Positions 1 to 64,000 of a stretch of 64,000 nt of DNA are shown piece by piece. The stretch spans positions 1 to 64,000 of the forward strand of contig CAZWDO010000015.1 in the NCBI GenBank assembly GCA_964632485.1. The letters run 5' to 3'. Made by a program: the position numbers and the translations under genes. The first letter of the stretch is position 1. The number at the start of each line of letters is the position of its first letter. This DNA comes from an uncultured bacterium (GTDB lineage: Bacteria; JAGOEH01). The notes under the pieces were generated by a model. The model was given only the letters and a program-made list of their open reading frames with translations, made no database searches and was not told where the DNA came from.

Positions 1-635
1 GCCCGGCGTAGCCCGGGAAACCGCCAGAGCGGCTCGCTCCGCCCGGCTCGAAATAGGCCACGGTGCGCGTGCGGCAGTTGAAATGATAGGGCGGCATCCC
101 CGGCTCCGCCGCCGAATTCGCCCCATTTTTTATAATAAGACTGGAAAAATTCAGATGCGTGCTGGTGAAGCATGTCGATGGCTTTTTTGTCCGCATCATT
201 GAAACTGAAATCGAGCGGGGGAAGTTCCGCTTCATTTTCTCCAACATTGTCTGAATCTGATTTAAGGAGCGATTTGACTGCGGAGCGTTTGCCGTACGCC
301 CAGGCGCGATTAAAGAAGGCGCCGAGGTCGATCTCCGTAGCGGCGAGGAACTGGCCTTGCATGACAGCATTGAACAGTTTGACGATTTTGCGCTTAAATT
401 GGGCGTTGGTGGCGCCTAATTGTCGGAAAGAGAGTTCATCGACCGCGGCGCTTTGGAAGTCCGCCATGGCGGATTTGAGTCGGCGCGTCAGCGTGCGCGC
501 GAGGAGTTCCTCCAGCGCGGACGGCGGCAAGATGCCGTTCAGCGCCTTGCGCGCCGCGCTTCCCAATTTCTCCGATAAATAAATGAAAATCTTCAATCGC
601 TTTTCAATAACTGGATGAATTTGTCCAAAAAGCAA
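1..635 (-). pseudogene. Phage head morphogenesis protein (Mu gpF / SPP1 gp7, MuF family) fragment, internally deleted and frameshifted; runs off window edge
   Basis: Not in ORF track. Minus-strand frame from TTG 635 (GGAG upstream) reads ...FFNRAWAYGKRSA...LDFSFNDADKKAIDMLHQHASEFF...; a different frame at 100-50 reads GMPPYHFNCRTRTVAYF, the MuF C-terminal PPxHxNCR motif. Region visibly GC-richer than the rest of the window. Confidence 0.7.
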
Positions 636-1113
636 CGTATGGAACTCCGCTCAGATATTGAAAAGCTGTTGGTGAAAATTGCAGCTCCCCCCTTATCAGT
701 CCCGAAACCCAACCCGAAGATGTGAAAAAGTTTAACATGAAACCCTTTGCCATCATTCGCATCAATGAAAATATCCCCTCAAGGGTACTATAGCCCGATA
801 AATTTAATAGAGCCCGACGGCCCCGTTAACCTCCTTTCTCTTTTTGGTTCGTCTCGACTTGATGAATTGCTTCCCGTTATCGTTATTCTATCGGCGCGCC
901 AGCCAATAAATTTAATTAAAAACATACTGCCGATCGCCGCGTTTAACGGTATTTAATTTTTTTGGATTCTAATCGTCCTATCCTTTACGTTCGAAATTTT
1001 TTTATTTAAAATTGTCTTCTACCAACCAATATGTCAGTATCTTATTGAATTTTTCTGTCAGTATTTCGATAATCATTAGTCCTTTTTCTGCCGGGTCTCT
1101 TGTATTTTTTTTA

Positions 1114-1141
1114 TTGACTTTACTAAAAAATTGACTATATT
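1114..1141 (+). promoter_or_regulatory. Putative sigma70 promoter for symporter operon
   Basis: TTGACT-16 nt-TATATT upstream of the AAAGGAG RBS. Confidence 0.45.
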
Positions 1142-1196
1142 TCAATTTAAACCGTTTTACGTGCGGATAACCTTTAATCCAAAGGAGTTGTGAACG

Positions 1197-1376
1197 ATGC
1201 TTGGAATCGATGGAATTGGCGTTTTTTTGGCCTTTTTGGGGTGCCTGTTGGCCACCCTGCTGTGTGTGATTTATGGGATCAAGTATTGGAATGTGCCATT
1301 ATCGGAAGAGGAAAATCTGGAAATCGATGAGGAAATTGAATGGGAAAAACATGATCCTGAATTAGGGGGTGAATGA
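1197..1376 (+). CDS. Small single-TM accessory protein of sodium:solute symporter (59 aa)
   Basis: Below ORF-track cutoff. AAAGGAG RBS; MLGIDGIGVFLAFLGCLLATLLCVIYGIKYWN followed by acidic tail; stop overlaps symporter start (ATGA). Confidence 0.85.
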   Translation: MLGIDGIGVFLAFLGCLLATLLCVIYGIKYWNVPLSEEENLEIDEEIEWEKHDPELGGE

Positions 1377-2977
1377 TGATAACAGGAATGGGAACAATTA
1401 TATTCATTGTGCTTTTCTATTTGGTTGTTACGGCTTATTTAGGTTATTTAGGTTATAAACATACGAAAACCGCCTCTGATTATTTGATTGCGGGTCGCAA
1501 AGTACATCCCATCATTATGGCTATCTCCTATGGGGCAACGTTTATCAGCACGGCAGCTATTGTAGGATTTGGTGGCGCATCGGCTGTTTTTGGAATGGGT
1601 TTGCTTTGGCTGACTTTTTTGAATATTCTGGTGGGAATTTTTATAGCGTTTATTTTTTTTGGTAAAAAAACCCGACGTATGGGTCATTTGCTTGATGCCC
1701 ACACTTTTTCCGAGTTTTTAGGTAAGCGATTCGATTCCTCTTTCTTGCAGGCAGCTTCCGGTTTGATGATTTTTTTAGCCATGCCACTCTATGCCGGATC
1801 GGTGATTATTGGCGGCGCGCAGTTTATTGCCGAAACCTTAAATGTTAATTATGAAGCGGCCTTGCTATTTTTTGTGGCGATTGTATCGATTTATGTGATT
1901 ATGGGTGGATTGAAGGGGGTTATGTACACCGACGCCTTCCAGGGGACGATTATGTTTATAGGGATGGCTATTCTGTTAGTGTTTACATATTCAATGTTAG
2001 GCGGTGTCATTAATGCCCATCGTTCCTTATCCGCCCTTACGAGTGAAGCTGTGGCAGTATTTGGCAAGGCGGGACACCAGGGATGGACAAGTATGCCGGC
2101 CATAGGATCTGTCTTTTGGTGGCAATTGGTTTCGACTATTGTGATGGGTGTTGGAATCGGCGTTTTAGCTCAGCCTCAATTGGCAGTAAGGTTCATGACG
2201 GTTAAAAGTGACCGCGAATTGCATCGCGCGGTTCTAATCGGTGGAATTTTTATTCTAATGATGACCGGCGTCGCTTTTATGGTGGGTTCTTTGTCAAATG
2301 TCTGGTTTTTCCAGACGACCGGTAAAATCTCATTTTTGGCCGCTGATAAACGGGTTGACAAGATTATTCCAATGTTCATCAATTCCTCCATGCCGACATG
2401 GTTCGGCGCCATTTTTATGGTGACCCTGCTGGCAGCGGCCATGTCAACCCTTAGCTCACAATTTCATACTTTAGGAGCCGCTTTTGGGCGTGATTTTCTG
2501 GAACAGGGACTCAAGATTAAATCCCATAATACTATTATCACTACAAAATTAGCGATGATCGTCGGCATTTTTATCAGTACTTTTATTGCTTATTTTTTAC
2601 CGAAATTTTTTGAAAAAGGATCCGCGATTATTGCGATCGGCACTTCTATTTTTTTTGGACTTTGCGCGGCGGCTTTTTTACCTTTGTTTTTCGGGGCGCT
2701 CTATTCGAAGCGCATCACAAAACAAGCCGCTATCAGCGGTTTTTTTTCCGGGTTAGCTATAAGCAGCTTTTGGCTTATCTTTGTCCATTCTAAAGAATCC
2801 AAACCCATGGGTATTTGCCAGGCAATTTTTGGTATGGACACTTTAGCTGGGGAATCAATCTGGCAACATGTTGATCCCATTATTATTGCTCTGCCATTAT
2901 CTATTATTGTCACTATCGTTGTGACTATGTTGACCAAAATAAAAAATCCAGCCTATGTTGAAAAATGCTTTAAATAA
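1373..2977 (+). CDS. Sodium:solute symporter (SSS/SLC5, PutP/PanF-like)
   Basis: 534 aa polytopic; DYLIAGR, EFLGKRF, GGLKGVMYTDAFQG, LAAAMSTLSSQ motifs. Confidence 0.93.
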   Translation: MMITGMGTIIFIVLFYLVVTAYLGYLGYKHTKTASDYLIAGRKVHPIIMAISYGATFISTAAIVGFGGASAVFGMGLLWLTFLNILVGIFIAFIFFGKKTRRMGHLLDAHTFSEFLGKRFDSSFLQAASGLMIFLAMPLYAGSVIIGGAQFIAETLNVNYEAALLFFVAIVSIYVIMGGLKGVMYTDAFQGTIMFIGMAILLVFTYSMLGGVINAHRSLSALTSEAVAVFGKAGHQGWTSMPAIGSVFWWQLVSTIVMGVGIGVLAQPQLAVRFMTVKSDRELHRAVLIGGIFILMMTGVAFMVGSLSNVWFFQTTGKISFLAADKRVDKIIPMFINSSMPTWFGAIFMVTLLAAAMSTLSSQFHTLGAAFGRDFLEQGLKIKSHNTIITTKLAMIVGIFISTFIAYFLPKFFEKGSAIIAIGTSIFFGLCAAAFLPLFFGALYSKRITKQAAISGFFSGLAISSFWLIFVHSKESKPMGICQAIFGMDTLAGESIWQHVDPIIIALPLSIIVTIVVTMLTKIKNPAYVEKCFK

Positions 2978-3071
2978 TTTCAAACTATAATTATCAATGG
3001 CATTCTCCTCACCCTGCCGTCTCGCAGGAGGAATGTAAGACACAACTTTCCCTGAGAGTAAACCAATAATA

Positions 3072-3110
3072 TTTTTTGGGGGGGGGGTAGTTTAAACTGC
3101 CCCCCCCTTT
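3072..3110. terminator. G10/C8 hairpin, probable terminator between convergent genes
   Basis: TTTTTT-G10-TAGTTTAAACTG-C8-TTT near-perfect palindrome. Confidence 0.5.
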
Positions 3111-3185
3111 AATAAGGAATCCAGTTGAAACCCGATTCATCGTAAGCGCAGATAAAGCCGGACTGATCAAAATTTCCACTTCTCA

Positions 3186-4334
3186 CTATTTGATGATTGA
3201 GTGAATTGGCGAATCGGTCTTTAAGAGTTGTCTGATCTCGGAATAGGGGATCAACACCGTGGGGGCTCCCTGCGCATAAGCGCCAATTTCATACGCATTC
3301 CAGGTAAAAACAATACCTTCCATCAACAATGAGAACTCTTTATTCAAGTAAAACCCGTTATCTCCAAAACTCCATTCCGAGAGATCGCCGTTTTCTTCGA
3401 TAAAATGAGTTTTGGCAACGCGCAGCAATTCCCCTTCAGAGCCGGTTCTGAATATATCATCAAGGGTCAGCAGTCTTCCGCTGGAGAGGTCAAAGTTGAA
3501 ATATTTATCCCAACTCATGCCATGGGCGCCCCCTGAAAAGGAATTGCCGACCATGCGGATGGACAGCAAATTTTTGTCGTTCAGGGTGATTTCGAAATAG
3601 GTCATTTCCTCGATAAAATCCTCTTCCTGCAACTGATCGATTCGGTTAACATATTCCTCGGCGGTTTTCGGCGCTGTAGTTTCATCCTGATCGCCGATCA
3701 ATTGCCGGAACAGAAAGTGGTTAATCTGATCGGCGATGACCGGTTTGGCGGTAATGATGCGCGGCATGCTCACGGCCATGAACGAACAGGGCGCGCTGGT
3801 ATCGATTTCCGAGGACTCCTCTTCCTCCTCGTCAAACCCGCCCCTAATCATGCGCCGGTCGCAGTTTTTCTTCGCGTGGTAATGGAACTCAGCCTGGACG
3901 CAGTCATCCAATGCTTCATGCAGTTTGACCGGCATCGTTTTTTTGTTGCCCGGATTTTCCCACACGCCTTCAAACACTCCCTTGCCCGTGAATTTCCCTT
4001 TGAATATCCCGGTAACCCTTGAGGTTTGCGGATCGCTTTCTTCCAATTGTATTATTCCGTTTTCTTCCAACTGGCCCCGTAACGTAATGGGTGTTCTGAT
4101 TTTATCATAGTAATAGACGCCTATGACCTGATTGTCACTTTCCTCCGATTTTAAATGTTGCATTTCGAGGGTAATCGGATATTTTTCAGCGATGAATCCT
4201 TTGAGTTTGGAATAAAATGAACCTTCGATTCCAATGGTGCTTGTTCCAAATTGCGCATGAAGCATAACCGGCAACATGATGATCATTAATACCCAGACAA
4301 ATAAAATCCCTTTGATGGGTGGACATTTTGCCAT
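3186..4334 (-). CDS. Secreted DUF3298/DUF4163 (RsiV/PdaC-like) protein
   Basis: Signal peptide; FSGGAHGM, YFNFDLSSGRLLTLDDIF, YEIGAYAQGAPTVLIPY motifs; AGGAGG RBS. Confidence 0.8.
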   Translation of the reverse strand: MAKCPPIKGILFVWVLMIIMLPVMLHAQFGTSTIGIEGSFYSKLKGFIAEKYPITLEMQHLKSEESDNQVIGVYYYDKIRTPITLRGQLEENGIIQLEESDPQTSRVTGIFKGKFTGKGVFEGVWENPGNKKTMPVKLHEALDDCVQAEFHYHAKKNCDRRMIRGGFDEEEEESSEIDTSAPCSFMAVSMPRIITAKPVIADQINHFLFRQLIGDQDETTAPKTAEEYVNRIDQLQEEDFIEEMTYFEITLNDKNLLSIRMVGNSFSGGAHGMSWDKYFNFDLSSGRLLTLDDIFRTGSEGELLRVAKTHFIEENGDLSEWSFGDNGFYLNKEFSLLMEGIVFTWNAYEIGAYAQGAPTVLIPYSEIRQLLKTDSPIHSIIK

Positions 4335-4510
4335 GATTAAATCCTCCTTTTTTGATGGGTAGGTAAAATATGCGTAAAACGGTTCCTTAACCTATAACAG
4401 GCTGAAACTGGTAGTAAAATTTGTTTTATATCCACAGGTTTTAATTTTTGGGTCATGAGTCGCCAAAGCAACTATGAGTGGATTGATCAGTTGATTCAGT
4501 TCCATCAGCT

Positions 4511-5311
4511 TCAATCGATCGTAAACTGTGATAAATCTCCGGCAGGTTCGGGAAATTGGGGTTTCATTTTTTCCAGTGTCTTACGTATCTGTCGAGCGAT
4601 CAAATAATTGCGGTACTTGTTGCTATTGGCGGGAACAACATACCAGGGAGCATACCGGGTTCCCGTTGCGCTTAGCGTTTGCTCAAACTGCTCTATATAT
4701 CGATCCCACAGTTCGCGTTCCTTGATATCCTCTGCATTAAATTTCCAGTTTTTTGCGGGATTTTTGAGCCGCTCTTCCAGCCTTTTTTTTTGTTCGTCTT
4801 TGGAAATATAGAGAAAAAATTTTAGTATTCGAGTTCCTGAATGGAATAATAAACGTTCAAATTCATTTATATAACGGTAGCGTTGACGGCATTCCTTATC
4901 GTCAATCCAGTCGTGAACTTTGACAATTAGCACATCTTCATAATGGGACCGGTTAAAAATTTTAATCATCCCTTTAGTCGGGGTTTCTTTGTGAATCCGC
5001 CACAAGAAATCATGAGCCAGTTCTTCGGCGTTGGGGGCTTTAAATGAAGTGACTTCGCAGCCCTGAGGATTAAGGGGCCCGAAAACCGATCGAATTGTAC
5101 CATCTTTGCCGCCCGCATCCAGCGCTTGAAATATTATAAGTAAAGATTGCCGGTTTTCAGCGTAAAGTTTGACCTGAAGATCATCAATGCGACTGATTTC
5201 AATCGCCGTTTGTTTTAAAAGTTCTTCCTTTCCTAATGATTTCGGACGCTTGAAATCAATTTTGGAAAGTTTGACTTTGTCAAAATGGTTGATTTTGATT
5301 AATCTGGCCAT
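4511..5311 (-). CDS. ppk2: Polyphosphate kinase 2 family polyP:nucleotide phosphotransferase
   Basis: QALDAGGKDG Walker A, FNRSHYEDVL, APWYVVPA motifs. Confidence 0.93.
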   Translation of the reverse strand: MARLIKINHFDKVKLSKIDFKRPKSLGKEELLKQTAIEISRIDDLQVKLYAENRQSLLIIFQALDAGGKDGTIRSVFGPLNPQGCEVTSFKAPNAEELAHDFLWRIHKETPTKGMIKIFNRSHYEDVLIVKVHDWIDDKECRQRYRYINEFERLLFHSGTRILKFFLYISKDEQKKRLEERLKNPAKNWKFNAEDIKERELWDRYIEQFEQTLSATGTRYAPWYVVPANSNKYRNYLIARQIRKTLEKMKPQFPEPAGDLSQFTID

Positions 5312-5494
5312 ACGGTTCCTTTGTTTTAATTGGCAATAGAATTATTACAATATATATTATAATCCTCTGAATTAAAATTGTCAAGTCATATTTAAAAATA
5401 ATATGAGAAATGGGTTTATATTGGTTTAAAATGAATGATCTGAGGAATTATCAAATTTTTGAGTAAAATAACCTAAAAAACAATTTTTTTTTAC

Positions 5495-5523
5495 TTGACA
5501 AAATGTGTGAATCGGGTTAAGTT
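5495..5523 (+). promoter_or_regulatory. Putative sigma70 promoter of the pspA-like operon
   Basis: TTGACA-17 nt-TAAGTT. Confidence 0.35.
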
Positions 5524-5552
5524 ATGATTAAACGATGAAAGGAGCTATTTCT

Positions 5553-6299
5553 ATGTTTAAACGTCTGGCCAATTTATTCCGTGGTTTCGTAGGATTATTT
5601 ATTTCCGGTTTGGAAAAGCAGAATCCGGAAGCGTTGATTGAGTTGGAAAAGGAGAATTTACGTACCCAGATTGCTCGTTTCAATGATAATCTGGCGACGC
5701 ATGCCGGTTTTGTAGAACGGCTGATGCGGCAAATTAAGAATCTGGAAACACAGGAACGTGAATTAACAGCTAAGGTGTCAGTGCATATAAAAGCCGGTAA
5801 TCGTAAGATCGCCGGGGAAATTGCATTGCAGTTGCAGTCTGCCAAGACCCAGCTCCAGGAAAATCGTGAACAATTGGTCCAGGGGGAAGAAACCTATAAG
5901 AAATTGATTAAAACTCGCGATATTACGGTACAAGAAGCCAAGCAAAAAATTGAGAAACTGAAAATGATGCTCTCCGAAACAAAAATTCTGGAAGCTCAGG
6001 CTGAATTACAGGAAATGGCTTCTGGAATGATCAGTGAAATCGGCGGTACCGGCGACACACTCAATCGAGTAGAGGAATACCTGGACGAACGGCGCGATAA
6101 AGCAGCCGGTCGGGCGCGCGTGGCCTCCTCCTCAATTGATATGACCGAAGTCACGATGAAAGAAGCTGAACAGGAAGCCCTGGCTGATCAAGCTTTGGCT
6201 GAATTTGAAATTGCTCACGGTTTCTCATCTCCTATAACGCCGGAATCCCCTACAACTGAAGGTCCGGCCAAGGAATTGGGACCTAAAATAACGGAATAA
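5553..6299 (+). CDS. PspA/IM30 (Vipp1/ESCRT-III-like) family protein
   Basis: N-terminal amphipathic helix MFKRLANLFRGF, E..NP motif, long coiled coil, acidic/Pro tail; start moved to ATG 5553 behind AAAGGAG RBS. Confidence 0.85.
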   Translation: MFKRLANLFRGFVGLFISGLEKQNPEALIELEKENLRTQIARFNDNLATHAGFVERLMRQIKNLETQERELTAKVSVHIKAGNRKIAGEIALQLQSAKTQLQENREQLVQGEETYKKLIKTRDITVQEAKQKIEKLKMMLSETKILEAQAELQEMASGMISEIGGTGDTLNRVEEYLDERRDKAAGRARVASSSIDMTEVTMKEAEQEALADQALAEFEIAHGFSSPITPESPTTEGPAKELGPKITE

Positions 6300-6336
6300 C
6301 AACCCTTTATTCATAATTATATTAAGGAGGACCTTT

Positions 6337-8079
6337 ATGCCCGATCAAGTTGGACCCACTAAATTGGGAAAATTTGTGATTTTTTTGTTTGTGTTGGCGT
6401 GTTTGTTAATCGCCGGGTACTATTTTCGTAGCACTCTCTTCCCAAGCCATGAGGGAACAGGCGATCAGACTATCGATATGGATGAATTCAAAAAGCAGCA
6501 GGGTGTCGAGGCGATGGACCCGAAAGGAATCACGACGGTCAGCGAATACTCTTATATCCCTTCTGACAAACTACCTCCGGTTAAAGGCGTTAGTAGTTAT
6601 AAATGGGATGAAAAAGAAAAAGTCGTAAATTTTCCGATCAATATTTGGATTGGATGGTTACCGATTGTAGCTGCCAACCATGGATTCAGACCGAATACGG
6701 AGAGCGAGTTTTATAAGAAATTCGGATTTAAAGTCAATTTAAAGATTATTGACGATCCGGTAATCGCGCGCGATGCTTTTGCATCAGGTGAAAGTCAAAT
6801 CCTTTGGGGAACAATGGATATGATGGTTCTCTTCGCTCAGGAGCTAATGAAGGATTCGCGAACGGCGCCTCGTGTTTTCCAGCAAATTGACTGGTCCAAT
6901 GGGGGAGATGGGATTGTGGTACGCAGCAGTGTTGAAAGTGTCCGCGATCTGGTTGGCAAGACGATTGTTTATGCTCAAAACAGTCCTTCGCAATATTTCA
7001 TCAACAATTTGTTGCTCAATGCGGGAATTCAACCTTCCCAGGTTAAACATAAATTTACCGCGACCGCATTCGAAGCAGCGGCGGCTTTTGTGGCTGATCC
7101 CTCTATTGATGCCTGCGTTTCATGGGCTCCCGATATTTATAATATTCCTGATAAAGTCAAAAATACCCGCATTTTAACGACCACTGCCGAAGCCAATAAA
7201 CTGATCGCCGATGTCTGGGCTGTCCGGGCCGATTTTGCCACTGATCATGCTGATATCGTCGAAGGCCTGGTAACGGGTATCTTCGAGGGAATGCGCATGT
7301 TGAAAAATGATCAGGATTTAGCTAAAACCTTTCAGTGGATGGCTGAGGGATATGGTATGACTGTGGATGATATTCAAGCCATGGTTCAGGATGCGCATAT
7401 CACTAATTTTGCTGAAAATAAGGAATTCTTCCTCAATGCCAATTCCCCGGTCAATTTTGAACGGACCTGGAAAAACATCACCTTTGTGTATAAAGAATTG
7501 GGATTAGTAGCCACACCCACTCGGTTCGATGAAATCATGGATTTTTCGATGATCAAGAAACTGGATAAAAAGGGTCTTTTCAAGGATATGATTGACGAGA
7601 ATATTGCCAGTTTCGCGCCGACCAGCTACAGCCGAGTAAACGCTGAAAAGCCGATTCTGACACAAACTATCCGCATCAATTTTTACCCCAATTCTTCTAA
7701 TCTTTTTGAACCCCAACATGATGATATTGGAAATGTATTAGCGAACACGTTTTATGATCCAAATGTCAATGCGACGATGGAAAAAGTGGCTCGTCTGGTT
7801 GGGCAGTATGATCGGGCGGTTATCGCCATTATTGGGCATACTGATGGTTCAATGCGGGGCGCGGTCCCCGAATCGGCGGTGCAGGAGCTTTCCTTAGAAC
7901 GCGCCAATTNNNNNNNNNNTCCATAATAAAATTTACAAACACCGTAGTTTAAATTTGATCCCAATAAGTTTGTGGTAGAGGGCAAAGCTTGGAACGAACC
8001 GGCTGATCCGCAGGACCCTGATAATCATGCCATGAATCGTCGCGTGGAAATTTCGGTTTACGCTCCGGAAAGCAAATAA
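6337..8079 (+). CDS. Membrane-anchored ABC solute-binding protein (NMT1/SsuA-like) fused to C-terminal OmpA peptidoglycan-binding domain; interrupted by assembly gap
   Basis: N-terminal TM; IWIGWLP, DWSNGGDGIV, LIADVW SBP motifs; OmpA motifs GHTD and LSLERAN before gap, and FVVEGKAW...NRRVEISVY* in the same frame after it (7948-8079). Confidence 0.85.
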
Positions 8080-8091
8080 CAAAGGGTGGTT

Positions 8092-8898
8092 ATGTTTCGA
8101 AATTTGTTACGTATCCGTTATCATATTCCCCGTTTGGAACAGATTGTACTGGGCTTCGTTCCCATTTTAACGATTCTTCTGCTTTGGTTTTTTAGCACAC
8201 TGGGTGAAGCCGAGGTTCGCTGGGTTTCACCCACGATTTTACCATCGCCAATTGAAGTCATTCGTTCGTTTCCTTCTCTATGGTTTCAGTCGGAACTGAG
8301 CCGTAGCGTTATTCTTAGTTTTACGAGAGTAATCACCGGATTTTTAGTAAGTTTATCAGTCGCATTTCCTTTAGGAATATTGATGGGCAGTTTCACTCGT
8401 GTTCGGGCCTTATTTGATTCATTGGCTACCTTTGGTGCCTATTTGCCGATTCCCGCTCTGGTTCCTCTGACCATGAGTATTTTTGGTATTGGTGAACTCC
8501 AGAAAATTATGTTCCTGGCGCTCGCTTTTTTTGTGTATTTGCTACCTCTTTTTGTCAAAGCTGTCGATGAAGTGGATAATGTTTACCTACAAACTGCCTA
8601 TTCTCTCGGAGCGCGCAAATGGCAAGTCGTCCGCCATATTCTCTTAGGAATTTCATTTCCACAACTTTATCATGCCATTCGATTGGGTTTTGGTATCGGC
8701 TGGACCTATATTATTATCGCTGAAATGGTGGCGGCGGATCGGGGACTGGGATACATCATCACCATTGCCCAACGCCGGGGTCCGCGTGAACATATTTATT
8801 TAGTGTTAGTTGTCATTGTAGTGATCGCTTTTGTAACGGATCGTATCCTCGTTAAATTAGGAGAAATCCTGTTTCCCTATCAGGAGCAAAAGTCATGA
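8092..8898 (+). CDS. ABC transporter permease (NitT/TauC/SsuC type)
   Basis: ILPSP, TM helices, EAA loop [22 protein letters not shown]. Confidence 0.92.
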
Positions 8899-9722
8899 AC
8901 TTTCCTGCAGTCGTTGAATTTAAAAATGTTTCTAAAATTTTCAATCCGGGTACTCCCTATGAATACAAAGCCTTGGAGAATTTAAATTTTCGTGTTGACG
9001 ATCTGCCTAAGGTAGGGGAGTTCATAGCAGTATTGGGGCCTTCCGGTTGTGGAAAATCTACGATGTTGAACCTATTGGCCGGATTTCAGGAAGTTTTTCC
9101 ACCTACATCCGGTGAAATTTTAGTGAGAGAAATTCCGGTGACGGGACCCGGCAAAGATCGGGCGATGATTTTTCAGAAATACAGTTCGTTCCCCCAGATG
9201 TCGGTTTTAAAGAACGTTCGGTTTGGTTTGGATATTAACCGGAAGGAAAATGGATTTAGCGATCAGAAAATTGATGAGATTGCCCGGGATTGGATTCGCC
9301 GAGTCGGTTTGTCCGGGCATGAAAACAAATATCCCCATCAACTGTCCGGCGGCCAGCAACAACGGGTAGCCATCGCGCGAACGCTGGCGATACGGCCGCG
9401 TATTATTCTGATGGATGAACCTTTTTCCGCCTTGGATGAACCCACTCGGATCGAAATGCAACGGCTGATAACCGAACTTTGGATGCAGGAAGAAGCGACG
9501 GTTTTTATTGTCACTCATTCTATTATAGAAGCTGTTTATCTGGGTGACCGAATATGGTTATTTACCCCGGCGCCCGGTAAAATCGGACAATCTTTCGACC
9601 AGATTCCTAAATACTCCACCGAAATCCCCGCTTTTGATGTCCAAAAAGATTCACAATTCCTGCAAATTGTCGATGAAGTTTCTCACTCCTTTCATGAAAT
9701 TGAACAAGGGAAAGGGAAATAA
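8895..9722 (+). CDS. ABC transporter ATP-binding protein (NitT/TauB/SsuB type)
   Basis: [31 protein letters not shown]. Confidence 0.95.
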
Positions 9723-9725
9723 TCT

Positions 9726-10616
9726 GTGCCTATATCTACTTATACCTATAAGGAGTTCCTGAAAACCGCCCTTCGATTACGGGTTGCGCTCCCTCTTTTG
9801 GGGAAAATGCCGCTCAACATTATGTTTATTCTATTTTTTTTAGTTTTGGGTTTAGCAAATCCGGCATTTTATTTTTTAGGGATTGCCTTTGAGATGGTTT
9901 ATCTCTTTTTTATCGCCAATCTTCCCGGAGTCAAGAAAGTAATCGAAGGGCAACTTCTTCTTCAACAAAAACAAAAGCAGGGCGATCAAACTCAGCGGTT
10001 GGCCGCTTCACTTGAACCTGTCGCCCGTGAGCGTTTTGTCAAATTACAAAATGTATGCCGCTCCATGCTCGATTCCTTTGACTTTAACCAAAATGGTGTG
10101 GTTGGTAAAGACGAGTTGAAGTCAGGCGGACTGAATCAACTATTAGGGATGTTTCTGCGTTTACTTTCAAGCCAGAAACGCGTTATGGCCATTTTAAAAG
10201 AAACAAATCCTTCATCTATCAGGGACGATATCCGAAAAATTGAAAAACAGTTGGAACAGCTTGAATCGGATTCGCCCATGGCTCGTTCTTTGCGCGGTAC
10301 CCTGGAGATTCAGAACCGCCGGTTGGTTAATCTGGAAAAAGCCCAGGAAAGCTCGAAAGTAATCGAAACGGAACTGGATCGGATTGAAAAACAGATTACT
10401 CTGATGCGCGAGGAAATGGCTGTCACCAGCGATGTCAGTCTCTTCAGCTCCCGACTCGATGGCGTTGTGGATTCATTACAGGGAACCACTCGCTGGATGA
10501 CCGAAAACGCCGATCTGTTCGGGTCTTTCGAACAAGTTGATTTTGCCGAGAATATTTTGGATAATAATATGCCGGAACCCACAAAAACTAAACAAAGAAG
10601 TCGAAGCGATGCCTAA
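9726..10616 (+). CDS. Hypothetical membrane protein with N-terminal TM hairpin and long coiled coil
   Basis: 296 aa, GTG start 3 nt after ATPase stop; hydrophobic N-terminal hairpin then heptad-rich region. Confidence 0.8.
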   Translation: MPISTYTYKEFLKTALRLRVALPLLGKMPLNIMFILFFLVLGLANPAFYFLGIAFEMVYLFFIANLPGVKKVIEGQLLLQQKQKQGDQTQRLAASLEPVARERFVKLQNVCRSMLDSFDFNQNGVVGKDELKSGGLNQLLGMFLRLLSSQKRVMAILKETNPSSIRDDIRKIEKQLEQLESDSPMARSLRGTLEIQNRRLVNLEKAQESSKVIETELDRIEKQITLMREEMAVTSDVSLFSSRLDGVVDSLQGTTRWMTENADLFGSFEQVDFAENILDNNMPEPTKTKQRSRSDA

Positions 10617-12402
10617 ACATTTTGTGATGCCCGAGTGGGCGCTAACCATGAATGAAATCTTCCGCGCTGATATCATCAGCCAGTTTGTGATAACCGGCAA
10701 TATCCACGATCTGATTCCGTTTAAGCTGGAAAGCGCTTTACATTATTATACGCTTCACGATTTTTTGTCGCATGTTTTATTTGAAACCTTTGATGTTGTA
10801 TTATTTTATGATCGGGGTAAAGGCATAACACTTGCGCAAGGCCGCGAACCTTTCAGCCAATTTCTTGAAATTATGGACCGATATGCCCATACCCAATATT
10901 CCGACGATGCGGGAACCAACCGCAATCCGGATAAAAAGCTGACCCATCCGGGTCTTTTACCGCGTCAACCCCAATATGCCCTTGAAATCCTGGATCGGTT
11001 TCTACGTTATGTCGGCCGTAATCCACAAAAAGACAAACCCCCGCTCTCGGTTGCAATTGTTTTGGAATACGCCAATTATCTTTTTCCGCGGGGAGAATCG
11101 ATCTATCTATCCAATGAATTGGGCAGTAATTTGATTACGGTTCTAAATTGGGCCCGTGATCCGGCGATCGGGGCGGCTACGGTGGCTACGGTTTTGACAA
11201 GCGAGACATTGGGTGATTTGAACCCGGCGATTGTCAATAATTCCTATGCAGCTATAATCGAGTTGCCCTTACCAGCGGTCGATGAGATCCATGACTATCT
11301 GGGATATCTCAGCATGCAGGAAACGCAGTTTAGTCGCTACTGTCCGATTGAAACCTCCATTTTAGCCACTAAATTGACCGGATTGAACCGGATTGGAATT
11401 AAAAGTATGATTTATCGTTCCTTGCGAAATGAGCAGGAGATCACTTATAAAGGAATTGCCCGCATTAAAAAAGAGATGATTGAAAAGGAGAGTTTTGATA
11501 AGCTTGAATTTATTGAAACCAATAGAACCCTGGATCAGGTTGCAGGACATGATAAAGCCAAGGAATGGCTGCGAGCTGATGCCCGTTTACTAAAAAGCGG
11601 CGTTTTGCAGGCCTTGCCCATGGGTTATCTGATCACCGGGCGGATCGGTACTGGTAAAACCTATTTAGTGCAATGTTTTGCCGGAGAGTGCGGTGTTCCA
11701 TTTGTTCAAATGAAGAATTTTCGCGACAAATGGGTCGGCGCCTCCGAAGCCAATCTGGAAAAAGTGTTTCAAATACTTCATGCTCTGGGACAGGTAGTCG
11801 TATTTGTTGATGAAGCAGATCAGGCTACCGGTAAACGCGATGGAGGAGAAGGGGATTCCGGACTTTCCGGCCGAATTTATGCAATGCTCGCCAAGGAAAT
11901 GGCAAACACCGATAACCGTGGAAAAATTATCTGGATTTTTGCAACCAGCCGTCCGGATCTGCTGGAGATCGATTTGAAACGACAGGGACGACTCGATATA
12001 CATATCCCTCTTTTCCCACCAGCCTCGGACGAGGATATCCGCGCAATGTTCCTGGCAATTGCCGCTAAACTTAAAATTGAACTCACTCCGGAAGCCATTC
12101 CACTACCGGCTCCCCAACTGGTGGGAATCAGCGGAAATGAAATCGAAGGACTCATGGTCAGATCCTTACGGGATTATGAATTGCGTAAAGCTGAAAATCC
12201 AACTCTGACACTCGCTATAACCCTTAAAGAAAATCTGATCAATTACCGTCCTTCAGCCCATACTAAACGACTTGAACTGATGGATCTTTTAGCCGTCAAA
12301 GAATGTACAGATAGCTGTTTTCTATCGTCTCAGTTCGTCAATATGACAGGCGAGGAGCTTGACCGCCGAATAGTATTGCTTAAGAGCGAGATAGATATAT
12401 AG
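10609..12402 (+). CDS. Classic-clade AAA+ ATPase with N-terminal (probably degenerate AAA-like) domain
   Basis: Walker A GRIGTGKT, pore loop DKWVG, Walker B VFVDEAD, SRH ATSRPDLLEIDLKRQGRLD; start moved to ATG 10609 overlapping upstream stop. Confidence 0.9.
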   Translation: MPKHFVMPEWALTMNEIFRADIISQFVITGNIHDLIPFKLESALHYYTLHDFLSHVLFETFDVVLFYDRGKGITLAQGREPFSQFLEIMDRYAHTQYSDDAGTNRNPDKKLTHPGLLPRQPQYALEILDRFLRYVGRNPQKDKPPLSVAIVLEYANYLFPRGESIYLSNELGSNLITVLNWARDPAIGAATVATVLTSETLGDLNPAIVNNSYAAIIELPLPAVDEIHDYLGYLSMQETQFSRYCPIETSILATKLTGLNRIGIKSMIYRSLRNEQEITYKGIARIKKEMIEKESFDKLEFIETNRTLDQVAGHDKAKEWLRADARLLKSGVLQALPMGYLITGRIGTGKTYLVQCFAGECGVPFVQMKNFRDKWVGASEANLEKVFQILHALGQVVVFVDEADQATGKRDGGEGDSGLSGRIYAMLAKEMANTDNRGKIIWIFATSRPDLLEIDLKRQGRLDIHIPLFPPASDEDIRAMFLAIAAKLKIELTPEAIPLPAPQLVGISGNEIEGLMVRSLRDYELRKAENPTLTLAITLKENLINYRPSAHTKRLELMDLLAVKECTDSCFLSSQFVNMTGEELDRRIVLLKSEIDI

Positions 12403-12417
12403 ACGTATCGTTATCGA

Positions 12418-14135
12418 TTATTGGCTGGTGAATTCATCCACCGGTACATTATCATAAACATTAAAAATATCCTGGTATTGGAGCAATCCGATCACCTGGC
12501 CGCTGGCGCGGCTTAAAATTGGCAATCGGCTGAGATTGCTTTTACTGAATATCAGAACCGCCTGGTAAAGATTATCATCCTCATAGCAGTAAACAGGAGG
12601 ATAAGCGATTTCCATTACCGATGTATTCTGATAATCCGTCTTATATACAAATTGCATTATCCGGCCCATGGGCAACATTCCCACAATTTTTTTGTTTTTA
12701 TCTGTTACAGGAATTGGGAAGATAAAGCTGGGATTGCTCATAATCGTTTTTAATTCTGAAATTGGAGTCTTTTCATCAATTGTTAATAAATTGGAATAAG
12801 GTTTGTAAATTCGGTTAACCGGTATGCGGGAAAGAATAAATGGGGGGATTCCCTTTAAATAAATCGGAGAATGAAAACGGTCAACCGCCTGGTTGCGATA
12901 GATGGCAAATGAATGGGAAAGAATGATAATCAATGTATTCACAAAGAGAAGGGGAATGATCAGAGAAAAAGAACCCGTCATTTCACAGGCCATAATTAGC
13001 GCGCCAATGGGCGCTTTGGCAACACCGGTAAAAAAAAACCGGCCATTCCGACTAAAACAAATGCGGTTTGCGATGGTATCGGTAAAGGGAAATGAAGCAT
13101 GATTAGCAATTGGTGAACCATGGCGCCCGTCATTCCGCCGATGAAAAGCGAAGGACCAAAAACTCCGCCACTGCCGCCGGTACCTATGGTGAAACAGGTC
13201 GCTATGAGTTTCAGGAATAGCAATGTCAGAATGAATATAAATGGAAAGGAAGTGGTGGTTAATTCGATCAGGGGTTTTAGGTTGGCTCCCATTGCGCGGG
13301 GGAAAAAAAAGCCAATCAATCCAACTAACAAACCACCTATGGCTGGTTTGAGGTAGATTGAGATTTTTAGCCGACTGGTCATACTGCGAATCAGATAAAA
13401 AAATTTGACGAAAAATGCGCCCATCAGCACACATATAATGGCTAATATGATATAAGCCGGAAACTCTTGATAACTCTTAAAGAGTGATTGCGGGAAATTT
13501 AGAACATTTTTTCCGGGAACCCAAAAGAGATAGATAAAATACCCACTAATTGAAGAGATGATGGCCGGTATCAGCGCCCGCGCTTCAAAATCTTCACGAT
13601 AGATGATTTCTATACTGGCAAAAGCTCCACCCAGAGGCGCTTTGAAAATAGCGCCGATCCCCCCGGCTGCCCTAGCTAACATCAAAGAGCGGGTCATATC
13701 GACATCCAATCGAAAGACACGCGCGATTTTTGAACCAATTCCAGAGCCAATTTGAGCAATAGGTCCTTCTACGCCACCACTACCCCCAAAACCTAAAGTG
13801 AAAATCGAGGAAATGGCTTTGACTATTGATACTTTGATCGGAACATATCCTTCATTTTGGTGGAAAGCTTTGGCAACGGCATCAATCCCGTGCCCCTCAG
13901 CTTCCGGCGCAAAACGGTAGATTAAAACTGCGCTGATCGTCGCGCCAATTGCCGGGAAAATTAAATAATAATATCGGGGCAATTGAAATAAAAACCCTGA
14001 TAATTGCTGCAATAAAAAATAGAACAAGACCGCGGAACTGCCGGTTAATAGACCAATCAATGCAGAACTGAATATTAATTGCCATTTAATGGGGAGCGAT
14101 GATATATATTTCAGAGAAAATGCCACTTTCTTCAT
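12418..14135 (-). pseudogene. ClC chloride/H+ transporter with C-terminal CBS pair, frameshifted at a T9 tract
   Basis: GHGID, GGSGGVEGP, IFKAPLGG, GSGGVFGP in ORF 12996-14252 (likely start 14135); continuation FTGVAKAPIG plus CBS domains in ORF 12418-13434; junction at A9 run 13030-13038. Confidence 0.85.
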
Positions 14136-14377
14136 TGACTCTATTTTAATCAATTCCCTTGTAAATGTCAAGTCATATTTAGATTTAATTTGAGTAAGAC
14201 AATAAATGGAGTTTAAGCTTAACCGGAAATCTATTCTCCACAGATATGGCATATTTGCGCTATGCTGAAATCATGTAGATTGTTCAGTTCGCTAATAATG
14301 AAATCTTGTAGAATTTCATGTTGTACGAAAATTATTTAATACTTGATTTTATGAATCTTTAGGTTATATTAATTAAT

Positions 14378-14767
14378 ATGGAACCTTTATATGATCCGGC
14401 TGATTTTGATCAACATTATTTTGAACAACTGATGGAAGCGGAATTGCAGGTCTTGCCCGCACGCTTTAAAAATAAAATCGAAAACCTGATTTTTCTGGTC
14501 GAGGATTATCCCAATCCGGAGTTAGTCCAGCGCATGGGTTTGCCCGGACGCCATTCATTATTAGGCGTTTATACAGGGGTGCCATTATCCAAACGACATT
14601 ATTACATGGGCGTGATGCCGGACCAAATCATCCTGTTTCGTTGTAATATTCTATCCGTTTGTCGCCGGGAAACGGAAATCCCGCTTCAGATTCGCAAAGT
14701 GCTTCTGCATGAAATCGGGCATTATCTGGGAATGAGCGAGGCTGAAATCAGGGAAGTGGGATATTAA
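14378..14767 (+). CDS. Zincin-like metallopeptidase family protein (DUF1025)
   Basis: LLGVYTGVPL, PDQIILFR, HEIGHYLG. Confidence 0.9.
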   Translation: MEPLYDPADFDQHYFEQLMEAELQVLPARFKNKIENLIFLVEDYPNPELVQRMGLPGRHSLLGVYTGVPLSKRHYYMGVMPDQIILFRCNILSVCRRETEIPLQIRKVLLHEIGHYLGMSEAEIREVGY

Positions 14768-14833
14768 GTGTTAAAGGCGCTTCGCAACTATTGATAATTT
14801 AAGGTTACTTATCATCTTAAAAGGAGACGAATC

Positions 14834-16504
14834 ATGAAGACCGATTTTGAAATCAGTCGTGAAGCTAATCTCAAGCATATTAACGAGATCGGCGCTATGC
14901 TGGGTATTTCTGAGGATGAATTGATATTGTATGGCAAAAACAAGGCGAAGATCCCCCTGGAATTGATCGATCCGCAACGAATCAAAAATTCCCGACTGGT
15001 CTTGGTCTCTGCGATCACTCCCACTCCGGCAGGGGAGGGCAAGACGACCACGTCAATCGGTTTGGCCCAGGCATTAAACCGATGTGGACGTAAAACAACA
15101 GTGGTGTTGCGTGAGCCGTCTTTGGGGCCTGTCTTTGGTATCAAGGGTGGCGCAGCAGGGGGCGGTTATGCTCAAGTTGTTCCTATGGAAGATATTAATC
15201 TTCATTTTACCGGCGATTTTGCGGCTATCGAGAAAGCCAATAATTTATTGGCCGCCTTGATCGATAATAACATTCAAAGTAAAAAAGAAAATTTGGGTAT
15301 CGATCCGCGGACGGTTCACTGGCGGCGAGTGCTGGATATGAATGACCGATCGCTGCGCAATATTATTGTCGGTCTGGGAGGCGCCAGCCATGGCGTTCCC
15401 CGTGAGACAGGATTTGATATCACCGCTGCCTCGGAAGTAATGGCCGCTTTATGTCTGGCCAATGACCTGAACCATCTCAAGGATAAGCTCAATCGCATTT
15501 TTATCGGTTATACCTATGATCGAAAACCAATTTTTGCGGGCGATCTTAATGCGCCCGGGGCGATGGCAGTGTTACTCAAGGATGCCATCATGCCCAATCT
15601 AGCGCAAACTCTTGAAAACACTCCTGCTATCATCCATGGAGGTCCGTTCGCCAATATCGCCCATGGTTGCAATTCACTCATCGCTACCAAAATGGGTCTG
15701 AGCCTCTCTGATTATGTCGTTACCGAAGCTGGATTCGGTTTTGATCTCGGCGCTGAGAAGTTTTTCGATATCAAATGCCGATATGGTGATCTTTCTCCTA
15801 AAGCTGTTGTATTAGTAGCTACTGTCCGTGCCCTGAAAGTCCATGGCGGCGTAAAGATTGCCGATCTGAATCAGCCGAATCCCCAGGCAGTTATCAGCGG
15901 ATTGTCGAATCTGGAGAAACATATCGAAAATATGAATCATTTCGAAATCTGTTCAATCGTAACACTGAACCGATTTCCGACTGATACGGATGAGGAAATC
16001 GCGATTATCCGCGATAAATGCCGCGAAATGAAAGTTAAGTTCGCGCTTTCTGAAGTTTTTCAACATGGCGGTAAGGGGGGTATCGAATTAGCGGAAGCCG
16101 TCATTGAAGTAGCGGAAAAATGTGTGGGTAGCTTTAAACCCCTTTATGAATGGGATTGGACAGTGGAACGAAAAATTGAAACCGTCGCTAAAACTATATA
16201 TGGGGCGAACGCAATCGATTATGCTTCCCATGCTAAAACCGATCTTAATACCATTTATAAACTGGGGTTGGATGAACTCCCGGTCTGTATCGCCAAAACT
16301 CAGAAATCACTCTCTGACAATCCGGATTTGCTGGGAAGACCTAAGGATTTTGTAGTGACTGTACGCGAGATTCAGATCGCTTCCGGAGCAGGGTTCATTA
16401 TCCCCATCACGGGTGATATTATGCGCATGCCCGGTTTGCCAGCTAAACCAGCCGCCGAGCAAATGGATATCGATGATGAAGGAAATATTGTCGGATTGAC
16501 TTAA
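14834..16504 (+). CDS. fhs: Formate--tetrahydrofolate ligase
   Basis: TPTPAGEGKTT, GIKGGAAGGGY, HGGPFANIAHG, MRMPGLP. Confidence 0.98.
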   Translation: MKTDFEISREANLKHINEIGAMLGISEDELILYGKNKAKIPLELIDPQRIKNSRLVLVSAITPTPAGEGKTTTSIGLAQALNRCGRKTTVVLREPSLGPVFGIKGGAAGGGYAQVVPMEDINLHFTGDFAAIEKANNLLAALIDNNIQSKKENLGIDPRTVHWRRVLDMNDRSLRNIIVGLGGASHGVPRETGFDITAASEVMAALCLANDLNHLKDKLNRIFIGYTYDRKPIFAGDLNAPGAMAVLLKDAIMPNLAQTLENTPAIIHGGPFANIAHGCNSLIATKMGLSLSDYVVTEAGFGFDLGAEKFFDIKCRYGDLSPKAVVLVATVRALKVHGGVKIADLNQPNPQAVISGLSNLEKHIENMNHFEICSIVTLNRFPTDTDEEIAIIRDKCREMKVKFALSEVFQHGGKGGIELAEAVIEVAEKCVGSFKPLYEWDWTVERKIETVAKTIYGANAIDYASHAKTDLNTIYKLGLDELPVCIAKTQKSLSDNPDLLGRPKDFVVTVREIQIASGAGFIIPITGDIMRMPGLPAKPAAEQMDIDDEGNIVGLT

Positions 16505-17736
16505 TCAGGTTCTGGCGCGGTGTGAATACCGTATTTTTTTTCGATCTTTTCATAATAATTAATGATTTCCCGGCAATATATACGTTTGCTCATATAAGTT
16601 CCCCAATAAAAATTGCGTTTAAAGCCATAAATAATAATATTTTTAAGCTTTTTGGGGTTGATGGGGATATTCGTTACCGCTAATTCCACTTCCCGACTAA
16701 TCGTTGTGTTGGAAACCAGCCGGTTGTCGGTGCAGAGGCTGATGGATAACCCTTCACTCAGCATTTTTTTCAGGCTATGCTCATGGATGTCGACCAGAGA
16801 TGGATTAGTCTGGAGATTGCTGGTAAGGCAGACTTCGATGGTTATTCGGCGGTCGGCTATATAATTGGCTAAATTTTCGACATATCTTTCTTTATTGATA
16901 ATAATGGGGTTATGTATCTTCTCAGTATCAAAAAGATAATAGCCGTGCCCCAGCCGATCAGCGTGCAAAGAGGTAATAGCCTGGAAAATCGATTCCGGGC
17001 CATAAGCTTCGCCGGCATGGACGGTTTTCTTAACAAAATGCTGGTGGCAATAATCATAGGCGCGGCGATGGTTCATGGCCGGATACCCATCTTCCTGACC
17101 TGCCAAATCAAATCCTACAATTGGAATCTGATGCGTTTCAATCAATTTAATCGTGGCTTTGGCTAATTCCAGCGAAGCGAATTGATGAATGTCAATGGGA
17201 GATGAATAATGATGGACTTCGAATAACCGGCGGAAATAATCGGAAAATCCGGCGGTAAACATCCGCATGGCGCAGACTATTATTCCGTAATGGAAAGCGG
17301 GTTTACTGTGATTAATAATATCCTGCGATGCGTTATACTCCTGTTGGGCCCTTTTCAGACCCTGATTGACGCTTAGTAAAATTTGCTCAAAATTGAGATC
17401 CTTATGGATATGGAGTTGGGGCGCAAAGCGGACTTCAATATAGCAAACCCCTTCAAGAATATTGTCCCAAGCCAGTTCATAGGCAACTTGTTCCAACGCT
17501 TCCGCATGCTGTAAAACCGCGCAGGTATATTTAAATCCATGGAGATATTCACCCAAATTTTGGTATTTGTCTTTGTAGATTAATTCTCGCAAACCGGATT
17601 CTGTGTAGGACGGAAGCTCAATTCCGTATCTGTTCGCTAAATCGATAAGCGTGGAAAGTCGAAGAGAACCGTCTAAATGCAAATGGAGATCGGTCTTGGG
17701 TATCTCATGGATAAATTCTTTTGGGTAAATGGTCAT
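16501..17736 (-). CDS. add: Adenosine deaminase family protein
   Basis: PKTDLHLHLDGS, GFDLAG, HAGE, RLGHG, CTDN. Confidence 0.9.
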   Translation of the reverse strand: MTIYPKEFIHEIPKTDLHLHLDGSLRLSTLIDLANRYGIELPSYTESGLRELIYKDKYQNLGEYLHGFKYTCAVLQHAEALEQVAYELAWDNILEGVCYIEVRFAPQLHIHKDLNFEQILLSVNQGLKRAQQEYNASQDIINHSKPAFHYGIIVCAMRMFTAGFSDYFRRLFEVHHYSSPIDIHQFASLELAKATIKLIETHQIPIVGFDLAGQEDGYPAMNHRRAYDYCHQHFVKKTVHAGEAYGPESIFQAITSLHADRLGHGYYLFDTEKIHNPIIINKERYVENLANYIADRRITIEVCLTSNLQTNPSLVDIHEHSLKKMLSEGLSISLCTDNRLVSNTTISREVELAVTNIPINPKKLKNIIIYGFKRNFYWGTYMSKRIYCREIINYYEKIEKKYGIHTAPEPD

Positions 17737-18071
17737 GGTTGCGTTTCGCTTTTTAGGGTGGAATCTTTTTGTAATTTTCGGTTATCGTCGAGAGCCAGTA
17801 TGATCCTCTGCCAAACTCGGGAGTATTGTTCCGGTTTTTGATCGAATTCTTTCAGAAAATTCATGAATTCATCCCGATTGCTTTGATGTTGATCAAATAA
17901 CTGGTCCTGATAGAATTTTAAGGTGTCGGGTTCATTGAGATATTTCTCTGTTATCAGTGTGTTTTGCACATAAAGTTCGATGAATTGATCCATTGTCAGT
18001 TTTTTGTTCTCGGCATTCAAGCAAAAAGGCGACAATAGAAGCATCACAACTAACAGTGTTTTTAGTTTCAT
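17733..18071 (-). CDS. Secreted hypothetical protein (DUF4296-like helical)
   Basis: Signal peptide; ATGA overlap with the adenosine deaminase gene. Confidence 0.6.
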   Translation of the reverse strand: MKLKTLLVVMLLLSPFCLNAENKKLTMDQFIELYVQNTLITEKYLNEPDTLKFYQDQLFDQHQSNRDEFMNFLKEFDQKPEQYSRVWQRIILALDDNRKLQKDSTLKSETQP

Positions 18072-18074
18072 GTT

Positions 18075-19037
18075 TTATTCCTCCTGAGTTTTATTTTTTA
18101 TAACTGTGATTTGTTTAAAATGTTCCAATCGGAAACAAGAATCAGCAATGTTCAACGATTCTCCATCAATTTGAGCTGATACTGGAACGCTTGTATCGAT
18201 TTCCACTCTATGCGCCTGATAATAATTTCCATTCCGCTGGAGCCATTTTACCAAACCGGGAAAGAAACGGGTAAACATAAGCAGAAAATAATGAAAACAA
18301 TGCTTGATTACAAGAATTTCCACAATAGAATCATCACACCGCGCATCTTTCGAGATAATTGAACCACCGGCGTAGGAATTGACGTTACTGACTACCAGTC
18401 CTTTTAATCCCCGCGGGAATTCAAGAATTTGGGGAGTATCGCCGGAATGAAGGGTTATTTTAATCGGCGTATATATACGGTGATGAATGAAAATCAAACC
18501 CAGCGACAGGTAAAGTAAACGGTTCATCATATTCGATTTTAATACCCGATTTAATTTTTTCCGCCAATTTAAAAAATGATTGAGAACATAGGCGTCATAT
18601 CCAATACTAAAATAATTAATCATCGGATGTTGATTGACCATAAAAATGTCATAGGATATAGTCTGTGGGTTGGATAAAACTGCTTCAATTTGTATTTTTA
18701 AATGCTTTTTTAGATTCGTATTATTTTCAGGAGGAGAAAATCCTAAAAATAGCGCTAAATCATTACCCACTCCAAAAGGGATAATCCCGATCCGCGCAGA
18801 TAGCTTCTGCTTAATAGCATAAAGAATTACCATTGCCGCCGTGCCATCCCCGCCCATCGCTAAAATGAATCGGGTTTCTTCGGGAATTTGATGAGCATCA
18901 ATTCCATCCTGCCGGGTTTTAACCAGACGATAGGTGAGTTGTGGCCAGGTTTCACTCATGATAACCGGAATCAATTCTATGATTTTTTTTCCCAGTCGGT
19001 AACCGGATACCGGATTGATTACAAAGACGATATCCAT
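18075..19037 (-). CDS. Diacylglycerol/lipid kinase family protein
   Basis: INPVSG, GGDGT, PFGVGNDLA, NYFSIGYDA, QIDGE. Confidence 0.9.
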   Translation of the reverse strand: MDIVFVINPVSGYRLGKKIIELIPVIMSETWPQLTYRLVKTRQDGIDAHQIPEETRFILAMGGDGTAAMVILYAIKQKLSARIGIIPFGVGNDLALFLGFSPPENNTNLKKHLKIQIEAVLSNPQTISYDIFMVNQHPMINYFSIGYDAYVLNHFLNWRKKLNRVLKSNMMNRLLYLSLGLIFIHHRIYTPIKITLHSGDTPQILEFPRGLKGLVVSNVNSYAGGSIISKDARCDDSIVEILVIKHCFHYFLLMFTRFFPGLVKWLQRNGNYYQAHRVEIDTSVPVSAQIDGESLNIADSCFRLEHFKQITVIKNKTQEE

Positions 19038-19038
19038 C

Positions 19039-19773
19039 CTATCGATATCGCTCCGGTTGCAGGGTCAATGAGTAATTTCCTTGTAAATGATACTCGGCGA
19101 TCATCCCCAGCGCCATTGAGATATTTGTTGCTTCCTCCAATTCATCATGCATGTCGGTCCCGATGCTGATGGGAATCAGCGCTTCCTCAATTTTTTGAAG
19201 CAGAGCGGTCGGGTAAAAGTTAAATCCGGGGGAATATATGCCCTCTTTATCAATATGACAATTACGCGTCCCATCGGTAAGTTCTATTCCCAGTGAAAGG
19301 AGTTTCAATTCTTCGAGAAGGCGTTTTATTTTTGATTCTTTCAGGTGGAATAAGGTAATAGTGGGTATTTTATCAGTCGAAAAAAGCGTGTGGACCAGAT
19401 AAATAGGTCGCTGATAGACTTTGCGAATTTGTTCGATTTTTTTAAAATCCTTAAATCCGTTGACATACTCTATATTTAGATAATCAAAATAACTTAGAAG
19501 CGGGGAAAAGGGAATATCCCACTGCTGAATATCCAATTCTCCTCCAATTAAAATCATTGTTTTCGGATAATCAATCCGTATTTTTTCAATTTTATCCCGA
19601 TAGTTCCTGATTTGATATTCATAAAACAGTGAGGGTTTAATACTGAAAATGTGGTCAGAAAAGCCAATTGCTTTATATGAGCGTTCGCTTAAGAGTCGGG
19701 TAATTTCCTCCGGATAAAATCGGCCATCCGAAAAAACCGTATGGATGTGAAAATTAGATAACGGGATGTTCAT
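19039..19773 (-). CDS. PHP domain phosphoesterase
   Basis: HIHTVFSDG, FSDH, GTDMH metal ligands. Confidence 0.85.
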   Translation of the reverse strand: MNIPLSNFHIHTVFSDGRFYPEEITRLLSERSYKAIGFSDHIFSIKPSLFYEYQIRNYRDKIEKIRIDYPKTMILIGGELDIQQWDIPFSPLLSYFDYLNIEYVNGFKDFKKIEQIRKVYQRPIYLVHTLFSTDKIPTITLFHLKESKIKRLLEELKLLSLGIELTDGTRNCHIDKEGIYSPGFNFYPTALLQKIEEALIPISIGTDMHDELEEATNISMALGMIAEYHLQGNYSLTLQPERYR

Positions 19774-19774
19774 A

Positions 19775-19945
19775 TCAGGAATTAGTGTGTTGTTTCATTT
19801 TTTCACGTAAGCGATCTTCCTGTTCTATGCGGTGCTTTTCCTGGTTTTCACGGTTGAATCGTTGTTGTCGTTTAATTTTAATCCTCAGATAAATGTACAT
19901 TAATCCCAGAATGGCTAAAAGAAGCAGGCTGGTAGTTGTACTCAT
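19775..19945 (-). CDS. Small single-TM protein with charged tail (56 aa)
   Basis: Below ORF-track cutoff. GAAGG RBS; MSTTTSLLLLAILGLMYIYLRIKIKRQQ...; stop 1 nt before the PHP start. Confidence 0.7.
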   Translation of the reverse strand: MSTTTSLLLLAILGLMYIYLRIKIKRQQRFNRENQEKHRIEQEDRLREKMKQHTNS

Positions 19946-20067
19946 GGTTACCTTCTTTCGATGGATTTAAATAACTTGGGAATGTGGCTGATTATACGAG
20001 CGCATCAAAATAATGCTCCCTGCGCTGTGTAAGGTTTTATTTTGAATACCAACGGAACTCCTTTTGA

Positions 20068-21045
20068 TTAATTTCTATGCATAATTGAATCATAAATCAT
20101 GGTAAGGCCACCCACCATATTAACGGCAATAACGCTGCCGTAACCGATAATCGCGTATAGGGCAATATCATCAATGGTAATTCCATAGGTTTTAAAAAAA
20201 AAGTACATACTGATTTCGCGGATACCGGAACCATTTAACGAAATAGGAAGCAGTTGGATGATATAAATAATTGGCGTATAGGCAAAGATGGCATAGAAAG
20301 GCAAATGACGGCCGAATGCCAGAAATACGATCCAGGTGTTTATAATCATGCAAAAATAAATGCCCAGAGTGATGAAAAAAGTGATCATGATGACACGGGG
20401 TGAGCGTCGGTATTCATTGATGGATGTCTGAAAATCAGCGATTTTGTGTAGTCCCTTTTGCCAAAGTTTAATGTTGAAAATCCCTGCCAGATATCGGGTT
20501 ACACTGGGTGAAAAAATCAAATAAAGCGCTATGAATAATAGTAAATATACTGCAATGACACTCATGCGCTGTATGGCTGGCAGGATCATAAATGTTGAAG
20601 GAAAAACAATGAAAAGGAGTAATCCCAGAATGAAAAAAATTAATAGACCTACTAACCTGGAAAATAAGGCGGAGCTATAGGAATCGGTTTTATTGGGTAG
20701 AGTGCGGGCCAGTCGCCACGCTCTTAAAAGATCTCCACTAATAGTAGAAGGAAGGAAAAGTTGGAAAAAAAGTCCAAATAAATGATACTTAAACAATTTC
20801 ATAAAGGATGGCAGTGTCGGTATTTTTACTTTCAAAAGAACTTGCCAGCGTAAAACCTGCTGTACTTGCATTAGTATTATCAGTAGAATCGCAATTAGAA
20901 AATAATACCATGAAATATTTTTTAATTTTTCAAGGATTGTAAAGAAATTGACCTTATAAAAAATGATAAAAAAAAACAGAATCGTTACTGTAATTTTTAA
21001 TACCGTAAGGATTCTGTTTTTCCAGATATCATTAATTTTAATCAT
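20068..21045 (-). CDS. Lysylphosphatidylglycerol synthase TM domain / flippase-like protein (UPF0104)
   Basis: RWQVLL, FLPSTISGDLLR, LPISLNGSGIRE. Confidence 0.88.
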   Translation of the reverse strand: MIKINDIWKNRILTVLKITVTILFFFIIFYKVNFFTILEKLKNISWYYFLIAILLIILMQVQQVLRWQVLLKVKIPTLPSFMKLFKYHLFGLFFQLFLPSTISGDLLRAWRLARTLPNKTDSYSSALFSRLVGLLIFFILGLLLFIVFPSTFMILPAIQRMSVIAVYLLLFIALYLIFSPSVTRYLAGIFNIKLWQKGLHKIADFQTSINEYRRSPRVIMITFFITLGIYFCMIINTWIVFLAFGRHLPFYAIFAYTPIIYIIQLLPISLNGSGIREISMYFFFKTYGITIDDIALYAIIGYGSVIAVNMVGGLTMIYDSIMHRN

Positions 21046-21692
21046 TGAGAATCAGATTCGGAAAAATAATATGCCTGATAAGTGAAAACGTTCATTTCAC
21101 CTTTTTTCCATTCATCCCCTGCCATCCCGGCTTTATTGCACAGATAGGTCAGAAAATCGGCTTTCTTGGGAAGCTGTTCCCATACCTGGGGAAGAAAGGT
21201 AGCCTGGTGATAACCTTTTTTAATGATTAAGCCATCAATATGAGGACGAATTTTATCCAGTAAATCGTTACTATCGGCATATTCCAGGGGTTGAGCGGGA
21301 GTAAGAATCGTAATTTCAATATCAAGTAGGGGAAGTTCGTTTTTTTTAACGGGAGAAAAGCGGTGATCAGAAAAAGCAGCATGGGTCGCGTTGTCAATAA
21401 CTGCTTGAAAGAGAGGTTCCTTCCCCTCGAGATAGCCAATACATCCCCTCAATTGACCTTCTTTATGCAGAGTTACAAAACAGCCGGTCAATGTTTTAAG
21501 ATTATCTGACATCGAATCGGAATTGGGCGCTGGAACGGATTTTTGTTCGAGTTTTGCCTCGATCGTATGCCGGGCCAATTGCAGTAAATATGATTTTTCT
21601 TCCGGTGATAATTGATTGGCCATAACTTCACTCCTGCTTTGTATGAATAGTATTAAAATGGCGATACTCAAACAACCGATCAGAAGTTTCAT
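21042..21692 (-). CDS. AMMECR1-domain protein (AmmeMemoRadiSam system protein A)
   Basis: GCFVTL, LRGCIG, AAFSDHRF, ATFLPQVWEQ, LCNKAG; alternative start at 21623. Confidence 0.92.
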   Translation of the reverse strand: MKLLIGCLSIAILILFIQSRSEVMANQLSPEEKSYLLQLARHTIEAKLEQKSVPAPNSDSMSDNLKTLTGCFVTLHKEGQLRGCIGYLEGKEPLFQAVIDNATHAAFSDHRFSPVKKNELPLLDIEITILTPAQPLEYADSNDLLDKIRPHIDGLIIKKGYHQATFLPQVWEQLPKKADFLTYLCNKAGMAGDEWKKGEMNVFTYQAYYFSESDSQ

Positions 21693-22072
21693 GATTTCGC
21701 GGCGATGACTTCAATTTCCAATTCGGCGCCGAGAGGCAATGCAGCAACCTGGAAAGCCGAACGAGCCGGAAATGGCTGGCTGAAATAGGTGGCATAGACT
21801 TCGTTAACAGCTTTGAAGTTATTAATATCTTTTAGAAAAACGGTGGCTTTTATAACATCGCTCATTTTAAAGCCGGCAGCTTCAATGATTGATTTCAGAT
21901 TATCGAAAACCCGACGAGCCTGGGCTTGTATATCGCCTTCAACCAATTTGCCGGTCGCCGGATCCAATGGAATCTGGCCGCTGGTAAAAAGCATGTTGTC
22001 GACCTTCATAGCCTGGGAATAGGGTCCGATGGCCTGCGGGGCATTTTCGGTGGCGATTGCTTGTCGTTCCAT
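21689..22072 (-). CDS. ridA: RidA/YjgF enamine deaminase
   Basis: APQAIGPYSQA, SGQIP, FPARSAFQVAALP, EIEVIA. Confidence 0.95.
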   Translation of the reverse strand: MERQAIATENAPQAIGPYSQAMKVDNMLFTSGQIPLDPATGKLVEGDIQAQARRVFDNLKSIIEAAGFKMSDVIKATVFLKDINNFKAVNEVYATYFSQPFPARSAFQVAALPLGAELEIEVIAAKS

Positions 22073-22096
22073 TGTGTATTCTCCTTTAAGATTAAA

Positions 22097-22705
22097 TTAA
22101 GAGGGTGTTGGTTTCTGCTCATCATGTTTGTAAACATGATAGATTCGTTGCAGTACTGTATAATTGGTTGTTATTGCCAAAAAATAGATAACATACGTGA
22201 TACCGGGAAAAGGCAAAAAACAACTGACAGCTAAAAGTACAACCCGTTCCGGACGTTGAATAAGCCCGATGGAACAGGGGATTCCGAGACCTTCGGCCCT
22301 GGCGCGGACATAACTGACCATGAGCGAACCGGAGATAGTGAAAAAAACAGCGATCAATCCGGCCATTTCCTGAATTCTGATAAAAAAGAATGAGATTCCA
22401 AGAAAAAGGAATAACTCGGAATAGCGGTCTAACGTTGAATCGAGCAGCCCGCCGAAACGTGTCACCCGGTTCTGGCCGCGGGCAATATGGCCGTCCAATA
22501 AATCAAAAAGTCCGCCAAGGAGGATTAATAGACCACCCCATTGAAGACTACCTAAACCCACTGGACCAGCGGCAATGAAATTCGCTAAAAAACCCAAAAA
22601 TGAGATAATATTCGGTGAAATATGCAGCCATATAAAAAGCTTGATTAAGGGTGTGAAGACAAAAATAATACCTTTTTTTGTGTATAAATGTATTTTATCC
22701 ATCAT
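22097..22705 (-). CDS. CDP-alcohol phosphatidyltransferase
   Basis: DLLDGHIAR...GGLLDSTLDR; SYVRARAEGLG. Confidence 0.93.
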   Translation of the reverse strand: MMDKIHLYTKKGIIFVFTPLIKLFIWLHISPNIISFLGFLANFIAAGPVGLGSLQWGGLLILLGGLFDLLDGHIARGQNRVTRFGGLLDSTLDRYSELFLFLGISFFFIRIQEMAGLIAVFFTISGSLMVSYVRARAEGLGIPCSIGLIQRPERVVLLAVSCFLPFPGITYVIYFLAITTNYTVLQRIYHVYKHDEQKPTPS

Positions 22706-22713
22706 GGGAGGGA

Positions 22714-23709
22714 TTAACCAGCCGCCTGAACCGCCGTAATAGTGGCGACGTTAACAATATCTTCGACGCTGCAACCGCGGGAAAGATCATTAACCGGTTT
22801 TTTAAGGCCCTGTAGGAATGGACCGACGGCCTGGGCTTTTGCTAAGCGTTCAACTAATTTATATCCAATATTTCCCGATTGAAGGTCTGGGAAAATTAAT
22901 ACATTGGCATGGCCGGCAATAGGGCTGCCCGGCGCCTTTTTTTGGCCAATCTTTTCAATAATGGCGGCATCCAACTGAAATTCACCATCCAGCTTTAAAT
23001 GCGGCGCTTTGGCTTGAGCGATTTTTACCGCTTGTTGTACCTTGTCAACCAGTTCATGACCAGCGCTGCCCTTGGTCGAAAATGACAGCATCGCCACACG
23101 CGGCTCAATATCACCCAAAACCCGGGCAGTTTCAGCAGAACTGATCGCGATTTCTGCCAACTGTTCCGCATTGGGATCAGGATTAACCGCGCAATCAGCA
23201 AATATAAACATCCCATTTTCACCCAGATCGCAATTTGGGACTAACATGATAAATGCGCTGGAAACGATCGAAATCCCTGGTTGCGTCTTGATAATCTGCA
23301 AGGCTGGACGAATAGTGTCAGCGGTTGAATGCTCCGCGCCCGATACTAAACCATCGGCATCGCCATTATGCACCATCATCGTACCAAAATAGACACTGTC
23401 TTCTACAGTCTGCCTGGCTTGTTCCAGCGTGATGCCTTTACTCTTGCGTAAATCATAAAACAATTGAGCATACTGTTCGGTTAATGGATCGCGCCGAGGA
23501 TCGATGATACGAATATCATCAATGTTCACGGCTTGCTCTTGAGCAACATTTTTAATTGCAGCCGTATCTCCGATTAAAATTACTGTACACAGTTTTTCCC
23601 GATCTAAAATCGAAGCCGCTTGAACTGTACGGGGTTCCGTTCCTTCAGGTAATACGATGCGTTTTTTTTGCAAACAAGCTTTTTGCCGAAACTTCTCAAT
23701 CAAATCCAT
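22714..23709 (-). CDS. pta: Phosphate acetyltransferase
   Basis: IVLPEG, FADCAVN, DGEFQLDAA, GNIGYK, PVNDLSRG. Confidence 0.97.
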   Translation of the reverse strand: MDLIEKFRQKACLQKKRIVLPEGTEPRTVQAASILDREKLCTVILIGDTAAIKNVAQEQAVNIDDIRIIDPRRDPLTEQYAQLFYDLRKSKGITLEQARQTVEDSVYFGTMMVHNGDADGLVSGAEHSTADTIRPALQIIKTQPGISIVSSAFIMLVPNCDLGENGMFIFADCAVNPDPNAEQLAEIAISSAETARVLGDIEPRVAMLSFSTKGSAGHELVDKVQQAVKIAQAKAPHLKLDGEFQLDAAIIEKIGQKKAPGSPIAGHANVLIFPDLQSGNIGYKLVERLAKAQAVGPFLQGLKKPVNDLSRGCSVEDIVNVATITAVQAAG

Positions 23710-24390
23710 ATTTATTTTCTCCTTTGTTTTTAAAATAGCATCCTAATATATAAAAAATATTCAAATAAATCAATAGCATAATTCCAAAAATACTATAAAA
23801 TTTGCATAATCTATGAGTAGAAAATTTGAATGCGCCAAAAATTCATTGCGATCGCTGCCATTTAGGTTAATCTGCCCTCGCCTGTTGATATAAATTGTCA
23901 TTCGGCTAGGGTCTGTTTAGTATTTTGGCAAAAAAAAACTTTATGATGGCCACTCCCGTTCACGCTGTGAAAAAGAATCATAATGGTTGTCTATCCTCCT
24001 TTTGTTATAAATAAAATCATATCAAAGTCCACTATTTACATTAATAAAACATACTGTTTTTGTCAATATTATTATTCTTTTTATTGACTTTTAAGGAAAA
24101 AATGATTAGTATGCGTTCAAGCCGTTTATATGCTATTTCCTGGAAAATATTGAGATTCCGGTTTCAGTGGTTTTGTTTATCTTATCAATAATTAGGGGGA
24201 ATAGTTTCTAACCCTTTGGCAGGTGAACTGATTCGAAATTTTGGGTTCTGAGTTTTTTTTTGCGTACAATCAGGGATATGAATGAGTGAAATCTGATAGT
24301 TGCGTATTTAAGAATACGGGAGTGGCTGGACTGGTCCGGCTGTGAGCGGTAAGAGGAATGGAAAGTATGTCTGATAGATGAAAGGAAAAA

Positions 24391-25389
24391 GTGATGGCCA
24401 ATAAAGAATTTTTTGGCGCTTTGACATTAGGGCCGGCTTTATACCCGCATTTAAGAACGGTACTTGAAATGAATCCCCGTTTTTTTCGCTATAATTTTGC
24501 CCATGGTTTGTTTGAAACTAATGTTAAAATCATACAGGATTTGAAGAACAAATTCCCGGACATCTGTATTTATGCTGATCTTAAAGGATTGGATCAAAGA
24601 TTTGAGCTTTTTCCCGAAGATATTGAAGGCTGGCATTTGCAGACCGACCAACAGTTGGTGATTCATCTTGATCGTGATTTCGCCCGTTCTAAAGGCGGGA
24701 TATATTTGTGGTTGCCCGAACAGATTCAACTGGGGCAAAAGATTTGGTGTGATGATGCTAAGGTCGAAATGATCATCCATGCTTTTGATCATCAACGGAT
24801 TGTCGTGAAAATTCTTGTGGGAGGGTATTTGAAGCAACATGCTGCCGCTGTGATCGAACATTTCAGCCTGAGCCTTCCTCCTGTTGATTCACTGAGTTTG
24901 GAGATCATTCGGCGGTTGGAACCGCTTATCGATGGGATATTAGCTTCCCATATCAGGGACTCCCGGGATATGGCAACTATTCAAGGCGTTTTTTCTAAAC
25001 CGGTCATCGCGAAAATTGAAAACAAAGCAGCCTTGGAACACTTAGAGGAAATCGCTGATTCCGCGCATTCTATCCTCATCGCCCGCGGTGATTTGAGTAT
25101 GGCGTATCAGCCCGTCCTATTACCTCAATTGGAAAAAAATATATGTTCTCGCCTGGAAAAATTTTCAGGCGATATTATTCTGGCTACGGGATTCTGGGAA
25201 ACATTAACCCATGAAAAGACGCCCCATTTTTCCGATTTAACCGATCTATACTATGCTCTGAGCTTAGGCATCAACGGTTTTTTGTTGACTGGTGAAACCG
25301 CTGTTGGAGATCATCCCGATCTTGCGTTTTTGCAATTGAAAACTAATTTAGAAGCAATCTATTCCCAAATAAAGAGATCCAACTTTTAA
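24391..25389 (+). CDS. Divergent pyruvate kinase-family protein (A/B domains only)
   Basis: TLGPA, RYNFAHG, AKIE, ARGDL, LTGETAVG; ends without the C-terminal domain. Confidence 0.8.
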   Translation: MMANKEFFGALTLGPALYPHLRTVLEMNPRFFRYNFAHGLFETNVKIIQDLKNKFPDICIYADLKGLDQRFELFPEDIEGWHLQTDQQLVIHLDRDFARSKGGIYLWLPEQIQLGQKIWCDDAKVEMIIHAFDHQRIVVKILVGGYLKQHAAAVIEHFSLSLPPVDSLSLEIIRRLEPLIDGILASHIRDSRDMATIQGVFSKPVIAKIENKAALEHLEEIADSAHSILIARGDLSMAYQPVLLPQLEKNICSRLEKFSGDIILATGFWETLTHEKTPHFSDLTDLYYALSLGINGFLLTGETAVGDHPDLAFLQLKTNLEAIYSQIKRSNF

Positions 25390-25404
25390 CAAAGGATTGT
25401 TGGT

Positions 25405-28236
25405 ATGAAATTGAAGAAGTTTTTGTTGTTCCCGGTTAACCCGGCGCTGATCAGTTTGATTCTTTTATTTTCTATTCCTCAACTTTTTGCTCAATCGGCT
25501 CCGATCCCGCTTCCCAGGGAAATCATCCATCGGAAATTGGATAACGGTTTGCAATACTTTATATTACAAAATAAAAAACCGGAAGAGCGCGCAGAATTGA
25601 GGCTTTTGGTCAATGCCGGTTCCATTTTGGAAAAGGATGATCAACAGGGATTGGCCCATTTTTGTGAACACATGGCCTTTAACGGCACCCGCCATTTTGC
25701 CCGTCAGGAACTGATTGCTTATCTGGAATCAATTGGTATGCGTTTTGGTCCCGATTTAAATGCTTATACTGGTTTTGATGAGACTGTATATATGCTGCAA
25801 ATTCCTACGGATTCTCTTGAAATTCTGGAAAAAGCGTTTCTGATTTTAAGCGATTGGGCGCATGGCCTTATTTTTGACAGTCTGGAAATTGAAAAAGAAC
25901 GGGGAGTGATTATCGAAGAATGGCGGTTAGGTCAGAATGCCCAACGGCGATTACTTAATAAACAACTTCCAATATTACTATATAATTCGCTTTACGCGAA
26001 ACGATTACCTATAGGAACCCGCCAAAATATTGAAGAGTTTACACCCGATCGATTAGTAGATTTTTATCGTACCTGGTACCGACCTGATTTAATGGCAGTC
26101 GTCGCTGTCGGCGATTTTGATACCACTTTGATTGAATCAATGATACAGAAATATTTCAGTCCGATACCAGCGGTAATAAAGGGCGAACCACGTCATACGC
26201 CTCCGGTTCCCGATTATGATAAACCGTACTATACAATCGTTACAGATCCGGAATTAACGTATAATTCAGTGACCCTCTATTATCAGCAGGAGAGTTCATT
26301 TTTGAACACCGAAGCGGATTATCGGCAAATGATTGTCGAGCAATTATATAATGAAATGTTTAACCATCGTCTGCGGGAATTGACTCAAACAGCGCAACCT
26401 CCTTTTATTCAGGCATTTTCGACCCGGACTTCCATGGTCAGGGCCCGGGACTTTTATCTTCTGGGGGCAATTGTGCAGGATACTCTGCTGGAAACAGGAT
26501 TACGCGCCTTAATTCGTGAGGGTGAACGAGTCAGGCAGCACGGTTTTACTGCCACTGAACTTGAACGGGCCAGGAAAAACCGGCTTCGTCGTATGGAGCA
26601 ACTGTTAATGGAAAAAGATAAAACCGAATCGAGTCGCTTAGTCAGTGAATTATCTCGTTTTTTTCTACTTAAAGAAGCCATGCCCGGAATCGACAAGGAA
26701 TTCGCTTACGTGGAAAAATATTTGCCTGGTATTACTCTGGAGGAGTTAAACCAACTCAGCCATAAGTTCATCAGCGGAAAAAACTTTGTGATAACGGTCA
26801 GTATGGTTGAAAAGGAAGGCGTAACGCCTCCGACGGAAAAGCAATTGGAAGCCATCAGCAACGATGAGAAGAAAAAGATTGTATTACCGTATGTAGATTC
26901 AGGAAGCGGTCTTTCATTGTTGGAAACAGCTCCTTTACAGGGCCGAATCGTTGAGAATCGGAGAATTGATACTCTGGGAATAACAATCTGGACTTTAGCA
27001 AACGGTATACGGGTAATGATTAAACCGACAGATTTTAAAAACGATCAAATCGTCATGACCGCCTACAGCCCTGGCGGACTATCCTTAATTCCCGATTCTC
27101 TCTATCGTTCCGGAGTTGCGGCCGCGTATCTGGTCAATCAAAGTGGATTAGGAAATTTGAATTTGATTGCATTGAACAAATATCTTGCGGGGAAGGTGGT
27201 TCGGGTCTCTCCTTCCATCGACGATTTGCATGAAGGATTTACAGGGAACTGTTCGCCCCAGGAATTGCCCGATCTAATGCAGATGATCTATCTATATTTT
27301 ATGGCGCCTCGTTCCGATTCCACCGCTTTCCTCTCTTTTCAGGAGCGCTATCGGGCGTTTTTAATGAACCGCGCAGCGGATCCCATGGAACAGTATAGCG
27401 ATACGATCACGATACTAATGAGTCAAAATCAATTTCGCAGTCGCCCCTGGGATGTTACCGCCCTTGGTGATATCGATATTGATAAGGCCTTTTCTATTTA
27501 CCGGCAACGATTTGCCGATGCCGGGGATTTTGTGTTCACTTTTGCCGGCAATGTCGATTTGGAAACCTTTAAACCCTTAGTAGAGACTTTTCTCGGCGGA
27601 TTGCCAACTATCAAACGGAATGATAACTGGATAGATCATCATATATTACCGCCACCGGGCATTGTCAAAAAAAAAGTAATTGCCGGCATTGAACCTCAAA
27701 GCCGAATATATCTTGCTTTTCATGGTGAATACCCGTGGTCGGGTGAAGAAAACTACCATTTAAATTCATTAGCTCAAATTATGCGTATTCGTCTGCGTGA
27801 AATCATCCGTGAGGAGAAAAGCGGGACATACGGTGTCAGAGTGAACTGTGATTATAATCAATTTCCTCAGCCTTATTATACGTTAAGCATCTCCTTAGGA
27901 TGTCAACCGGAACGCGTTGAGGAACTTCTTCAAACAATCCTGGGTGAAATCGATACATTGAGAAATCAAGCGATTGATATTGAATATGTGAAGAAAGTGC
28001 AGGAAATGAATACTCGCGAACGGCAAACCAACCTAAAGGAAAATAGCTATTGGGTGAATCTGATTAGCGGTTATAGTTGGAATCAGCGGGATTTAATGGA
28101 AATTTTGGAATATAACCAGTGGATAGCTAATCTAACGCCTGAAATAATCCGGAAGACAGCCCATACCTATCTAAATCCGTCTCAATATGCTCAGGTTCTG
28201 TTGTATCCTCGTGAGAAGGATGAGAAGAAAGACTGA
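25405..28236 (+). CDS. Secreted M16 zinc peptidase (PqqL-like)
   Basis: Signal peptide; GLAHFCEHMAFNG (HxxEH), LNAYT, ERGVIIEE; 943 aa. Confidence 0.93.
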   Translation: MKLKKFLLFPVNPALISLILLFSIPQLFAQSAPIPLPREIIHRKLDNGLQYFILQNKKPEERAELRLLVNAGSILEKDDQQGLAHFCEHMAFNGTRHFARQELIAYLESIGMRFGPDLNAYTGFDETVYMLQIPTDSLEILEKAFLILSDWAHGLIFDSLEIEKERGVIIEEWRLGQNAQRRLLNKQLPILLYNSLYAKRLPIGTRQNIEEFTPDRLVDFYRTWYRPDLMAVVAVGDFDTTLIESMIQKYFSPIPAVIKGEPRHTPPVPDYDKPYYTIVTDPELTYNSVTLYYQQESSFLNTEADYRQMIVEQLYNEMFNHRLRELTQTAQPPFIQAFSTRTSMVRARDFYLLGAIVQDTLLETGLRALIREGERVRQHGFTATELERARKNRLRRMEQLLMEKDKTESSRLVSELSRFFLLKEAMPGIDKEFAYVEKYLPGITLEELNQLSHKFISGKNFVITVSMVEKEGVTPPTEKQLEAISNDEKKKIVLPYVDSGSGLSLLETAPLQGRIVENRRIDTLGITIWTLANGIRVMIKPTDFKNDQIVMTAYSPGGLSLIPDSLYRSGVAAAYLVNQSGLGNLNLIALNKYLAGKVVRVSPSIDDLHEGFTGNCSPQELPDLMQMIYLYFMAPRSDSTAFLSFQERYRAFLMNRAADPMEQYSDTITILMSQNQFRSRPWDVTALGDIDIDKAFSIYRQRFADAGDFVFTFAGNVDLETFKPLVETFLGGLPTIKRNDNWIDHHILPPPGIVKKKVIAGIEPQSRIYLAFHGEYPWSGEENYHLNSLAQIMRIRLREIIREEKSGTYGVRVNCDYNQFPQPYYTLSISLGCQPERVEELLQTILGEIDTLRNQAIDIEYVKKVQEMNTRERQTNLKENSYWVNLISGYSWNQRDLMEILEYNQWIANLTPEIIRKTAHTYLNPSQYAQVLLYPREKDEKKD

Positions 28237-29008
28237 AATAATGGGCGGCAGGATTAAAAAGTATCAAGGCGCTTGTTGAGAATTCCGGGGTCAGTTGCCA
28301 TGCTTCATTTAAAGTGACTTGAATCGATGATTCCGGGGCCAGTAGGAGAAATATTTTTTGTTGGTCCCTTAATTCAGGGCAAGCGGGATAGCCAAAACTA
28401 TACCGTTTGCCCGAATATTTTCCCTGCCAAATTTGAGTCGGGTTCAACGATGTTGAATCATTGAAATAACAGCCTCGTATATGCCAATGGCAATATTCGG
28501 CCAATGCTTCGGTTAAGGCTGCCATTAAACCGTGCCATAAGTAATAATCGACAAATTCTTCCCGTTGAAGATAACTGCGGACACTCTCGACTGCTGGATA
28601 ACTAAGAGTTACCAGTTGGAATGCAATTATATCAGGTTTTTCTCGGCTATCGCTTTGTATGAATGAAGAGATACTCAAATAGGGAGGAAAGGTTTGACTG
28701 GGGAATAAAAACTCTAAAGCGGAAGGAGTTTGGTATGAACTCTCAATTATCATTTTATTTTCCAGGCGCCAGGCATGATAAAATCCATAAACCGCGCGGG
28801 GTTCAATCAAATTCTTCGTTTCAATTCGATGGAGCATCGTTTCCAGCCTTAATTGAGCCTGAGTCGATTGATATTGGCGCTCCATCAACGGTTGTCGGTG
28901 GCTGACCAATTGCCAGTGTCGATAAAACAGGGTCTTTTGGTTCAGCAGTGGATAGATATCTGCTAAAGAAAGCTTTTCGAGTGAGGAAACAATTCCGGGT
29001 TTAATCAT
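28127..29008 (-). CDS. Stand-alone B12-dependent methionine synthase activation (AdoMet-binding) domain
   Basis: EALAEY, GKRYSFGYPACPEL, PEFSTSA. Confidence 0.85.
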   Translation of the reverse strand: MIKPGIVSSLEKLSLADIYPLLNQKTLFYRHWQLVSHRQPLMERQYQSTQAQLRLETMLHRIETKNLIEPRAVYGFYHAWRLENKMIIESSYQTPSALEFLFPSQTFPPYLSISSFIQSDSREKPDIIAFQLVTLSYPAVESVRSYLQREEFVDYYLWHGLMAALTEALAEYCHWHIRGCYFNDSTSLNPTQIWQGKYSGKRYSFGYPACPELRDQQKIFLLLAPESSIQVTLNEAWQLTPEFSTSALILFNPAAHYFSLSSHPSHEDTTEPEHIETDLDRYGLSSGLFQALD

Positions 29009-29144
29009 GTCAATGATAATTGAAAACTTTGGAATCGGCGAATTGCCAGGTAATAAAAGGATAGAGTCTTCATATTTAGGGCCTTATTCGATAGCGGATA
29101 AACATATATTTTCGCTATGTGTTAGCGATGGCTATCCGCTTCTG

Positions 29145-31682
29145 CTAATTTGTTGCTGAGGATAGCTTCTCAAGGATATGAATACTGGAAAAAGCGTCGG
29201 GCGCGTACTCTACGATTCCCCGATAGTTTTTTTGCAGTGTCTGGTGAACAAAAGTCTCAGTCAAAGCGGCTCCACCGCAAATAACCGGTATTTTAATATT
29301 GTATTCATTGAAAACCTGCAGCATATCATTCATAACTTGTGTGGATTTAACAAGCAGTCCGCTCAGTCCGAGGCAATCAGGTCGATAGCTTTCAATGGCG
29401 CTTTTTATTTGCTCCACTGTTTGATTGATTCCCAGATTAATAACTTCGTACCCATTATTGGTTAAGATAATATCGACCAGATTTTTTCCAATATCATGCA
29501 CATCACCTTTAACCGTAGCGAGAAGAATTTTCATTTTTTGACTGTTCTGATGATGGTGAATGTGGGGTTTCAAATAGTCCACAGCCAATTTCATGGTTTC
29601 AGCCGATTGCAGGACAAAAGGCAATTGAAGCTCTTCCTTAGCAAAAAGTTCGCCAACGGTTTTCATCCCCCTGAGTAAAAACTTATCGATAATTGAAAGG
29701 GCATCATATTGGGTCATCGCCTGTTCAAGTGTCTCTATTAAATCGCGTTTGCGGGATTGGATGATATGCCGCTGGAGCTTCTCTTCAATACCCAGTTGAT
29801 TCCATTCCGATTCATTTTCGTTTTCTGAGTTATGTTCATGGAAATATATCAATAATTCGGTTAATGGTGAATCGCCATCATCTGTGTAATTATTGTTTAT
29901 CAGTTGATTACATAAATTTTTAAGTGTGTCCGGGATACGATAGTAGGGAATTATTTTCCCGGCATGCAGAATCGCGGCATCTAAACCGGCAGCCAGCGCA
30001 TGATGCAGAAACACGGAATTTAGATAGGGCCGAATGGTTTTGCTTAATCCAAAAGATATATTGCTAAGGCCCAGAATAGTATGAGTTTTACTATAGCGTG
30101 ATTTCCATTCGCGAATCGCATTTAGAGTATGAAGAGCAGAATCTCTAAGAGAAATATCTCCGGCAGCCAGAGTAAAGGTAAGCATATCGAAGTAGAGATT
30201 GCCGGGATCAATCTGAAATTCAGTAACGCACAGTTGGTAAAGCTCTTCACACAGTTCCAGTTTATCTTTAGTAGTTTTAGCCATGCCCTGGTCATTGATA
30301 GGCAGGCAAACGACCGCTGTGTTGTATTTTTTAACCAGATTTAAAATTTCACGCGCGTTGGTGGCATGATCCTCAAGATTGATGGAATTGATAATCGCGC
30401 GGCCAGATATACTTTGCAATGATAGTTCAAGTGATTCAGGGTCGGTTGAATCGAGCATGATAGGGATTTGCAACATTTGATTTAGGCGTGGAACCAAGCG
30501 GGCATAATCACTTTTTTCATCCCTGCCGGCCCAAGCCAGGGAAAGATCTAATATATGGGCTTGCTCATCTTGTTGCTGTATGGCAATTTCTACCATGGTA
30601 TCCCAATCTTCTTTTAGTAAAGCTTCTCGAAATAGTTTACTGCCATTGGCATTCGTGCGTTCGCCCACAATAAGGGGTTTTGGATTGACTTTGAATTCCT
30701 GAGCGCGATAGAGCGAGGCAGCGCCTTGGCGCGGTTCCCGGGAAACGCGGGTAGGGGAGAGCTGAGCGCATTGGCGTACAACTTCCGCTAGATGCTCGGC
30801 GGTTGTACCGCAACAGCCACCAACAATAGCCACTCCATAATGTATGATGAGTTGCGCGAGTTCATGCGCCAGTTTTTCAGGTTCCAGATCATAATAATAC
30901 TGGTTGTTTTCAAAACGCGGCATTCCGGCATTCGGTAATACGGAAATCGGAAAAGGAGATTGTTCCGCCAATACCTGTATATGAGGAAGCATGGCCTGTG
31001 GACCCGTACCACAATTCAATCCTAACGCAAACAACGGATAATCCTGAAAAGTTTTGATAATGGCTTCCATTTCAGTTCCCAGTAGCATCTTCCCGTTGCT
31101 TTCCATGGTAACCTGTAAAATAATTGGGCGGAATTGGTTTTGCTCATTCATGACCTCAAGTAGCGCCACCAAGGCTGCTTTAGCCTGTAAAGGATCTTGA
31201 GCGGTTTCAATTTGAAACAGATCGACATTTCCAGCGAGAAGGCCCAGTGATTGAATATAATATGCATCTTTTAAATCATTGAACGTGGTATGATTGAGCG
31301 TCGGCAATTTGCTGCCGGGTCCAATGGAACCGGAAATAAAGCGGGGATGATCTGAAGTTGAATATGCCTCAGCCAATTCGCGGGCGATACGAGCGCCTTC
31401 CAGGTTTATGATATAGCAATGTTCGGATAATTGATGATCTTGTAATGTAATGGTATTGGCGCCGAAAGTATTGGTCTCGATTATATCACAGCCAGCCTCA
31501 AGAAAATCATGGTGGACCTGTTGAACGGCATCTTTTTTCACTAAATTTAAATACTCATTGCACCCTTCGATACCACCAAAATCGTCGGCTGTCAGATTCT
31601 GTTTTTGTAAACTGGTGCCCATCGCTCCATCGCAAATCAGCGTTCGTTCCTGAATAATTTGATTTATAGATTTTGTCTTCAT
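29145..31682 (-). CDS. metH: B12-dependent methionine synthase (homocysteine, folate, cap and cobalamin domains; no activation domain)
   Basis: DGAMGT, GLNC, GGCCGT, GERTNANGS, GDVHDIGKN, SGLL. Confidence 0.93.
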   Translation of the reverse strand: MKTKSINQIIQERTLICDGAMGTSLQKQNLTADDFGGIEGCNEYLNLVKKDAVQQVHHDFLEAGCDIIETNTFGANTITLQDHQLSEHCYIINLEGARIARELAEAYSTSDHPRFISGSIGPGSKLPTLNHTTFNDLKDAYYIQSLGLLAGNVDLFQIETAQDPLQAKAALVALLEVMNEQNQFRPIILQVTMESNGKMLLGTEMEAIIKTFQDYPLFALGLNCGTGPQAMLPHIQVLAEQSPFPISVLPNAGMPRFENNQYYYDLEPEKLAHELAQLIIHYGVAIVGGCCGTTAEHLAEVVRQCAQLSPTRVSREPRQGAASLYRAQEFKVNPKPLIVGERTNANGSKLFREALLKEDWDTMVEIAIQQQDEQAHILDLSLAWAGRDEKSDYARLVPRLNQMLQIPIMLDSTDPESLELSLQSISGRAIINSINLEDHATNAREILNLVKKYNTAVVCLPINDQGMAKTTKDKLELCEELYQLCVTEFQIDPGNLYFDMLTFTLAAGDISLRDSALHTLNAIREWKSRYSKTHTILGLSNISFGLSKTIRPYLNSVFLHHALAAGLDAAILHAGKIIPYYRIPDTLKNLCNQLINNNYTDDGDSPLTELLIYFHEHNSENENESEWNQLGIEEKLQRHIIQSRKRDLIETLEQAMTQYDALSIIDKFLLRGMKTVGELFAKEELQLPFVLQSAETMKLAVDYLKPHIHHHQNSQKMKILLATVKGDVHDIGKNLVDIILTNNGYEVINLGINQTVEQIKSAIESYRPDCLGLSGLLVKSTQVMNDMLQVFNEYNIKIPVICGGAALTETFVHQTLQKNYRGIVEYAPDAFSSIHILEKLSSATN

Positions 31683-31705
31683 CGGTAACTCCTATTAAAA
31701 TTGAT

Positions 31706-31740
31706 AAAAAAAAAGCCAGAGTATTGAAATACCCTGGCTC
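31706..31740 (-). terminator. Rho-independent terminator after tRNA-Pro
   Basis: Minus strand GCCAGGGTAT-TTCA-ATACTCTGGC-T9. Confidence 0.75.
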
Positions 31741-31748
31741 ATATAAAA

Positions 31749-31823
31749 TCGGGGCGACTGGATTCGAACCAGCGACCCCAAGCCCCCCATGCTTGTGCGC
31801 TAGACCAACTGCGCCACGCCCCG
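31749..31823 (-). tRNA. tRNA-Pro(GGG), CCA not encoded
   Basis: CGGGGCG/CGCCCCG acceptor stem, CAAGC-ATGGGGG-GCTTG anticodon arm, GGTTCGAATCC T-arm; follows a MerR gene as in the common merR-tRNA-Pro arrangement. Confidence 0.96.
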
Positions 31824-31825
31824 AT

Positions 31826-32125
31826 TTAATCATCCAATATCTGAATAATGGCTTTTAGTTCCTGTATAATCCATTCGTTGGCATGCTCTTCCTGTTTGTG
31901 TTGCCGTAAAGTTTGCCGAGCTCCATCAATCGTCAAGCGCTGTTCGTATAATAATTGTCGCATATTTTTTAACTGATTGATCTCTTCTTGTCGATAATGA
32001 CGAATCCCGTTCAAAATCTTTTTGGGTTTCAATTCAGGAATCTGCTGTTCCCAATATCGAATGGTATGTGTCGGAACGCCCACCTGTTGGCTGACTTCGC
32101 CAATGGTGTAGTAAACTTTGTCCAT
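31826..32125 (-). CDS. MerR family transcriptional regulator
   Basis: YYTIGEVS...HTIRYWE...LLYEQRLTIDGA; start moved to ATG 32125. Confidence 0.9.
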   Translation of the reverse strand: MDKVYYTIGEVSQQVGVPTHTIRYWEQQIPELKPKKILNGIRHYRQEEINQLKNMRQLLYEQRLTIDGARQTLRQHKQEEHANEWIIQELKAIIQILDD

Positions 32126-32150
32126 AATATAAACTTTTTTTGGTAAAAAA

Positions 32151-32801
32151 TCAAGTCTTTTTTTGCGAATTGAAAATTTTCTTTTCTTCACCACGCGCGA
32201 GTCTCAGAATGTTAGAGCGGTGAGTCCATACAATTATCCAGGCGCACAATAGACTAAAATAAAAATAGTAATGAGTCTCATGCGTTGCTATGAAGAAAAC
32301 AATAATGGGATATACCAGGGCGCCTGTCAAGGACGCTGGGGATACAATACGGGTTATGAAAAGAACACTAAGGGCAATTATTAAAGCAAAAAACGATGCT
32401 AAGGGCGTAAGGGCTAAAATGACACCGAGCGCGGTCAATACGCCTTTTCCTCCCCGGAAACCGGTATATAGGGGGAAAACATGACCTACGATAGCAAAAA
32501 TTCCACAGAAAATCTTAAATAATGCAGTCGTGTCGTTGGATAGTAAACCGCCAAAATTTTGCCAGGAACCATTCAACCAATCTGAAAAAAAGAATACCGG
32601 TAAAAAACCTTTTAAGATATCAATGAAAATAACTGGTAACGCGGCTTTCCAACCCAAAATCCGAAAGACATTAGTTGCCCCTGCATTGCCGCTGCCCAGG
32701 GTACGGATATCAATCCCCTGGACAAATCTCCCCATTAAATAAGCCGTGGGAAACGATCCCAGCAAATATGACAAACCAAATGCCACGAATATCATCATCA
32801 C
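32151..32801 (-). CDS. plsY: Glycerol-3-phosphate acyltransferase PlsY
   Basis: YLLGSFP, GSGNAGATNV, GHVFP, FRGGKG, HRSNI. Confidence 0.96.
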   Translation of the reverse strand: MMMIFVAFGLSYLLGSFPTAYLMGRFVQGIDIRTLGSGNAGATNVFRILGWKAALPVIFIDILKGFLPVFFFSDWLNGSWQNFGGLLSNDTTALFKIFCGIFAIVGHVFPLYTGFRGGKGVLTALGVILALTPLASFFALIIALSVLFITRIVSPASLTGALVYPIIVFFIATHETHYYFYFSLLCAWIIVWTHRSNILRLARGEEKKIFNSQKKT

Positions 32802-34132
32802 ACGCGTCCGCTTTCCTTTTTAATAAAAGAATACTTAAAGAAAACACCATTCAAATCAAGATTTTCATAAAGTGATGTTTCAAAATAGCGGGTATAGTTA
32901 TCTTTCAGTAAATCCGGGAAATTGGTGGTAATGACAATCTTGGGAGGGGATTGCGCGATTTGGGAAGCAAAATAGAATTTAATATGCTTGCCTTTATTTG
33001 CAGGTGGGGGATACTGCAAGCTTATCTTTTCCACAATGCGGTTTAAATAACTGGTCGATATCTGTTGGTTATATCTCTGGTGAACTGTCAAAATAGTTTC
33101 CAACAGGGGGAATACTCTCAATCCGGTCAGCGCGGATATGGTCGTAATGGGAAAATATTTAAGCCAGGAATAATTACTATATAATTCCTTACAAAAGTCA
33201 GCAAAACTTTTTTCAGTTTTATTAGTAAGCTTGTCCCATTTATTAATCACCAGGATCATCCCTTTACGCTCTTTCCGAATTATATCCATAATTTCCAAAT
33301 CCTGTTTTGTCAATCCTTCTTCGGGATCAATCAGAAGTAGTGAAATTTCGCTAAGTCCGACATGACGGATACTGCGCACTGTGGAATAATACTCAATATT
33401 GTTTTGAATACGTGATTTACGCCGCAATCCGGCCGTATCAATCAGTTTGATAATCTGGTTTTTATATTGGATAAAAGAATGCACAGCATCGCGGGTCGTA
33501 CCGGGAATGCTGGATACAACTGAGATATTTTTTCCAATCAAGCGATTAATCAGAGTGGATTTGCCGATATTGGGACGTCCAACTATCGCTACTGGTATGG
33601 CATTATTATTTTCTTCCCAATCAGTTATTTCCCGCGGTAGATGTTCTATAATCGTATCCAGGAGATCATTGACAAAGAGACCGTTAGCAGCGGAAACAGC
33701 TAAGGGCTCTCCTAAACCCAGTTTGTAGTATTCGCCAAGAAACAGGGTGTTTTTGGGATTATCCAGTTTGTTGACCACTAATAAAATGGGTTTTTCCAGC
33801 CGCAGGAGTTCACGGGCTATCCTTAAATCTTCCTCGGTGATTCCGACCTGCGCATCAACGATAAACATAATAAGGTCGGATTCATTACGGGCGATTTCGA
33901 TCTGTTCTATAACGCCGACCTCTATTTCATTTTTTGGATCAGGGATCAAACCCCCTGTATCGATCAGAGAAAAATAAAAACCTTCCCATTCAACCATTCC
34001 AAAAACCCGATCACGGGTCACTCCGGGTTGATCATCGACGATTGAAAGCCTTTTTCCAATCAATCGGTTAAAAAGGCTGGATTTACCAACATTTGGACGG
34101 CCCAGGATTGCAATTTGAGGTATCTTCTTCAT
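32798..34132 (-). CDS. der: Ribosome biogenesis GTPase Der (EngA)
   Basis: Two GTPase domains: GRPNVGKS/DTGG and GRPNIGKS/DTAG. Confidence 0.97.
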   Translation of the reverse strand: MKKIPQIAILGRPNVGKSSLFNRLIGKRLSIVDDQPGVTRDRVFGMVEWEGFYFSLIDTGGLIPDPKNEIEVGVIEQIEIARNESDLIMFIVDAQVGITEEDLRIARELLRLEKPILLVVNKLDNPKNTLFLGEYYKLGLGEPLAVSAANGLFVNDLLDTIIEHLPREITDWEENNNAIPVAIVGRPNIGKSTLINRLIGKNISVVSSIPGTTRDAVHSFIQYKNQIIKLIDTAGLRRKSRIQNNIEYYSTVRSIRHVGLSEISLLLIDPEEGLTKQDLEIMDIIRKERKGMILVINKWDKLTNKTEKSFADFCKELYSNYSWLKYFPITTISALTGLRVFPLLETILTVHQRYNQQISTSYLNRIVEKISLQYPPPANKGKHIKFYFASQIAQSPPKIVITTNFPDLLKDNYTRYFETSLYENLDLNGVFFKYSFIKKESGRV

Positions 34133-34145
34133 AATTTTATATTTG

Positions 34146-34180
34146 CAGAACAGCTCCGCGATACGTTGGAGCTGTTTCTG
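34146..34180. terminator. Stem-loop between TPR gene and der
   Basis: CAGAACAGCTCC...GGAGCTGTTTCTG inverted repeat; weak U tail. Confidence 0.45.
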
Positions 34181-34189
34181 ATATTAATA

Positions 34190-35437
34190 TTAGCAGCCAA
34201 AATCAAAACTCGGTTCTGCCTCGCCTTTATGCATAAACGTATCTTCTTTAGTGCGTTCAAATTGTTTGAGATATTTCACCCGATTGGCTGCGTTGCGGCC
34301 CATTTCCGGATCCGATGAAATTTGTTTGAATACTTCCATCGCTTTTTCATAAATGAATTTGCCTTCATAGGAAATATTCCCGTTTTTATCGAGTTTTGTG
34401 CTGGCAATGCGTTCGATGATTTCTCCTTTTATCCAGATCGCTCGATTATATCTGGGATAAGTGGCCAAGGCGCGGCAAATTGATCGCTGCGCGTTTTCAA
34501 TCTGGTCTATATTCGCATAACACAGCGCGATTTCCGCTAAAGCCTCTTTGTTTTTGCCGTTTAAATTCAATATTTTTTTAAAGACATTGATCGCCTTGTT
34601 GTTGTCATCCATCATTTGATACGATTTGGCCCATAAAACCAGATTTTTATCATTTTCTGGAGTCACTTTAGCTAAGCGTTCAAAAACAGCGGCTGCAGAA
34701 TCGTACTGCATATTCTTTAAATAGTTACGCCCCAATTTCAACATTAACGTTGAATCATTGGGTTTATTACCCAATTGGACTATAATCTGTTCGATCACTT
34801 TATCCAAATCCCCCATATTTTTAGCTATTTCTTCAATCCGTTTAGATACTTCCGCATCATTGGGATCGATTTCGGCGGCTTCGCTGTACCATTCATAAGC
34901 CATATCCATATCTTCTTCTTTAAAGGCAATGTCACCCAATATTTTGCGGGCTTTGAACCGAACTTGTTCATCCTTAAGCTGAGCAGCGCGATCCAATTCC
35001 ACAACCGATTCATACATAAAACGGGCGGAATCCATATCTCCCGTTGTCAGGTAGATAAAACCCAACATCTGGAAAAAATAATCATAGGTCGAATCAACGA
35101 CTATCCCCTGGTAATAGGTAGTTTTGGCGCTATCTAAATATGCAGCGGCCAGGTCCATATTGTTTTCTTCCTGATATTTCTGTTGAAGCTGTTGATAGGA
35201 AAATGCCAGATAACGCCAGGCAGCCATTTTCTTAGGATTGATTTCAACTACTTTTTTTAAGGGCTCGATGGCTTCCGAATACATTTTATTTTTATAATAC
35301 TCATAACCTGTACTATAATTTTTTGCTTCCTCAAACTTCAGATTTCTCGGAGGGGCTGTATTGACAGAATCCTCCTGAGCTTGAACCATAACTGCTAACA
35401 GCATAAATAAAATGGTTATAAACCAATAGTTTCTCAT
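34190..35437 (-). CDS. Secreted tetratricopeptide repeat protein
   Basis: Signal peptide; repeated A..Y...INP/DP helical motifs; AAGGAG RBS. Confidence 0.85.
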   Translation of the reverse strand: MRNYWFITILFMLLAVMVQAQEDSVNTAPPRNLKFEEAKNYSTGYEYYKNKMYSEAIEPLKKVVEINPKKMAAWRYLAFSYQQLQQKYQEENNMDLAAAYLDSAKTTYYQGIVVDSTYDYFFQMLGFIYLTTGDMDSARFMYESVVELDRAAQLKDEQVRFKARKILGDIAFKEEDMDMAYEWYSEAAEIDPNDAEVSKRIEEIAKNMGDLDKVIEQIIVQLGNKPNDSTLMLKLGRNYLKNMQYDSAAAVFERLAKVTPENDKNLVLWAKSYQMMDDNNKAINVFKKILNLNGKNKEALAEIALCYANIDQIENAQRSICRALATYPRYNRAIWIKGEIIERIASTKLDKNGNISYEGKFIYEKAMEVFKQISSDPEMGRNAANRVKYLKQFERTKEDTFMHKGEAEPSFDFGC

Positions 35438-35462
35438 AAATTACTCCTTTGATTAATAAAGG

Positions 35463-36131
35463 TTACATTTGACCGATAATACTTTGATAATCCCGATTGA
35501 CTTTATTCGCATAAAACATTGGCATGGGTTCGCCATTTTGCAGAATTTTGAAGAGGTTGTATTCGCCTAAATTATAAGCAACCAAAGTTTTGGTTATATC
35601 ACCCTCATATTTATTCATTAAATACTTTAAATAGAGCGCGCCGTAATGAATATTGCTCTCAAATGTATAAAGATCATCCAGGTTGGGTAAGACACTATAA
35701 CGGTTGAGACGGGCCAGGTAGCGGGCAGTTGGTAAGCGTACCTGCATTAATCCGATAGCGCCCCAATGCGATTCAACATTCGGAAAAAAATGGCTTTCAG
35801 TTTTGATAATTGCCGCCAAAAGAAAAGGATCAAGCGAAATTCGCGCGCTTTCTATCAGAATGATATTGGCTATCTGGCCGGCTTCATTTCTTAAAAGTGT
35901 TGGATTCTGTTTTGTAATCATTTCAACCAGATGCTGATACTCGATCCAGGAGTCTATACTTTTTATTAATCCCGTGTTGGTAAAATTAAACTGAACTACT
36001 TTACTGGATAATTCGATCCGTTTTTGATTCAAGTACTCATGGGTTATAATCTGAATCATTAGTAAAATAGAAAGAAGAAAAACCAGCCGGGCGATAGCGA
36101 CCTCGCGGGTCCATGCATAAAATTTTATCAA
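35463..36131 (-). CDS. Lytic transglycosylase (SLT domain) with N-terminal TM
   Basis: AIIKTES, GAIGLMQV, AYNLG. Confidence 0.92.
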   Translation of the reverse strand: MIKFYAWTREVAIARLVFLLSILLMIQIITHEYLNQKRIELSSKVVQFNFTNTGLIKSIDSWIEYQHLVEMITKQNPTLLRNEAGQIANIILIESARISLDPFLLAAIIKTESHFFPNVESHWGAIGLMQVRLPTARYLARLNRYSVLPNLDDLYTFESNIHYGALYLKYLMNKYEGDITKTLVAYNLGEYNLFKILQNGEPMPMFYANKVNRDYQSIIGQM

Positions 36132-36356
36132 AAACTCACCTCACGTGTGTTATATGTTAAAAGGTGTTTAACTTTGTACCCATTTTAATTAGTAAAAGTT
36201 CCTTGTAATTTATATTTTTTTTTGAAAAAGTCAAGTTGTTTTTTGTTTTTTAACCAAATAGGTGGTTAAAATAACAGATTTAACTTGACAAATGATACAT
36301 TATTTATTATTTATAAGTATTAACAATGTTCTATATGAAAACTTTCGGGAGCTTCA

Positions 36357-37271
36357 ATGATATTGAGAATTTTATTGATTATGATAATCTCGGCCCTTCT
36401 GAGTAGTACAATACAGGCTCAAGGCAATGGACAGAACGTGGATCAGATTTTAACTCTGGATTCGATGAATATTATATGGCAAGCGCTGGAGCATCAAAAA
36501 ATTGAATTGGATAGCTTGACTTCTGAATACCGTTCCGTGCTGGAAAAAATGAAAATCCAGGCAATCGGCAACCAAGCGCAGATTGATCAATGGTCTTCTC
36601 TAAAGGAACAGATCAATTCCTTGCTTTCGCGGCAGGGAAATGGAGATTTTTCATCCAATCGCATGACAGTTCTTGTTTTCGTGTTTATGCTGATTCCTCT
36701 GGTGTTTCTTTTCTTTTTGATTATTTACATAAAATATAAACAAAAAAAAGAATTAAAAACAATTAATGACAACCTTCATCAATATCTGAATGAAAGCCGT
36801 AAACTATTGGAAGATTTATCATTGCAGTTGGAGAAGACAACTGCAGAAGCTGTCGCTAAAAGCAAAAGCCGTTTAAAAATTCTTGAATTAATTGTTGCTG
36901 AAGCAGGCCAGAAATTAAAACCTTTAACTGCAATTCAAAATTCTCAAAAAGAAGCGACTGCCAGCCATTTCCCATCCATCAATACCAAGCCGGCAACCGC
37001 GCCTATCATAGAAAAAGCTCCTATTCAAACCAAACCCAATCTATTCCAGCGTTATAAAAGTGGTGAAACGCAATTTAACAAGAAATCCGAAGAAATCTCA
37101 CCAAACGAGTCTTCGGATAGTAAAAACCATACATCCATGATTTGGCTGCTCCATAAAAAAGGGTTATCAATTACACAAATTGCCAGTCGATTAAGTATGG
37201 GTAAAGGAGAAGTGGAACTGATACTCAATTTGCAAAAACGAAAATTTGAACAATCCGAAGATAAAAATTAA
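36357..37271 (+). CDS. Hypothetical membrane protein with coiled coil and C-terminal HTH-like (DUF6115-like) tail
   Basis: Signal peptide, TM, GLSITQIASRLSMGKGEVELILNL. Confidence 0.7.
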   Translation: MILRILLIMIISALLSSTIQAQGNGQNVDQILTLDSMNIIWQALEHQKIELDSLTSEYRSVLEKMKIQAIGNQAQIDQWSSLKEQINSLLSRQGNGDFSSNRMTVLVFVFMLIPLVFLFFLIIYIKYKQKKELKTINDNLHQYLNESRKLLEDLSLQLEKTTAEAVAKSKSRLKILELIVAEAGQKLKPLTAIQNSQKEATASHFPSINTKPATAPIIEKAPIQTKPNLFQRYKSGETQFNKKSEEISPNESSDSKNHTSMIWLLHKKGLSITQIASRLSMGKGEVELILNLQKRKFEQSEDKN

Positions 37272-37284
37272 TAAGGAGATTTGA

Positions 37285-38058
37285 ATGAGTTCCTATTATG
37301 CATATCATTTAGGACTGGAAACCGGAGCGATTGAGGGCGCGCGCATCGCTTTTTTACCTGGAGATCCTGGACGCGTGAACCGTTTGGCACAGATTATTGA
37401 TCCCGATTATCGGGAATTGCAATTTCATCGGGAATACCGAACCAGTTGGGTCAATTGCCAGGGGGTTAAGGCTATCGTAACGTCCACCGGAATTGGGGGA
37501 CCATCCACGGCCATTGCTGTAGAAGAATTAGCTCAATTGGGTATTAAAATTTTTATTAGATTGGGGACGACCGGAGCTATTCAGCCTGATATCGCGTTGG
37601 GTGATTTTATTGTTGCCACTTCTGCAGTTCGCCTGGAGGGTACTTCACACCATTATGCTCCTCCCTCTTATCCTGCAGTTGCCGATTGGGAATTGGTTTC
37701 TCTTTTAACAGACGCTTGCCATGGATTGAATTTTAAGGCCCATAACGGTATCTGCGCCTCCAGTGACAGTTTTTATCCGGGACAGGAACGCTATCAAACA
37801 TATAATGGCTATATTATTCGCGATTTTCAAAATTCTCTGGAAGAGTGGCGCCGATTAAATGTGCTTAATTATGAGATGGAAGCAGCCACTCTTTTTACGA
37901 TGGCTTCCGTTTTTAAGTTAAAAGCCGCGGCTGTTTTAGCTGTGATTGCTCAACGAACTGAAACTGAACAGGTCGCATTGGATATTATCCCGCTTGTGGA
38001 AGAACAACTGGGACGGATCGCACGCCATGTTCTGGGAAAAATAGGTTCCATTGCATGA
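37285..38058 (+). CDS. udp: Uridine phosphorylase
   Basis: PGDPGRV, HREY, STGIGGPS, FYPGQER, NYEME. Confidence 0.93.
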   Translation: MSSYYAYHLGLETGAIEGARIAFLPGDPGRVNRLAQIIDPDYRELQFHREYRTSWVNCQGVKAIVTSTGIGGPSTAIAVEELAQLGIKIFIRLGTTGAIQPDIALGDFIVATSAVRLEGTSHHYAPPSYPAVADWELVSLLTDACHGLNFKAHNGICASSDSFYPGQERYQTYNGYIIRDFQNSLEEWRRLNVLNYEMEAATLFTMASVFKLKAAAVLAVIAQRTETEQVALDIIPLVEEQLGRIARHVLGKIGSIA

Positions 38059-40214
38059 AAATTGCCCATATTCTTTGCGCAATACATGATGAAACTTATG
38101 CCCGGTTTCAGCATCTTTATCCAAATTTTCAATGGAAAAATTCCAATTACGAATACTATATAGTTAACGCTATAATGTTTGAAAATATTGATGTTTTCAT
38201 TTATAAACCATCTGCCTTGTTTAAAACAATGAATATTGTCAGCTTTTTGAGCTCAATCAAACATTATCGTGATATTCCGATTGTTTGCCTCGTTGATCAG
38301 GGAGACTCTCAGAATATGAATTTTGAAATGATCCGCTTTATCGATTATTTTACAATAGAAGATGAACTGGCAAGCATTTTGACGAAAATAGAGGAGAAAT
38401 ATGTGGGAGAGTCGTCGGTTCCACATCAGATCATTTCACGTAAAAAGATGTTGATTGTTGATAAAGATAAATCGTATCAGGAATTGTTATCTGCTATTTT
38501 TTCAAAGTATTATGATATTTGTTGCGAAGAAAATGGACAACAGGCGATCAAATTTGCATTGGAGATTGTTCCGGATATCATCATTTTGGATATTTCTCTG
38601 GATGGTGTCGACGGTTATACCGTCTGCCGTTTCATCCGCGAACATGCCCGAACCCGCCATATTCCTATTGTAATTCTAACTGAGATTATTGATACTACTT
38701 ACAAAGAGATTGCCCTTGAAATCGGGGTGTATGATTTTTTTAAAAAATCTGAATCTCCTAAAGCATTGGTAAAACGAATTGATTCAATTCTGACACCTGT
38801 TATCAATCCCTTCAAAAAAATTTTAATAGTTGAAGACTCTAATACGACCGCTTATTATTTGAAATATTTTTTGGAAAGGCATGATTATCAAACCGAGATC
38901 GCGTATAACGGGCTGGATGCTTTGCAGAAAGTCTATGTGTTTCGTCCCCATCTAATCATTTTAGATCTGGAAACGCCCATTATGAACGGTTTTCAGTTTT
39001 CTCGCATGCTTAGAACCGACCCTCATTATCAAAATCTTCCGGTTATTGCTCTGACGGGGATTTGGAAGAACAAACTCGGTAAATTTTATGCGGATGAAAT
39101 CGGAATGACTGAATATTTAACAAAACCTTATAACGATAAAATTCTTCTTACAAAAATCGAAAAATATCTGATTCATTCGACAACCGAAGAACTACCCACT
39201 CAATACTTTTCTTCAGTGGAACTTTTAGTAAAACTCAATGGATTGCTTGACCGATCATTACTGGAACTCTCCGTGCAGCGCGAAATTAAAAGTCTGAATC
39301 TGCATATAGAAAATTTTGGAAATTTTGTCAACCATTTAACAATTTTGATTAACCGTTTTTTTATTATTGAAAAGGCTTATCTTTTAGTACAAGATGATTT
39401 ACTCCATCATGTGGGGATCATTTACAATTCAACCCATACGAAAAACGAACTTATCGAAGAATTGGATTCACTGACCCGTGAGAGTTTGTGTGAATTCTAT
39501 GAGGTGATATTCACGCCCGAATCTTATTTTGAATTTGACTATCGGGCCAAGGACCAGGTCCGTGAAGACTATGAGATTGAATTTTTGAATGTCGATAAAA
39601 AAATAATCGGACGTTTAAAAATTAATGGTCGATTTTTCCCCGATGATTTTAATGTTTTAAAAATGTTTCATGAACAGTTGCAGCTACTGGTAAACAGTCT
39701 GCTATTGCAGTTACGGCTTCGACGATTATCTCAATATGATTATTTGACAAGCATATACAATCGTCAATACTTCGAGCAGGCGATGAACCGGGAGATTTCC
39801 CGCGCAGCGCGCCACCAATACGGTTTTAGTATTGTTATGTTCGATATCGATCATTTTAAACAAGTCAATGATCTTTATGGGCATCTTAATGGGGATTATG
39901 TGTTGAAAACATTAGCGCAAGAAATTAGGAAGAAACTCAGGGAAGAGGATACTTTTTGCCGCTACGGTGGTGAAGAGTTTGTGATCCTATTCAATGATAC
40001 TTTAGCCGATGCGGCATTTCAGGCCGCTGAAAAAATCCGCCTTCACGTGATGGAACTCATCTGGCCTTTTAGTGAACGGAAAATTACGATCAGTTGCGGA
40101 GTCAGCCAATATATTCCCGAGGAATCGTCCAAAGATTTGATCCGACGTGTCGATTGCGCATTATATTATGCAAAGAATCACGGCCGGAATCAGTCTCATC
40201 TGATGATGATGTGA
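38055..40214 (+). CDS. Response-regulator diguanylate cyclase (2 REC + GGEEF)
   Basis: Two REC domains (IILD), DIDHFKQVND, RxxD I-site REED, RYGGEEF. Confidence 0.92.
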   Translation: MKIAHILCAIHDETYARFQHLYPNFQWKNSNYEYYIVNAIMFENIDVFIYKPSALFKTMNIVSFLSSIKHYRDIPIVCLVDQGDSQNMNFEMIRFIDYFTIEDELASILTKIEEKYVGESSVPHQIISRKKMLIVDKDKSYQELLSAIFSKYYDICCEENGQQAIKFALEIVPDIIILDISLDGVDGYTVCRFIREHARTRHIPIVILTEIIDTTYKEIALEIGVYDFFKKSESPKALVKRIDSILTPVINPFKKILIVEDSNTTAYYLKYFLERHDYQTEIAYNGLDALQKVYVFRPHLIILDLETPIMNGFQFSRMLRTDPHYQNLPVIALTGIWKNKLGKFYADEIGMTEYLTKPYNDKILLTKIEKYLIHSTTEELPTQYFSSVELLVKLNGLLDRSLLELSVQREIKSLNLHIENFGNFVNHLTILINRFFIIEKAYLLVQDDLLHHVGIIYNSTHTKNELIEELDSLTRESLCEFYEVIFTPESYFEFDYRAKDQVREDYEIEFLNVDKKIIGRLKINGRFFPDDFNVLKMFHEQLQLLVNSLLLQLRLRRLSQYDYLTSIYNRQYFEQAMNREISRAARHQYGFSIVMFDIDHFKQVNDLYGHLNGDYVLKTLAQEIRKKLREEDTFCRYGGEEFVILFNDTLADAAFQAAEKIRLHVMELIWPFSERKITISCGVSQYIPEESSKDLIRRVDCALYYAKNHGRNQSHLMMM

Positions 40215-41326
40215 GCATCATAACTGATGACTTCGATTGGCGCCAGGATACAATCCTGAAACAATAATTGTAGGGTTTCAAATCTTAATTCGCCTTCACC
40301 GGTTTGCAGTTTGCGAAAGTGGAATGTAGCAATTTTCCCGGGTGTATTCAATGGTAACTGCATATACGTCCCCCACGGATAAACATAACCAATATACTTA
40401 ATTGTCCAATCTGTAACATTTCCCGCTTTTCCATCCGTACCCTGGATATTGGGCCAATTTAGAAAATGAATGCTGTTATAAGCAGAATTTGAAGCCAACT
40501 CACCCTTGTCCATACTGAGATAACTCAGGGATTGAGTCGGAAAATAAAATTGAAACCGGACGGCAAACAGATCAATGATGTTCTCACAATAAACATCGAT
40601 ATCCACCGTATCGCCCTCACTAATGATGGTATCCGGCAGGAAGTAGATTTTGGGGAGAGGATTGGTGCGAAACAAAGAATCCCAGGCAGGCGTTACAAAG
40701 TTTCCGCAATTATCTTCCAGGGCAATCCCATAATGATAAACTGTCTCCGGAGTTAATCCGTCAATCCGCTGATAATGGGTGGTTTTACTTTGAGTAATAA
40801 TAATGGAATCAGTGTAGTTGGCAGATAGTCCATAGAAAATTTTGGGTTTTGCCGGACTGGAAAGTCGCATATATATCAGCGCATAGGTGGTCCCTTGCTT
40901 GGTTTGGAGGCTGTCGATGGAGGGAATCGCGCCTGATCCCTTTTCGGCGATAAATGTTTCTTCATCGAGGCTTGCGGTATCTTTGGCGCTGGCAAAAGCA
41001 ATAATCTTTATATAGTAACGCTGATTAGCCAGCACGGGATAAAGAGTAAAATCGAATTGGGTCCTTTCCGGCGCTGAGGATGTCAACGAATCGGTATAGA
41101 TTCCGCTGGACCTTCCCCAGTACACCCTGGCAGTCGCATTAATATTTGTTTTGAAAGTGGCGCGATATCGCAAGGTATCGGCGCAGGGATCACTCTCACC
41201 GCCATCATCAATGAAAATCGTCAACGAACTAATGACAATCGAAGATTGCTGATTCGTAGATGAATTTGTCCCGCACTGAAAGATCATCATAAAAAATAAT
41301 ATTAAAACCATTGTTGAAATTTTCAC
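40196..41326 (-). CDS. Putative lipoprotein with FN3-like repeats and C-terminal cohesin-like domain
   Basis: Signal peptide ending IFQC; GLTPETVYHY FN3 motif; GDTVDIDV...FAVRFQFYF...GKIATFHF beta-sandwich. Confidence 0.65.
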   Translation of the reverse strand: MKISTMVLILFFMMIFQCGTNSSTNQQSSIVISSLTIFIDDGGESDPCADTLRYRATFKTNINATARVYWGRSSGIYTDSLTSSAPERTQFDFTLYPVLANQRYYIKIIAFASAKDTASLDEETFIAEKGSGAIPSIDSLQTKQGTTYALIYMRLSSPAKPKIFYGLSANYTDSIIITQSKTTHYQRIDGLTPETVYHYGIALEDNCGNFVTPAWDSLFRTNPLPKIYFLPDTIISEGDTVDIDVYCENIIDLFAVRFQFYFPTQSLSYLSMDKGELASNSAYNSIHFLNWPNIQGTDGKAGNVTDWTIKYIGYVYPWGTYMQLPLNTPGKIATFHFRKLQTGEGELRFETLQLLFQDCILAPIEVISYDAHIIIR

Positions 41327-41489
41327 CTAATTTCCTGCCTTTCAGGTCAATTGCATTTCTGATGAGATGAATCCTTCCGCTTTACAGAGCCAGTACCATT
41401 ATCATTGAGCCGGGTAATACGCTGAAACGGGTATTCAAATCTGTTTAACTACCATACTAATAAATAATATCGACACAAATTCATAAATA

Positions 41490-42389
41490 TTAATCATAAA
41501 AGGTAACATTTTTTAAACCGTATAATTGAGCCATGAAACGGATTTTATTGATTTCCTGATAATTCAGACGGCGTTTGAGCGATGGATTCTGTGTGGCTCG
41601 ATAATCGGGCTGATAATCCAAAAAGATGCTGACTATCAGTTGAGTATTGATATGCTTGATTTCCTGGAATATCAGCTCGCTTTGACAAATATTGTTGGGT
41701 AATACCAAATGTCGTACGATCACACCTGTATGGATCAAATGGTCGGGACTAATAATCGATTGTTTTTGCTGTTGATTTATTTCATTCAGGGCGCGGAAAC
41801 TGATGCGTGGATAATTGATGGCCAGGGAAAACAGTTTTGCAATTTTTTTATCCCCATATTTTAAGGAAATAATATAGACATCTACGATTCCATCCAATAA
41901 ACGCAGCATTTTCAAAGAATCGAAACCCCCCGTATTATAAATGAGCGGAATATTTAATCCATTTTGATACGCAATGAGCAGGGCATGCATAATTTGAGGG
42001 CTAACATGTGTTGGTGATATCAGGTTAATGTTTTGGGCTCCGGAGGACTGAAGCCTTAAAAATAACTCGGCCATCGTTTCCGGCGTGTAAGCTGTTCCTT
42101 CATGAGTCTGGCTGATCCGGTATTGGTTGCAATAAATACAGCGCATGTTGCAGGATGTGAAAAAAACCATTCCGGATGCGCCGGGACCATTGAGAATCGG
42201 TTCCCGTTCTTTTTTGATTTTCGTTTTCGCGATATATGCTTCTTTGCCAATACCGCAAAACCCCTTATCATCCTTGGTCCGATTTACATTACAGTTACGC
42301 GGACAGACACAACAACTTTTCATATAGTCCTGAGCGATTGGGATATGGTTTTCCAGTATATGAATTTTCTGCTGAATCTCGGGTGACAT
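41490..42389 (-). CDS. Radical SAM protein, PflX-like
   Basis: CPRNC, CNMRCIYC, NINLISPTH, VRHLVLP. Confidence 0.88.
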   Translation of the reverse strand: MSPEIQQKIHILENHIPIAQDYMKSCCVCPRNCNVNRTKDDKGFCGIGKEAYIAKTKIKKEREPILNGPGASGMVFFTSCNMRCIYCNQYRISQTHEGTAYTPETMAELFLRLQSSGAQNINLISPTHVSPQIMHALLIAYQNGLNIPLIYNTGGFDSLKMLRLLDGIVDVYIISLKYGDKKIAKLFSLAINYPRISFRALNEINQQQKQSIISPDHLIHTGVIVRHLVLPNNICQSELIFQEIKHINTQLIVSIFLDYQPDYRATQNPSLKRRLNYQEINKIRFMAQLYGLKNVTFYD

Positions 42390-42403
42390 AACGGCCCAAC
42401 AGA

Positions 42404-44167
42404 TCAGATCGAATTAATGTGCTTCATAAATTCATCTTCAAGTAGTTTGATTTTATTCTTACCCTGAATGATCAGTTCGTCAATGGTTGAAATGGGTGGC
42501 AGCATTGTTCCGAAATAAAATTTAATTTTGGGCTCGGTACCCGATGGTCTGGCGGAAATTTTGCTGCCGTCTTCTAAAACAAAAGTCAGAACGTTGCTTT
42601 GAGGTTGAGGTAAGGAGAACTGATCGCCGGTTACTAAGTTTTTTCCTGATTGAAGCAAATAATCCCGAATTTCCACCACTTTTGAAGAACCGATATGGCG
42701 CGGAGAATGCTGACGAAGAGCGTCCATGATCAATTTGATTTTCTCCTGGCCTTCTACACCTTTCATATTGACATTGATCAGAGATTCCGTATGATAGCCA
42801 AATGTTAAATAGAGCTGAACCATGACGTCATAAAGAGTCTTTCCCAGTTTTTTGTAGTAAGCGCACATTTCACTGATCAGCGCGCAGGCAAGGACGGCAT
42901 CTTTATCGCGTACAAAAGTTCCCGCCAGGTAACCATAGCTTTCTTCAGAACCGAACACAAATTGTTTCCGATTATCCAATTCAGTTTCAAAAAGCCGCAT
43001 TTGTTCGGCAATATATTTAAATCCGGTTAAAACTTCGACACATTCAGCTTTATACCGATCGGCAATTCGATTTTGCAAATCCGAAGTAACAATCGTTTTT
43101 ATTAGAACCGGGTTCGGTGGGAGTTTATGGCTTGCTTCCAGGGATTCAAACAGGTAATATGCTAACAACGCGCTAGTCTGATTCCCATTAAAATAATAAT
43201 AACGATCCAAGTGGCGCGCGACGACGGCCATCCGGTCACTATCGGGATCGGTAGCCAGAATCAGATCGGCCTCATGAAGGTGAGCAAGCTTCTCCGCATA
43301 TTCAAAGGCCTCCGGGTTTTCTGGATTGGGAGATTTAACGGTAGAAAATTCAGGATCATACACACATTGTTCTTTAACGGGGATGATATGGTTAAATCCG
43401 CGTTCTGTTAATGCCCGGATGACGTAACGATATCCGGCCCCGTGCAGGGGAGTATAGACAATTTTAATATTCGGGTCAAAATCGTCACGGAAGCGCAATT
43501 TGTTAAGATTATCATAATAGGTTTCTACAAGATTATCGCTGATAAACTCTACTTTTTGGGCTTGTAAGGCATCTTCCCAGGCGATATGTTTAATATTCGA
43601 AAAATCATTAATCGCATTGACCTGGTCAATAATGCCATCATCATGAGGCGCAACGACCTGTCCGCCATCATCCCAATAGACCTTGTAGCCGTTGTATTGG
43701 GGAGGATTATGGCTGGCAGTTACCATAATTCCAGCCTGGGCGCGCAATTCCTGTACGGCAAAGCTTAATAGGGGAGTGGGAGCCAGTTCCGGGAATAGAA
43801 ATGCGCGAATTCCATTGGCGGCAAGGACTCCCGCCGCTTCCCGGGCAAATTCAGGACTGAAATGACGATTGTCATAAGAAATAGCAACCCGCGGTTCTTC
43901 CATAGAGGGGAATTGCTGGTTAATATAATTGGCCAGCCCCTGGGTCGCTCGTCGGACAACATACGGATTCATCCGATTGGTACCCGCGCCAATAATTCCT
44001 CTTAATCCTCCGGTGCCAAATTCTAAATCCTGGTAAAATCGTTCGGTCAGTTCCTTCGAATTATTATCGTCCAATAATGATTGTATTTCTTTTTGGGTTT
44101 GTGGGTCAAAATAGCGATCCGTTGCCCAATACTGCGCTCGTAGTATGATTTCATCAAAATTCAGCAT
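42404..44167 (-). CDS. Phosphoglucomutase/phosphomannomutase
   Basis: FGTGGLRG, TASHNP, DPDSDR, EESYG, RPSGTEPKIK. Confidence 0.95.
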   Translation of the reverse strand: MLNFDEIILRAQYWATDRYFDPQTQKEIQSLLDDNNSKELTERFYQDLEFGTGGLRGIIGAGTNRMNPYVVRRATQGLANYINQQFPSMEEPRVAISYDNRHFSPEFAREAAGVLAANGIRAFLFPELAPTPLLSFAVQELRAQAGIMVTASHNPPQYNGYKVYWDDGGQVVAPHDDGIIDQVNAINDFSNIKHIAWEDALQAQKVEFISDNLVETYYDNLNKLRFRDDFDPNIKIVYTPLHGAGYRYVIRALTERGFNHIIPVKEQCVYDPEFSTVKSPNPENPEAFEYAEKLAHLHEADLILATDPDSDRMAVVARHLDRYYYFNGNQTSALLAYYLFESLEASHKLPPNPVLIKTIVTSDLQNRIADRYKAECVEVLTGFKYIAEQMRLFETELDNRKQFVFGSEESYGYLAGTFVRDKDAVLACALISEMCAYYKKLGKTLYDVMVQLYLTFGYHTESLINVNMKGVEGQEKIKLIMDALRQHSPRHIGSSKVVEIRDYLLQSGKNLVTGDQFSLPQPQSNVLTFVLEDGSKISARPSGTEPKIKFYFGTMLPPISTIDELIIQGKNKIKLLEDEFMKHINSI

Positions 44168-44181
44168 GACTATAACTCCTT

Positions 44182-44997
44182 TTAAGTATTTTTCTTTTTT
44201 AATAAGACCGAAGCTTTTTCCAATACTCTCTTCTCATTGCGTGTCAAGCTATCTATCCCTTTTTCATTGATTTTATCCAATATTAAATCTACTTGCTCCT
44301 TAGTCTCTTTTAATTCACGAACCCGTTTTTCATGTTGAATTTTGAGTTTCCGCGTACGGTAGGCCTTAAACAGTTCTTTGAGTCGAAGATGATTGATACG
44401 CAGATTTTGCTTTTTTAAATAGACAAAAGCGATAATGATTCCACCCAAATGCGCAAAATGCGCAATACCATCGGAATTATAGCCAATACCCATAAAAAAT
44501 TCGATGACTACGTAAAACATGGCGAGATATTTAGCCTTTACCGGCATAATACCATAGATATATAGATAGCGGTTAGGGAAAGTAATTGCATAAGCCGTCA
44601 ACAAGCCCATAATCGCTCCGGATGCGCCAATGGTGGGAACCGTCGAGTTTAAGCCCGTGATCCAGGTAAAAATTCCAGCTCCGATCCCCGTGATAAAATA
44701 AAATTTGATAAATTCGCGCGGACCCCATAGAAATTCCAATTCACGCCCAAAAATCCATAAGGCGAACATATTGAAAAATAGATGCATAAAATCTCCATGG
44801 AGAAATATATAAGTAACTAATTGCCATATCATTAACCGCGAAAATACATATGCGGGAATTAATCCGAACAATGATTCTATCGGTGATCCAAAATAACGGG
44901 CCGCCAATTGAAAAAGGAAAATTCCGCCTGTAATGGCTAAAATTTTTTCAACCGTATGCTCAAGTTGAAACTGATACCATGGTTTTGTCTGATACAT
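44182..44997 (-). CDS. Rhomboid intramembrane serine protease with C-terminal helical domain
   Basis: HLFFNM, GASG, AHLGG; ILDKINEKG tail. Confidence 0.93.
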   Translation of the reverse strand: MYQTKPWYQFQLEHTVEKILAITGGIFLFQLAARYFGSPIESLFGLIPAYVFSRLMIWQLVTYIFLHGDFMHLFFNMFALWIFGRELEFLWGPREFIKFYFITGIGAGIFTWITGLNSTVPTIGASGAIMGLLTAYAITFPNRYLYIYGIMPVKAKYLAMFYVVIEFFMGIGYNSDGIAHFAHLGGIIIAFVYLKKQNLRINHLRLKELFKAYRTRKLKIQHEKRVRELKETKEQVDLILDKINEKGIDSLTRNEKRVLEKASVLLKKKNT

Positions 44998-45193
44998 AGT
45001 TTATAAAATAAGATAAAATATCCCTATTGTCAATATTTTTTTATAAATATTCATTGATTTTTAGCCGTATTCATTATTATATTAGAAACCAACGTAAGTT
45101 TGATTTTAAATATACAGATAAAATCTGAACGGAAATTTTATCTGAATATTTAATGAGAAGTAGTCTGAAAACTAAAAATGGGAGCAATAATAT

Positions 45194-46438
45194 ATGTTGC
45201 CTATTGCGCTTAGCTCTGAACATAAAATGAAATGGCTAATCTATGTATGCTATCACTTTCCAAAGATATCGGAAACTTTTATACTGGAAGAATTGCGCCA
45301 TTTATCTCACTGTTACTTATTAGCGGTTGTAGCGCTTAATAATCCCCGCGAAAATGGAATTGAAACCCCTCCCTATTTACAGCAGATTTTTTATTTTGAG
45401 AATACATTTCGAACAAAAAAGGGGTATCAGCATTTAGTTCAAGCGATTTTATGGTTCCTAATCCGGCGTCCAATCCGTCTTCTTGAAGCATGGGCGTTAC
45501 TACCGGACTGCAAACAATGGACTCTTTATCTTGCTGGAATACTTTTTGCATTTAAGTACCGTTCAATCTCACCGATGCATATTCATGCGACATTTTCCGC
45601 TGAAAGCGCCACAATGGCTGCGATAATGGCAAAACTTCTCAATCAATCATATTCGGTGACAGACCAGGCCCAGGATTATATCGCTAAAATGACTGGAATC
45701 TATGCTCATTTAAAGCAAAGCTCTTTATTTTTTACCAGTTGTCTTTATACTAAAAAACAATTACTCAAACAAAATCCTTATATCCCCTCAGAGAAAATCA
45801 AAATTGTATATTCCGGAATCGATCCTGATCGGTTTCAACCCTCAGCGGAGTTGAACCCCGACAATCGATATCGATTAATTACAGTGACCCGTTTTATTGA
45901 TACAAAAGGGTTACCTGATATTTTCCATGCGCTGGCCCTAATTATAAAAGATTATCCCTTTATTCAATATGATCTTATCGGTAGTGGCCCACTTCAATCT
46001 GCACTTTATCGTCTGGCTGTTAATCTTCAGATCAATGACTTGATTCATTGGCGGAATGTTATTCCCAATCAGCAATTACCAGACTATTATCGACAAGCGT
46101 CAATATTTATCTTACCCTGTGTAATTACACCGCGTTTGGTAGAGGATAGCCTTCCCTTGGTGATCGGAGAGGCCATGGCTGCTGAGTTGGTTGTTATCAC
46201 AACACCGGTCGGAGGGATCCATGAATTGGTAAAACACAATTACAATGGAATTATCGTAAAACCGCGATCACCGCAAATGATTGCCTCCGCCATCCGACAT
46301 ATCTTTGAAGAAACCGAATTTTATCGTCCTATTCGAATCAATGCGCGTACGTCAGTGATAAAATATTACAATTCCAAATTGGAAAAATTAAAATTAGTCG
46401 GTTTATACCGGCAATATGAAAAAAAATTATTTATATGA
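45194..46438 (+). CDS. Glycosyltransferase family 4 (WcaL-like)
   Basis: FPKISETFI, TKG, EAMA, GGIHELV. Confidence 0.9.
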   Translation: MLPIALSSEHKMKWLIYVCYHFPKISETFILEELRHLSHCYLLAVVALNNPRENGIETPPYLQQIFYFENTFRTKKGYQHLVQAILWFLIRRPIRLLEAWALLPDCKQWTLYLAGILFAFKYRSISPMHIHATFSAESATMAAIMAKLLNQSYSVTDQAQDYIAKMTGIYAHLKQSSLFFTSCLYTKKQLLKQNPYIPSEKIKIVYSGIDPDRFQPSAELNPDNRYRLITVTRFIDTKGLPDIFHALALIIKDYPFIQYDLIGSGPLQSALYRLAVNLQINDLIHWRNVIPNQQLPDYYRQASIFILPCVITPRLVEDSLPLVIGEAMAAELVVITTPVGGIHELVKHNYNGIIVKPRSPQMIASAIRHIFEETEFYRPIRINARTSVIKYYNSKLEKLKLVGLYRQYEKKLFI

Positions 46439-46612
46439 TAGTGTCAATATTTAAGATATGCGTCAATTGACTTAATATTTGGCATACAAATTTTTTCTTT
46501 AAATCAAATTATACTCAATATCAAATCTAAATTTAAAAAAGGCAGATTATAACCCATTGGTATTTAAGGGTTAAAAAAAAATATTCCACTAATTAAAATA
46601 ATATGATATGTT

Positions 46613-46628
46613 TGGCACGGAAGATGCA
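46613..46628 (+). promoter_or_regulatory. sigma54 (-24/-12) promoter
   Basis: TGGCACGGAAGATGCA: GG-N10-GC spacing, one mismatch to TGGCACG-N4-TTGCW. Confidence 0.7.
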
Positions 46629-46638
46629 ACTATTATAA

Positions 46639-46756
46639 GTACCCCTTTATAAAGATAAGATCGCGGGAGACCGCGAATCTTATCGACTCCCAACCCATTT
46701 TGCTTCAAAACCTCCAAAAAGACTGGGGCCCCCCAGGGTCCCAGTCTTTTTATTTT
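46639..46756 (+). ncRNA. Putative sigma54-dependent small RNA (about 115 nt)
   Basis: Downstream of the sigma54 motif with no plus-strand ORF; 13-bp stem with GAGA tetraloop, C-rich linker, intrinsic terminator. Confidence 0.55.
46716..46756. terminator. Bidirectional intrinsic terminator
   Basis: AAAAAGACTGGGGCCC-CCCA-GGGTCCCAGTCTTTTT-ATTTT. Confidence 0.85.
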
Positions 46757-46866
46757 GGTTTTCCAGTAAATCAATGATAATCAACGCTCAAAAATTTAAT
46801 GTCAATTAATTTTCCAACCTTGTATTTATTGAAGTAGATTATAAATTTATAACACGACGGCAACCA

Positions 46867-48384
46867 TTATTTCAAAAATTTTCCAATATGCGGCAATGCC
46901 TGAATCCATTCGGCGTGATGATGGCCGCCGGGATAGATATAGTACCGATGAGAAATAGAACGGGCAATCAACAGTCGATGAAATTCATCAACAACCGGTA
47001 ATAATCCCAGTTCATCGTTTTGGCCTACTCCCAACCAGATTGACGGGATAGATTTGATAACAGATTGATTTACAATAGTAAATGGGTTTTTGTCGCCGAT
47101 TGGGGCGTTCAATACACCCGCAATTGATATAATACCTTTGAACAAACCCGGATAGCGAAGCCCTATGCTCATGGCGGCTAAGCCTCCCAGAGAATAGCCC
47201 ATAATCCACCGAATCGGCGCATCTCCTGCCAGGCGCGCAAGTTTTTTTTCAGCGATGGGGATTAATTCTCGGATAAACGAGGCTTCATAATCAATTCCAG
47301 TCGCCGTATTCTTCATATAAGCGGAACCCGGACTGCCGGCTACGGCAATCATAATGAATTTTGGGAGATTACCCTGCCGTATAAGAGTGTCGTAAACGTT
47401 TGGCAAATTGCCCTGAACAAACATCCTGTGGCTTTCGCTACCGCCCCCGAAGGCATAAATAATCGGAAGGGGCGTTGAACAAGTTGCAAAATTTTCGGGT
47501 AAATATACTCCATAGGGGCGGAATTCACCGACGATCGGAGAAAAGTAGGTGTCTGTATAGCAGCGGGCCTGGTCACCTGTCCAGGAATGTCCCTCAAAAA
47601 AGAACGAATCAGGGTAAACATAGTATTCCCCTGTCTTTTTATCTTTTAATCTCAAATTGACCAGATAAGCGGTCCGATTATCCTGATACTCTTTTTGCGC
47701 TACAATTTCGGCATTTTCAATATCACTATTTGGATAAAAAACAGCCTGATACGATGAATGATTTAATATTTTCCGGTTATATCCTTTTTGGAAAAAAGTG
47801 GTATTAATTGATTGTGAATTGGAGTATTGTGGTCCTTTAATCGCCGATTCAATCCAAAGACGAGATAAGGGTGAAATATTAGGCGCGAATCGCCATTTTT
47901 CATTTTTAAAAAATAATGATGCGCTATAAAGCTCCGGAATATTATCCGGTAAGCCAATCTGGCCCTGGCGAGTATCTATCACCCACTGGATTCGGTGAAC
48001 TGTTCCTATTGTCCGCCCGGGGGGTATGATAAAAAAAAAATCAACCCAGTTTTCAGGTTTCCATCCATTGGTTTTGCTACCCGCGCTACCGATTAATTCA
48101 TTATCCCAATAGATGGATGCGATATCATAAATACGGCCTATTTTTAGAATTAACCACTCATTTTGTAAATAATTAGGTAATTTAACTTCATAATTCACTT
48201 TAATGTTTCTTAGATTTTTATATAATATTCTTGAAGATTTATCATTGACATAAAACTGTTTTATCTGATTATGTCCGATATCTATTTGATATGTACCGGT
48301 TAAAACTATTTGTGATATCGGTTGGCTATAAATTTGAGTGACAAAGAGGGCTAAAATGAGTAGTGAAGTGGTGAATCGAAGCAT
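46867..48384 (-). CDS. Secreted alpha/beta-hydrolase esterase (CE1/Fes-like) with N-terminal beta-sandwich
   Basis: Signal peptide; VYLP, GYSLGG nucleophile elbow, GQND, PGGH. Confidence 0.8.
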   Translation of the reverse strand: MLRFTTSLLILALFVTQIYSQPISQIVLTGTYQIDIGHNQIKQFYVNDKSSRILYKNLRNIKVNYEVKLPNYLQNEWLILKIGRIYDIASIYWDNELIGSAGSKTNGWKPENWVDFFFIIPPGRTIGTVHRIQWVIDTRQGQIGLPDNIPELYSASLFFKNEKWRFAPNISPLSRLWIESAIKGPQYSNSQSINTTFFQKGYNRKILNHSSYQAVFYPNSDIENAEIVAQKEYQDNRTAYLVNLRLKDKKTGEYYVYPDSFFFEGHSWTGDQARCYTDTYFSPIVGEFRPYGVYLPENFATCSTPLPIIYAFGGGSESHRMFVQGNLPNVYDTLIRQGNLPKFIMIAVAGSPGSAYMKNTATGIDYEASFIRELIPIAEKKLARLAGDAPIRWIMGYSLGGLAAMSIGLRYPGLFKGIISIAGVLNAPIGDKNPFTIVNQSVIKSIPSIWLGVGQNDELGLLPVVDEFHRLLIARSISHRYYIYPGGHHHAEWIQALPHIGKFLK

Positions 48385-48661
48385 TTATCTTCCTTTGTGG
48401 GGTTCTGATTTGCGGATAATGGATTCAATGCTGGATCGCTCCATATTGAATTTGTGTGAAACGCATTTGGGATTGTTTTAAGTAGATCAAAAAAATCCCG
48501 GAACAGTTTCTATTTAGAGTATAAGGACCAAAACCAATATAAACATAACTATTAAAAAATGTCAAGCAATAATATTGGGGAATGAAAAATTTTGATTTTT
48601 TTCTTGTCTTTATCAGGAAAAATGATTATTATATAGCAGGTTAAAACAAGAGGAGAGGTAC

Positions 48662-49852
48662 ATGCGAAAAAAAGAGCTTGATCCGCGGCAATTTTATCGA
48701 AAGCTCGACCAGCTTTTTATGAAAAAACCTGTGTCAGGAGAGAATCCCAATACCCTGATTCCGACGATGCGGTTTATATATGATAATTTAAAACCTTATT
48801 TTCCCATAATCAATATATATTTATATGAGAAACGCGAGCAACGCTATATCCATATTGCTAAACTATTAAAACGGAAAAAGGATTTTTATTTCCCCGCAAT
48901 TGAATCGGAACTAATTGATAAATTCAAATTGACATTGGACAAAGTACATTATGCGAAAGATTTAGAAATGTCCAGTGAATCAAATTACGATCTGGTGTTT
49001 ATTAAATTTGGTAATGAAATCCATTATTTAATGATGTTGAAATTTGAAAGCAATCTGGCTAACTTTGAACAGCTCAATTATTTACTGAGCAGTTTTAAGT
49101 ATTTTCTTAACCAGCACTTGCGGTTTTCTCTACTTGAGAGCAACTACCTGAAAGCGAGTGAAATTCAAAATTCCCTGATACCCAAAGCGATTCCCGAATT
49201 TAAAAATTTTGATATAGCTGCGCTCTTTATCCCGGCCGAAAACGTAGGAGGAGATGTCTATGATTTTATCCAGTTTGATGACGATTTAATGGGTATTACC
49301 ATCGCCGACGCCAGCGGACATGGCTTGCCGGCAGCGCTCCAGGCCCGGGATGTGATTATTGGGATGCGTATGGGGTTTGAAAAGGAACATAAGCTCTGGG
49401 CGCTCATCAATAAACTGAATAAAGTCATCTATCATACCAGTATTTCGAGCCGTTTCGTATCGCTTTTTTACGCGGAAATTGAAAAAGACGGATTAATGAC
49501 CTATGTCAATGCCGGCCATTGTAATCCAATCTATCTGCATAAAAAACTGGTAAAAGAGATGGACGTTGGTGGAATGGTACTCGGATGGACTGATCAGGCT
49601 TCCTATAAACGCGGTTATCAGTTTCTCGAGGTCAACAGTGTCCTGATATTTTATACTGATGGCTTGATTGAAACGCGTATCGGCAATGATGATGAATACG
49701 GTGTGAAACGTTTAATTGAAATCGTTAAAATGAATATGAAATATTCCAGTCGGGAAATTATGGACAAAATTGTCCAGGATGTTTCGGGTCTGAAGACACA
49801 ACCGGAATGGGAAGATGATGTATCGCTGATTATAATTAAACGGGTTCAATAG
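48662..49852 (+). CDS. PP2C-family (SpoIIE/RsbU-like) phosphatase
   Basis: VGGDVYD, IADASGHG, NAGH, YTDGLIE, DDVSL. Confidence 0.93.
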   Translation: MRKKELDPRQFYRKLDQLFMKKPVSGENPNTLIPTMRFIYDNLKPYFPIINIYLYEKREQRYIHIAKLLKRKKDFYFPAIESELIDKFKLTLDKVHYAKDLEMSSESNYDLVFIKFGNEIHYLMMLKFESNLANFEQLNYLLSSFKYFLNQHLRFSLLESNYLKASEIQNSLIPKAIPEFKNFDIAALFIPAENVGGDVYDFIQFDDDLMGITIADASGHGLPAALQARDVIIGMRMGFEKEHKLWALINKLNKVIYHTSISSRFVSLFYAEIEKDGLMTYVNAGHCNPIYLHKKLVKEMDVGGMVLGWTDQASYKRGYQFLEVNSVLIFYTDGLIETRIGNDDEYGVKRLIEIVKMNMKYSSREIMDKIVQDVSGLKTQPEWEDDVSLIIIKRVQ

Positions 49853-49872
49853 TATCTTGAAAGGATATAATA

Positions 49873-51771
49873 ATGACCGGGATTTATGATTTATGGTTGC
49901 GGAAAGAACTGGATCTCTTAGAATCGGTATCGATTCAACGGATAGCTGACAATCGCTACAAGGATTGGCAATGCTATTGCAGTGAAACGATTTTTTCAGC
50001 ATCTGGATTTCGGCGTATTTTTGCAGCGGACGGGGATGAACAATCCGACAATCCGGCAATCACTCAATACGATTTTATTTTAACATATTTCTCTGCGCTG
50101 GTATTCGCTGAATTTATCCAAAAACAAAAGCCAGGTCAAAAAATCATCACAATCGCTATCGGGCGGGATACCCGTCCCACCGGTATCTTATTGGCGTCCA
50201 TTGTATATTTCGCCTTAATTAAAAATGGGTTCCACCCTCTCTATTTAGGTATCACTGCCGGACCCGAAATTATGGCTTTTGCCAATCAAACCGATTCTAT
50301 TGATGGTTTTTTTTATCTGACCGCCAGCCACAATCCTCCCGGCCACAATGGTTTTAAATTTGGTTTGCAACAGGGTGTTTGCAATGGAGCAGAGGTCGGA
50401 GAAATCCTTACCCAATTCCATCGCCAGGTGGAAGCGGAAGCCGAAGTGGTCAAATCCCTTATCAAAGAGTATGAGGCATCTTTAAATCAGTTTCACACGT
50501 ATTATCAATTTTCGCCCTTATTTAAAATTGTGAGTGAAACGGCTTATCAGCGTTTTTTGCATAAAATTTTCTGGGGTGATGTTGCGAATGCTTCTTCATT
50601 GGAGCATTCATTCAGCCAGGCAATCCATGAAGCGCAAATTGGCATAATAGCTGAATTCAACGGGAGTTCGCGAATTTTATCAGTAGATAAAAAGCTGTTG
50701 CTTGAAATGGGTTTAATATGCCATTGGATGAACGATACACCCGGAGTTTTTGCGCATGCGATTGTTCCCGAGGGGGATTCCCTGAATATGGCTGCCAAAG
50801 CCCTTGAACAATTCCGGCAGAATGGCCACCCGGTTCATTTTGCTTATGTTCCTGATTGTGATGGCGATCGTGGAAACCTGGTAATATGGAATGAACAAAC
50901 CCATTTGGCAGAAGCATTGCCGGCCCAGACCGTTTTTGCGCTATCAGCAATGGCAGAAATCGGTTATGCCTGGTTAACCGGTCAAATGACCCATGAAACG
51001 CGCAATGCTATTATTGTCAATGATTGCACCTCTGGAATGCTTGATCGGGTCATGGCCCGTTTGCCGATAAATATTATCAGGGTTGAAACTGGTGAAGCCA
51101 ATGTCGTGAACCGCGCTCTACAATTAGAACGCGACGGGTGGATCGTCCGCATTATTGGCGAGGGCAGTAATGGCGGCAATATAACCCGTCCCTCCAATAC
51201 ACGCGATCCGCTTTCTACGGTAGTTGCCATGCTGAAACTACTAGTTTTCAAATATCATGGTCAGTCGATCTACCAGTTTTTCGCTGGGATGCTCTCTAAT
51301 GCCGAAATTACAATCCCGGCAATGCCTTCAATTGCCGATTATATCAACTTGCTGCCAAAATTTATTACTACGAATGCTTTTGATGTGGGTTCCGTTATGA
51401 AGATTCGATCGCGGAACCAAATCAGTCTTAAACACGCCTTTGAAGAAGCTTTTCTGAGCAGTTGGCAGACAGATGCCCCTGCATTCAAAGAAAAATATAG
51501 GTTCGTCTCCTATCGGGAAATTAATTATGAGGGAGTCGAAGCCCATTCTGGATGGGGCGAAGGCCATCGTTCCGGCGATCAGAGTGGGGGATTGAAAATC
51601 GAATTACTAAATGATAAACAGGAAGTCGCCGCCTGGCTTTTTTGGCGCAAATCAAAAACCGAGGATTTAGTGAGAACAATTGTCGATATTGATGCCGGCA
51701 CGGTCGAGTCAGAAAAATTTTGGCGCGATTGGCTCCGGAATGTTTTAAACCAAGCCGATACAACGAGGTAA
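49873..51771 (+). CDS. Divergent alpha-D-phosphohexomutase
   Basis: SASGFR, GRDTRPTG, TASHNP, DCDGDR, GEGSNGG, RKSKTE. Confidence 0.85.
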   Translation: MTGIYDLWLRKELDLLESVSIQRIADNRYKDWQCYCSETIFSASGFRRIFAADGDEQSDNPAITQYDFILTYFSALVFAEFIQKQKPGQKIITIAIGRDTRPTGILLASIVYFALIKNGFHPLYLGITAGPEIMAFANQTDSIDGFFYLTASHNPPGHNGFKFGLQQGVCNGAEVGEILTQFHRQVEAEAEVVKSLIKEYEASLNQFHTYYQFSPLFKIVSETAYQRFLHKIFWGDVANASSLEHSFSQAIHEAQIGIIAEFNGSSRILSVDKKLLLEMGLICHWMNDTPGVFAHAIVPEGDSLNMAAKALEQFRQNGHPVHFAYVPDCDGDRGNLVIWNEQTHLAEALPAQTVFALSAMAEIGYAWLTGQMTHETRNAIIVNDCTSGMLDRVMARLPINIIRVETGEANVVNRALQLERDGWIVRIIGEGSNGGNITRPSNTRDPLSTVVAMLKLLVFKYHGQSIYQFFAGMLSNAEITIPAMPSIADYINLLPKFITTNAFDVGSVMKIRSRNQISLKHAFEEAFLSSWQTDAPAFKEKYRFVSYREINYEGVEAHSGWGEGHRSGDQSGGLKIELLNDKQEVAAWLFWRKSKTEDLVRTIVDIDAGTVESEKFWRDWLRNVLNQADTTR

Positions 51772-51774
51772 AAA

Positions 51775-52896
51775 ATGGCTGTTCCTTTTTTAGATCTAAA
51801 ACTTCAATATGCGTTGCATAAAAAAGAGATTGATGATGCCATCCAAAGAGTGATTGAAAATCAATCGTTCATTGGCGGACCCATTCTTGGTGAGTTTGAA
51901 AAACATTTGGCTGAACTCAATCAAAGCCGCCATGCCATTGGGGTAAGCTCTGGGACTTCCGCTCTTTTTTTAGCTTTGAAAACTTTAGGTATTGGTCCGG
52001 GAGACGAGGTAATCACGGTTCCTATGACGTTCATTGCCACTGTAGAGGCCATTTTGAACCTGGGAGCAGATGTGCGTTTCGTTGATATTGACAAACGCAC
52101 ATTCACCATTGATCCCCAACAGCTTGAAACGGCGATAACCAAACGGACCAAGGCTATCGTGCCGGTTCACCTCTATGGTCAAATGGCCGATATGCTGCAA
52201 TTACGTCAACTTGCGGACCGGCATGGACTTTACTTGGTAGAGGATGCCGCCCAGGCCCATGGCGCCACTCATCATGGGAAATCTCCCGGCTTCTATGGCG
52301 ATATGGCGACATTCAGTTTCTATCCGGGTAAAAATATTGGCGCTTATGGCGATGCTGGGGCTGTCATCACTAATAATGATCAGTGGGCGGAATCCATACG
52401 TAAATTAAGAGATCATGGCCGATTGGAAAAATATTCCCACGATGTGATCGGCGATAATTTTCGCATGGACACCTTGCAGGCTTCAATCCTATGTTGTAAA
52501 TATAATTACCTCGAAATATGGAATCAGCGCCGGATTGAAATTGCCCGACTCTATTCCGACGCTCTGGAATCAATGGCCCGAACCAGAGGGGTTGATATCC
52601 AGCTTCCTTTTATAGCCCAGGAAAATAAAGCAGTATTCCATATTTATCCAATATTGTTGGATGGACGCGATCGCATCGCTCAAAATCTTAAACTGAAAGG
52701 TATCGCGACTGGAGTCCATTATCCGATTCCACTTCACCTTCAGCCTGCATTAAAACATTTGCCTACCAGTCAAAACCGATATCCTCAGACAGAATTTGTC
52801 GCATCGCGTGAACTCTCCTTACCGATTTTTCCGGAAATGACGGATCATCAGGTGGAACAAGTCATCAGCGGCATTGGAGAACTCTTCGTTGATTAA
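51775..52896 (+). CDS. DegT/DnrJ/EryC1/StrS PLP-dependent sugar aminotransferase
   Basis: PVHLYGQ, EDAAQAHG, FSFYPGKNIG. Confidence 0.95.
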   Translation: MAVPFLDLKLQYALHKKEIDDAIQRVIENQSFIGGPILGEFEKHLAELNQSRHAIGVSSGTSALFLALKTLGIGPGDEVITVPMTFIATVEAILNLGADVRFVDIDKRTFTIDPQQLETAITKRTKAIVPVHLYGQMADMLQLRQLADRHGLYLVEDAAQAHGATHHGKSPGFYGDMATFSFYPGKNIGAYGDAGAVITNNDQWAESIRKLRDHGRLEKYSHDVIGDNFRMDTLQASILCCKYNYLEIWNQRRIEIARLYSDALESMARTRGVDIQLPFIAQENKAVFHIYPILLDGRDRIAQNLKLKGIATGVHYPIPLHLQPALKHLPTSQNRYPQTEFVASRELSLPIFPEMTDHQVEQVISGIGELFVD

Positions 52897-54265
52897 ACGG
52901 TTTCGCGAAAAATTATTTCTCTTCGGCTCAGATTTTATTGCCATCCACCTGGCTTTTTTTATTACTTTCTGGTATAAATTTTATAGTGGAATACTCTATT
53001 TAAAAGAGGCAATCCCACTTCAATTTTACTTAATTCCCACATTGATGATTTATGCCTATTGGGCGATATTCTTTTTTTTCTTCGGACTTTATCAATCCTG
53101 GTACGCCCAATCGCGATTTGATGAGCTGGTAGCCGTAACAAAAGCGATCATCTGGGGAATTGTTATTTTTTATTTTTTGCTTTTTTTTAACAATGTCAAC
53201 ATTTCCCGTTCAACATTCATTATTTATTCTACCTCGTTATTCTGGACAGTTGCAATCGGACGGTTGGTAATCCGCAGCATGCAGCGCAGTCTTCTAATCC
53301 AGGGCATTGGCGCCCGACATGTCGGAATCATTGGATTGAACAGTCAAGCGATTAAAATTGCGCATGATATTGCTGAGTACCCCGCGCTGGGTTTGAAAAT
53401 GATGGGATTCATCGAAACTCCGGGCTCAGCACCTGATATTCACTCTGATCATTCCATTTTAGGGTCAATTAATTCGATCCGACAAATTATCTCTGATTAT
53501 CGAATTCATGATCTTATTTTTGCTGATCGCGACCACGATCAAAACATGATTTTTAAAGTTATGAATGAATCGTTAGAGTATTCCGTGGATTTCTATATTA
53601 TTCCCGGACTCTACGATATCGTGGCCGGTCATCTAAAAACAAATCAAATCTATGGTTTCCCGCTGGTCAAGCTTTTCCCCACACCCATGACCCCGGTCGA
53701 AGCAAAACTTAAACGGACGATAGATATTCTGGTTTCAATTTGCGGTTTGATCATCACTTTTCCTATATTGTCCATCATGGCAGCTATCATTAAACTTGAA
53801 NNNNNNNNNNGTGTCGGCCAAAACGGGGATATTTTTAATATCATTAAATTCAGAACCATGGTTGAGGATGCAGAAAAAAATACCGGCCCGGTCTGGGCAA
53901 TAAAAAATGATCAACGCATCACCCGTATCGGTCGGTTTCTCCGAAAATCCCGAATCGATGAGATTCCTCAATTATGGAATATCTTAAAGGGTGAAATGAC
54001 TTTGGTGGGACCTCGTCCTGAACGTCCCTTTTTTGTCGAAAAGTTCAATAATGAAATCCCTTTCTATAGTAACCGCTTGAAAGTTAAACCCGGTTTAACC
54101 GGTTATGCCCAGGTAAAACATAAATATGACGCATCCCTTGAAGATGTGAAAGAAAAACTTAAATATGATCTCTATTATATCGAAAATATGTCCTTGCGAT
54201 TGGATATTAAAATTATGTTCCGGACACTATTTGTTATGCTTTTTCCGGGCGATAAAGTTCATTAA
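52874..54265 (+). CDS. Polyprenyl-phosphate hexose-1-phosphate transferase (WcaJ-like), spans assembly gap
   Basis: N-terminal TMs, KFRTM, IDEIPQ, VGPRPE, KPGLTG, DLYY. Confidence 0.92.
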   Translation: MENSSLIKRFREKLFLFGSDFIAIHLAFFITFWYKFYSGILYLKEAIPLQFYLIPTLMIYAYWAIFFFFFGLYQSWYAQSRFDELVAVTKAIIWGIVIFYFLLFFNNVNISRSTFIIYSTSLFWTVAIGRLVIRSMQRSLLIQGIGARHVGIIGLNSQAIKIAHDIAEYPALGLKMMGFIETPGSAPDIHSDHSILGSINSIRQIISDYRIHDLIFADRDHDQNMIFKVMNESLEYSVDFYIIPGLYDIVAGHLKTNQIYGFPLVKLFPTPMTPVEAKLKRTIDILVSICGLIITFPILSIMAAIIKLEXXXXVGQNGDIFNIIKFRTMVEDAEKNTGPVWAIKNDQRITRIGRFLRKSRIDEIPQLWNILKGEMTLVGPRPERPFFVEKFNNEIPFYSNRLKVKPGLTGYAQVKHKYDASLEDVKEKLKYDLYYIENMSLRLDIKIMFRTLFVMLFPGDKVH

Positions 54266-54274
54266 AGGAGTATT

Positions 54275-56476
54275 ATGCGCGATTTGCAATTGATTGCCAC
54301 TACCCCCTGGTTCTGGTTTTCCCTTTTCCTGGCTGTTCTGTCTCTGTCGCTGGCGCTTTGGCAATATGCCGCCCGCCATCATCAACTATCGGCGCGTTTA
54401 CGTCTGTTGCTCAAAGGGTTGAGAATTGCTTCATGGTTCATCCTGGCTTTTCTGATTTTTCAGCCGGTTATCCAGTTTTTTCGGTATAACCGAGAAAAGC
54501 CCGTAGATATTGCGCTTATTGATCAATCGCTTAGTATTGGCCAGTCACCCGGGTTCATGGCTTCCAGGTTATATGAAAAAATTAATCTTGCCTTGGAAGA
54601 TTATCAAACTCTCGACCACGAGATATTATATTATGGGTTTGGTTCCCAATTGACCCGTCTTTCGTCATTATCGGATGTTAAAACGATCCATTATGACCAA
54701 AAAACAACCAATATTGAACAAGCCCTGGATGATATTGGCCGGTTGTACCCTGAAAAAAATATTAATAACCTCTTTATCGTGACTGATGGCCAATTTAACG
54801 GGATACAATCTGTTGAACGTAACTTTGAACGATATCCTTTTAACTATTACCTTTTGGGAATAGGGGATACCAGTGGTGTTCCCGATGTATGCCTCAATGA
54901 TATTCAGTATGATCCGATTATGTATCTCGGCGAAACCAGTCATCTGAAAATTCAGATTTCAACTGAAAATATTCCGGAAACCCGGGGACAACTGATTGTG
55001 AAAGATGAAAATGGACAGGTGTTGACAAAACAGCCGCTTCAGCTCAATAAAGGGACGATCCAGAGAGAAATTCCGGTAGAGATTACTCCGGGGCATCTGG
55101 GAAAACAGTTTTTTCACTTTTCCATATCCACTCAACTTGACGAATCGGTAATAGATAATAACCATCAGGCAATTCATATCAATGTTTTGAAAAATCGTTT
55201 AAAAATTCTGGTGGTTTGGGGAATTCCCCATTATGATTTAAAGTTTTTACTTCGTTCCTTAAAAACTGATAAAAATCTGAATATTGATCATTTTGTTTTA
55301 TCGAATCCCACTGAACACGGCGACTGGATTTCCAACTGGGATCGGTTGGCTGACTATGATTTAGTTATTATGGGACATTGCAGTCAAAGTGATTTGACCC
55401 CCCAACAATGGGAAATATTGAATAACTTTGTGGATGGTTTAAAAAAGCCGTTTATATTGTTCAATGGATTCCGCGAGCGTAGTATGACCACATGGCAAAG
55501 CGAACTCCGCCAAAACATTCTCCCCATCGTTCGTGAGCAATTAGTTTCCGAACGTTTTCAAGGCGACTTGCGTTTGGTTCCGGATGTGATCAATGCCGCC
55601 AATACTTTTTTGGATATCTATGGCTTTGAAAATGATAATTTACGATTTTGGGAAGGAATGCCTCCATTGAATGAATGCGTATTGACACAATCAATCCCAT
55701 CGTTTTATAAAATATTAGCCAGGGTCTATCGCATTCCTGATGCAGATGATCAGGAAAACTTAACGTCTTATCCCGCCATGATTCTCAACCAAAGCAACAA
55801 GAAAAAAATTTTGGTTTCGCTGGCAGCGGGATATTGGCGATTTTCATTTGCTTCCCTAAGCTATCAAGCTCCAGGACAGGAAATGAATAACCTGTGGATC
55901 AATATGGTCAGATACATGACTTTTCTGGGAAATGAAGAATCAATCCTGATCGCTCCGGAAAAGCCGGTAAATTATGATGGCATCCCTGTGGTTTTCCGTG
56001 GCCGGTTGCTATCCGACAGTTTAGCATCTCTTGCGGATCGGGTTGAATTAACGATTCAGGATACTAGCGGCCAGGAAATTGCGACTTATAAAATGCAACC
56101 CAATCAAAGCCAGCAATACGAAACTTCATTATTGACGCCTTCTTCAGGCAAATTTTCCTATCATTTGATTCAATATAGAAACGATCAAAAAGTAGCAGAA
56201 AAAAAAGATTATTTTATGGTTTTGCCTTATAACATGGAAAAATTTAAGCTGGGACAAAATAACCGGTTATTGAGAAGCCTTACTCAAGTCCCCGGGATAA
56301 ATTACCAAAACCTTGAAACTGAGAGCGCGCTTTCAATCGACTCAATCAAATCGAACTTTCGGAGCCAAACGGAGAAACAGAGTGTAACGCTATGGGATCA
56401 ATGGCCTTTTTTACTGCTGATTATTATACTTCTGACTGTGGAATGGTTCATCCGTCAACGGAATCTACTGATGTAA
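54275..56476 (+). CDS. Membrane protein with vWA domain and Ig-like/GATase-like regions
   Basis: N-terminal TMs, DQSLS and TDGQ MIDAS-like motifs, C-terminal EWFIRQR. Confidence 0.75.
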   Translation: MRDLQLIATTPWFWFSLFLAVLSLSLALWQYAARHHQLSARLRLLLKGLRIASWFILAFLIFQPVIQFFRYNREKPVDIALIDQSLSIGQSPGFMASRLYEKINLALEDYQTLDHEILYYGFGSQLTRLSSLSDVKTIHYDQKTTNIEQALDDIGRLYPEKNINNLFIVTDGQFNGIQSVERNFERYPFNYYLLGIGDTSGVPDVCLNDIQYDPIMYLGETSHLKIQISTENIPETRGQLIVKDENGQVLTKQPLQLNKGTIQREIPVEITPGHLGKQFFHFSISTQLDESVIDNNHQAIHINVLKNRLKILVVWGIPHYDLKFLLRSLKTDKNLNIDHFVLSNPTEHGDWISNWDRLADYDLVIMGHCSQSDLTPQQWEILNNFVDGLKKPFILFNGFRERSMTTWQSELRQNILPIVREQLVSERFQGDLRLVPDVINAANTFLDIYGFENDNLRFWEGMPPLNECVLTQSIPSFYKILARVYRIPDADDQENLTSYPAMILNQSNKKKILVSLAAGYWRFSFASLSYQAPGQEMNNLWINMVRYMTFLGNEESILIAPEKPVNYDGIPVVFRGRLLSDSLASLADRVELTIQDTSGQEIATYKMQPNQSQQYETSLLTPSSGKFSYHLIQYRNDQKVAEKKDYFMVLPYNMEKFKLGQNNRLLRSLTQVPGINYQNLETESALSIDSIKSNFRSQTEKQSVTLWDQWPFLLLIIILLTVEWFIRQRNLLM

Positions 56477-56549
56477 TCTCATCGAATTGACAATCAATTA
56501 TCAGTTATTTCAGGGCGTGAAAGATAAAATAGGCGGGATTTGGCAATAA

Positions 56550-57578
56550 TTATTGCAGTAAAAAATCCTTATCATTGGGATATCCACGGGGATGGGCTTG
56601 GCTCCATTGCCAGGCATCGGAGATAATCGTATCCAATGAAGAAAATGCAGGAGACCACCCCAGCTTATGGCGGGCTTTTTGGGAGGAAGCAACCAACACA
56701 GGAGGATCACCCGGGCGGCGTTCGCTCACTACGGAGGGGATCGTTCGTCCAATCACCCGTTCAGCGCTCTGAATCACTTCAGCGATGGAAAATCCTGCGC
56801 TATTCCCTAAGTTAAAATAATCGGAACACTGATTTGTCCATAGATATTGCAATGCCAGGAAATGAGCTGACGCCAAATCCCGGACATGAATGTAGTCACG
56901 AACGCAAGTCCCATCTGCAGTAGGGTAATCGTTACCATAAACCGAGAGATGGGGGATTTCACCCTGGATAGCTGCAATCAGATTGGGAATCAGGTGGGTT
57001 TCCGGGTCATGATGTTCACCCCAGTGTTCCCAGGCGCCACAGGCATTGAAATAGCGCAAAGCTACATAATGAAACTGAGGGTAAGCCTGACTGAAATCTC
57101 TCAGTATCTGTTCAATCATCCATTTACTGCGTCCATAAGGGTTGATCGGATTTTGCGCGCACTCTTCAGTAATGGGCTCAGATGATGCAATACCATAGGT
57201 TGCGGCAGTAGAGGAGAGGATAAAAGTGTTGACGTGGTTACGCAATAAATGGTTGAGCAGGAGAGTGGTTTCAACGACATTATTCAGATAATATTTGGCG
57301 GGATTGACCATCGATTCCCCAACCAGGGCGGAAGCGGCAAAATGCAACACCGCCTCGATTCCATGCCGTTGACATATTAGATTAATCAAAGCGGCATCAC
57401 TGATATTTCCCTGATAAAAAACAGCCTGGGGATGAACCGCGGCCAGATGCCCCTGACTGAGGTTGTCGATTACGACCACTTCGAGGCCCTGTTCAATCAG
57501 AAAAGCTGCCGCAACACTGCCGATATAGCCCGCTCCACCGGTAACCAGTACTGTTTTCCGTTCTGTGCTGTTCATCAA
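56550..57578 (-). CDS. galE: UDP-glucose 4-epimerase
   Basis: TGGAGYIG, HFAA, YGRSK, LRYFN, GTCVRDYIHV. Confidence 0.95.
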   Translation of the reverse strand: MMNSTERKTVLVTGGAGYIGSVAAAFLIEQGLEVVVIDNLSQGHLAAVHPQAVFYQGNISDAALINLICQRHGIEAVLHFAASALVGESMVNPAKYYLNNVVETTLLLNHLLRNHVNTFILSSTAATYGIASSEPITEECAQNPINPYGRSKWMIEQILRDFSQAYPQFHYVALRYFNACGAWEHWGEHHDPETHLIPNLIAAIQGEIPHLSVYGNDYPTADGTCVRDYIHVRDLASAHFLALQYLWTNQCSDYFNLGNSAGFSIAEVIQSAERVIGRTIPSVVSERRPGDPPVLVASSQKARHKLGWSPAFSSLDTIISDAWQWSQAHPRGYPNDKDFLLQ

Positions 57579-58123
57579 ATCTCCAAGTCTTTTAAAAAGT
57601 GAGAGGCGATTTCATCAAGACAATTCTTCATCGCCTCGATCCGCAGATCGTAAATCCGGTCGTTCATCTGATCCGTGCTGAGATAGTTGCTGATCGATTC
57701 CGATTCCTCGTCGTCTTCGGTCGCCCGCAGGATGACCGTACTGTCGGCGCGGTCCCAAACAATCAGTTCCAGATCGCATTTAATTTCGATGGTCCGGTCC
57801 TCTTCATGGATTTCCTCCTCTTTGCGCATGGATTTCAGACGGACATCGATGATGCAGTCGACCGTTTCACTCCAGGACGAGCTATGGCGATATGCGTCAT
57901 AAATGGCAGTGAAATCAGACTTGCGTTCGATTTTTTTCGCTAAATACTCGACCAGGTAGGCATGATCGTCATCCCAGAACCAGTCCTCGGCATTGTCGAT
58001 AGTCATGATATAAGCGGTTTGATAGGTGGCGAAATCGATCTCCGCTTCATGTTCGTAGGTCAGTTGCGTACATACAGAATTAAAAAATATGAATATTAAA
58101 AATAAGTATAATACAGTTTTCAT
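57575..58123 (-). CDS. Hypothetical exported protein / lipoprotein
   Basis: Hydrophobic N-terminus ending NSVC, acidic body; overlaps both neighbours. Confidence 0.7.
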   Translation of the reverse strand: MKTVLYLFLIFIFFNSVCTQLTYEHEAEIDFATYQTAYIMTIDNAEDWFWDDDHAYLVEYLAKKIERKSDFTAIYDAYRHSSSWSETVDCIIDVRLKSMRKEEEIHEEDRTIEIKCDLELIVWDRADSTVILRATEDDEESESISNYLSTDQMNDRIYDLRIEAMKNCLDEIASHFLKDLEI

Positions 58124-58644
58124 TGGAATTTCACTCCCACGGTGATCTGGTTGATGAAGGTCGTTTTATAACCATCGGAAGATAGGATCGGGTATTTGAG
58201 GTGATAACCGATACAAATGCGTTGGGGCGTTTGATACTCGATACCCATATAGAGGGGTAATTGATGGTAGAGAAGAGAGCCGTCCACATGGATAGCATGG
58301 TCTAACGCATAGCCAAATCCTGCTTTTACATCCATCTGTGGCATAGGATTGACCTTCAGGTAGAACCATGAATTCAAAAAATAGCCCAACCAGTGAAGAT
58401 TTTCGTAGCTGGGTATCTCTTTGCGGGTGTACATCAGACCCATATCAAAATAGAATCCGTAAAAATTGGAATTGATATCGAGATACGGTGAAGCAAACAC
58501 TTTATCCTGTACAAAGGGTACCGACCAACCACAGCTCATATCAGCCGAATCTGTTTGGGGGGAAAACAATGAGAGTAAAAACAAATAAAAAATTAGATTT
58601 TTAAGCTTAGTTGTTCTCTTTAGATTCAACAAAAATTTTAACAT
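58120..58644 (-). CDS. Putative small outer-membrane beta-barrel
   Basis: Signal peptide, alternating aromatic/Gly strands, C-terminal VGVKFQ. Confidence 0.6.
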   Translation of the reverse strand: MLKFLLNLKRTTKLKNLIFYLFLLSLFSPQTDSADMSCGWSVPFVQDKVFASPYLDINSNFYGFYFDMGLMYTRKEIPSYENLHWLGYFLNSWFYLKVNPMPQMDVKAGFGYALDHAIHVDGSLLYHQLPLYMGIEYQTPQRICIGYHLKYPILSSDGYKTTFINQITVGVKFQ

Positions 58645-58941
58645 CCTTTACTCCATTTTAAATGAGTGAAATTGGATTGCCATCAACATTTATAGTGATG
58701 ATAACTATTCAAGTAAAAAAGAATCCCGAACAGTTATCCGATCCCCAAAGATTTTAAAACAATAAAACCGATCGACAATTTGGTTTTTCATACAAAAAGA
58801 ATGATAATAAATCATACATTAAAAGTCAAGAAAAAAATTATTCAAGCCCGTTTTAATAATTATCATTAAGCTCCAGTGAACGGTCACTAATAATATTTTG
58901 AGTCATATTTTACCATGAATTTTAATATTTAAAAAAAAATC

Positions 58942-58969
58942 TTGACATCTCTTAAGAATAAGTTATATT
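58942..58969 (+). promoter_or_regulatory. Putative sigma70 promoter
   Basis: TTGACA-16 nt-TATATT upstream of AAGGAG RBS. Confidence 0.55.
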
Positions 58970-59017
58970 TTATTCGTAAAGTATGGATCATAAACCTAAC
59001 CTAACAAAGGAGCCATT

Positions 59018-59308
59018 ATGAAACGTATCGTAGTGCTTTTGATTTGTTTATCGCTCTTGATTTTGACTGCATGCGCCGGGCATATTCACACAATTGGCAG
59101 CGGACCGAGCTCTGGCAATCGGATGGAAGCGCGTCAATGGTATGTTTTATGGGGATTAATTCCGATTAATCAAATAGATACCAAAGCGATGGCTGCAGGA
59201 GCCACGAATTATGAAATCCGTACCGAAGCAGCGCCATTGGATATAATTATCAATCTTTTCACTAGTTACATCACAGTGACTTCCCGTACGGTTTCTGTCA
59301 CTAAGTAA
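59018..59308 (+). CDS. Bor/Iss-family small lipoprotein
   Basis: Lipobox LTAC; QWYVLWGLIPI, terminal TVSVTK. Confidence 0.7.
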   Translation: MKRIVVLLICLSLLILTACAGHIHTIGSGPSSGNRMEARQWYVLWGLIPINQIDTKAMAAGATNYEIRTEAAPLDIIINLFTSYITVTSRTVSVTK

Positions 59309-59340
59309 CTTGTTCGTCGTCTATACTTTACAAAATTTTT

Positions 59341-59362
59341 AAGGCAGCCTCCGGGCTGCCTT
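59341..59362 (+). terminator. Intrinsic terminator
   Basis: AAGGCAGCC-TCCG-GGCTGCCTT followed by AT-rich tail. Confidence 0.7.
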
Positions 59363-59422
59363 ATATATTTTAATCTGGATTATTCGGTAGCTATAAAATT
59401 TATTAGCAAGGATTATTAAGAA

Positions 59423-60034
59423 ATGAACAGACTACTTTTCATAGTTTATATTATAATTACAATAGGTTTGATCTACTGTAATAAAGATCAGACTCAAAAA
59501 GAATCAGCCGAGATGGAATTTCGAATTGACAGCAGTCTGATCGCCCAGGCGATTTTTGATGAATCTTTGTCCGTTGAATTCTGCCCCCTTCTTTCCTGGA
59601 CAGAATTTGATTCTGCCATGTTGCAAACGATACGGGAACAAACCGGTAAAAATGATGAAAACCATCTCAATATTGTTCTTCATCGCGCCTTTTTTCATCC
59701 CCGTAAACAGGGAATCATCACCTTTTCCAGACTTGATGGTGAAAGGGATACCCCTTGGGACTCTATATTAATTACCACTGCTTCAACCTATAAAAAACAG
59801 TATCCCAACGCAAAAATTGAGCAGACCCGTTTTCACCATCAAAATGCCTGGATTGATCAGATTATGTTGATAGATACGACTAACGTATTAATCAAATGGT
59901 ATATAGAGGACTCATTGAATATAAAAACTCACCGGGTTCAATTGGATATTATCGTTCCCGCAAAAGAATATAAAAACTTGTTGGACGAAATTGAATCATT
60001 CCTTGGATCTGTTAGAATAAAACATAAAATCTAA
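59423..60034 (+). CDS. Hypothetical lipoprotein
   Basis: Signal peptide ending LIYC; 203 aa. Confidence 0.65.
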   Translation: MNRLLFIVYIIITIGLIYCNKDQTQKESAEMEFRIDSSLIAQAIFDESLSVEFCPLLSWTEFDSAMLQTIREQTGKNDENHLNIVLHRAFFHPRKQGIITFSRLDGERDTPWDSILITTASTYKKQYPNAKIEQTRFHHQNAWIDQIMLIDTTNVLIKWYIEDSLNIKTHRVQLDIIVPAKEYKNLLDEIESFLGSVRIKHKI

Positions 60035-60038
60035 TTGC

Positions 60039-60536
60039 TTATTGTGGAAAATCCGGTGGACGGTGTTGAGATGGTTGGCAGGGGTGGATTTCGTTGAGCA
60101 TATCGCGAACCCGTTCCAGAAATTTTTCCTCAAAGACTAAAAACTGTATAAATTGGCGTTCATCTAATAATTTTGCAATTTTGTCACGGAATAATTTATT
60201 CTCGTCCATGATTTCATCATTTAATTGATCAAATTGTGTTAATAACCGTTCTTTGTCTTCATGGCGAAAGGTATTGGCGCGGGCAACTTTTTCCATATCT
60301 TCAATAATTTTACGCCGCTGGTGATGGAATTTTTTTAACTGATCGCGATGTTCGCGATATAAAGGAAACAATCCCGCCGTCTGCGCTTCATTCAGATGCA
60401 GTTCTTCCGTCATTTTAAGCAACCGCAAGGTGTTCGTACGCGCTTCCCGGATACTATCGTTCGCCGGTCTCTGCGCCAGGATCGGTATCCACAGCATAAT
60501 CAAAAACATCAACACTTGGCGAGGTAATTGATTCAT
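60039..60536 (-). CDS. Spy/CpxP-like periplasmic helical protein
   Basis: Signal peptide; EELHLNEAQ and LLDERQ LTxxQ-like motifs; third gene of ECF operon. Confidence 0.7.
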   Translation of the reverse strand: MNQLPRQVLMFLIMLWIPILAQRPANDSIREARTNTLRLLKMTEELHLNEAQTAGLFPLYREHRDQLKKFHHQRRKIIEDMEKVARANTFRHEDKERLLTQFDQLNDEIMDENKLFRDKIAKLLDERQFIQFLVFEEKFLERVRDMLNEIHPCQPSQHRPPDFPQ

Positions 60537-61108
60537 TGCGTTCCTCCCTCAATAGGCAAGACATGCCAATTATTTAGACTATTCTCTAATAGGTCCAGAT
60601 CATCAAGTTCCAAGTCTGAATCCAACAAATAAGAATTATTACTTACAACAAAGTCCGTACTATCAAAAAAAGAGTATTCAGCGGATAGATGGGACGCATA
60701 TTCGAGGCTGATCACTTCCCAGGCCAGTTGTTCTAAATTGGTTTTTGTTGAGTTTATGGGTGGGGGAGTTGTGAAATAATAATAGGCTCCCCAAAATAGG
60801 ATCGCGAAAAACAGAAAACTGACGACCGGACGTAAATTCTGGGAATAATGGGTACTTGATCGTCTCTCAGGATATTTGATATGTTGAAGAGTGGTGTAGG
60901 GCAGACGTTGAAACCAGGCTGAATCGGGGAAAACCGGGGATGTTTGTAAAACATGCTTCTTAATGCTTTTCAATTTTTCAAATTCTTGCCTGCACATCGG
61001 ACAATTGTTCAAGTGAGTTTCCAAATCCCGGTTTTGCTGATCGGTGAATTGACCGGGTTCAAATAGATAAACCGATACCTGTTCTTGAAAAGGACAATTT
61101 TTTTTCAT
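60533..61108 (-). CDS. Zinc-finger anti-sigma factor (zf-HC2) with TM
   Basis: HLNNCPMC (HxxxCxxC), single TM. Confidence 0.85.
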   Translation of the reverse strand: MKKNCPFQEQVSVYLFEPGQFTDQQNRDLETHLNNCPMCRQEFEKLKSIKKHVLQTSPVFPDSAWFQRLPYTTLQHIKYPERRSSTHYSQNLRPVVSFLFFAILFWGAYYYFTTPPPINSTKTNLEQLAWEVISLEYASHLSAEYSFFDSTDFVVSNNSYLLDSDLELDDLDLLENSLNNWHVLPIEGGTQ

Positions 61109-61620
61109 GGTACCTCCCGTTTAATTCGTTGAACAGCTTGAAAAAAATTGGAACGCGCCGCGCTTTCGCTGATTTTGAGAATCCCGGCAATCTCCTTAAA
61201 ACTCAATCCTTCATAAACCCGGCTGACAAATATGGCTTTTTGCCGCGGCGGCAGTTTTTGCATGGCCTTTTTCACCTGTTGTATATCTTCATCTTCAATC
61301 ATCATTTCCAGTGAATCCGCTTCTCCATGAGGTAACCAATTTTCGATTAGCTCCAGCGGCGTCCAGTGACGCCAGCGGCTCATCCTTAAATGACTGATTG
61401 CCTTGTTGACGGCTATCCGGTAAAAATAAGTATATAAACCGGATTTACCCTGAAATTGTTCAATTTTGTTATAACCCGCCAGTAAAGTGTCCTGTAAGAG
61501 ATCCTGCGCTGTTGAAACATCCTGAACCATCCGATAGATCACTAAATATAGCCTTTCCTGATAGGTTTTTACAAATTCAATGAACTCTTTTTCTGTTATT
61601 TTAGACGTTTCACTATCCAT
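61105..61620 (-). CDS. ECF sigma-70 factor
   Basis: AQDLLQDT, YRIAVN, LPPRQKAIF, LSFKEIA. Confidence 0.93.
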   Translation of the reverse strand: MDSETSKITEKEFIEFVKTYQERLYLVIYRMVQDVSTAQDLLQDTLLAGYNKIEQFQGKSGLYTYFYRIAVNKAISHLRMSRWRHWTPLELIENWLPHGEADSLEMMIEDEDIQQVKKAMQKLPPRQKAIFVSRVYEGLSFKEIAGILKISESAARSNFFQAVQRIKREVP

Positions 61621-61714
61621 TATGTTTAAAAAATAATTAAAATTTCCATAAATCAGGTAACCTTATGAGTGAAGTTAAATACGATGGTTGAAATCATTAC
61701 AAAACTTGTTTGTT

Positions 61715-63475
61715 TTAAATCAAACGAATACCCAGTTCAACCAACTGGCTGACAGCTATCTCCGAAGGAGAATTGGTTAATTGACAGTAACCAGCCGTAG
61801 TTTTCGGAAAAGCAATGACATCGCGGATCGATTTGCGGTTAGCCAATAACATCACCAGACGGTCCAGACCAAAGGCAATACCGCCGTGCGGGGGAGCTCC
61901 ATAGCGAAATGACTGCAATAGAAATCCGAATTTTTCTTCCGCTTCTTGTTCCTCAATGCCCAATAGATGGAACATCTCTTTTTGCATCTCCTGATCGTGG
62001 ATACGAATACTGCCTCCGGCAATCTCATTGCCGTTTAGTACTAAATCGTAGGCTTTGGCTTTAATCTGATCGGGCGAAACCGAACGCAATTCTTCAAGTG
62101 AAACCGTAGGACTGGTAAATGGATGATGGCATGCGATCCAACGTTTATCTTCCGGCGAGTATTCCAAAAGTGGGAAATCGACAACCCATGCAATGGCATA
62201 ATCAGTCAATGGCTGAATTTTTAATTGATCGGCCAGTTTAAGTCTCAATGCCCCGAGTCCTTTAAGCGCAGTTTCCTTCTTGTCGGCAAGTAATAAGATT
62301 GTATCGCCGACTTTAGCATCCGCGCGTTCCTGAATACGCTGAAACAGATCGTCATTCAGGAATTTTTTGATTGGCGATTCAAAACCCTGCTCCATAATTT
62401 TTATGGGAATCAATCCTCTAGCTCCAAAATCTTTTAAAAAATCAACCAACCCATCCATATCTTTACGAGAAAAATTGGTGTATTGATCGATACGAATCCC
62501 TCGAATCACACCTTTGGAAAGCAATGTGTCCTGGAATACTTTAAACTCGCTGCCTTCCAGTAAATCGGAAAAATCTACGATACGCATATCATAACGCAAA
62601 TCGGGTTTATCAGACCCATAATGTTCCATTGCCTCAAAATAAGTAATTTTTTTAAAAGGAGCTGCAATATCAATAGTAAGAGTCTGCTTGAATATATCCG
62701 AGACAAGTCCCTCAACAACAGAAAGAACGTCATCCCTTTCAATGAAACTCATTTCAATGTCAATTTGAGTGAATTCAGGTTGGCGGTCAGCGCGCAGGTC
62801 CTCATCGCGGAAACAGCGCACGATTTGGTAGTAGCGATCGAAACCTGAAACCATCAGCATTTGCTTGAAGAGCTGCGGAGATTGGGGGAGGGCATAAAAT
62901 TTTCCTTTTGATAAACGACTGGGAACTACAAAATCACGCGCACCTTCGGGGGTGCTACCAATAAGAAAGGGAGTTTCAATTTCTAAAAAACCAATTTCAT
63001 TGAGGTGGTTTCTGGTGATTTGAGCCACATTATTCCTTAGAATCAATGAATACTGCATCTCAGAACGGCGGAGATCAAGGTAACGGTATTTGAGACGTAA
63101 ATCTTCACGAACATCAATGTTGTCTTCGATGGGAAAGGGAGGGGTTTCGGCTTTGTTTAATATTTCCAACTTGAAACCGATAACCTCAATCTCACCGGTG
63201 ATCATTTTGGGATTGATCATGGATTCGGGACGCATTCGCACCCGGCCCTGAACGGCAATAACGTATTCAGAACGCAGGGAATCCGCCAAACTATGAGCCT
63301 TGGCATCCAGGCCGGGATCAAAAACAACCTGGCAGATTCCATAACGGTCCCGCAAATCAATGAAGATCACTCCGCCATGATCACGTCGTTTATTGACCCA
63401 ACCGTATAAAATTACATCATTATTATCATGAACAGGTCTCAATTCGCCACAAGTGTGAGAACGTTTTCCGAGCAT
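61715..63475 (-). CDS. aspS: Aspartate--tRNA ligase
   Basis: RSHTCG, RDHGG, FRDEDLRADRQPEF, PPHGG; start moved to ATG 63475 behind GAGGAG RBS. Confidence 0.97.
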   Translation of the reverse strand: MLGKRSHTCGELRPVHDNNDVILYGWVNKRRDHGGVIFIDLRDRYGICQVVFDPGLDAKAHSLADSLRSEYVIAVQGRVRMRPESMINPKMITGEIEVIGFKLEILNKAETPPFPIEDNIDVREDLRLKYRYLDLRRSEMQYSLILRNNVAQITRNHLNEIGFLEIETPFLIGSTPEGARDFVVPSRLSKGKFYALPQSPQLFKQMLMVSGFDRYYQIVRCFRDEDLRADRQPEFTQIDIEMSFIERDDVLSVVEGLVSDIFKQTLTIDIAAPFKKITYFEAMEHYGSDKPDLRYDMRIVDFSDLLEGSEFKVFQDTLLSKGVIRGIRIDQYTNFSRKDMDGLVDFLKDFGARGLIPIKIMEQGFESPIKKFLNDDLFQRIQERADAKVGDTILLLADKKETALKGLGALRLKLADQLKIQPLTDYAIAWVVDFPLLEYSPEDKRWIACHHPFTSPTVSLEELRSVSPDQIKAKAYDLVLNGNEIAGGSIRIHDQEMQKEMFHLLGIEEQEAEEKFGFLLQSFRYGAPPHGGIAFGLDRLVMLLANRKSIRDVIAFPKTTAGYCQLTNSPSEIAVSQLVELGIRLI

Positions 63476-63763
63476 GGTAAAATACTCCTCAGTTAAAATT
63501 TTATCAACCCGTTTGAAATTAGACAAATTCTAATTTATAATTTTTCTGATAAAATGTCAATAGAAATATTTGATTAGAAGTGGAAAGAATAGAGTGACGC
63601 TCAGGCAAGGGGAAGCGGAGGAAACCAAGACAGATAGAACCAGGGTTTATTTTGGTTTGCATAAGATATATTATGTAAACTAAGAATATCGATTGCCCTT
63701 CTCTCTCTTCCATTGATGCGATGTGAATATTCCCGTTTTTCTCTTCTAAATTGTAAATTGTTC

Positions 63764-63792
63764 TTGACTTAAATGAGTTTTAGTATTATATT
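63764..63792 (+). promoter_or_regulatory. Putative sigma70 promoter
   Basis: TTGACT-17 nt-TATATT. Confidence 0.5.
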
Positions 63793-63828
63793 CGGTCATC
63801 TTGTATGAAAGTGAGGAATTTTAACTAA

Positions 63829-64000
63829 TTGCCTGAGGAATCCAATACATTTCGCATTGAAGTCTTCGGCTGTCAGATGAATCAATATGATGCTGATCTT
63901 ATTAGCCGGATACTGATAACCCATGGTTTTCAACCAGTCGAAAAATCATCTCCTGAAACAGCTCAATTTATAATTTTGCAAACGTGTTCAGTAAGACAAC
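63829..64000 (+). CDS. miaB: tRNA methylthiotransferase MiaB, N-terminal part (runs off window)
   Basis: Not in ORF track. TTG start; FRIEVFGCQMNQYD...LQTCSVR. Confidence 0.85.
   Translation, partial: MPEESNTFRIEVFGCQMNQYDADLISRILITHGFQPVEKSSPETAQFIILQTCSVRQ

Follow-up and report, generated by a model that had tools for sequence, protein, structure and literature searches.

A conserved six-gene locus combining a divergent PspA-like protein, a probable tandem AAA ATPase and an ABC importer with a predicted peptidoglycan anchor

Introduction

In the ESCRT-III systems, archaeal (CdvB/CdvC) and eukaryotic (Snf7/Vps4), the AAA ATPase Vps4 or CdvC binds C-terminal motifs of ESCRT-III through an N-terminal MIT domain. 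The bacterial locus analysed here likewise places the gene for a polymer protein of this superfamily beside that for a classical-clade AAA ATPase with an aromatic pore loop and, by analogy, turnover of the polymer through subunit extraction would be the expected logic. It differs in that its ATPase lacks both the MIT and the Vps4 C-terminal domains and appears to have two AAA domains rather than one, and the likeness is probably an analogy of independent origin.

The Psp systems of E. coli (PspF-ABC) and M. tuberculosis (ClgR-PspA-PspM-PspN) resemble the locus in that a small integral membrane protein is encoded alongside PspA. The E. coli system also shares a functional tie of PspA to an AAA+ protein: in the account given in PMC7619361, PspA keeps the AAA+ activator PspF in an inactive state. 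Unlike classical Psp loci, the present one lacks PspB, PspC and PspF, and its ATPase is not an enhancer-binding protein. The second AAA domain (D2) is closest in sequence to Cdc48/p97/VAT, and the whole model aligns to these tandem ATPases and their relatives Rix7, Drg1/AFG2 and Pex1/6; in contrast to Cdc48/p97/VAT, however, there is no N-terminal double-psi barrel, the first domain (D1) is without a P-loop and catalytic Glu, and a C-terminal extension is present. The solute-binding protein (SBP), permease and ABC ATPase match the families of the TauABC, SsuABC and NrtABC importers, but in the operon the SBP carries a peptidoglycan anchor as part of the same polypeptide, and a TM helix of its own keeps it in the inner membrane. 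Its OmpA-like C-terminal domain, with an NRRVEI-type ending, resembles the peptidoglycan anchors of MotB/PomB, Pal and YiaD.

An operon of this type has been described previously, as a prediction, in the survey of Ravi, Anantharaman, Aravind, Gennaro et al. (2024, mSystems; PMC11237479), whose operon account lists PspA, a TM-'Snf7' protein, a two-domain AAA+ ATPase, an ABC ATPase, a permease and a PBPB-OmpA protein. The gene set, the architecture and the two-domain ATPase with an inactive N-terminal copy are the same as in our locus, bearing out a guess in an earlier, sequence-only reading of this DNA that comparative surveys might have listed the combination. That account proposes ATP-dependent membrane remodelling tied to solute transport, with peptidoglycan bound by the OmpA domain, and calls the TM protein a Snf7 homologue, whereas no such similarity is found here. 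What is added here is the locus and genome counts, the operon account in PMC11237479 itself giving none. A literature search found no bench experiments on the operon.

Results

Organisation of the locus

The window, by which is meant the whole 64,000-nt stretch of DNA that was analysed, contains six co-oriented ORFs between positions 5553 and 12402, arranged with their neighbours as follows.

4511-5311, - strand: ppk2, divergent from the operon (Pfam PPK2, E = 4.6e-70)
~5497-5525, + strand: putative promoter-like site TTGACA-17-TAAGTT, a consensus match
5538-5544, + strand: putative ribosome-binding site AAAGGAG, a consensus match ahead of the PspA-like ATG at 5553
5553-6299, + strand: PspA-like protein, 248 aa (Pfam PspA_IM30)
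6337-8079, + strand: SBP-OmpA (Pfam NMT1, Phosphonate-bd; OmpA-like C-terminal domain)
8086-8898, + strand: permease of the TauC/SsuC/SaoP type (Pfam BPD_transp_1)
8895-9722, + strand: ABC ATPase of the TauB/SaoA/NrtD type (Pfam ABC_tran), overlapping the permease stop by 4 nt
9726-10616, + strand: TMcc, a 2-TM helical-bundle protein of 296 aa, from a conserved family without a name
10609-12402, + strand: probable tandem AAA ATPase (AAA), 597 aa (Pfam AAA), overlapping the TMcc stop by 8 nt
12418-14252, - strand: clc, convergent, 15 nt from the AAA stop

The coordinates and junctions (+37, +6, -4, +3 and -8 nt, 5' to 3') agree with the sequence-only reading, which had claimed six co-oriented genes with overlapping ends or gaps of 37 nt or less; one of the frames is interrupted by an N gap. 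Such spacing suggests that the six genes may be co-transcribed. Divergent ppk2 and convergent clc lie where that reading had placed them as the bounds of the operon, with clc split here into two overlapping ORFs, and the flanks within the window are housekeeping genes. The claim that pspB, pspC and pspF are absent nearby holds for this contig, but the genome has PspC-domain genes on two other contigs. The promoter-like site and the ribosome-binding site sit inside an AT-rich spacer of 240 nt common to ppk2, and a consensus scan of the same spacer gives further promoter-like sites.

The PspA-like protein

The first protein is assigned, by its profile matches, to PspA/IM30 (ESCRT-III superfamily) as a divergent member. 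It matches Pfam PF04012 at 46.1 bits (cut-off 33.9) over residues 7-223 and profile positions 2-213 of 220, and is the sole PspA_IM30 match in a profile search of the 98%-complete genome. Its orthologues are 54-72% identical across phyla; their profile, searched against the PDB, gave no PspA or Vipp1 chain and no sequence match at E <= 1. An amphipathic N-terminal membrane-binding helix is a feature of PspA/IM30, and residues 1-18, with a hydrophobic moment of 0.54, form an amphipathic helix that is among the best-conserved stretches of the orthologue alignment. The C-terminal helix is also conserved (EAEQxALADQALxEF...) and ends in a [KR]x[LM]GP motif in 61 of 65 orthologues. This motif is retained at three loci where AAA is encoded elsewhere and is absent from a clade possessing AAA; that it does not track an adjacent AAA is a point against the reading that AAA remodels PspA.

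The probable tandem AAA ATPase

AAA has, in its motifs, the features of a classical unfoldase resembling the D2 of Cdc48/p97. Its D2 carries an intact Walker A (GRIGTGKT), Walker B (VFVDEAD), pore loop (KWVG) and, with the two arginines of the second region of homology, arginine-finger motif (KRQGRLD), all invariant in 29 sequences, with Ser at the position where the sensor-1 Asn is expected in classical AAA proteins. Pfam PF00004 covers residues 365-491 (of a 621-aa ORF) and is the only Pfam match at E <= 0.01, with no MIT, Vps4_C or double-psi barrel. Against PDB sequences the best match is the D2 of VAT/Cdc48/p97 (E = 4e-35), and in NCBIfam the scores are 72.9 bits for FtsH, 71.1 for CDC48 and 34 for CdvC, the last against a cut-off of 650. 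The sequence-only reading had cast AAA as a counterpart of Vps4, and as a matter of family this has to be given up: the apparent tandem D1-D2 build, the absence of MIT and Vps4_C and the low CdvC score speak against membership, and the parallel becomes one of functional analogy. The want of an MIT-like domain also weighs against the reading that AAA remodels PspA.

The degenerate D1 (about residues 1-300), which begins some 20 residues or less from the N-terminus, has neither a P-loop nor the catalytic Walker B Glu. In the AF2 model (pLDDT 79.3) the first 300 residues form an alpha/beta domain with a helical lid, and Foldseek aligns 491-670 columns of the model to Rix7, p97, Cdc48, Drg1 and Pex1/6 (E ~1e-14). 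A profile comparison of D1 with D2 gave a probability of 0.14%, its sole alignment putting QFVITGN..D opposite GYLITGRIGTGKT, and the D1 profile had no significant match in the PDB. D1 may adopt an AAA fold, as the predicted model and the length of the Foldseek alignment suggest, although profile support is not significant. The C-terminal helical extension is specific to the family and has a conserved KECTD motif.

TMcc

A short helical hairpin of hydrophobic character spans about residues 30-64 of TMcc; it turns at an NPxF motif, contains an invariant Glu56 and leads into a cytoplasmic bundle that is helical throughout. TMcc gave no Pfam or NCBIfam match, although its family counts 1,636 representatives at E <= 1e-3, and fold searches with its AF2 model (mean pLDDT 87.8) returned generic helical matches only. 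The Snf7 homology reported for such proteins was not reproduced, helical proteins being hard to place: hhalign gave a probability of 0.4% against the PspA family, 35 members compared with Pfam had neither Snf7 nor PspA among the matches listed at E <= 10, the family profile found no ESCRT-III chain in the PDB, and two fold searches listed no ESCRT-III entry among their best 50. The nearest named Atlas cluster is Rv2743c/PspM (score 0.86, 181 of 256 features in common), a lead only; the Pfam PspM model, PF25587, has no match in the genome at E <= 10. An ABC ATPase match lies directly upstream of TMcc at 79 of 80 loci, the remaining locus having only 130 nt of upstream sequence.

The importer and its anchored binding protein

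The SBP, permease and ABC ATPase appear to form an importer of the TauABC/SsuABC class, all with scores under the equivalog cut-offs. The permease matches BPD_transp_1 (E = 8.2e-19) and, below those cut-offs, the NCBIfam models SaoP (E = 1.4e-38) and TauC (E = 1.8e-32); the ABC ATPase matches ABC_tran (E = 3.7e-28) and scores 198.5 bits for TauB against a cut-off of 357. The NCBIfam matches of SBP-OmpA are SsuA/TauA-like and also under the cut-offs (SsuA_fam 48.4 against 163.5), whilst the profile of its orthologues matches OmpA-like Omp38 (4.3e-12), PomB/MotB, TauA (3.2e-7) and SsuA.

These matches and the N-terminal region mark SBP-OmpA as a solute-binding protein that is anchored in the inner membrane and joined to an OmpA-like domain for peptidoglycan binding. 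It has one N-terminal TM helix, residues 9-30 being hydrophobic, and a short cytoplasmic tail that is conserved, with invariant Gly, Thr and Gly. The signal-region Cys varies among the orthologues, which points to a membrane anchor rather than a lipobox. The orthologues are 68-78% identical across phyla.

Conservation of the unit

Relatives of TMcc were sought in contigs from one genome per species, and 269 stretches encode one. The gene-neighbourhood check that the sequence-only reading had called for upholds its six-gene unit: among the 52 related loci whose flanking sequence reaches at least 7 kb upstream and 4.5 kb downstream, 49 have all six genes on one strand, and the order is identical at 59 of the 63 loci holding all six. 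No flanking family is conserved across these loci, the commonest occurring at 6 of 63. In the three types of exception the genes absent from the locus are encoded at another site of the same genome, these being AAA (52% identity; L066, L074 and L053), a PspA-AAA pair (L033), or a pair of PspA and SBP-OmpA (L001 and L002, whose genomes are from Holophagales). The six genes are thus a real, conserved unit, beyond what chance would give.

In a lineage only 25-45% identical (L096, L097 and L103) the order is still PspA, SBP-OmpA, permease, ABC ATPase, TMcc, AAA, the middle gene being a TMcc homologue by hhalign (probability 96.7%, E = 4.5e-10). Retention of the order at this distance suggests that the six-gene architecture is ancient. 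Smaller sets also exist: a PspA-TMcc-AAA triad at one locus (L100) and adjoining PspA-AAA pairs at four (L098, L099, L101 and L102), all without the transporter. PspA and AAA are best read as the core, with the ABC importer and SBP as an add-on.

The link between PspA and AAA is very strong at the genomic level. In a sample of 121 genomes from one class, the AAA D1 is matched in 43, every one of which also has a PspA-like match (43/43); TMcc is matched in 19, all 19 inside that set. A Pfam-level PspA occurs without AAA in seven of the 121, and AAA without PspA in none, in keeping with the earlier suggestion that PspA is tied to an AAA ATPase of its own. Where AAA has diverged furthest, in two variants at 36-37% identity, the same is true of PspA (54-58%), whose gene adjoins that of AAA. 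In an exploratory comparison of distance matrices TMcc groups most closely with AAA, not with PspA, which the sequence-only reading had TMcc recruit, and the partial correlations are 0.47 for TMcc-AAA, 0.35 for permease-ABC ATPase, 0.34 for ABC ATPase-AAA and 0.22 for PspA-AAA. That the last is below three other pairs counts against the reading that AAA remodels PspA.

Discussion

From the established gene content, domain make-up, intact catalytic motifs, conserved order and co-occurrence we infer a self-contained inner-membrane module, including its physical contacts, the substrate of AAA and the ligand, in which a PspA polymer is provided with its own ATP-driven remodeller, TMcc-anchored AAA acts on PspA, and the transporter is an add-on; the chances of this being right seem to us about even. 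PspA would bind the membrane from the cytoplasmic side, by means of the amphipathic helix at its N-terminus, and assemble like other PspA/ESCRT-III proteins. In a putative AAA hexamer the active D2 ring would thread substrate through the KWVG pore loops, the nucleotide-dead D1 ring serving as a scaffold or docking surface, and TMcc, presumably coupled to AAA in translation, may hold or regulate the ring at the membrane by means of its hydrophobic hairpin. Extraction or unfolding of PspA subunits would then turn over the polymer, as Vps4 does with ESCRT-III but with an unrelated N-terminal solution. The importer and its SBP, the latter linked to both inner membrane and peptidoglycan, would have been added onto a PspA-(TMcc)-AAA core and could couple the machine to uptake of a small solute (the SBP class being that for sulfonate, taurine or nitrate), to the state of the periplasm and wall, or to both.

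The direction of action could be reversed, since E. coli PspA regulates the AAA+ protein PspF and is not its substrate. PspA would then regulate or adapt AAA, and membrane stress would free AAA-TMcc to act on another client. Besides this precedent, the occurrence of AAA never without PspA, and of PspA sometimes without AAA, fits a need for PspA in the control of AAA, and the modest PspA-AAA correlation also speaks for reversal; but AAA carries the features of a pore-loop unfoldase and no output domain, DNA-binding or otherwise, and the minimal PspA-AAA pairs show no other obvious client. We consider reversal unlikely. A different client is envisaged if TMcc-anchored, Cdc48-like AAA acts as a dislocase that extracts or recycles SBP-OmpA, by way of its cytoplasmic tail, or the transporter, while PspA seals the bilayer. 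The closeness of D2 to Cdc48/p97/VAT, the conservation of that tail with its invariant residues, the ABC ATPase-AAA correlation and the constant position of TMcc directly after the ABC ATPase gene in the cassette would all suit such a role. However, since PspA-AAA pairs and PspA-TMcc-AAA triads occur without SBP or transporter, the transporter cannot be the general client of AAA, and this alternative is decidedly unlikely.

It is very improbable that the locus is a plain nutrient or osmolyte importer operon whose neighbours are co-transcribed but physically uncoupled stress genes. The SBP, permease and ATPase do resemble a complete TauABC/SsuABC-type importer, but the six genes stay together at most loci and in the 25-45% identical lineage, and a TM-anchored binding protein fused to a peptidoglycan-binding domain and so well conserved across phyla would be unusual for a nutrient SBP. 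That the locus serves in anti-phage defence, or is a mobile accessory system of some other kind, has still less to recommend it and is extremely improbable. The locus is patchily distributed, the two relatives in the phylum of the window having neither TMcc nor the PspA-like gene; on the SBP tree the phyla are intermingled, flanks are variable, and a phage family, phrog_8638, resembles AAA. The weak PADLOC matches, to IetA and mad3, however, reflect generic ABC/AAA similarity (IetA at 39.7 bits, with four of the proteins unmatched), housekeeping genes flank the operon in the window, and none of the nucleases, toxins or sensors typical of defence systems is present.

The reading in which TMcc-anchored AAA acts on PspA can be taken further, although what follows is unlikely: bacteria may have a complete ESCRT-III cycle of their own, made up of a PspA polymer and a TMcc-AAA recycler, which in its six-gene form is gated by SBP-OmpA as a molecular ruler. 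The recycler would then be a dedicated membrane-anchored unfoldase with a recognition domain unrelated to that of Vps4. The SBP would dock on the permease only at the normal distance between membrane and wall, the limit being set by the OmpA domain on peptidoglycan and the TM helix in the inner membrane. If the membrane came away from the wall, as happens in plasmolysis or when the envelope is damaged, or if ligand were lost, the cycling of the ABC ATPase would change, and TMcc would relay this change to start or stop PspA remodelling. Sensing of the proton-motive force could come from the invariant Glu in the membrane hairpin of TMcc.

The interrupted frame of SBP-OmpA

The N gap mentioned above breaks the SBP-OmpA frame at 7909-7947, where 10 N (7910-7919) are followed by 28 nt with in-frame stops. 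The flanks of the break are in one frame, and the span of 581 codons is within the range of the orthologues (572-594 aa). A contig of a sister strain, from an independent marine run, spans 7788-9565 and reads in-frame through the gap. On these three grounds the break is most likely a scaffolding artefact. The sister-strain contig is exactly 12 nt shorter, which leaves the 9 codons seen in the orthologues.

Organization of the operon

The six genes of the cassette all lie on the + strand, at 5553-12402 of the window (assignments by Pfam and NCBIfam):

5553-6299, +, PspA_IM30 protein (Pfam 46.1 bits against a cut-off of 33.9)
6337-8079, +, SBP-OmpA: NMT1/SsuA/TauA-like solute-binding protein (SBP) with an OmpA-like C-terminal end
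8086-8898, +, permease, BPD_transp_1, TauC/SaoP-like
8895-9722, +, ABC ATPase, TauB/SaoA-like
9726-10616, +, TMcc, 296 aa, hydrophobic hairpin and helical bundle, no family match
10609-12402, +, AAA ATPase, single PF00004 match in the C-terminal half

The junctions are, in gene order, +37, +6, -4, +3 and -8 nt, and no convincing intrinsic terminator was found at any of the five. AAAGGAG is placed 8 nt 5' of the ATG at 5553, with a TTGACA-17-TAAGTT element further 5'. The cassette is flanked by a divergent ppk2 and a convergent clc (Pfam), and the remaining genes of the window are housekeeping genes (FTHFS, MetH, Der, PlsY, AspRS and similar).

The clc gene itself (CLC chloride channel, 12418-14252, - strand) is present as two overlapping ORFs, one matching Voltage_CLC (12996-14252) and the other carrying the end of the CLC domain and two CBS domains (12418-13434), the result of either a frameshift or an assembly error. 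Membrane-lipid genes (among them diacylglycerol kinase-like, LPG_synthase_TM, CDP-alcohol phosphatidyltransferase and PlsY) are found 6-20 kb downstream of the cassette, at 18075-23709 and 32151-32801. The genome has four PspC-domain matches, a close pair on contig C14 (75525-76253) and another on C10 (56236-56619), all unlinked to its only PspA gene. A ppk2 gene (658-1368, 46% identity; compare 4511-5311 in the window) also adjoins the PspA-AAA pair of locus L101, on contig C84 of the sampled genome G052. Its presence beside both is probably coincidence, since ppk2 occurs within 9 kb of none of 80 cassette loci.

Conservation across phyla

Relatives of TMcc are numerous (260-310 aa; 1,636 representatives at E <= 1e-3), and relatives of the AAA are 51-58% identical across their full length. 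A scan for TMcc relatives, with one genome per species, gave 269 stretches, of which 80 were kept as loci. These come from Acidobacteriota (Holophagales, Thermoanaerobaculia, Aminicenantes), from Calditrichota, Gemmatimonadota, Sumerlaeota, Edwardsbacteria, Eisenbacteria, Krumholzibacteriota, Riflebacteria and Ozemobacteraceae, and from MAGs labelled Clostridia, Delta- and Gammaproteobacteria. Synteny was followed by tblastn with the window proteins and scored in the 52 loci whose flanks reach 7 kb or more upstream and 4.5 kb or more downstream. All six genes are on one strand in 49 of these 52, the exceptions being two loci without the AAA (L066, L074) and one without PspA and SBP (L001). Gene order is identical to that of the window in 59 of the 63 loci that hold all six. 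SBP-OmpA is the first gene in L072, L079 and L080, with a second SBP-OmpA gene in L072 and, as its tblastn positions indicate, in L080; PspA lies between TMcc and AAA in L027. The sequence-only reading had taken the six co-oriented genes as one unit whose families should recur together in other genomes, and this is confirmed across many phyla.

The surroundings show no such constancy. In an all-against-all clustering of ORFs restricted to the flanks, the commonest flanking family is found at no more than 6 of the 63 loci, and the inserts between TMcc and AAA are mutually unrelated, for example an RNase D-like gene (L020) and a Ser/Thr kinase-TPR gene (L047). Identity between phyla is 54-72% for PspA, 68-78% for SBP-OmpA, 47-56% for the AAA and 33-45% for TMcc. 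Acidobacteriota predominate in the SBP tree, with other phyla interleaved, and among the three genomes available for the window's own phylum, the two relatives have neither TMcc nor the window's type of PspA. The high cross-phylum identity, the interleaved tree and these relatives together suggest that the cassette spreads horizontally.

Distance matrices for the six proteins (53 loci plus the window) were correlated pairwise at r = 0.70-0.92, which fits one shared history. In this exploratory comparison of non-independent loci, for which no significance is claimed, the highest partial correlation was TMcc-AAA (0.47), followed by permease-ABC ATPase (0.35) and ABC ATPase-AAA (0.34), with lower values for PspA-SBP (0.24), PspA-AAA (0.22) and SBP-permease (0.17). 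Permease and ABC ATPase form a known complex. A terminal [KR]x[LM]GP motif is present in 61 of 65 PspA orthologues; as a tag for the AAA it was rejected, there being no co-variation with AAA adjacency. A reading of the cassette as a defence system was likewise set aside, its PADLOC matches being generic only.

A PspA-AAA core with added parts

The exceptions to the six-gene arrangement indicate how it is built. In the genomes of L066, L074 and L053 an AAA (52% identity) is encoded elsewhere; the genome of L033 has a separate pair of PspA (54%) and AAA (36%); and in two Holophagales genomes PspA (68%) and SBP-OmpA (74%) genes sit side by side, either on a different contig or at a distance along the same one. 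Three sub-modules of the cassette therefore emerge, [PspA-SBP], [permease-ABC ATPase-TMcc(-AAA)] and [PspA-AAA], and TMcc always keeps its place behind the ABC ATPase gene.

These parts were also sought in a sample not chosen by the feature: 121 genomes of a class to which one carrier belongs, of which four had been reached earlier through the feature. The TMcc profile matched 19 genomes, that of D1, the N-terminal half of the AAA, matched 43, the PspA-like profile matched 44, and Pfam PspA_IM30 matched 49, 47 of them above the cut-off. All 19 TMcc genomes fall within the AAA-D1 set, and all 43 AAA-D1 genomes fall within the PspA-like set, whose one extra member (G042) has a weak match with an internal stop. 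AAA-D1 without PspA was found in none of the 121 genomes. The converse occurs: seven genomes have PspA above the Pfam cut-off and no AAA-D1, and in six of these the PspA is canonical (132-154 bits).

Eight loci from this sample (L096-L103) were examined. At only 24-46% identity to the window, three of them (L096, L097, L103) still run PspA, SBP-OmpA, permease, ABC ATPase, X, AAA. The X gene of L097 encodes a 289-aa protein homologous to TMcc (hhalign probability 96.7%, E = 4.5e-10, 206 columns) and ends with a 4-nt overlap into the AAA gene; in the same locus the SBP has an OmpA domain (54.8 bits) and the PspA scores 76 bits. L100 is a PspA-TMcc-AAA triad, and L098, L099, L101 and L102 are adjacent PspA-AAA pairs. 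PspA and this AAA therefore make up the core, often joined by TMcc as a third component, and the transporter is an addition whose position has been kept in two deep lineages. The earlier interpretation is partly supported, the case for a functional tie between PspA and the AAA being their unusually strong genomic association.

The AAA ATPase and TMcc

The active C-terminal half of the AAA, D2, carries motifs that are invariant in 29 sequences: Walker A GRIGTGKT, Walker B VFVDEAD, pore loop KWVG, and KRQGRLD. Its nearest solved relatives are VAT, Cdc48 and p97 D2 (E = 4e-35), then FtsH (5e-19), and the NCBIfam scores are FtsH 72.9, CDC48 71.1, PAN 59.8 and CdvC 34.0 bits. D1 lacks a P-loop and has D/E-Y at the Walker B position; sequence-profile links of D1 with D2, and with PDB chains, were not significant. 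The AF2 model of the whole protein (pLDDT 79.3) aligns over 491-670 columns with Rix7, p97, Cdc48, Drg1 and Pex1/6, which fits a D1-D2 build.

An AAA+ that would disassemble PspA, as Vps4 recycles ESCRT-III, had been proposed from sequence. Vps4 has MIT and Vps4_C domains, whereas Pfam finds neither in the window AAA, and the CdvC score is the lowest of the four. The protein is thus not a member of the Vps4 family but a classical-clade AAA, probably of tandem build. The tie of PspA to the AAA has genomic support, with PspA in 43 of 43 AAA-D1 genomes; the parallel with Vps4 is one of analogy, and the mechanism is inferred.

Five plasmid records, Paenibacillaceae megaplasmids, hold full-length AAA relatives at 26-32% identity. 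In L095 (Paenibacillus polymyxa pSC2) the relative lies among small hypothetical genes, without PspA, and the phage family phrog_8638 has members of similar length and matches at E = 1.5e-33. The D1-D2 family therefore also has other, possibly mobile, settings.

In the TMcc model (pLDDT 87.8) a short helix at the N-terminus and a beta-hairpin precede two short hydrophobic helices (about 30-44 and 47-64), which are linked through a conserved NPxF(W) turn and include an invariant Glu56; six predicted cytoplasmic helices follow the hairpin, one of 50 residues. Ravi et al. 2024 (PMC11237479), in the accessible text, label the corresponding transmembrane protein Snf7. This label was not confirmed here. 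An hhalign comparison of TMcc with the PspA family gave a probability of 0.4%, neither Snf7 nor PspA is among the Pfam families shown for 35 TMcc members, and the PDB profile search returned mainly PsaF-like short matches. Foldseek against the PDB gave no match at E <= 1e-3, and the best hit of the VIA wide fold search (Z 10.4) was below the quoted helical noise level, the top matches being a VirB6-type stalk, F-BAR and I-BAR domains and designed bundles. In these comparisons no link of TMcc to Snf7, PspA or a solved fold emerged beyond generic bundles. Its nearest named Atlas cluster is Rv2743c/PspM (0.86), and the PspM model PF25587 has no match in the genome; kinship with Rv2743c/PspM is only a lead.

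Within TMcc residues 42-56, which include the NPGFW turn, G42 and G52 are invariant, as is E56, which falls in the second of the short hydrophobic helices. In the deep L097 paralogue a Glu occupies an equivalent setting (GAEGLW). A charge conserved within the membrane hairpin might serve in proton sensing or conduction.

Topology of SBP-OmpA

Runs of 10 N occur twice in the window; the first (7910-7919) is inside SBP-OmpA, and in-frame stops lie in the 28 nt immediately 3' of it. The sequences on either side share one frame, with a total span of 581 codons; 66 orthologues measure 572-594 aa, and orthologues have 9-10 residues opposite the window's 39 nt at the break. Contigs from the probable source run end at 7908 and restart at 7967. 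The stretch 7788-9565 is bridged by one contig of a separate, independent marine run, which is by length 12 nt shorter between 7913 and 7945 and so leaves the expected 27 nt. The frame break is most likely a scaffolding artefact. The second run (53801-53810, inside ORF 52874-54265) resembles a fixed-length scaffold gap, as does the first.

SBP-OmpA orthologues begin with a conserved cytoplasmic KVGPTxLGK followed by a single TM helix. They do not conserve the Cys of the signal region, and the N-terminus is therefore read as an anchor, not a lipoprotein signal. Profile matches include TauA/SsuA and, for OmpA-like domains, Omp38 (4.3e-12), PomB, MotB and YiaD. The protein is predicted to be held at one end by the inner membrane and at the other by peptidoglycan.

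Relation to published systems

The guess that a comparative survey might already list this combination was right. The accessible text of Ravi et al. 2024 (PMC11237479) describes PspA paired with an AAA of two domains, the N-terminal one inactive, and longer operons that add a TM 'Snf7' protein, ABC ATPase, permease and PBPB-OmpA protein, and proposes transport-linked, ATP-dependent remodelling. On that text, this kind of operon has already been published as a prediction, and the PspA-AAA association is not new. A 2025 review (PMC7619361), in its available part, regards a Vps4-like ATPase as apparently absent from bacteria, and Makarova et al. 2024, in the portion available, confine vps4-plus-ESCRT-III systems to archaea and eukaryotes and record that one type of archaeal ESCRT locus has a gene for a ProX SBP. 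A term search of the available text of Popp et al. 2022 returned no such AAA or OmpA protein, and the literature searched yielded no experimental study of the six-gene operon. New in this analysis are the counts, the division into core and add-on, the deeply diverged paralogous cassette, the SBP anchor topology and the finding that the Snf7 label was not confirmed; the value beyond print lies in quantified conservation, sub-types and corrected domain assignments.

The question that this family addresses is how bacterial PspA and Vipp1 polymers are disassembled. The candidate recycler is a classical AAA for which every sampled genome that carries it also has PspA; the candidate system can be as small as two genes or, with a wall-tethered transporter, comprise six. 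Should remodelling of PspA by the AAA prove true, this would be a convergent invention of the ESCRT-III/Vps4 logic, and a compact system for reconstitution.

Strain-level variation

Contigs from two runs of the independent marine sample (X2, X3) differ from the window by ~4-9% across 5429-8250, an interval that spans PspA and SBP-OmpA and enters the permease, and by no more than 2 letters per piece across 8671-12700. Upstream of about 5369-5429 they continue unlike the window. This pattern suggests that the PspA-SBP sub-module has been recombined or exchanged between close strains.

Follow-up and report, generated by a model that had tools for sequence, protein, structure and literature searches.

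A candidate sigma-54-dependent small RNA of a bacterium known from metagenome assemblies, and its short C-rich relatives

The intergenic region and its predicted RNA

The window analysed here is a stretch of 64,000 nucleotides from a bacterium that is known from metagenome assemblies only. Within it, a gap of 428 nt separates two convergent genes, a glycosyltransferase gene on the plus strand and an esterase-family gene on the minus strand (Table 1). A first-pass annotation of the window had described four features in this gap: a sigma-54-type promoter, a hairpin with a GNRA loop, a C-rich linker, and a strong terminator. All four are present, at the positions listed in Table 1, and the sequence of the gap is invariant across the contigs of four DNA runs that we compared.

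Table 1. Features of the gap and its flanking genes (window coordinates), and predicted sigma-54 regulon sites elsewhere in the genome
Feature	Position	Strand	Remarks
Group-1 glycosyltransferase ORF	45194-46438	+	Upstream neighbour of the gap
Candidate enhancer-binding protein sites (tentative)	46442-46472		TGTCAATATTTA at 46442-46453; near-palindrome CGTCAATTGACT at 46461-46472
Sigma-54 (-24/-12) promoter TGGCACGGAAGATGCA	46613-46628	+	Matrix rank 26 genome-wide
Predicted sRNA, ~110-118 nt	46639-46756	+	Predicted +1 to U-tract after terminator
5'-terminal C-rich motif GUACCCCUUUA	46639-46649	+	Family consensus GURCCCCWUUA; unpaired
Copy-specific hairpin, GAGA (GNRA) loop	46654-46684	+	G46654-C46684, 13/14-nt arms; from the fold; insertion in the alignment
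Unpaired linker	46685-46715	+	CUCCC 46687-46691, AACCCA 46692-46697, AAACCUCC 46708-46715
Intrinsic terminator, bidirectional in form (A5...T5 flanks)	46716-46751	both	16 pairs, 8 of them G-C, then ATTTTGG
Esterase-family ORF	46867-48384	-	Convergent neighbour of the gap
Predicted sigma-54 regulon sites	G000:C3:94519, C3:209127, C12:49746, C3:118921, C3:37063, C18:47647, C2:214456, C6:8343		

The region of the predicted RNA (46639-46756) contains no plus-strand ORF of at least 40 aa. On the minus strand, a TTG-initiated ORF of 61 aa (46589-46774) was considered and rejected: GGAG is absent upstream of it, and it has no counterpart at the other loci described below, whose sequences were read by eye. 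Across the window, Rfam yields a single match that reaches its gathering threshold, a tRNA gene at 31749-31823 on the minus strand. No Rfam family matches the RNA of the gap at that threshold, in agreement with the first-pass annotation, which did not recognise the family either.

We placed the +1 at G46639, presuming the usual distance of 12 nt from the -12 GC, and this position agrees with the start guessed in the first pass. The predicted fold of the RNA from this base to 46756 has an energy of -47.1 kcal/mol (z = -8.65), which none of 200 dinucleotide shuffles equalled. Each C-rich motif outside the terminator is predicted to be single-stranded, with a mean P(unpaired) of 0.98-1.00, and the CCCC of the 5' motif has a mean of 1.00. 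At the DNA level the linker region contains ACTCCC at 46686-46691 and ACCTCC at 46710-46715, and the motif AAACCUCC continues as AAA into the terminator stem. The terminator is the only plus-strand terminator-like site between 46300 and 47000, and transcripts of the convergent esterase gene, like any read-through from the glycosyltransferase gene, may stop there too.

Judged by the generic consensus, the promoter is no better than chance in the window: TGGCAC-N5-TTGCW with at most one mismatch has 2 matches there against 1.65 expected, and at least 2 matches were found in 48 of 100 shuffles. The second of these matches, TGGCAATGCTATTGCA at 49966-49981 on the plus strand, lies inside a coding region, is off the local consensus, and is probably a chance match. 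At the scale of the genome, the pattern TGGCA[CT]N6TGC[AT] has 57 sites, of which 33 are in the roughly 10% of the DNA that is non-coding (the genome outside a crude ORF set), and 28 of these 33 are located between -4 and 428 nt upstream of a co-oriented ORF. The consensus of such sites in this genome is TGGCAC-GAAAAN-TGCA, so the apparent mismatch of the flagged site at -14 is normal for this organism. We built a weight matrix from the 28 gene-proximal promoters, leaving out the flagged site and a sister site on contig C8 that is described below. On this local matrix the flagged site scores 22.7 bits and ranks 26th of all positions on both strands, while the sister promoter ranks 4th.

The first-pass annotation had named the presence of rpoN as a check, and we found two full rpoN genes and one fragment, with one copy in each of two related genomes. 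There are also 17 strong sigma-54 activator (enhancer-binding protein) genes, so that a -24 GG/-12 GC element with the correct spacing, rpoN, and enhancer-binding proteins are all present. Most intergenic sigma-54 sites have a close downstream gene. Four do not (five counting a site on contig C13, where a terminated RNA precedes the next gene), and two of these, the flagged site and the C8 site, are alike. The earlier suggestion that the promoter is an orphan, driving a sigma-54-type transcription unit that serves no protein gene, is supported.

A family of short C-rich RNAs

We compared three genomes of this rare phylum: the one studied here (G000), one from the same family (G001), and one from the same order (G002), which are related rather than independent. 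A sigma-54 promoter followed by a short spacer and CCCC occurs in the three genomes at one locus in each relative and at two in G000, namely the flagged gap and the site on contig C8. When CCTCC is required 25-85 nt after a sigma-54 promoter, exactly the same four loci are found in them, compared with one locus in a reversed control. The promoter-free pattern CCCCWTT...ACCTCCWAA yields a fifth locus, on contig C3 of G001. The resulting group of five loci (two in G000, two in G001, one in G002) is, as far as its sequences tell, a new sRNA family of a well-known kind, which we label the Delongbacteria-type C-rich sRNA. The first-pass annotation was right about the kind of RNA, and it overlooked that the RNA belongs to this small family, one member of which has a sigma-70-type promoter.

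The four short members are predicted RNAs of 60-70 nt that share the 5' end GURCCCCWUUA and carry AAACCUCCWAA next to the terminator, on its 5' side. The promoter is of the sigma-54 type in three of them, and the fourth has a sigma-70-type promoter that would start transcription at about the same base. At all four sigma-54 loci, including the flagged one, GTRCCCC follows the promoter after 10 nt, which places G-U-R-CCCC at the same offset in 4/4; in the flagged RNA this element is GTACCCCTTTA, beginning at 46639, in the register of the 3 other loci. At its other end, AAACCTCCAAA (46708-46718) abuts the terminator, and its CCUCC has a P(unpaired) of 1.00. The order of elements after the promoter is GUACCCCUUUAUAAAG ... 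AAAACCUCCAAA and terminator at the flagged locus and GUGCCCCAUUACCCCAUAAACCUCCUAAUAA and terminator at G000:C8:96148 (minus strand), where the short RNA of 60-70 nt is predicted at G000:C8:96137. The G002 member, which is downstream of nrdD-nrdG, is shorter and consists of GUGCCCCUUUAAAGACCUCCUAAA plus a terminator. In 4/4 complete RNAs the conserved C-rich motifs are predicted to be unpaired (mean P(unpaired) 0.80-1.00), and the next gene is convergent in 3/3 of the sigma-54 loci with known downstream DNA. A leaderless GUG frame seen in the C8 and G001 copies was rejected: in G002 it ends after 3 codons, and the flagged copy has no start codon.

These motifs bear on the reading in which the gap holds no RNA gene and a promoter-like match lies by chance beside the bidirectional terminator of two convergent genes. 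A terminator is expected in such a place, and the generic promoter match in the window is, as noted above, not beyond chance. However, over both strands of this genome GT[AG]CCCC[AT]TTA has only 4 occurrences, of which 2 coincide with the +1 of sigma-54 promoters, and A[AG]ACCTCC[AT]AA occurs 7 times, 2 of them directly before the terminators of both sRNA loci. That motifs with only 4-7 genomic copies recur in the same order and register at the flagged locus and at C8 has a negligible probability by chance, and the whole arrangement is also present in two other genomes of the phylum. We therefore regard a chance arrangement as extremely improbable. From its sequence, the gap very probably contains a real, transcribed sRNA gene.

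The sister copy on C8 was invisible to BLAST within its own genome, where no paralogues were found, and it was detected via the promoter scan alone. The exact promoter plus 5' motif, searched in 185,579 species genomes, was found in the two relatives only, and among metagenome contigs the same exact pattern occurs in one contig, which is identical to the G002 locus.

The C8 copy and the copy on G001 contig C258 are syntenic, both being divergent from gyrA-metK, and they allow a direct comparison. The two RNAs are identical over nt 1-31 and differ again from the terminator on. Ahead of the promoter, by contrast, the intergenic sequences can hardly be aligned at all, and the neighbouring GyrA proteins are 73% identical. 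The terminator stem has one compensatory change, U-A to C-G, which is seen with the complete stem of G001:C3. The pattern is that of purifying selection on the predicted single-stranded part of the RNA.

In G001, the second copy (G001:C3:12157-12233) has an RNA nearly identical to that of G001:C258, located behind TTGACA-16-TATATT (11/12), a sigma-70-type promoter whose predicted start is at most 1-2 nt away from the 5' end of the other copy. As judged from these promoter sequences, the two copies are a natural swap of promoter class within one genome. A near-identical RNA behind a promoter of another class indicates that the RNA module, and not the promoter, is the conserved unit.

The flagged copy is the long form of the family. 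Its 5' motif is closest to the G002 variant, and it also shares the pre-terminator motif; between the two, the alignment shows a 31-nt hairpin and extra CUCCC/ACCC motifs. The first-pass annotation had looked to related genomes for conservation of both the promoter and the hairpin. The promoter type and the C-rich motifs do recur there, whereas conservation of the GNRA hairpin is not borne out: the hairpin is missing from all four short members, is not repeated elsewhere in its own genome, and is an insertion peculiar to the flagged copy. In the three genomes, the long form was detected in G000 and not in the two relatives. The relatives' orthologues of the flanking genes (the glycosyltransferase in G001 and the esterase in G002, both at 46% identity) have neither a sigma-54 site nor the 5' motif in the flanks retrieved.

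We made a covariance model, R1, from the four short members, with the flagged copy left outside it. In the 64-kb window the flagged copy is the best match (16.2 bits, with a rough E of 0.0039), and its 31-nt insertion splits the match. In a search of the whole genome it is absent from the matches with E<=1. The members score 63-95 bits, and the 16.2 bits of the flagged copy lie under the terminator-like noise of 24-32 bits in 148 unrelated genomes. Among these 148 genomes of other phyla (151 genomes were searched in all), nothing scored above 32 bits, and the weak matches in the three genomes of the phylum are plain terminators. With so weak a score, the family membership of the flagged copy rests on the joint architecture of its motifs and not on the model. 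On that architecture, the flagged RNA is probably a member or paralogue of the C-rich family.

The same observations raise the question of whether we are looking at a relic, or at a duplicate of a conserved short sRNA that evolves neutrally; it may then be transcribed and have no function of its own, or be no longer active. It is present in one genome only without a syntenic counterpart, and it has the hairpin insertion, a diverged middle, and the weak model score. Decay, however, would be expected to strike the promoter, the motifs, and the terminator first, and here the promoter is in the best 26 of the genome, both family motifs are intact and unpaired, and no feature of the region is stronger than the terminator. 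We consider a relic improbable.

We also considered that the RNA might be a cis-acting or 3'-UTR product, made by read-through from the glycosyltransferase gene and processing, or acting, by way of the terminator common to both, on the esterase mRNA at its 3' end. Read-through would indeed include the RNA, since there is no other plus-strand terminator between the glycosyltransferase stop (46438) and 46716, and the short member in G002 lies 75 nt downstream of a co-oriented nrdG-like gene. But the neighbours differ from locus to locus (esterase, SNF2 helicase, GH20 hydrolase, gyrA), so there is no conserved cis partner, and each copy has its own promoter positioned for the same 5' end. This makes a cis or 3'-UTR origin very unlikely in comparison with an independent sRNA gene.

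Candidate regulation, mode of action, and known counterparts

Paired elements of the TGTCAA/TTGACA type, 18-20 bp apart, are found 65-170 bp upstream in all four sigma-54 loci. At the flagged locus these are TGTCAATATTTA and CGTCAATTGACT, 20 bp apart and ~140-170 bp upstream of the promoter. The best non-low-complexity 10-mer shared by the four loci is GTCAATTGAC; when intergenic windows were drawn at random in 300 sets of four, one set shared a word equally well. Among the 33 intergenic sigma-54 promoters the closest GTCAATTGAC-type match is that of the flagged locus, with 2 mismatches, and 77 of 2670 background windows do as well. At C8 the match has 3 mismatches, a level that ~18% of background windows reach. 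The word contains TTGACA, the sigma-70 -35 box, and is weakly distinctive at any one locus. Genome-wide matches to TGTCAATTGACA are confounded by such -35 boxes, and one other match is near a sigma-54 promoter (C13:114405). The upstream repeats are tentatively a candidate activator site. No activator gene is adjacent to a family member at any locus.

As we picture it, sigma-54 RNA polymerase would start at G46639 and stop at the terminator, giving an RNA of ~115 nt, and an enhancer-binding protein may help initiation by binding the GTCAATTGAC-type repeats ~150 bp upstream. The C-rich stretches would then pair, independently of Hfq, with the G-rich ribosome-binding sites (GGAG/GGAGG) of target mRNAs, and this pairing would block the initiation of translation. 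In the interval from -15 to -6 of ORF starts, GGAG shows an enrichment of about 13-15 fold that a CTCC control does not share. Shine-Dalgarno-led initiation therefore appears to be common in this organism, and an exposed CCUCC or CCCC could pair with such sites. We did not find Hfq in this 98%-complete genome, which together with the C-rich motifs fits the largely chaperone-independent class of C-rich sRNAs (RoxS/RsaE). We take the family motif ACCUCCU to be the ribosomal anti-Shine-Dalgarno core. Two short motifs did not locate the 16S 3' end in the assembly, so this identity rests on what is general in bacteria.

Target prediction did not single out any mRNA. Duplexes computed with ViennaRNA duplexfold between three unpaired sRNA segments and 3194 crude initiation regions had the same energy distributions as those of 5 shuffles of each segment, and most of the top-ranking regions were G-rich or had questionable start sites. 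For each of two seeds, a search near start codons for exact or near-exact complements gave one weak match, none of them near-perfect at a start site, and a pattern search of Shine-Dalgarno contexts for targets was uninformative. None of these scans turned up a persuasive site that is conserved. Among 19 enhancer-binding-protein and rpoN genes considered as targets, the best was the second rpoN copy, at a non-significant rank of 29 of 3194 with the C8 RNA. As the real and shuffled RNAs could not be told apart by their predicted targets, we infer repression by anti-Shine-Dalgarno pairing from the motifs, and hold it to be plausible, somewhat short of probable.

A competing view is that the RNA is made and acts as a decoy or sponge, with its ACCUCCU stretch titrating a protein or many RNAs that carry Shine-Dalgarno sequences. 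The conserved motif is essentially a generic anti-Shine-Dalgarno core with no specific target that stands out, each RNA has several C-rich motifs, and sigma-54-driven decoy sRNAs such as CrcZ provide a precedent. On the other hand, short members of 60-70 nt with two or three motifs are small for a sponge, no candidate C-rich-binding protein was identified, and perfect identity over 31 nt between family-level relatives exceeds the repeated motifs, suggesting a defined pairing partner. We think a decoy unlikely. For the flagged gap as a whole, we lean towards an independent sigma-54-dependent sRNA gene that is a long paralogue of the short family and would block initiation by C-rich pairing.

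The kind of molecule proposed here, a sigma-54-driven sRNA with a C-rich seed, is well known and involves no new principle. The Qrr RNAs of Vibrio are sibling, multi-copy, terminator-ended sRNAs that share a single-stranded region and have orphan, LuxO-dependent sigma-54 promoters with upstream activator sites; they depend on Hfq. The family described here resembles them in its orphan sigma-54 promoters, candidate upstream sites, and short sibling RNAs, and differs in that no Hfq was found in G000 and in being unrelated in sequence, activator site, and phylum. A permissive Rfam search of 46400-46900 (E up to 10) gave 12 matches, and Qrr was not among them.

GlmY functions through protein mimicry, GlmZ is an activator of glmS, and neither is a C-rich anti-Shine-Dalgarno RNA. 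Their sequence and structure are unrelated to those of the flagged RNA, which has no Rfam match to them. In excerpts of the published work on Enterobacteriaceae, GlmY/GlmZ show an interchange of sigma-54 and sigma-70 promoters with a shared start site (PMC3045617), which resembles the relation between G001:C258 (sigma-54) and G001:C3 (sigma-70-type).

The best plus-strand sub-threshold Rfam alignment is to RsaE/RoxS (RF01820), at 23.0 bits against a gathering threshold of 79 and an E of 0.15 in the 501-nt search. The three short-member loci that were scanned gave no match. Passages of one study describe the C-rich regions of RsaE/RoxS as pairing with Shine-Dalgarno sequences and blocking initiation, and report that deletion of hfq had no major effect in an assay (PMC4409812). 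Like the flagged RNA, RsaE/RoxS of the Bacillales has a 5' hairpin, unpaired regions of the UCCC/CCC type, a terminator, and a length of ~100 nt. Unlike it, RsaE/RoxS belongs to another phylum and is under the control of ResDE/SrrAB rather than sigma-54, and in the new family one conserved motif is at the very 5' terminus and the other abuts the terminator. Portions of a report on CJnc230 (FlmE) of Campylobacter jejuni describe an RpoN-dependent RNA with a single-stranded anti-Shine-Dalgarno motif between stem-loops and also an RpoD promoter (PMC11187230). In contrast to the flagged RNA, CJnc230 is processed from the flgE mRNA instead of having an orphan promoter, its motif is CCUU, and its sequence and lineage are unrelated.

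Almost nothing is known of RNA regulation in candidate phyla represented by metagenomes only, and no title among the listed literature matches for this phylum names a regulatory RNA. Here sequence alone is enough to define an sRNA family: its promoter class is clear, its seed is conserved, and nature has swapped the promoter of one copy. The family also gives a handle on the output of sigma-54 signalling, in the form of an RNA that can be synthesised, a promoter for reporters, and a candidate activator site. If the proposed mechanism holds, the family would be a further independent case of C-rich, chaperone-free anti-Shine-Dalgarno sRNAs arising repeatedly in bacteria without Hfq. A more speculative and, in our judgement, doubtful extension is that the sibling sRNAs form a phylum-wide RNA output arm of the sigma-54/enhancer-binding-protein pathway, an analogue of Qrr invented independently in an Hfq-less lineage, with promoter classes interchangeable between copies and the long paralogue adding C-rich seeds. 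On this view, were the pairing as general as the motif implies, induction would damp the translation of many strongly Shine-Dalgarno-led mRNAs and not just that of a few targets.

Other sigma-54 sites in the genome

The site on contig C13 mentioned above (G000:C13:66881-66896, minus strand) is a sigma-54 promoter with a matrix rank of 21. Downstream of it lies a predicted RNA of ~110 nt with a very strong terminator and a CACCCCAC stretch (fold z = -6.56). The gene that comes immediately after this RNA encodes a sigma-54 activator of the response-regulator type (C13:65135-66604). This could be a second sRNA or a leader/attenuator. BLAST found no match to it in the two relatives.

A consensus sigma-54 promoter is found 58 nt ahead of the second rpoN copy, whose product has 454 aa (G000:C19:58865-58880, minus strand), and this suggests auto-regulation or a cascade. 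A partial rpoN-like stretch at G000:C10:1838-2065 contains a TAG stop.

Sigma-54-type promoters are also located ahead of groES-groEL (G000:C4:100643, minus strand) and dnaK (G000:C24:40789, plus strand), so the main chaperone genes of this organism appear to be sigma-54-dependent. The region upstream of dnaK has TGACA/TGTCAATATT elements 20 bp apart. Among the members of the predicted sigma-54 regulon (Table 1) are giant secreted proteins whose C-terminal tails are of the type-IX-secretion kind, a TonB-dependent receptor, and a serpin, as well as a flagellar rod protein and GGDEF/EAL proteins. Two identical high-scoring sites, TTCTGGCATGAAAACTGCATAT, are found at G000:C13:114670 (plus strand), where a G+C-rich stretch without a clear ORF follows, and at G000:C47:5208 (minus strand), and they may be part of a repeated element.
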